This document shows, one piece after another, positions 1-34,200 of a stretch of 34,200 bases of DNA. Below the pieces are notes generated by a model that saw only the letters and a program-made list of their open reading frames with translations, did no database searches and was not told the DNA's origin. The stretch's first letter is position 1; each line of letters opens with the position of its first letter. The stretch lies in contig NW_005434435.1 of the NCBI RefSeq assembly GCF_000315625.1, positions 19,802 to 54,001 of the forward strand, read 5' to 3'. The position numbers were made by a program, and so were the translations under genes. This DNA is from Guillardia theta CCMP2712 (taxonomy: Eukaryota; Protista; Cryptophyta).

Positions 1-3000
1 CAGGCAGCTCCTCCCCGCATGTTCTGTACAAGCATTCCCGCCACTAACCTTCCAAGTGGCCCTCCCGCACTCGCTTCATGCGCGCATGTGCTGCCGTGAT
101 TAAGTCTTCTCCCTCAGCAGCTCCTCCCCCGCATGTCTGTACAAGCATACCCCCACTACCTCCAAGTGACCTCCCTCACTCGCCTCATGCGCGCATGTGA
201 ATATTGTCATTGGTCTTCTCCCTCAGCAGCTCCTCCCCCGCATGTCTCTACAGCATACCCCACTACCTCCAAGTGCCCTCCTGCACTCGCCCACTGCGCG
301 CACGTCCTGCCGTCATTGGCCTTCTCCCTCAGCAGCTCCTCTCCGCATGTCTGTACAGCATACCCCAGCACCTCCAAGTGCCCTCCCGCACTCGCCTCAT
401 GCGCGCACGTCCTGCCGTCATTGGCCTTCTCCCTCAGCAGCTCCTCCCCGCATGTCTCTACAGCATACCGCACTACCTCCAAGTGCCCTCCCCCACTCGC
501 ATAGTGTGCGCATGTCCTGCCGTGATTGGTCTTCTCCCTCAGCAGCTCCTCCCCGCATGTCTCTACAGCATACCGCACTACCTCCAAGTGCCCTCTCAGA
601 CTCGCCCATTGCGCGAATGTTGCGCCATGTTCGTCCTTCGCCCTTAGCAGCTCCTCCCCGCATGTCTTCCCAACATACCGCAGCACCTCCAAGTGCCCTC
701 CCTCACTCGTCAAGTGCGCGCATGTCCTGCCGTCATTGGTCTTCTCCCTCAGCAGCTCCTCCCCGCATGTCTCTACAGCATACCGCACTACCTCCAAGTG
801 CCCTCCCGTACTCGCCTCATGCGCGCATGTCCAGCCGTCATTGGCCTTCTCCCTCAGCAGCTCCTCCCCGCATGTCTGTACAGCATACCGCACTACCTCC
901 AAGTGCCCTCCCCCACTCGCCTCATGCGCGCACGTCCTGCCGTCATTGGCCTTCTCCCTCAGCAGCTCCTCCCCGCATGTCTCTACAGCATACCGCACTA
1001 CCTCCAAGTGCCCTCCCGCACTCGCATCATGCGCGCATGTCCAGCCGTCATTGGCCTTCTCCCTCAGCAGCTCCTCCCNNNNNNNNNNNNNNNNNNNNNN
1101 NNNNNNNNNNNNNNNNNNNNNNNNNNNNNNNNNNNNNNNNNNNNNNNNNNNNNNNNNNNNNNNNNNNNNNNNNNNNNNNNNNNNNNNNNNNNNNNNNNNN
1201 NNNNNNNNNNNNNNNNNNNNNNNNNNNNNNNNNNNNNNAGCATACCGCAGCACCTCCAAGTGCCCTCCCTGACTCGCCTCATGCGCGCATGTCCTGCCGT
1301 CATTGGCCTTCTCCCTTAGCAGCTCCTCCCCGCATGTCTCTACAGCATACCGCACTACCTCCAAGTGCCCTCCCGCACTCGCCGCATTAGGGCATGTCCT
1401 GCCGTACTGGTCCTTCTCCCTCAGCACCTCCTCCCCGCATGTCTCTGCGACATACCGCACTACCTCCAAGTGCCCTCCCGCACTCGCCGCATTAGGGCAT
1501 GTCCAGCCGTCATTGGCCTTCTCCCTCAGCAGCTCCTCCCCGCATGTCTCTGCGACATACCGCACTACCTCCAAGTGCCCTCCCGCACTCGCCGCATGAG
1601 GGCATGTCCAGCCGTCATTGGCCTTCTCCCTCAGCAGCTCCTCCCCGCATGTCTCTGCAGCATACCGCACTACCTCCAAGTGCCCTCCCGTACTCGCCTC
1701 ATGCGCGCACGTCCAGCCGTCATTGGCCTTCTCCCTCAGCAGGCTCCTCCCCGCATGTCTCTACAGCATACCGCACTACCTCCAAGTGCCCTCCCTCACT
1801 CGCCAAGTGCGCGCATGTCCTGCCGTCATTGGTCTTCTCCCTCAGCAGCTCCTCCCCGCATGTCTCTACAGCATACCGCACTACCTCCAAGTGCCCTCCC
1901 GCACTCGCATAGTGTGCGCATGTCCAGCCGTCATTGGCCTTCGCCCTCAGCAGCTCCTCCCCGCATGTCTCTGCAACATACCGCAGCACCTCCAAGTGCC
2001 CTCCCTCACTCGCCAAGTGCGCACATGTCTTGCGATACTCGTCCCTCTCCCTGAGCAGCTCCTCCCCGCATGTCTCTACAGCATACCGCACTACCTCCAA
2101 GTGCCCTCTCAGACTCGCCCATTGCGCGAATGTCGCGCCATGTTCGTCCTTCGCCCTTAGCAGCTGCTCCCCGCATGTCTTCCCAACATACCGCACTACC
2201 TCCAAGTGCCCTCCCTCACTCGCCCAGTGCGCGCATGTCCTGCCGTCATTGGCCTTCTCCCTCAGCAGCTCCTCCCCGCATGTCTCTACAGCATACCGCA
2301 CTACCTCCAAGTGCCCTCCCTCACTCGCCCAGTGCGCGCATGTCCTGCCGTACTCGTCCTTCGCCCTCAGCAGCTCCTCCCCGCATGTCTCTACAGCATA
2401 CCGCACTACCTCCAAGTGCCCTCCCCCACTCGCATAGTGCGCGCATGTCTTTCCGTCATTGGCCTTCTCCCTCAGCAGCTCCTCCCCGCATGTCTGTACA
2501 GCATACCGCACTACCTCCAAGTGCCCTCCCGCACTCACCGCATTAGGGCATGTCCTGCCGTACTGGTCCTTCTCCCTCAGCACCTCCTCCCCGCATGTCT
2601 CTGCGACATACCGCACTACCTCCAAGTGCCCTCCCTCACTCGCCCAGTGCGCGCATGTCCTGCCGTCATTGGCCTTCTCCCTCAGCAGCTCCTCCCCGCA
2701 TGTCTCTGCGACATACCGCACTACCTCCAAGTGCCCTCCCGCACCCGCCAAGTACACGCATGTCCAGCCGTCATTGTCCTTCTCCCTCAGCAGCTCCTCC
2801 CCGCATGTCTCTGCAACATACCGCACTACCTCCAAGTGCCCTCCCTGACTCGCCAAGTGTGCGCATGTCCTGCCGTCATTGATCTTCTCCCTCAGCAGCT
2901 CTCCCGCATGTCTCTGCAGCATACCGCAGCACCTCCAAGTGCCCTCCCTCACTCGCCAAGTGCGCGCATGTGCTGCCGTCATTGTCCTTCTCCCTCAGCA

Positions 3001-3190
3001 CCTCCTCCCCGCATGTCTCTACAGCATACCGCACTACCTCCAAGTGCCCTCCCTTACTCGCCAAGTATGCGCATGTCCCCCCATACACAGCCTTCGCCCT
3101 CAGCAGCTCCTCCCCGCATGTCTCTACAGCATACCGCACTACCTCCAAGTGCCCTCCCTGACTCGCATAGTGCGCGCATGTCTTGCCGAG
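1..3190 (-). repeat. 105-bp tandem array encoding 35-aa ankyrin repeats (>=29 units counted)
   Basis: Recurrent ctcagcagctcctccccgcatgtctctacagcataccgcactacctccaagtgccctccc every ~105 nt; the array runs off the window start. Confidence 0.95.
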
Positions 3191-5550
3191 ATCGTCTTTC
3201 TCCATCATCAAGGTCTTCAGAGTCTCTTTCCCGCATTGTTTCTCTACCGTCTTCAGTACCTCCACATGCCCATACTCCGCCGCCCAGTGCACCATCGACT
3301 TCCCTTTCTTGTCCTTCGCTCCTACCTCTGCTCCTGCCTCTATCAGCTCCCTCACGCTCCCCGCCCTCCCCAGCATCCCCGCTACATGCAGCCCTGTCCT
3401 CCCGTCCTCCGTCCGCTCGTCCATGTCGCATTCGGTCGCCTTCAGCAGCCCGATCAGCTCCCCCTGTCCTCGTACCACCGCCGTCACTGTCGGCGGCTCC
3501 CCGTGCTGGCCCGACCTTGACATCGACAAGCCGTACATCCCGCACAGCCTCTTGCTCTGCTCTCGTCTGCCGTCATCGTCTGCTGGAGTCCGCGAGCTGA
3601 TCTCGTACATCAGACCCGCCATTGTCCTCCAGTACACTGACTGCATCGACTCCTCCGCAAGTGCTTGACATTTGTTTTGTCCCTGAGTGTCTTCGATCCA
3701 GTGCCTGAGCTTATTGATCGCCATGTCCTTGACTCGGTTCGACAGCTCGATCGCCTCCTTGTAGTTTGACTCGTCGTTGTACCAGCCCGACTCCCTCGCC
3801 CTGCTCGCCTCCACCAGCCCCCAGCTCTCCTCCACGATCGACCCCACAAGACCCTGATGGTACTTATAAAATGAATCGTATAATGCTGTCCTGAGCCGCT
3901 CCTGGATCCTCCCCTCCCACCCCCTCACGTCTCGCTCTACCTCCCTCGCCAGGTTCTCCATCAGCCCTACGTACAGCTGCTTCCTCTTCCCCACAAAGTC
4001 CTCGATCGTCAAGCTCATCGTGTTCGCGTTGATCTTCAGCTCCAGCACCTTCACCCGCCTCCCCTCTACCTCCATGTACCGCGGCGTCTTCACCACCTCC
4101 AGGTACGACAGCGGCGGATACAACATCTCCCCCTCCCCCGGATACTGAGACACAAACGTCAAGCTCGCCCCCCGGTCGATCGCCCCGCAGCTGATCTCGA
4201 ACACGATCGACTCTCCCTCCTCCCCGGCGTACTGCATCGCCTTCCTGACGTCTGTCGTCGTGCTCAGCAGCCCGTACTCGACTCCTCCGGACACCCCGAG
4301 CTCGTCCACGTTGAGGAAGCTCTCCGGCAGCCTCATCCCCTTCAGCCCCCTCCACACAACCCGCAGCCCTTCCGGCAGAGGCGTGTGACGAGACAGCTTC
4401 ACGACCCCGCTGACGATGCAGTGGATGGTCGTCGTGTACTTGTTGGGGAGCTTGCTGGAGTCTCGGAGGAGCTCGTTGGGAGCTCGAAGAACAGAGTTGT
4501 ACTTGAAGTACATCGGCCCTGTCATAGCAAGCCTCTTGTCAGCCTTCTCACGCTCTCTTGCTCCTCTTTCCTCCCCCATGCTCCTTCTCCCTCTCTCGCT
4601 ATCTCTCTCTTACCTGTGTAGAGCTGCAGCGCGATCAGCTCCGCCTCCTGTAGCCCCGCCTTGATCGCCGTGTCCAGCCCCTTCAGCTCCTCCATCCCTC
4701 GGATCACCCGCGTCCCGTCCGACAGCCTCCGCCTCCTCTCCGGGTCTGTCACGTTGAGCCACTCCTCCTTGGCTGTCGTCGTGATGTTGTAGTTGCTCGT
4801 CGTGAACGCTTCCTCCGCGTCCTTGCCCTTGCAGTGCTCCTCCTCTATCGCCTTCATCAGCTCCGTCTGAGGTAGCCCGATCCGCTCCATCAGCCCCCCG
4901 TAGTACTCCTCGATCTTCCCGTACACGGCCTCGCGTACCTCCCCGCTGCCTGTACCGTCCGACTCATTCACCGCAAACTTGCTGTTGTGCGACGTCGCAC
5001 CGTCTCCTCCCGCCCGCCCTCCTGCCTCTGCCGGCCTCCTCAGCGCCTCCTCGAGCCTCCTCCCTATCGCCGTCTGCCATAGAGCCGATAGAGCGCTTTC
5101 CGTCATCCCCTGTAGCCCCGCAAGAGGACTCGCCGCGCTCCCGCCGGGGATGCACTCCGCCATGACTCGGAGGATGTTGAGGTCGCCGAGGCTGCTGGTC
5201 TTGCGCTCGAGCTCCCACTCTCTTGCGACTCTGACCTCGTAGTCGTCGTACGAGAGCCTGTCAGGGCTGAGGGCCGACGCGTCGACGCCGAGAGCCATGC
5301 GGAGGTTGTTGAGAATCGTTTTGTATTCCTTTGAGTCTAGAGGGGTCTGAAAGAGCTTCTTGAGGTCAGAGCTGATGTCGTCGGGGATAGTCCAGCTGGT
5401 CGTCTGCTGGGCACTAGCTGGTGGATGAGCCGTGGGATTGCTGATTTGAGCGAGAGCGGAGGTGTGGGCGAGCAGCACTTCATTCTTGACTCTCAAGGTC
5501 AAGAGCTCACGCTCAAGCTCTATGATCTCTCTCTGTACATCCTTCCCCAT
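1..5550 (-). CDS. Mono-ADP-ribosyltransferase (R-S-E/ARTC-like) + long ankyrin-repeat protein, paralog A; 3'-partial; exons 5550-4614 and 4518-<1
   Basis: ATG at 5550 (MGKDVQREIIELERELL, coiled-coil-like). Splicing the GT-AG intron 4613-4519 gives LQLYTG|PMYFKYNSVLR. ART motifs follow: VWRG, LLSTTTD, SQYPGEGEMLYPP (ExE at 4127-4135). Then a helical linker and ankyrin repeats (GRTGLHVAGMLG, GKSMVHWAAEYG, then 35-aa units GxTCAHxASxGGHLEVVRYAVETCGEELLREK). Frameshifts near 2900, 1742 and 238 lie in homopolymer runs; gap at 1079-1238. Confidence 0.85.
1079..1238. other. Assembly gap (160 N) inside the ankyrin array
   Basis: Run of N. Confidence 1.
4519..4613 (-). other. Spliceosomal intron (95 nt) in ART paralog A
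   Basis: Minus strand ACAG|GTAAGA...TGACAG|GGCCGATG; removal restores LYTGPMY; same position in paralog B. Confidence 0.85.
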
Positions 5551-6054
5551 GCCGTACCAGACTAGCAGGAGGGGACAAGGCTCAGCAGATCTCAACGCCT
5601 GTCACAAGCGTCATATCATCGAGAGTTGCTTTGAGGGGTGATTCGATCTTGTTGTCTTCCACAAAAAACTAAGGCTTGTCATCTACACACAGCACAAGTT
5701 TCTCTCCTTAGGACTTTCAGAGAGCTCTAGGACAACACAGTCACAGCTGTGTCATCGCTAATATTCACGAGGATATGAAGGCTTTGATCCCATCATGTGC
5801 CGTGAGCTCTCTGTCCGTAGAGTTACAATCATTTGTTCCCTTGCAAGAATCATTCCACATTCTTAATTATCTCTTCTCTTAACTTCCGTTTTGTTGGAAG
5901 GGAAAGAGGGAAGAATGGCAGTATAACAAAAGGAAAAGCGCATAACGTTTCTAGCTTCCCTCTACTTGCAAACAAGAATGCCAAGAAAACATACAACAAC
6001 CAGACAGGGAATATAATTCCCTCCTCTCATCTCCCTCTTTTTCCCTCCTCTTCT

Positions 6055-6325
6055 CCTTTCTTCTGTCTGCTGTCACATCTCCATCTCTCTGCAGCAGTTA
6101 CAAGACATCTCTTACACTCTAGCGACATGACAAGCTTGTCGTCACCCTCCCTCAAGCTCCTTCCATCCTCTCTCCCTCTCTTCTCCCGCTCTTCAATCGC
6201 TTCCATTGTTATAAGCACTTTCACGACCACCCCTTCCTGTGACATGACCCTACCCTACCCTATAGAATACCATGGTTTCCGCGAATTAGATACGGGTGGA
6301 AAGTACCAGCCTACCCTACCTCTCT
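6055..6325. repeat. Non-coding block shared with ~31155-31430, upstream of both ART genes
   Basis: tctgtctg.tgtcac.tctcc.tctctctgcagcag.tacaagacatctc...agcgacatgacaagcttgtc.tcaccctccctcaagctccttccatcctctctccctctc and catggtttccgcg...cctaccctacct occur in both places. Confidence 0.85.
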
Positions 6326-7339
6326 ACAGAGTTAACATTCTCCCACCCCACCACTTGAATCAGCGGGTTTGAGGTACCCCATCCACCCTTCCAAAAAGTC
6401 TACATGGACACCCACCATATGATAACCATTCGGGGAGAAGAGGGAGGGTGGGGGTACCATCTCACAAGACCACCCCCTGTACTGAAAGCACACGTACACC
6501 CACCCTACCACCCGTGTGAGACTTCAGCGTTTTAGGAAGGGAGGGCCTACCAACCGTACGGCCCTTTCATCAGCCTACTACCCCACCCCTGATCAGAAGT
6601 CAACCTGTTATTGTGGAGAGTACCGCGTCTGATCCCATCAGTACGGGGGGTGGGGGTACCCGGGGTAATTACACGGGTACAGGTAGGGTACCCTACCCTC
6701 TCTACATCACTGTTATTCTCTTAAAGTACCGGTATCAGACTCTGACTTAGGTGACCGACGGTAGGGGTAGACAATGTCGCACTACGTCAGTTGCTTTTGT
6801 CCGTTGGACTGGTCTTTACTCAAAGTTTTTAGACATTAGGTATCAGCAAACTTTGAAATCCTCCCCTCTGATTTCAGGATATCCGCAAAACTCTGTATGT
6901 ACCTCCCGGAGTCCGCCTGAATCATGTAGTCACCAGTTACCCGGTAGTACGGTAACCATTACCGGCCCCCAGTGCCGCCGCCCGGGCTCCGACCCGCCGG
7001 GGCCCGGGTCACTGAGGCCGGTGTACCGTACCGGGGCCCGCTGAAACTTCCAGGAGCGGCAATGGCGCGTTCAGCTAACGGTACGGTACGAGCCTCGGAG
7101 CAGATGATGAGGTGCAGATGCAGTCCGTGAAGGAACGAGGGGCCGTGTTCCCAGGAAACGCAAACAGTCAGATCAGATCACACAAAAGCAGTATGTTGTG
7201 ATGATGCAAGTGCGATGAACGAGTTAGAGAGACAGATCAGGTGGTGTTCGATTGGCGGGAAGAAGAAGTCGCTGAGAGTGAAGTCCTCAAACCCAATGAG
7301 ATGCGAATGAGATGGAAAGCGAAGACGTTGAGATCTGAT

Positions 7340-7447
7340 TGAGAGGAAGCAGAGTGAGTCAGCGACAGTCTCCTGATGCTGGTCTCTGAGAGGAAGCAGA
7401 GTGAGTCAGCAAGTCTCCTCATGCTGGTCTCTTGAGAGGAAGCAGAA
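7340..7447. repeat. ~47-bp tandem repeat, about 2.3 copies
   Basis: gagaggaagcagagtgagtcagc...agtctcct.atgctggtctct repeated. Confidence 0.75.
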
Positions 7448-7732
7448 GGCGGCGCTGCTCGTGGCCGTGGCGCTGGGGTGTGTGAGGGGGGAGGAGTGAA
7501 ACGAACTCTGATCGATCAAACATTCAAGATCCGGAGTTACACACTGTGCGAGCGAGTGCTCAGTGACCCGAGGAGCAGTAATGAGATCAGAGCCGGGAGC
7601 AGCTGAGATCCTCTGATCAGCACACGATGACTCTTGGGACAGACGATGCTCGGCACGAACCAACTTGTCTCTTCGTCTCGGGTCGACGCGCGGCGTCAGG
7701 TGACCGATGGCAGCGTCTCACGCGGGAGAGTG

Positions 7733-7906
7733 GAAGAAGGTGTTGCCAAGACAAACAAGAGTCCGAGCAAAGTGACTCTAGAGCAAGATGGAAGAAGGTG
7801 TTGCCAAGACAAACAAGAGTCCGAGCAAAGTGACTCTAGAGCAAGATGGAAGAAGGTGTTGCCAAGACAAACAAGAGTCCGAGCAAAGTGACTCTAGAGC
7901 AAGATG
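7733..7906. repeat. 58-bp tandem repeat x3
   Basis: gaagaaggtgttgccaagacaaacaagagtccgagcaaagtgactctagagcaagatg at 7733, 7791, 7849; no spacers. Confidence 0.95.
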
Positions 7907-8590
7907 GCGTGATGGGTGCGAGGGAGAGATGCATGGGAGGAGAGAAAGGAAAGCAAGTGATCATTCAATTTATTGACTGAAAAAGAAGGACAAACCGGAG
8001 CAAACAAAGGAGGGGAGGATAGAGCCAACAAATCCGCCTCAATAAAATACTAGGAAACGAAGGAGGCAGCGAAAACCGGCATTCAGGAGGAAGAGGTTGG
8101 AGACCTTGTCTTGTCCAAGGGGAGGATGGATGAAGACATCGGGGGGGTTGGAATCGCGTCCATGAGAGAGGAAAGAGAGTGACTCAGTCGTCATGCTTCT
8201 GATGGTGGTCTTTGATAGCCACGTCAGCGGTCAGCACAAGACCAGATCCATTCCTCAGCACCACCCCCTCACCCACCACAGGGCCGAAGCCACCCCTCCA
8301 CCATAGTCCATACACGCCAACTCTCATTAACGGGTAACCCGGTCCGAGTCACTCGATCCCTTGCCAGAGAAGATCTCGCGAGACATCCTAGTAGCCTATG
8401 ACCTGTCTACACACCCGGGTGCTATCTAGCCTAACAGTCTGACCTGACTACGGGTACTCCTGAGCTCGGTCCTCGGCGTTGAGCCAAGTAGGTTGGCGAG
8501 TGTCTGCCGGTACACTCGGAGGACTGTTTACGAAGCGGTGGCTCTTGCACACAGTCGCTCGGAGCTTGCGGAGTTGTGTGACACTGGAAT

Positions 8591-8621
8591 GAGTTTCAAA
8601 GTCTCAAAGACTTTGAAATTC
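8591..8621. other. Inverted repeat/hairpin 5 nt from the element end
   Basis: gagtttcaaagtct-caa-agactttgaaattc: 11-bp perfect stem, 14 bp with one mismatch; identical at 33371-33401. Confidence 0.85.
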
Positions 8622-8665
8622 TCGGGACTCGACGGGCGGGATTTACCTCACCTAGTTATGAGGCG

Positions 8666-11365
8666 ATGTTGGTATTGAGCACTGAGACGGCTACTGTATC
8701 GGGGTATCTCTACCAGAACCTGACGGTCCAAAGAGCTCAGTTTGGATCATCTGCTCAAGAGTTCTTCCAAGGGATCTCAGTGAACTATCTATTCAGCCCA
8801 CGTGTCCTTGAGCAGTCAATCGATAAGACGGCAACCAACGCAAACTTCTCAAACACTTACGGACTGCAAGCCGGAGATCTTCTGTGGGCTCTGACAGGTG
8901 TAAAAGCCCATGAAGGGGGCAATTTGGGGTACATAGAAGTGATGGAGTATCAGTCGGACGGCAGTGTGCGTCGAGAAATGATCCCTGAATGCACGATATA
9001 TCAGATTCCCTTCTCGCTTTCGCAGGCTACCAGCGTGTCAGCGGGTGCGCTTGTGCAGACAATAGCGAAGCCTGCCTACTTCAACCCTCCATACATTATC
9101 GATTCCGATGATACATGGGTAACAATGTCGAGGACATCCGACTTTGCAGTTGGAGACATCGTGAGCGATGGCTCTTCAGCTCTCGAAGTGACAGCTATCA
9201 ACACTGCAGACAGCAAAATCACATTAAAAAGATTGTTTGATGAAGATCAAGATCCTCCTTACACAGGGTACCTTGTGAAGATTGAGGGTCTGAGGCTCCT
9301 CAACTCAACTCTTGACACAGACGTTATGGACCCTTCTGACTCTGCTACCTTCAGCATCTCCTTGCACACTCTAGTCTCAGACTTCTACTCCCCGGGTGAC
9401 TTCGTGTGGATATGCGACGGGTCTAGAGGCTTGTTTCGAGTACAAGCTGTCGGAGATTACTCCATGGACGTTACTCCATACAGTATTATTCAAGGAATAT
9501 CATTCTCAAAAGACAAAGCAGTATTGTTCAAGTACGAGAGATTTGACGTTCTGAACGGTGACGCGTTATCCCCCGGTGACAGCGTCATGTTCACGTGGGG
9601 TTATGTCATATTCATGTTGTTTGCTTCTGTCGATCTGTTAAACACGGGTGGCACAGCACAAGTCATCTCATCCTCTGCGAACGAAGTCCGCCTCACCTTC
9701 ACCTCAGGAGGATATGGCCCAGACCATACTATTGCATGGTTTTATGACGTACATTTCACCCATCAGCTACTGCCGATCTCCAAGAAGAGCTTCGCCACGT
9801 CCAAGCTTGCTCTAGACATTGACTCGACCGTAACGCGCGTCATCCTCTTCGACGCCTCCGGGTTCCTAGCCGGCGACAGCATCGTCATCGACGATGAGAT
9901 CATGACCATAGACAACCTCAACGGCAACCTCCTCCATGTCTCTCGAGCTCAAGCAGGCACCGCTCCTGCTCCTCACAAGCTCGCTGCATCAGTCGCATGG
10001 ACCGCTCCCATAGCCAAGACGTCCTCGCCAGTGTCTGCCGTAACTCCTATGACTCGGCGCGACCAGCACCTGAGATACATTGCCCAGCAGGGCTCCATCG
10101 CCCTTCCCAGCTCGATCTTGCAGGCCTCCAGCAGCTACCAAGACGTCTGGGCACAGCTCGACGAGGAGATCATCATGATCCGGCAGCCCGCCTCAGGTGT
10201 CGTCCCCGAGGATGATCGCGGGCTGAGAGGAACGTCGGCGACTGCTCACGTGACCAACACGCCCTACAACATCCCCAACGCGGTCTTCTCCTGGCAGCTC
10301 AACGTCAGGTCAAGTCTGCTGGGCTTGTCGGGCTTCTCAGCTCTGCCTGTGTACAGCATGAACGCTGCTGGAGTGATCGCAGTGTCAGGAGTCCACGTGC
10401 TGTCGGGAGGAGCCGGAGTGACAAGCCAGCCATCCTTCCAGCTGAGCCTCAACAGGTTCATCGACAGCGACGCCCAAGGGCAGGCGGTCGGAGGAGCGAC
10501 TTACTCCTACCGCCCTCTGATCCAGCAGACTTACCTCGGGGTCGACCTGACAAACAAGTTCACCAAGAGACTCATCAGGCCAACTGTGACCTACCCCGTG
10601 ACGTACCAGCCTTGGAGGTTCCCAGCAGACCCTCTCCACTTCCAGGACAGGATGGACGGGTATGACCCGAGCTCAGACAGCTCACTGCTGTCTCCTACCA
10701 ACGGCTCCAACGCCATCAACGCCAGCTCTCCGATCCCTCACGAGCCAGGCTCGCCCGTGTTCGTGCTCGACTCCTTCGGTCAGATGCTCGGCGATCAGGC
10801 TGTACCCCAGCAGAGCCTGTCGGTGTCAGACGGCGGCGCGTACTCCTACTCCATCACCAGCCGACCGTCCGTGCTGGACTCTACCTGGAGCAGCCCGGCC
10901 CTGCTCATCGTGTCGACGTCATCGGCTACGACAGCCGACATGTACTTCAACGACACCATTGCGGGCTCCTACTCCAACGGTCAGAAGTCCGCTCTGCTTT
11001 CTGCTAGCAGCAGGATGTTCGCTTGGAAGACAGACCCGCGCAAGCTTGCTGTGATCGTCGGGGCCTCAGCAGCAGCCATGTCTACACAAGCAAATGCAAG
11101 CTCGTCGACGACTCCAGCAGGAGGTCAGAACATCGGAGCCATCATCGGAGGCGTCATCGGGGGCGTGGTAGGAGCAGGTCTGCTCGGCCTGCTCGCCTAC
11201 AAGCTCCTCCTGCTCAAGGCCGTCGGCAAGGCAGTAGACGTGGAGATGGTGCCTGTCTACCTGCCTCAAGCCTATCCTGCCCTTGACGTGGAGTACGCCG
11301 CTGCAGCTGCGATGCCTGTTGGTACTCCAGCGTACGGCCAGCAGCCCATGGCTCTCGGCATGTGA
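8666..11365 (+). CDS. Type I single-pass membrane/cell-surface protein, beta-rich ectodomain, 899 aa; probably 5'-truncated
   Basis: Long ORF ending TGA; S/T-rich stalk, then TM segment IGAIIGGVIGGVVGAGLLGLLAY followed by K and a short Pro/Tyr-rich tail. No signal peptide, and the frame stays open upstream to the element boundary at 8626. Confidence 0.8.
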   Translation: MLVLSTETATVSGYLYQNLTVQRAQFGSSAQEFFQGISVNYLFSPRVLEQSIDKTATNANFSNTYGLQAGDLLWALTGVKAHEGGNLGYIEVMEYQSDGSVRREMIPECTIYQIPFSLSQATSVSAGALVQTIAKPAYFNPPYIIDSDDTWVTMSRTSDFAVGDIVSDGSSALEVTAINTADSKITLKRLFDEDQDPPYTGYLVKIEGLRLLNSTLDTDVMDPSDSATFSISLHTLVSDFYSPGDFVWICDGSRGLFRVQAVGDYSMDVTPYSIIQGISFSKDKAVLFKYERFDVLNGDALSPGDSVMFTWGYVIFMLFASVDLLNTGGTAQVISSSANEVRLTFTSGGYGPDHTIAWFYDVHFTHQLLPISKKSFATSKLALDIDSTVTRVILFDASGFLAGDSIVIDDEIMTIDNLNGNLLHVSRAQAGTAPAPHKLAASVAWTAPIAKTSSPVSAVTPMTRRDQHLRYIAQQGSIALPSSILQASSSYQDVWAQLDEEIIMIRQPASGVVPEDDRGLRGTSATAHVTNTPYNIPNAVFSWQLNVRSSLLGLSGFSALPVYSMNAAGVIAVSGVHVLSGGAGVTSQPSFQLSLNRFIDSDAQGQAVGGATYSYRPLIQQTYLGVDLTNKFTKRLIRPTVTYPVTYQPWRFPADPLHFQDRMDGYDPSSDSSLLSPTNGSNAINASSPIPHEPGSPVFVLDSFGQMLGDQAVPQQSLSVSDGGAYSYSITSRPSVLDSTWSSPALLIVSTSSATTADMYFNDTIAGSYSNGQKSALLSASSRMFAWKTDPRKLAVIVGASAAAMSTQANASSSTTPAGGQNIGAIIGGVIGGVVGAGLLGLLAYKLLLLKAVGKAVDVEMVPVYLPQAYPALDVEYAAAAAMPVGTPAYGQQPMALGM

Positions 11366-12387
11366 GAAGCGCGGCTACTTGATGATCCGGCAGGCAGCGG
11401 CTGATGCTGCTGTCTGCCTCGTAGAGCTCGATACGAGCGATCCTTTCTATCGCATGAGAATGAAAATGATTTGTAGAATCAAGAGAGGAGGAGGTAGAGC
11501 TTGGGAGGTACGCGAGACTGACACAGCGAGGCAGGTAGCAAGAGATATGACACTCACTGCAGGACATCACAGGAACACCTTTTCAAGGGAGCGATGCTAC
11601 TGAAAGAACATCACATCTTGGTAAGCACATGGATGGAATCCCTGAATGTATTCGAGGTTTGTCAGGGGCAAGCTGAATCTGAAAGAGGCAAGTCAAGCCA
11701 GACATCTGCCCAAGGTTTCTCAAAGCATGAGTGGATTCAGTCCATGCAGGAGAGGGTGTCGTCAAAACAGGCTCCTCCCTTCTATAGGTTTGAAGTCTCG
11801 AAGAGGAGAGGAGAGGAGAGAAGCGGAGAGGAGATCAGGAGAGGAGTCTTGTTACACTTCCTTGACCCCCACTTTCTTTCGTGCTTCTGGTTTCCAGGTG
11901 ACTTCGGGGACTCTATGACCCCTTCCTCGGACGCATTGAACTGGCACCCACACGCGTCAACTTCCACAAATTGGATTGGTAGGGTGATGCAACCTGATAG
12001 TGAGAGGTCAGGGAGTGACGTCACCAGGCGAGGTAAAAATATAGAGAGATGCAACAAAGTTGAGACCAGGTCCTGATCTTCAGTATCCTACGGGTCTTAC
12101 AGATATGTTACTCAGAATACCAAAGTTTAGTGGAGTAAAAGCGAGCACTAGCCCGCATAGACAGACATTGGGGTGGAGGAAGAGAAGAGCTGAGAGGTAG
12201 AGAGCAAGACGCGCTTCTATCAGGTACAATCAAGGCTGACCGCAACATTGCCCGACAAGCTGAGAAAGCTTCAGCCCCCTGCTCGACGCTCGTCTCACCG
12301 CCAGCTCTTGCCCCTAGCAGCACCAACAAGCTCTGTCCCTTCCCCGCCATCCCCGCCTCCCCTCCAGCTCCACCACGACCCTCCCCA

Positions 12388-15300
12388 TCACTCGGCATCG
12401 CGTCGCTCGAGCACGGACCTGAGCCGTCGGCCCGCCTCAGAAGCACGGGTGTCGGGGATGTTGGGAGGCAAGGCGGCGCCTCGGAGCCGTCGGATGCGTC
12501 GGATGTTGTACGAGTTGTTGCTAGCAAGGCTGCTCAGAGCCTCCATCGCGCTATCCTCCAACCACCCGCTGCCCTCATGCCTTTGCATCGCCCTCACTAC
12601 CGCCTCGATCGCTCCCGCCTCCCGCGCCCGCGCCTGGCTGTCTGCCATGCCCTCTGTCATGCTGCGCAAGGCCTTGCATCCGTCACGCGGTATCCATCGG
12701 TCGCCTGCGTGCGTGGACATGGCGCTGTCGACGGCCTCGATCGCTCCCGCCTCCCGCGCCCGCGCCTGGCTGTCTGCCATGCCCTCCGTCATGCTGCGCA
12801 AGGCCCTGCATGCGTGACACTGTAGCCATCGGTCGTCCACATGTGTGGACATGGCGCTGTCGACGGCCTCGATCGCTCCCGCCTCTCGAGCCCGCGCCTG
12901 GCTGTCTGCCATGCCCTCCGTCATGCTGCGCAAGGCCTTGCATGCGTCACACTGTAGCCATCGGTCGTTAACATGTGTGGACATGGCGCTGACGACGGCC
13001 TCGATCGCTCCTGCCGCCCGCGCCCGCGCCTGGCTGTCAGCCATGCCCTCCGTCATGCTCTCAAGGGCTTCGCATGCTGACCACTGCAAGCACATCTCGT
13101 CTGCGTGCGTGGACATGGCGCTGACGACGGCCTCGATCGCTCCCGCCTCCCGCGCCCGCGCCTGGCTGTCTGCCATGCCCTCCGTCATGCTGCGCAAGGC
13201 CTTGCATCCATCATTTTGTAGCCATTTCTTGTCTGCGTGCGTGGACATGGCACCGACGACGGCCTCGATCGCTCCCGCCTGCATGGCCGGGAGCTTGTTC
13301 TGCTCGTGGCCCTTGGCTATCGCTGTCATCACTTGGCATAGACCTTGCTGTATCTTCGCGTTGCTCTGGTGCCTGGTCATGGCGCTGACGACGGCCTCGA
13401 TCGCTTTCGCATCTCTCGCTGTGCCCTGGTATCGGAAGTACTGCATTGTGTACTTTAGGGCCCAGCACGCAGCCTGCTGCACTTTCAAGTCGTCCGCGTG
13501 CCTATCGAGGCATCTCATGACGGCCTCGATCGCTCCCGCCTCCCGCGCCCGCGCCTGACTCTCATCCCTGAAGCTGATAGTGTTGTCCAGGGCCTCGCAC
13601 GCAGCTTGCTGTACCCCCGCGTGGTCTGCATGCGTGGACATGGCGCTGACGACGGCCTCGATCGCTCCCGCCTCTCGTGCCCGCGCCTGGCTCTCTTCGA
13701 TGTGATCGACTATATGCTTCAGTGCCCAGCAAGCAGCTTGCTGTACCCCCGCGTCGTCCGCGTGCGTGGACATGGCGCTGACGACGGCCTCGATCGCTCC
13801 CGCCTCTCGTGCCCGCGCCTGGCTCTCATCTCTGAAGCTGATAGTGTAGTCCAGGGCCTCGCACGCAGCCTGCTGTACCCCCGCGTGGTCTGCATGCGTG
13901 GACATGGCGCTGACGACGGCCTCGATCGCTCCCGCCTCCGACGCCCGCGCCTTGCTCTTTTTGATGAAACTGACGGTATGTCGCAGGGCCCAGCACGCAG
14001 CCTGCTGTACCCCCGCGTCGTCCGCGTGCGTGGTCATGGCGCTGACGACGGCCTCGATCGCTCCCGCCTCTCGCACCATGACTTTGTCAGCCTACCCGTT
14101 CCGAGCCATGCTGACCAAGGCTTCGCACGCAGCTTGCTGTACCTCCGCGAGAGCCTCGTACGTCCTCATCTCCTGCATCACCGCCTCTATGCTGTCGTCA
14201 GCTCCCGTCCTCAGCAGCCTCCATGCCTCCCTTGCCGGCTGCCCTACCGCTGCCGACGCCCCGACCGGCAGCGCCTGAGCTCTCGTCCTCAGCGAGCTGA
14301 GAGCGTCGCTGCCCGTGGACTCCAAGGCGGTGCAAGCTGACCCTTGCAGCTCCACGAGCTCTGCGTACTTGCGCTTCCTGACTCTCCTCGCCACCGCCTT
14401 GACACCTCCCCCCGCTGCCTCTCCGATCCTTCTCCTACCTCGGCATAGCGACTGGTTGCCGGCCCCTGCCCGCTGCTGTCCAGGCGTCCTGTCTGACCCT
14501 GTCCATGCAGCAGCCCCCTCACCCCCCTCCGCTCCGGCTCTTCCTACAGCTACCGCAAGCTCGGCGAACCTCGGGCGGTCCTCCTCCCTCGTCGCCCAGC
14601 AGCTCTCCAGCAAGGCCCACAACCCGTCCGGGCATCTTCCGAGGAGGTGCTCTCGAGGCAGCCTCCCACCCCCGCACACGTACCCGATCACAGTCGGGTC
14701 CGTCATGGGGTAGTAGGGGGTCATGCCCGAGGTCAGGATCTCCCAGCACGTGACCCCGTAGGCCCACACGTCGCTCTTCTCCGAGCACCGGCCTCTCTGC
14801 ATCGACTCTGGGGGCATGTAGCGCACCGGCAGCGCTCGCCCCGCTACCCTCCCGTCACTCTCGTCCACCAGCTCCCCTGCCCGCCCGTACCCCGCCACCT
14901 TCACCGACGTCCTCCCCACGTCCTCCTTGTCGAAGCCCATGACCAGCACGTGCCGAGCCGCGAGGTCCCGGTGCACGACCCGCTGCTCAGCCAGGTGCTC
15001 CATGCCCTGCGCGATCTGCTCCATCATCGCCGTCTGGTGCCCTCGCGTCACCTGCCCCGCCAGCCTCCCCAGCAGAGCCTCTCTCAGCGACCCCAGCTCG
15101 GCGAGCTCGGTCAGCAGCAGGGGACAGCCGTCGGCGTCCTGGCTCTGCCCCATGTAGCGTACAAGCCGAGGATGCGGCCCGAGCTGAGCATGACCGCGGC
15201 TTGTCTGCCGCCGTCGTCTTGCATGAGCTTGAGCACGGCTACCTTGATCTTGCCGGGCCCTGCCCTCCTTCCTTGCACGCGGAGGTGACCTATGTAGAGG

Positions 15301-15596
15301 GTCTGGGAGGAGCCTGCTGTGATAGGCTGCCCCTCCATCTCCACGTCGTGGCTGGGGACGAGCAGCGCGTGTCGCTCCTGCCACTCCTGGATGGCGCTGC
15401 GGAGAGCGAGGTTGGGTACAAGGTGGTTAGAGGGGAGGAGGACGCCGGTGAGGGGGCTGGAGAGACGATGGCGGAGCCAGGTCTCGATGGAGGATCTCTG
15501 GTAGGTGTGGCCATCGCAGCAGGTGACAGGGTCGGTCATGAGCGCCATGCTGATGGGGCAGAAGAAGGACCGTAGCGCTCCCTGGTCCGCTGCCAT
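12388..15596 (-). CDS. U-box + tyrosine-kinase-like (pseudo)kinase + armadillo-repeat protein; one frameshift (~15186) and one in-frame TAG (14092-14094), possible pseudogene
   Basis: ATG 15596; U-box FFCPISMALMTDPVTCCDGHTYQRSSIETWL...SPLTG...LVPNLALRSAIQEW. Kinase motifs VAVLK, HPRLV, HRDLAARHVLV, VAGYG, LPVRYMPPE, SDVWAYGVTCWE, CW...DRPRF. ARM repeats EAGAIEAVVSAMSTH..D..VQQAAC.AL. ORFs 14092..15384 and 12388..14079 are in the same frame across the TAG (ARNG*ADKVMVREAG). Confidence 0.8.
12530..14200 (-). repeat. 132-bp tandem array encoding 44-aa armadillo repeats (13 units)
   Basis: gcctcgatcgctccc recurs at 14051, 13919, 13787 and onward down to ~12602. Confidence 0.9.
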
Positions 15597-15635
15597 GGCG
15601 GGGCAGAGGAGCGAGGGGAGGTGAAGGGAGGGGAT

Positions 15636-15872
15636 AGGGGGGTACGTGCAGCGAGGGAGAGAGGGGGTGCGAGGCCGGTCTAGGGAGGGGTAGGGGGTGG
15701 TAGGAGGAGGGGAGAGGAGGGAGGAGGGGTGGTCCAAAAAAGAAAAGGGAGTGTAAAACTAAAAAAAAGAAGGATATGTCTTGTTGCTGCCTTTTGTGTG
15801 CGATGGTATCTTGCGGGTATGTGTTGTTGCTGCCTTTTGAGCATTTGGTACTGATGGTCTGAGGCGGATGGC
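15636..15872. repeat. G-rich dispersed repeat, copy 1, immediately upstream of the U-box gene
   Basis: ggggtacgtgcagcgaggga...ggccggtctagggaggggtagggggtggta...ggtccaaaaaagaaaag...cttgttgctgccttttgtgtgcgatggtatctt matches 18761-19062. Confidence 0.9.
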
Positions 15873-15907
15873 TCCGTTATCAAGAGGAGGAGATCATCTA
15901 GGGGGTG

Positions 15908-16079
15908 CCGAGAACTGAGTCATCTAGGGGGGTGGGGGTGGAATCCTTCCTACCGAGAACTGTGTCATCTAGGGGGTGGGGGTGGAATCCTACCGAGAAC
16001 TGTGTCATCTAGGGGGTGGGGGTGGAATCCTACCGAGAACTGTGTCATCTAGGGGGTGGGGGTGGAATCCTACCGAGAA
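15908..16079. repeat. 40-bp G-rich minisatellite, about 4.3 copies
   Basis: ccgagaactgtgtcatctagggggtgggggtggaatccta; taccgagaa at 15951, 15991, 16031, 16071. Confidence 0.95.
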
Positions 16080-16303
16080 GACGGGCATGTCGCTTGTTTC
16101 TTTTGTCGGCGGCCTCAAGCAGAGGAGCTCTTCTGGCCTGCTGCGCTTGTCGAGGTAGGCGATTGTGAAACATGGATGGGTGATCGGAGGTGAAGCCGGC
16201 GAGTAGAGGAGTGTGACGCAGCAGGAGTGAGGTGCCATAGATAGTGAGTCTGTGAGCGGAGGATCGGGAGGATTTCGCGGAGAGAGATTGAAGTGTCTGT
16301 TGC

Positions 16304-17822
16304 ATGCTGACGGTTGCTTCTTTATGGTTTGCCAGTGCAATGAAGCATGAAGCAAGCAAGGCTTTCGAGGGACGTGCGGAGCGGAGAGCAAACGGCACGA
16401 CAGGTAGAGGTCCGCAGTTGCCTGATCGTGAGAAACAAGACAATCAAAGTCGGTTTGCATGGAGTCATGACCGGTCACACACGAAGAAAAGGCAGGCAGA
16501 TGTCGCAGGAAACGAGATCGAGATCGCGAGGGCATCCAAGTTAGTCGACCAGACAGCCAAAAGCTTGTCGTTGCGCAAGAGAGAGGCTGAGCTGAAGGAG
16601 GCTGAGGTCACAGGAGACGAGATCGAGATCGCAGACGCCCTCCTGAGAGTCAGGGAGGCAGAGCTGGAGGAGGCTGAGGTCACAGGAGACGAGATCGAGA
16701 TCGCGAAGGCACGCAAGTTAGTCAACAAGGCATGGCTAAGCTTGTCGTTGCGCAAGAGAGAGGCTGAGCTGGAGGAGGCTGAGGTCACAGGAGACGAGAT
16801 CGAGATCCTCAAGGCACGAATCAGGGTCAGGGAGGCAGAGCTGGAGGAGGCTGAGGTCACAGGAGACGAGATCGAGATCCTCAAGGCACGAATCAGGGTC
16901 AGGGAGGCAGAGCTGGAGGAGGCTGAGGTCACAGGAGACGAGATCGAGATCCTCAAGGCACGAATCAGGGTCAGGGAGGCAGAGCTGGAGGAGGCTGAGG
17001 TCACAGGAGACGAGATCGAGATCGCAGAGGCCCTTCTTGCCCTCAGGATGGCAGAGCTGGAGGAGGTTTGGCTGAGAGGAGGCCAGATAAAGTTCGAAAG
17101 GGCAGTCGAGCTAGCCAGGCAGGCAAGCATAAGCTTGTCGTTGCTCAGGAGGACGGCAGAGCTGAAGGAGATTGAGGACACAGGAGACGAGATCGAGATC
17201 GCAAAGGCGCGTTCCAGACTGACACAAGCAGAGCTTGACGAGGCGAAGATCAAAGGAGACAAGATTAAGATTGCAGGGGCATATCTCAAGTACAGGAAGA
17301 CATACCTCGATATGATTCAAGTCACAGGAGACGAGATCAAGATCGCAGACGCCCTCCTGACAGTCAGGAAGCAGAGCTGAGGAGGCTGAGGACACAGGAG
17401 ACGAGATCGAGATCGNNNNNNNNNNNNNNNNNNNNNNNNNNNNNNNNNNNNNNNNNNNNNNNNNNNNNNNNNNNNNNNNNNNNNNNNNNNNNNNNNNNNN
17501 NNNNNNNNNNNNNNNNNNNNNNNNNNNNNNNNNNNNNNNNNNNNNNNNNNNNNNNNNNNNNNNNNNNNNNNNNNNNNNNNNNNNCGAGATCGCGAGGGCA
17601 TCCAAGTTAGTCGACCAGGCATGGTTGCGCACGAGAGAGGCTGAGCTGAAGAAGGCTGAGGACACAGGAGACGAGATCGAGATCGCAGACGCCCTCTTTA
17701 GCGTCAGGGTCGCAGAGCTGAAGGAGGCTGAGGACACAGGAGACGAGATCGAGATCGCGAGGGCATCCAAGTTAGTCAACCAGGCATGGCTAAGCTTGTC
17801 GTCGCACAAGAGAGAGGCTTAG
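16304..17822 (+). CDS. Acidic alpha-helical (TPR-like) tandem-repeat protein of unknown function; spans a gap; start and end uncertain
   Basis: Units REAELEEAEVTGDEIEILKARIRV (24 aa, 72 bp) and REAELEEAEVTGDEIEIAKARKLVNKAWLSLSLRK (35 aa, 105 bp) on both sides of gap 17416-17584. Single-base losses near 17370-17380; degenerate repeats continue past the TAG at 17820 to ~17999. Confidence 0.65.
17416..17584. other. Assembly gap (169 N)
   Basis: Run of N. Confidence 1.
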
Positions 17823-18760
17823 CTTGACAAGGCTCGAGGTACAGGAGACGAGATCGAGATCGCGAGGGCACGCGAGTCAGTGGATGAGGCAGAGCTATGC
17901 TACTTTGTGCGCAAGACGGGGGCAGAACTGGAGTAGGCTCAAGGCCCTGGAGACAAGATCAAGCTCAGGCCACCTATACATGAAGCTGACCACGGCTGAC
18001 TCTCTATATCATGTATCCCCCACTTCACGTTGCATATGTGCAGCACCACCCCGTACACCCTCATCCGCCTCCTCCCCTTCCACACTGTGGCTCTTCTATC
18101 TCGTGAATCCTCTTGCGCCTCCTCGCTGAGCTGCCTCTGGTAGAGGACATCCATCTTCTCCCAGTCCGCCTCCCCTCCTCGCATCCTCGTTTTACCCAGG
18201 TTTCCATCGCCTCTGCCTGCGTCTCTGCTGAAGCCCTTCACGCTCCCCACGGGGTCTCCGTCCCTCTTTCCTCCCACCAGCCTGCACCACACCCGGTACG
18301 ACTCCCTCCTTTCACACCCCCCGCCGTCGGACCCCCTTATGTCCCCCTTATGGACCCCCTTATGACCCCCTTATGTCGACTTGCGCTGCTTGTTACAGTG
18401 AGGCGACTGCTTGCCAACATTTGCCGTGATTGTTTTCCTACTCAGACATTATGCACATCGACATCATCATAGTGGGAGTGAAAGGACGCAACTTGGCCAA
18501 TCCACAGACGTATTCTGCTATTCTTATCCTCCCATCACCTTGTGTATCCTTTGAGATTTTTGGTGACCATTTTCATACATTCTTTGGTATCACTTAGATC
18601 ATGTTGAAGTCGGGTCTCATGCTGTTGGACGAGCCAGCGAGATCAGCGGATACAAGTGACGAAAGATTTTCATGTCAACTCCCTCTGAGGTGTTTTCTGT
18701 CTGCAGCAATCTTGACGACGATGCCAAAGAGACGGCCAACATTGCTTTCTCTGCTGTTAA

Positions 18761-19062
18761 AGGGGGTACGTGCAGCGAGGGAGCGAGGGGGTGCGAGGCC
18801 GGTCTAGGGAGGGGTAGGGGGTGGTACGAGGAGGGGAGAGGAGGGAGGAGGGGTGGTCCAAAAAAGAAAAGCTAATCCTACCAGCGGCTACGGGGGGAGT
18901 GTAAAACCCAAAAAAAAGAAGAAGTCTTGTTGCTGCCTTTTGTGTGCGATGGTATCTTGTGGGTATGTGTTGTTGCTGCCTTCTGTGTGAGATGGTATCT
19001 TCCGGGTATGTCTTGTTGCTGCCTTTTGTGCATTTGCTGCTGATTGGCTGAGGCGGGTGGCT
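18761..19062. repeat. G-rich dispersed repeat, copy 2, with one extra internal ~44-bp unit
   Basis: Matches 15636-15872; ttgttgctgcctt occurs three times here versus twice in copy 1. Confidence 0.9.
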
Positions 19063-19153
19063 TTCTACTAGGGAGAGGACCAAGGGGGCTGGGCATACAG
19101 AGCTGCAGGATCTAAGGATAGGTTGCAATCATTTCAAGATATCTGATCAAGAA

Positions 19154-19616
19154 ATGACAAGGTTGATGTCTGATGTGGAAAAAACGGCAATGAATCCTTT
19201 GATTGTGAAGTTCAACAAGATCAATCTTGAGAACTCTTGCTTGAGTGACGTCAAGGACATCATCTTTGATAGGTACATGGAGTTATGCAAGACAGAGATC
19301 GAGGAATTCAACCGTGCCAACTTATTGTCCTCGTACTGATCTTAACTTAACTTATTGTCCTCGTACTGATTTTAACTTAACTTTTAATTATTTTGTATGG
19401 AGATGCTCTACATGTAATGATGTGTTTGAGCACCTCCACGCAAGAGAAACCATAGCATATCGCGATGGACGCTGGAAAGAGGAGCGACACTGCAAGAGAT
19501 GTTGTGAAGAGGAGCTCGAGTTCTCATGCTGCTATTGTGGAATCATATACAATCTGTGTAATGGATATGATGAGGACTATTGCTCATATGGTTGCAGGTC
19601 TGCAGACGAATGGTAG
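19154..19616 (+). pseudogene. Small Cys-rich putative zinc-binding protein (CxxC x3 + YCSxGC), split over two frames; virus-like
   Basis: ORF 19154-19339 (helical-looking) overlaps ORF 19245-19616 with CSTC, CKRC, CCYC and YCSYGC. 30-bp tandem duplication at 19321-19380. AT-richer than the flanking genes and no intron evident. Confidence 0.5.
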
Positions 19617-19704
19617 TAGACAATAAGAATCCAGGGGGTATATTTTACAAACTGTGCACCTTCAATCCAAGCATATTTTTTCATCAATGTTTTGATGTTC
19701 ATTC

Positions 19705-19887
19705 TTACAAATCTCCAATACACTCTTCGCAATCTAGCCTTCTTCTCTTGTGGCTACATCGTTCATCTTGTGTCTCGCAGCCCTTACAGTTACACCTTCC
19801 GTTGTTGTGGATGCATATAGAGCCACCTCCACACTCCTTGCATTGGCTCCTTACCCTGTTGTGCTCACATATAGAGCCTTCTCTCCG
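19705..19887 (-). pseudogene. 3' fragment of a CxH-x5-CxxC repeat protein (ICEHNRVRSQCKECGGGS type); not in the ORF track
   Basis: Manual translation: RREGSICEHNRVRSQCKECGGGSICIHNNGRCNCKGCETQDERCSHKRRRLDCEECIGDL*. No ATG; cut upstream by an in-frame TAA and low-complexity DNA. Confidence 0.75.
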
Positions 19888-19889
19888 TT

Positions 19890-20666
19890 ATCTACTCTCC
19901 TCTCCGCCAGCCTTTTCCTCTGACCTGATCTTCTCTTCTCTTTGATCTGCTCTCCTTTCACCTGCTTCCCCTCTCCTCTCCTCTCCTCTCCTCTCGTGCA
20001 AGATCTTCTTCTCTCCGGTCAGATCTGCTCCACGCAGTCTCTTCCTTTCCTTCTTTCCGTCTCTTTCCTTCTTCCCCCTTCTCCTCGCTCCTCCATCTCT
20101 CTTTACTCGTCCTCTCCCTTGTCCGCTCCTCTTGTCATTGCACTCCACTACCTCCCTCCTGTCCATTCCTCTTCTCTCCTTTCTCCCTGCTCTGCTCGTC
20201 TCTTCTCCTCCCCTGCTCTCTCCTCTCCCTTCTGTTCCCTTCGCGTTTCTGATCGCCTTTGTACTCTACTGCCCTCTCCTCTTCCATCCTTACCTCCTCT
20301 GCAAGAGGAGAAGCTCTCACCTCCTCTCTCCTCGTCTCCTCTCTTTCGCTCTCTTATCTTTTATCCTCTCTCCTCTCCCTTGTCGCTCCTTCGCTTCCTC
20401 TGACGGTTCGCTCTCTCTCTCTCTCTGCTGACAGCTGAGGCTGGGAGAGAAGCAGCTCGACAGGTAAGAGCAACGAAAGAGAAACGAGAGAAAAGAGAAA
20501 ACGACAAGGGAAGGGAGAGAGAGAGGGTAAGAAAGGGGAAGATGAACAAGCCAGTAGACAACGAGAGATGTTTACAAGATGTTTAGGAGAGGGTGAGAAG
20601 GAGGGGAAGAGAAAAGAGCAGAATAACGACCAGCAGAAAGAGAGCGGGAGAGAGAGGGGGGGGGGG

Positions 20667-20728
<62 letters not shown>

Positions 20729-21260
20729 CAGAGACAGAGAGAGACAGAGAGAGACAGAGAGACAGAGAGACAGAGAGACAGAGAGAGGATAAGACGTGAG
20801 GTATGTATGAGGAGACAGACTCGAGTCGATAAAGAGAAGAGGCAAGCGAGACAGGCAAGAGAAACTCACGAGGAAGAGGAACATCGAATGACAATGCGAG
20901 ATAAATAGAGGCAAGACAAATCATCAAGAGATGATGTGCAACACATCACTACATACAGATAGACGAGAAGCTGTACTGCAACAAACATCAAGAAAGTCAT
21001 ATCTAGAGAGAGACAATGAGAAGAAGAAAAAACTAGGAGGAGGAAGAAAAGGATCAAGAAAATTAAGGAGAGGACGACAAGAAAGAAGCAAAACCAAGAT
21101 CCAACAACGACATCGGCGAAGGTCTGAGACGAGACAACAAGGGATGAGCAAGGGAAGCAGGGAGGTCTGAGATTGAGTGAGTCAACCTTGCAGTCACTCT
21201 TCTCTCGTCTCTTCTTCTCCTTCTCTCTCCTCTCCTCTCCTCTTCACTCCTCCCCGTCCC
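19890..21260. repeat. Low-complexity tract (CT-rich, then GA-rich) including a (GA)n/(GAGACA)n microsatellite at ~20669-20786
   Basis: Direct inspection; strand purine bias flips near 20440. Confidence 0.85.
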
Positions 21261-21661
21261 TTCCCCATGGCGGCCCCCTTGTCACCCTCTCACCCTACCC
21301 AATCTTTCTACCCCCCCACCCCCTCACCCCCTCGGGTGTATTGCTCGAATAAAGAAAAGATTGACCTCTCTTGATGGGAGGGGGGTAGAGGGTACATGAA
21401 GGAGAGGGACGAGAGGGGTAGGTGGTCTTGAGAGTGATCGGCCAGGACCCGGTAGTCTGTGTAAAGTCTCATGGTGATGTCGCGAGGGTGAGGGGGTGAG
21501 GGGGTTCACACTGATTGCCCTCAGTGACCGGGCCTGGCCCTGAAAGCTGCGGGGCTGTACAAGACATGTGCTATCCGAGTCATACGGCAGTAGATGGCTC
21601 ACTAGTGCAAGCACAAGCGATGAGAGGCCTAGACCAGTCTCCTCGCATGTCTCCCTAGTCA

Positions 21662-24224
21662 CTAGTAGATCCTGCACAGGCTCGTCCCGCTCGAGCGACA
21701 CATCGGGCATGACCTAGACGTCGCTGCCTCCTTGCAGTCCCCGCACAGACACTTGTGACCGCAGGGGACCAGCGCCCATTCAGCTCTTCGATCCATGCAG
21801 ACGACGCATGGCTGCCCGCGCTCTCCGACGGCATCATCGTATCGCTGCTGAAGCTTCTTCCGCAGCTCGCTGAAGCTCGGCCGCTCCTTGATCTTCTCCC
21901 GCCAGCACTCTCGCATGATGGCATACACTGCTGGAGGGCATGCAGCAGGAGCCGCTAGTCGCTCCCCGTCCACAACCTTGGGTCCTACAAGCTCATCGTC
22001 GGTGATGGCCCAGTAAGGGACTTTGCCGTAAGTCCAGACCTCCCACAGCGTCACCCCGAACGCCCACACGTCGCTCTTCTCCGAGTAGCGATGTCTCAGC
22101 AAGCTCTCCGGCGCCATCCATCGCGCCCGTCCAGCCCTCGAGCCTGCCGAGCTCTCGCTCCCTACCCGACTCACTCCGTCACCGCGCCAGCCCATGATCC
22201 ATCGCCCGTAGTCGGCTACCTTGACCCTCACCCCGAGGTGATCCTGCCCTTGCAGACTCCAGACAAGCACGCTCCTCGCCGCCAGCTCCCGGTGTACAAC
22301 ATCGTGCAGCGACAGCTGCTCCATCCCGTCGCAGATCTGCCTCGCCACCTCCAGCTGCACCAGCTCGCCCATCGTCTCCTCCTCCTCCGCGAAGCTGTGC
22401 AAGGTCCTCTCGAGAGAGCCCTGGCAAGCGTACTCAGTCACCAGGCAGTAGTCGCCAGAGCTTGGCTCGACGGTGACGGCAAGGAGGCCAAGCAGGCTGC
22501 GGTGACGGCCCAGCTGGTGCCAGGTCTTGACCTCCTGCTCGAGAGCTTGTCTGCTGGCAGTGGCTCTGCTGCCTCGGATACGTAGGATGGCCACGTCAGC
22601 GGTGCTGGCGTGCGGCTGCCGCCAGCGAGCCTTGTAGATGAGCTTGGAGGAGCCTGAGCCGACCTGACGACTGTCGACCAGGCTGTCGTAGTCCACCGAT
22701 GGCACGCTTCCCAGCTGGAGACGAGAGGATCACGTCAGTCATCGACCCTCGTTAAGACACAAACAGGACCTGAGCAACAGCGCCATGCTGGTTGTCGTCG
22801 TCAGACGCCTGCTGCTCCGCGTCTCTCTGCTGGCGCTGGCGCTTGCGCTTCTTGCTCTTGTCGCTTCTACACCTCTCACGTCGCTCGATCCCCTCCTGCG
22901 CTGGCTTGACGCTGCGTTGCAGTGCCGCTGACAGAAGCTCCCCGCTCCATAGCCGCCGCATCCAGCCCTCTATCTTGCTCGCCAGCTCCTCGTCCTGCCT
23001 CTCTCGCGCTGCCTCCGCCGCTGTTCGTCCCAGCGAGTCTCGCAGCTGCCCGAGCTCTCCGCCCCCGACCTCCAGCAGCCTCTCACAGACAGACCAGACG
23101 CCTCGCGCCGCCGCTACGTGCAGCGCCGAGCCATCAGACTCCGTGACACACTTGATAGACATGCAGTTCACCCAAGCACTATGACCTTGTAGACCACTAT
23201 GAGCTCGTACACCTAACTCAAGACAAGCCTTCTGCGTCATGCTTCCAAGGTCCCACACCCTCAAGGTACTCATCCCACTCCCGCTGACAGCCGTCTTGCC
23301 GTCCTCGCTGATTGCCACGCTCGTCACCCAACCACTATGACCCTCAAGACAAGCCTTCTGCTTCATGCTCACAAGGTCCCACACCCTCATCGTCTCATCG
23401 TTACTCCCGCTGACAGCCGTCTTGCCGTCCCCGCTGATCGCCACGATCCCTACCGCTTTACTATGACCCTCAAGACGAGCCTTCTGCGTCATGCTCCCAA
23501 GGTCCCACACCCTCAGCGTCTTATCGTCACTCCCGCTGACAGCCGTCTTGCCGTCCTCGCTGATTGCCACGCTCCATGCGCACTCACTGTTATCTTCAAG
23601 ACGAGCCTTCTGCGTCATGCTCCCAAGGTCCCACACACTCAAGGTTCTAGACCAGCTCCCGCTGACAGCCGTCTTGCCGTCCCCGCTGATTGACACGCTG
23701 TTGATCGGACCACCATCACCCTTAAGACAAGCCTTCTGCGTCATGCTCGCAAGGTCCCACACCCTCAACGTTTCATCGTCACTCCCGCTGACAGCCGTCT
23801 TGCCGTCCTCGCTGATCGCCACGCTCCATGGCGTACTCCTATGACCCTCAAGACAAGCCTTCTGCGTCATGCTCCCAAGGTCCCATACCCTCAGCGTCTC
23901 ATCCCAGCTCCCGCTGACGGCCGTCTTGCCGTCCCTGCTGATCGCCACACTCGTCACCCAGTGATTATGACCCTCAAGACAAGCCTTCTCCTCCATGCTC
24001 CCAAGGTCCCACACCCTCAGCGTCTTATCCCAGCTGCCGCTGACTATGGTCGTGACTCTCGCTGGTCCTACTGGATGCTTCTGCTTCAGTCGCTCTGCTC
24101 CTGCACTCACGGCCAGCGCTCTCACTTGGACCTCATCTCCTCTCTCGATCGCTTCGATCAGCTGCAGCCGCTTCCTCTCGTCCTCCTCCATCCTTTTCCG
24201 CTCGTCGTCGGAGACCTGGCTCAT
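21662..24224 (-). CDS. Ankyrin/WD40 + tyrosine-kinase-like pseudokinase + C3HC4 RING protein, 835 aa; exons 24224-22770 and 22714-21662
   Basis: ATG 24224; WD40 units LEGH...V.SVAIS.DGKTAVSGS.D.TLRVWDL; ankyrin motifs SALHVAAARG and GRTAAEAA. A 55-nt phase-0 GT-AG intron joins the two ORFs in frame. Kinase motifs GSGSS, VAILR, HRELAARSVLV, DYG, RWMAPE, SDVWAFGVTLWE; RING CVVC...PCGHKCLCGDC...CPMCR. Confidence 0.88.
22715..22769 (-). other. Spliceosomal intron (55 nt)
   Basis: CAG|GTCCTG...ACTGAC (branch-point-like)...CTCTCGTCTCCAG|CTG; contains the in-frame TAA that ends the upstream ORF. Confidence 0.8.
23150..24050 (-). repeat. 126-bp tandem array encoding 42-aa WD40 repeats (6 full + 2 complementary partial = 7 blades)
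   Basis: ccgctgacagccgtcttgccgtc and aaggtcccacaccctca recur every 126 nt. Confidence 0.92.
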
Positions 24225-26765
24225 CCTCCTCCTTGCTCGTCCCTCAGCCCCAGCACAAGAACCTCTTGTTCTCCTTCGCTCCTCTCGTCTCCTCTCTTTC
24301 TATCGCTTCTCTCTCCTTCTCTCTCCCTCACATCACCTGACCTCTCCCTTCCCTCTCCCTTCCCTTCTCTTTCCCTCCCCTCGATCCTCTCCTCTTCCTC
24401 TGCTTATCCTACCGAGCTCTGTCAGGACCCCTCCTTTCTCCCTCCCTCCCCCCCCCCACCCCACTCCCTTGCCCTCAACCCCCTGGATCTAGGGGGTGGT
24501 ACGAGGAGGGGAGAGAAGGTAGGGGGCTGGGGGGTGTTCCAACTAATCCTACCAAAGAGGCTGGGGGGGAGGGAGGGGTGGAGGAGCAAGGGGCGGGAGG
24601 GGGTGGTGGGGTGGGATCGAGAGTTCAACCCTCTTTCTCATTGAGGGTCACGTTGTCCTCCCGGCTGCACTACAAGGGCCCGGGCCCGTGGAATGTCCCG
24701 GCCCGGGCCCCGGGCCCGGTCTCTCAGTGACGTTGCCACGGTCCTAGGGTCTTGAGCCTCCGAGGCTCCGGTGACTTGATTGACATGGGGCAGACAGCCA
24801 GGCGTCAGCCGGGAGACGGACAGGTGGAGGAGAAGCAGGAGAAGCTGACACAGTGAGAGATGGTACAGCTGGAGCTGAGAGGTGAAGGAGGCGAGAGAGG
24901 ACCTCGAGGACATGAGGCTGCAACAAGATGAGGCACCAACAACCTGCAATGATCGGCGTAAGAAGGCATGCCGATGGGGGTAGGAGCTGGAAGGCTTGAC
25001 AGAGCTCGGTCATGCGAGTACGCTTTCAATAAGGCATCAAACATGCTTCACAAAGTCCAGCTGCACATGCCACCGTAGCAACTTCCAGCTGCATGCCTGC
25101 TGTCCTCCACCATACAGCAGAGAGCATCCCCGGCCAGCCTCCCCCCACCAGCACCCCAGCACAAGCCCTGGCTACCTCTCGAGCTGCTGGGCACATGCCT
25201 CCGTCTCGCTCCTCGGCGGCCTGATCCCAGCAGCCTCTCGAGCTCGAGCAGGCCTTATGTCGGATTGTGAGTACCTTCCCAACCTAGAGCTTTAAGGGAA
25301 GGAGCCTGCTGGGAAACGAGAATGCGGCAAAAGGTTGGAGTTGTTAGTAAAGAGAGAAGCGGCAAGAGGAGGAGAAGGGGGAGGAGCAGGAGAAGTAGCG
25401 GGTGGAGAGGAAGAGAGGGAGGAGAGAAGGAGCGGGAGGAGCGGGAGAAGCAGGAGGATCGGGAGGAGGAGCTGCACCTTCCTCTCAGCGAGCTCTTCAA
25501 TGTGCTCCGAGCAGGTCTCGTGAGGGAGACCATGAAGGCTGTATCGCACAAGTTCCATACACTCGCACGATCCTTCGGAAGGGGGTTGACAGACATTCTG
25601 TCTATATCCTTCAAGGTGATCAAGGGGCTCAACGCTTGTTGGAACATATCCTTGAGCAGCATGACGCAGAGGGATCGCAGGACTTGCATGTCTTTGATGC
25701 TGTTGCTGTTCAACCTAGTGACAACCTCCTCAATGTTGATCTTGCAAGTCACGACGTTCTGCATACTTGTTGCATGTCCTCAGGATGGTCACACGTTCTT
25801 GCAAACGAGGAGGGTCACTTCTCCTGGTATGCCGGGCTCTCATATGCCGCGGCTTGCAGCACTTCAAAGTAAGGAGGAACCGTTCGATCATGCACGTCAA
25901 CGATCGACTGCTTCAGCAAGACTTGAGGGATCCTTTGCTAGTGGCGCGCTTATCCTGAGGTGGGGACGGGGGGGGATTCTATGTGAACGGGGGGGATTCC
26001 ATAGTTCCGCGGATGACAACACCCCTATCGCCGTTGTCCACAACATGGTTGAGCACCAGCAAGACGATGCGCATGGGGTCAAGGACGGGAGGAGGAGGGG
26101 AGAGGAGGTGCAGGAGGGGAGGATTAGACTCGTATCATGTGAGAGAAGCTTGAGAAAGGTTGGCGCTTATCCTTCCTCGTTCGCTCCTCCCCTCGTCAGG
26201 TCTCGCCAGTGTCCCCGCAGACCCATCCTGTCATCTCCACGCGCCTCATCTTCGGGAGGCACGGGCCGGGGGTAGAGATAACTGTAAGGACAGAGGGGGG
26301 TGGTGGGGTCATGTCCGTGCGGGGGTGATGTAGGGCCGGAAGTTAACCAGACTCGATGGGGAGACAGGGGTGGGTGGTGGTCTTTAGGTCAGATGTCGAT
26401 AGGGGTGGGGGTGGGGGTTCATTTGAGTGCCAGAGCAGGGGGAGATGTAGGCATCTGGCTGAGCCAGAAGTTCTTACAGACGCAAGAAGTTCAGGGCTAG
26501 CTTCCTTTCAGGTGGTGGAGCCAAGCGCGGCATAGGGCTTGGAGCTTAGGATGTGACTTACGAGATTGACGGACTGGGTGAGGGGGCGCTGGAGAAAAGG
26601 GTGTCGACGTGGAAGCGAGGGGACTCGGCATTGTGGAGACAGGAAGGAGAAAGGGAGCTGCTGGTGTTGGTTGCTGTGTCTGATCCTGAGAATGAACTGC
26701 TGGTGGTTGTGTTGGGAGTCTGGAGAGACTCATTGTGAAGTGCCGAAGCCGTGTGGTGTAGTCAG

Positions 26766-26831
26766 CCATCTCCGAAAGCCAACCATCTCCGAAAGCCAAC
26801 CATCTCCGAAAGTCAACCATCTCCGAAAGTC
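26766..26831. repeat. 17-bp tandem repeat x4
   Basis: ccatctccgaaag(c/t)caa. Confidence 0.9.
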
Positions 26832-26982
26832 CGGGTGTCCAGGGAGTGTCGTGAAGAGGAAGGTTGTTGGTTGCGTAGGAGATTGTTTTGTACAGATCTG
26901 TAAAAAGAATTCAAGGTGATTCCTTTAGTGTAGGGGTATAAGAAGCATTTCTATCGCTGAGACTTGTTGGCTCAGTCTCAAT

Positions 26983-29900
26983 CTACTCGATACCTAAACT
27001 TGTAAGATACTCCTGAACTGACATGTCCCAAGCATAAGCAGCGCATGTCTTGCCGTCATTGTCTTTCTCCCTCAGCAGCCCCTCCCCGCACCTCTCCGCC
27101 AAGTACCGCATAACCTCCAAGTGCCCTCCAGCACTCGCCGAGTGCGCGCATGTCTGGCCATCAATTTTCTTCTCGCTCAGCAGCCCCTCCCCGCACCTCT
27201 CCGCCAAGTACCGCATAACCTCCAAGTGCCCTCCAGCACTCGCCAAGTGCGCGCATGTCCAGCCGCCAATTTTCTTCTCCCTCAGCAGCCCCTCCCCGCA
27301 CGTCTCCGCCAAGTACCGCAAGACCTCCACATGCCCTGCCTTGCTCGCCGCATGCGCGCATGTCGTGCCGGCTTTGGTCTTCTCGCTAAGCAGCCCCTCC
27401 CCGCACCTCTCCGCCAAGTACCGCACGACCGCCAAGTGCCCTCCCTCACTAGCCAAGTGCGCGCATGTCTGGCCGCCCAAGTCCTTCTCGCTCAGCAGCC
27501 CCTCCCCGCACCTCTCCGCCAAGTACCGCAGCACCTCTAAGTGCCCTCCAGCACTCGCCAAGTGCGCGCATTTCTGACCGCCCAAGTCCTTCTCGCTCAG
27601 CGGCCCCTCCCCAAACCTCTCCGCCAAGTACCGCAGCACCTCCAAGTGCCCGCCCTCACTCGCCCAGTGCGCGCATGTCCTGCCATAATTGTCCTTCTGC
27701 CTCAGCAGCTCCTCCCCGCACCTCTCCGCCAAGTACCGCACTACCTCCACATGCCCTCTCACACTCGCCAAGTGCGCGCATGTCTGGCCGTCACTTTTCC
27801 ACTCGCTCAGCAGCTCTACCCGACATTGCTCCTCAACAGCCTCCAGCACCTTCACATGCCCATACTCCGCCGCCCAGTGCATAAAGGTCCTGCCTCCCTC
27901 ATCCTTCGTTCTTACATCTGCTCCTGCCTCGATTAGCTCCCTCACGCTTCCCGCCCTCCCCAGCATCCCCGCTACATGCAGCCCTGTCCTCCCGTCCTTC
28001 ATCCGCTCGTCCATGTCGCATCCGCCCGCCTTCAGCAGCCCGATCAGCTCCCCCTGTCCTCGTACCACCGCCGTCACTGTCGGTGGCTCCCCGTCCCCGT
28101 CCAACCTTGAGATCGACAATGCATACATCCCACACAGCCTCTTGCTCAGCTCGGCTCCCTCCTCAGCATCGGCTACACTTCTCTTGTCCATCTTGTGCCG
28201 CAACCTCGCCATCGTCTTCCAGTACACTGACTGCATCGGCTCGTCCGCAATATCTCGACATTTAAGGTCTCCTTGTGTGTCTTCGATCCAGTGCCTGAGC
28301 TTGTTGATCGCCATCTCCTTCACGCGGTTCGACACCTCGATCGCCTCCTTGTAGTTTGACTCGTCGTTGTACCACTCCGCCTCCCTCCCCCTGCTCGCTC
28401 CACCAGCCCCCAGCACTCCTCACGATCGATTGTACAGACCCTGATGATACTTGTACGATGAGTCCCATGGCGCTGTNNNNNNNNNNNNNNNNNNNNNNNN
28501 NNNNNNNNNNNNNNNNNNNNNNNNNNNNNNNNNNNNNNNNNNNNNNNNNNNNNNNNNNNNNNNNNNNNNNNNNNNNCAGCCGCTCCTGGATCCTCCCCTC
28601 CTCCCCTCTCAGGTCTCGCTCTACCTCCCTCGCCAGGTTCTCCATCAGCCCTACGTACAGCTGCTTCCTCTTCCCCACAAAGTCCTCGATCGTCAAGCTC
28701 ATCGTGTTCGCGTTGATCTTCAGCTCCAGCACCTTCACCCGCCTCCCCTCTACCTCCCTGTACCGCGGCGTCTTCACCACCTCCAGGTACNNNNNNNNNN
28801 NNNNNNNNNNNNNNNNNNNNNNNNNNNNNNNNNNNNNNNNNNNNNNNNNNNNNNNNNNNNNNNNNNNNNNNNNNNNNNNNNNNNNNNNNNGGATACAGCA
28901 CGACCGCAGGAACTCGTTCTTGCTATCACAAACGTCAAGCTCGCCCCCCGGTCGATCGCCCCGCAGCTGATCTCGAACACGATCGACTCTCCCTCCTCCC
29001 CGGCGTACTGGATCGCCGTCCTGACGTCTGTCGTCGTGCTCAGCAGCCCGTACTCGACTCCTCCGGACACCCCGAGCTTGTCCTCGTTGAGGAAGCTCTC
29101 CGGCAGCCTCATCCCCTTCAGCCCCCTCCACACCCGCAGCCCCTCCGGCAGAGGCGTGTGACGAGACAGCTTCACGATGCCGCTGACGATGCAGTGGATG
29201 GTCGTCGTGTACTTGTTGGGGACCTTGTTGGAGTCTTGGAGGAGCTCTTTGGGAGCTCGAAGAACAGAGTTGTACTTGAAGTACATCGGCCCTGTCATAG
29301 CAAGCCTCTTGTCAGCTATCTCACGCTCTCTTGCTCCTCTCTCCTCCCCCATGCTCCTTCTCCCTCTCTCTCGCTATCTCTCTCACTTACCTGTGTAGAG
29401 CTGCAGCGCGATCAGCTCCGCCTCCTGTAGCCCTGCCTTGATCGCCGTGTCCAGCCCCTTCAGCTCCTCCATCCCTCGGATCACCCGCGTCCCGTCCGAC
29501 AGCCTCCGCCTCCTCTCCGGGTCTGTCACGTTGAGCCACTCCTCCTTGGCTGTCGTCGTGATCCCGTAGTTGCTCGTCGTGAACGCTTCCTCCGCGTCCT
29601 TGCCCTTGCAGTGCTCCTCCTCTATCGCCTTCATCAGCTCCGTCTGAGGTAGCCCGATCCGCTCCATCAGCCCACCGTAGTACTCCTCGATCTTCCCGTA
29701 CACGGCCTCGCGTACCTCCCCGCTGCCTGTACCGTCCGACTCATTCACCGCAAACTTGCTGTTGTGCGACGTCGCACCGTCTCCTCCCGCCCGCCCTCCT
29801 GCCTCCGCCGGCCTCCTCAGCGCCTCCTCGAGCCTCCTCGCTATCGCCGTCTGCCATAGAGCCGATAGAGCGCTCTCCGTCATCCCCTGTAGCCCCGCAA

Positions 29901-34200: not shown

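Follow-up and report, generated by a model that had tools for sequence, protein, structure and literature searches.

A locus of the cryptophyte Guillardia theta CCMP2712 raises the question of why an ankyrin array of at least 29 near-identical units should keep differing from unit to unit at a handful of positions, and what an array of this kind might do for the protein that carries it. The array belongs to gene A, which occupies positions 1-5550 of the minus strand of the window, as we call the whole 34,200-nt stretch of DNA that was analysed. The parts of gene A, in order of increasing coordinates, are as follows:

1-3151, minus strand: array of 29 ankyrin repeats of 35 residues, encoded by tandem 105-nt units (Tandem Repeats Finder, anchor scan, Pfam, AlphaFold)
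3152-3268, minus strand: transitional 39-residue ankyrin unit (117 nt), bridging the canonical repeats and the 35-residue array (anchor scan)
3269-3481, minus strand: two canonical 33-residue ankyrin repeats, which open the ankyrin domain on its N-terminal side (Pfam)
3527-4003, minus strand: helical linker from the ADP-ribosyltransferase (ART) domain to the ankyrin domain (AlphaFold model 2, residues 171-330, pLDDT about 90)
4024-4517, minus strand: exon-2 part of the predicted R-S-ExE ART domain (invariant motifs in 13 homologues)
4518-4612, minus strand: 95-nt GT..AG intron (removed in RNA contigs)
4613-5550, minus strand: exon 1, encoding a coiled-coil-like N-terminus, a stretch that matches no Pfam family and the beginning of the ART domain (start codon at 5550 putative)

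Tandem Repeats Finder yielded a period of 105 nt and 29.8 copies over positions 4-3188, and the anchor scan located 30 unit starts between 3268 and 58 of the minus strand, comprising that of the single 117-nt transitional unit (3268-3152) and those of 29 units of the 35-residue type (3151-1), in agreement with the count of at least 29 repeats in a preliminary description made from the sequence alone. Twenty-three of the 29 units are intact, being exactly 105 nt long and open. Pfam recognized the canonical repeats, with Ank_2 and Ank on residues 367-444 of the ORF at 2879-4579, as well as the array itself, with Ank_2 at E=3.7e-66 on units 4-14 and at 4.2e-32 on the second array segment. In the AlphaFold model of the array (pLDDT 96.2, pTM 0.90), each unit consists of an outer helix, an extra short helix, a beta-turn loop and an inner helix, the short helix corresponding (by DSSP) to the two residues by which the unit exceeds the canonical 33. 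The best PDB match found for this model by Foldseek was the ankyrin domain of Espin1 (5et1; TM 0.84/0.88, rmsd 2.1 Å), and the structural matches also include ankyrin-1/ankyrin-B and NOMPC, which are solenoids of 24-29 repeats, and the tankyrase ARC 5jhq. The array, which falls into Pfam clan Ank, is accordingly modelled as a stacked helix-turn-helix-loop ankyrin solenoid. All 23 intact units are distinct in DNA, with a mean nucleotide identity of 88%; amino acid identity between pairs of units averages 77%, or 87% at the 28 non-variable positions. Single unit pairs reach 97-99%. A search for a higher-order repeat revealed no consistent offset, near-identical pairs being scattered at offsets of 4-13 units, and the nearest relatives of units are non-adjacent ones.

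We then asked where the units differ. With unit codons numbered from the H of GHLEVV as 1, per-codon entropy is highest at codons 21, 22, 23, 25, 29, 30 and 33, and these seven codons account for 57% of pairwise nucleotide differences, or 71% once codons 8-10 are added. They correspond to canonical ankyrin positions 1, 2, 3, 5, 9, 10 and 13 in a HMMER alignment to consensus-designed ankyrins (e.g. 4hb5). According to DSSP on the pLDDT-96 model, the loop contains codons 21-25, and the inner helix carries codons 29, 30 and 33 at intervals of one turn, with the small conserved residues C27, A28, A31 and S32 on the opposite helix face (DSSP and periodicity). Alignment, DSSP and helix periodicity support the placement of the variable residues along the concave beta-turn/inner-helix groove, much as the preliminary description had anticipated in assigning the variation to the beta-turn and helix 1. 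Every variant that it listed was found: AND, TND, DEH, DQY, DEY, DND, AVY and TNH in the turn, followed by G-[RWKAGS]; HE, HY, HL, HW, HD, QW, YL and NA in helix 1; and A, G, E, Q, T, K and L after AS. Its view of the scaffold as almost invariant went somewhat too far, with helix-2 codons 8-10 alternating between AVE, VAE, VGK, AVQ and AAE. Of the six positions randomized in DARPin libraries (2, 3, 5, 13, 14 and 33; PMC1261162), which it had counted among those of the beta-turn and first helix, four are among the variable ones here, namely 2, 3, 5 and 13 (hypergeometric p=0.011). Like DARPins, the array combines a consensus-like constant scaffold with variation at these four positions on the concave face; unlike them, it is natural, is built of 35-residue units with an extra short helix, keeps positions 14 and 33 constant while positions 1, 9 and 10 vary besides, and forms one chain of at least 29 different modules, as opposed to a population of 2-3-module binders.

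Substitutions were counted on a tree of the units, an assumption that recombination among units violates; in these counts, the seven codons exhibit 51 nonsynonymous changes over 17.5 sites, and the whole unit 28 synonymous changes over 24.7 sites. Omega for the seven codons is about 2.6 against the array-wide synonymous rate (Poisson p=4e-9) and 3.1 against non-hypervariable synonymous sites (binomial p=6e-6), but only 1.3 when the synonymous sites of the same seven codons are used, because synonymous change is raised there too (8 over 3.5 sites). Scaffold omega is 0.31, the 23 intact units contain no stops where 4.8 would be expected among 109 changes (P=0.008), and the variation pattern is identical in each segment, before and after the frameshifts described below. 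A nonsynonymous excess at the seven codons is supported against the array-wide synonymous rate, and the diversifying selection suggested earlier is supported by the comparisons with the array and with other codons, though not by that within the variable codons themselves. The lower value, not clearly above 1, and the raised synonymous change there could also mean that there was no positive selection, the seven positions being unconstrained surface residues beside a scaffold that concerted evolution makes look frozen; they do coincide with the positions most variable in ankyrin repeats generally (PMC1261162). We regard this as unlikely: homogenization should erase neutral differences at these positions as elsewhere, yet nonsynonymous change runs at 3.1 times the synonymous change of other codons, in half of the codon pairs that are not identical, two or three bases are changed, and W, Y and E are abundant among the replacements. 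Base-specific targeted mutagenesis of the DGR-like kind was rejected as the source of the variation, as changes in the variable codons involve all four bases.

The N-terminal part of gene A carries the enzyme domain. The intron within it is spliced, as two contigs of RNA runs (X7 and X10) join position 4517 to 4613. Residues R56, S85-T86, Q124 and E128/E130 show no variation among 13 homologues, and the catalytic residues align with the equivalent motifs of HopU1. Exon 2 alone scores 15 bits against PF01129 (ART) and 12.6 bits against PF03496 (ADPrib_exo_Tox), under the curated cut-offs, because the intron splits the domain; a 62%-identical paralogue, P0017, passes both cut-offs with 31 and 25.7 bits, respectively. 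Judging from these motifs and matches, the domain is a predicted R-S-ExE (toxin-type) ADP-ribosyltransferase. In AlphaFold model 2, which spans ART, linker and ankyrin repeats, confidence in the ART part is low, as the modelled sequence did not include exon 1. No Pfam match to NACHT, NB-ARC or another NOD/switch domain was obtained at E<0.01 in exon 1, exon 2 or the paralogous gene B. The presence of an enzyme also bears on whether so long an array might be mainly mechanical or scaffolding in nature, a spring or spacer like the long ankyrin solenoids in channels, with incidental variation. Its length is indeed comparable to that of ankyrin-1/ankyrin-B and NOMPC among its structural matches; however, the variation is concentrated at groove positions with a nonsynonymous excess, and the array is fused to an enzyme rather than to a channel or cytoskeletal module, making such a role highly improbable.

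The same architecture is found a second time in the window:

26983-30474, minus strand: gene B, with nine repeats of the 35-residue type (seven complete) and an intact C-terminal cap (ORF, Pfam, alignment)

Six of the seven variable positions of the gene A array are shared by gene B. Identity between the two genes amounts to 96-98% over the N-terminal and ART part and to 82.6% over the linker and first ankyrin repeats, as would be expected if the recognition end diverges faster. The plan of ART, linker and 35-residue ankyrin repeats also occurs in homologues from G. theta, Hanusia phi and Baffinella, and sequence comparison assigns gene A to a cryptophyte-specific family. Word-index searches of annotated proteins, with the array and the ankyrin part of P0017 as queries, yielded nothing above 38% identity except P0017 itself, and hence no other long array of the 35-residue unit, a negative weakened by length limits and by the possible absence of the protein models of this genome from the search. 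An exact 30-mer scan of JGI metagenome contigs yielded no match. The top 150 matches in an exhaustive HMMER search were giant ankyrin proteins, at most 41% identical, many of them near-identical arrays themselves and some on NACHT proteins. The 34-kb window also contains near-identical WD40 and armadillo arrays fused to kinases and E3 ligases.

Translation of the whole array as one protein is a candidate reading only, given the poor assembly of the locus, in which the following irregularities were noted:

1-275, minus strand: units 27-29, in which single bases are doubled increasingly often in the direction of position 1 (sequence inspection)
1079-1238, no strand: assembly gap of 160 N inside a unit (unit phase)
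1741-1743, minus strand: one extra nucleotide in unit 14, in the G-rich stretch equivalent to the unit-3 site (one contig without the extra base)
2900-2905, minus strand: two nucleotides missing relative to the consensus within the G-rich run of unit 3, after which the frame ends at the stop at 2876

The array is flanked on either side by an assembly gap and lacks its C-terminal end or cap. Position 1 of the window directly abuts a preceding gap of 1097 N, beside which positions 1-275 look like a low-quality contig end; the sequence before that gap was considered as the 3′ flank of the gene and rejected, being a dispersed element. At the internal gap, the near side ends at unit nucleotide 24 and the far side resumes at nucleotide 38, so that continuity would need 13+105k bases; 160 fits no k, the stated length is therefore an estimate only, and the apparent in-frame read-through is a coincidence. 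Among the Logan contigs of short-read runs placed on the sequence, 1130 of 1770 fit two places and none bridges the gap, and by depth the array unit is multi-copy in the DNA runs. RNA-run contigs over array units may derive from paralogues.

As assembled, the frame stops after three long units. All indels are confined to one G-rich stretch or to the degrading contig end, and we infer sequencing errors as the source of the two internal frameshifts. Were they real, the product would be a short protein composed of the ART and about six ankyrin repeats, leaving at least 26 downstream units untranslated, either as a recently dead tail or as a store of silent cassettes. The stop at 2876 does come after the 2-nt deficit, the annotated 573-aa model crosses the region only by means of introns, and family members normally have only 4-9 units; nevertheless, we consider real frameshifts fairly unlikely, given the lack of stops in the 23 units, the low scaffold omega and unchanged variation pattern downstream of each shift, the clustering of indels in a G-run prone to sequencing compression, and the absence of the 1741 insertion from one contig of an RNA run that also holds the spliced mRNA. 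That most of the array was created by the assembly, through the collapse or chimeric joining of reads from several paralogous loci, is very improbable. The gaps on both sides of the array and within it, the multi-copy units, the contigs with two placements and the non-adjacency of the closest relatives would all fit such an origin; however, the 23 distinct units, at a mean identity of 88%, differ enough for Sanger reads to order them, and an incorrect order would still leave the units and their variation pattern as real sequence.

Comparison with known systems shows that the closest kind, by analogy, is that of the highly internally conserved (HiC), hypervariable ANK repeats of fungal NLRs. 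Fungal NLR-like HiC ANK, TPR and WD repeats, defined by repeats that are more than 85% identical to one another over 100 residues or more, consist of near-identical units with hypervariable beta-hairpin/inner-helix sites, and there are signs that the units have been shuffled and have undergone diversifying selection (Dyrka et al. 2014, PMC4986451). The array resembles them in its near-identical ankyrin units, its variable concave-face sites (placed by alignment and secondary structure) and its nonsynonymous excess, although its mean amino acid identity of 77% is under the 85% threshold; in contrast to fungal NLRs, the gene lacks a NOD domain, has an N-terminal R-S-ExE ART as its enzyme and resides in a cryptophyte. 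NACHT-ANK and HeLo-NACHT-ANK proteins of similar layout, some with a 35-residue period, are among the best HMMER matches (P0117, P0142). In tankyrases, ankyrin clusters recruit substrates of the PARP-type ADP-ribosyltransferase of the same protein. Gene A likewise unites ankyrin repeats and an ADP-ribosyltransferase in one polypeptide, but its catalytic type is the R-S-ExE toxin/ecto-ART (PF01129/PF03496 in P0017) and not the H-Y-E PARP, the domain order is reversed, and tankyrase repeats are not near-identical. In the brown alga Ectocarpus, the repeat domains of ROCO-LRR and NB-ARC-TPR candidate receptors undergo diversifying selection and reshuffling of units, each repeat being a separate exon, so that shuffling is exon shuffling (Zambounis et al. 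2012, PMC3341825). There, too, an algal gene family has a diversifying, reshuffled repeat domain, whereas the gene A array is one uninterrupted exon, with another repeat type and other partner domains. TALE arrays are long runs of 33-35-residue near-identical units that differ at few defined residues. This is true of the gene A units as well, but TALE repeats have another fold and a DNA ligand, while the present array has seven variable sites per unit.

Overall, we hold with moderate confidence that gene A encodes a hypervariable ankyrin solenoid guiding an ART in a cryptophyte-specific gene family. In order from its N-terminus, the gene would encode a coiled-coil region, the R-S-ExE mono-ADP-ribosyltransferase, the helical linker and the ankyrin solenoid, which in gene A appears to have grown to at least 29 units of the 35-residue variant; the probable causes are unequal crossing-over and gene conversion, which keep the scaffold DNA nearly identical. 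Differences would persist at the seven positions lining the groove, where variety at contact positions may be favoured by selection. Most likely, the array would serve to select targets or ligands on behalf of the ART domain, with the groove binding a protein or an extended peptide; the library or modular recognition code put forward in the preliminary description would be a candidate reading of the differences between units. The bound target might be presented for ADP-ribosylation in a tankyrase-like manner; or, a ligand might be sensed and the enzyme released, as in receptor-effector systems of immunity and allorecognition. A wider scheme, which we put forward as quite doubtful, is a cryptophyte repertoire of NOD-less receptor-effectors, in which ankyrin, WD40 and armadillo cassettes shuffled within and between loci would re-aim ART, kinase and E3-ligase effectors, and in which long out-of-frame arrays may act as silent reservoirs that supply expressed copies through gene conversion.

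Animals, plants and fungi provide well-described examples of diversified repeat receptors, and such receptors have been proposed in brown algae. Our literature search found nothing comparable for cryptophytes, and the gene A locus represents a concrete candidate for such a receptor in this group, one in which a toxin-type ART is joined directly to a long ankyrin solenoid with groove variation and an apparent nonsynonymous excess. If the frameshifts are real, the locus would show the expansion and death of such arrays. If the array is translated, it would interest protein engineers as a natural 35-residue ankyrin scaffold and, for the biology of the organism, offer a testable system for target choice in ADP-ribosylation by a unicellular alga, be it in defence, allorecognition or regulation.

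A long ankyrin array does occupy the start of the window, as the preliminary description had it. Tandem Repeats Finder returns a 105-nt period with 29.8 copies (window 4-3188), which reads on the minus strand as 35-residue ankyrin repeats, and Pfam Ank_2 matches two array segments (E=3.7e-66 and E=4.2e-32). An anchor scan located 30 unit starts on this strand. The array makes up the C-terminal portion of a gene with an intron (gene A), laid out as follows:

about 5550-4613, minus: exon 1
4612-4518, minus: intron of 95 nt (GT..AG), spliced out in contigs of sequencing runs X7 and X10
from 4517 into the array, minus: exon 2
3481-3269, minus: two 33-residue ankyrin repeats of the ordinary kind, just upstream of the array (Pfam)
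3268-3152, minus: transitional unit of 39 residues (anchor scan)
3151 to 1, minus: 29 units of the 35-residue type (anchor scan)
about 2900-2905, minus: internal indel in unit 3, two bases fewer
1741-1743, minus: internal indel in unit 14, one extra base
1079-1238: gap of 160 N inside a unit, the sequence ending at unit nt 24 and restarting at nt 38

Exon 2 begins within an R-S-ExE ADP-ribosyltransferase (ART) domain, whose Arg, Ser-Thr and Glu-x-Glu motifs are shared without change by 13 homologues and align to those of HopU1; P0017, a 62%-identical G. theta paralogue, scores above the cut-offs that Pfam sets for ART and ADPrib_exo_Tox. The domain is followed by a confidently predicted helical linker. 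In exon 1, exon 2 and the paralogous gene B (30474-26983), Pfam found neither a NACHT or NB-ARC domain nor any other switch domain.

Whether all of the at least 29 units reside in one translated protein depends on two internal frameshifts in a badly assembled region. Indels affect units 3, 14, 27, 28 and 29; those in units 27-29 (275-1) are single-base doublings, denser nearer the contig end, and were treated as artefacts with the typical look of a poor read tail. In units 3 and 14 the indels affect one and the same G-rich part of the unit. The indel of unit 3 leads, in the assembled sequence, to a frame that ends with a stop at 2876, and its site is covered by none of the run contigs. The extra base at 1741 is missing from one contig of X7, an RNA run since it also contains the spliced mRNA form, and this contig could come from a paralogue. 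Introns evidently carry the annotated 573-aa model (window 1242-3376) across the breaks. Because the flanks of the 160-N gap end at unit nt 24 and nt 38, continuity needs 13+105k bases, which 160 matches for no k, and the in-frame read-through across it is a coincidence of the estimated gap length. The array most likely runs on across this gap, with at least one unit missing, because the repeat is present on either side of it in one orientation. A 1097-N gap directly precedes window position 1, and therefore the C-terminal end of gene A, which in gene B and P0017 is a distinct capping repeat, is absent from the assembly. The sequence piece immediately before that gap (L002) carries at 1-166 a short dispersed element recurring at 24413-24592, 18816-18865 and 15692-15741 (77-92% identity).

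Variation and selection statistics were computed on the 23 of 29 units that are exactly 105 nt long and open. Each differs from all others at the DNA level, with mean pairwise identities of 88% (nucleotide) and 77% (amino acid), and every sequence variant listed in the preliminary description is present. If codons are numbered from the H of GHLEVV, amino-acid entropy has its peaks at codons 21, 22, 23, 25, 29, 30 and 33, which together account for 57% of the nucleotide differences between unit pairs (71% with helix-2 codons 8-10 added). Identity is 36% at these seven positions and 87% at the remaining 28. The scaffold is more variable than described, since codons 8-9 alternate between AV, VA, VG and AA; these swaps seem to be variation of the outer-helix core that conserves volume. 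Where codon pairs differ at variable sites, about half of them do so by two or three bases, and many non-consensus residues there are E, W or Y.

Translation appears to have mattered: no stop codon occurs in any of the 23 intact units, and the change pattern stays the same ahead of the first frameshift, in the stretch separating it from the second, and beyond the gap. Stop-creating changes make up 4.4% of single-base changes from the consensus, so 4.8 were expected among 109 inferred changes and none was observed (P=0.008). Codon 30, the most variable, takes the states TTG, TGG, TAT, GAG and GCG (window 2839-3151), nearly all one step from a stop codon; the majority base of each column gives TAG, a stop that occurs in no unit.

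Changes inferred by parsimony on the tree of 23 units (changes / sites)
Seven variable codons: nonsynonymous 51 / 17.5; synonymous 8 / 3.5
25 scaffold codons: nonsynonymous 20 / 56.2; synonymous 17 / 18.8
Whole unit: nonsynonymous 81 / 80.3; synonymous 28 / 24.7

At the variable codons, omega comes to about 2.6 when set against the array-wide synonymous rate (Poisson p=4e-9) and 3.1 against synonymous sites outside them (conditional binomial p=6e-6), as compared with 0.31 for the 25-codon scaffold; these tree-based counts ignore recombination between units. Pairwise Nei-Gojobori estimates agree (dN 0.49 at variable codons; scaffold dS 0.09, dN 0.04). However, against synonymous change within the seven codons themselves omega is only 1.3, because synonymous change is also raised there. 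The diversifying selection suggested from the sequence is supported against the array-wide synonymous rate; the data fit either selection for diversity or deep protected polymorphism at the seven codons. A uniform neutral model, with free sites and even homogenisation, is rejected.

An AlphaFold model of units 4-13 (pLDDT 96.2, pTM 0.90) has as its best solved match the ten-repeat Espin1 ankyrin domain (TM 0.84/0.88, rmsd 2.1 A), followed by ankyrin-1, ankyrin-B and DARPins. DSSP divides the modelled unit as follows:

codons 2-12: outer helix
codons 14-18: extra short helix
codons 19-26: beta-turn loop
codons 27-34: inner helix

The short helix accounts for the two additional residues per unit. 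Codons 29/30 lie one helical turn from codon 33, and the conserved small residues C27, A28, A31 and S32 are on the opposite helix face, as packing would require; from alignment, DSSP and helix periodicity we infer that the variable residues are exposed. When the unit is aligned by HMMER to consensus-designed ankyrin proteins, codons 21-35 fall on canonical positions 1-15, and the variable set therefore corresponds to 1, 2, 3, 5, 9, 10 and 13. Across 15,497 natural repeats, variability is greatest at positions 2, 3, 5, 13, 14, 17, 32 and 33 (Magliery and Regan, PMC1261162), and DARPin libraries use 2, 3, 5, 13, 14 and 33, picked from co-crystal contacts (PMC1261162). Four of our seven (2, 3, 5 and 13) are DARPin positions (p=0.011); 14 and 33 are constant in the array, and 1, 9 and 10 are extra. 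The preliminary interpretation is partly supported: by alignment, the variable sites are those at which ankyrin repeats contact their ligands, and they carry a nonsynonymous excess. The labels "natural library" and "recognition code" are stronger than the evidence allows.

The nearest relatives of units are mostly non-neighbors (for example the pairs 6/17, 13/22 and 20/25, one difference each, and 10/23, four), no single offset between related units was found across the array, and 23 units show 19 different combinations of loop and helix states. The pattern is consistent with unequal exchange and short-tract conversion within the array, although some assembly mis-joining may be involved. In one DNA run, summed contig depth is far higher over the array than over the unique part, and the unit is therefore multi-copy in the genome. 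Runs X6 and X17-X20, labelled as freshwater, runoff and aquatic metagenomes, contain 31-46% of sampled words of window 2700-5600; G. theta is a marine strain, and these words may come from related cryptophytes or from spiked or control DNA.

Gene B has a proper end and nine repeats of the 35-residue type, of which seven are complete; six of the seven variable positions found in gene A recur among the most variable ones of gene B. The two genes are segmental duplicates (window 3100-5450 versus 27702-30239), 96-98% identical in the N-terminal and ART part and 82.6% over the linker plus first repeats, which would suit either a faster-diverging recognition end or homogenisation of the enzyme end. 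Their upstream regions are also duplicated (7494-8626 and 32043-33406, 96-98% identity) and carry a 58-nt tandem repeat that numbers 3.1 copies in one region against 7.1 in the other. Hanusia phi, Baffinella and environmental sequences contain relatives that share the plan and the 35-residue unit and have 4-9 fairly divergent units.

Other repeat arrays are found in the window. On the minus strand, 12388-15737 encodes a U-box, a Tyr/Ser-Thr-type kinase domain and armadillo repeats in consecutive ORFs; the approximately 11 near-identical 44-residue repeats (132-nt period, 76% matches) differ at a few positions, as in the ankyrin array. A third repeat-array gene with an effector within the 34 kb lies at 21662-24224 (minus): near-identical WD40 repeats (126-nt period, 6.6 copies, 82% matches), then a kinase domain and a RING finger. 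An E/A/I-rich ORF of 72/144/177-nt tandem repeats at 16304-17380 (plus; motif EAELEEAEVTGDEIEI), broken by the gap 17416-17584, has a product that looks coiled-coil-like.

Near-identical ankyrin arrays are widespread in public proteins. The top 150 matches of an exhaustive protein search are at most 41% identical to the array, and many of the best are themselves such arrays with periods of 33-35 residues; P0115, P0117, P0142, P0147 and others show 70-90% identity at that lag, and several are NACHT/NPHP3_N proteins. Checked matches include NACHT-ANK and HeLo-NACHT-ANK proteins varying at the same places as the array. In near-identical ANK repeats of fungal NLR-like proteins, variable and positively selected sites are on the concave side, in inner helices as well as the beta-hairpin (PMC4986451). 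The array resembles these NLR repeats in having near-identical units that vary at inner helix and beta-hairpin sites, but its host is a cryptophyte alga, gene A lacks a NOD module, the array is joined directly to a toxin-type ART, the unit is a 35-residue variant, and this copy is unusually long. Literature searches found no descriptions of the ART-ankyrin family. In tankyrase, ankyrin clusters select substrates for an ADP-ribosyltransferase, which makes it the nearest functional analogy to gene A, a likeness of logic and not of descent.
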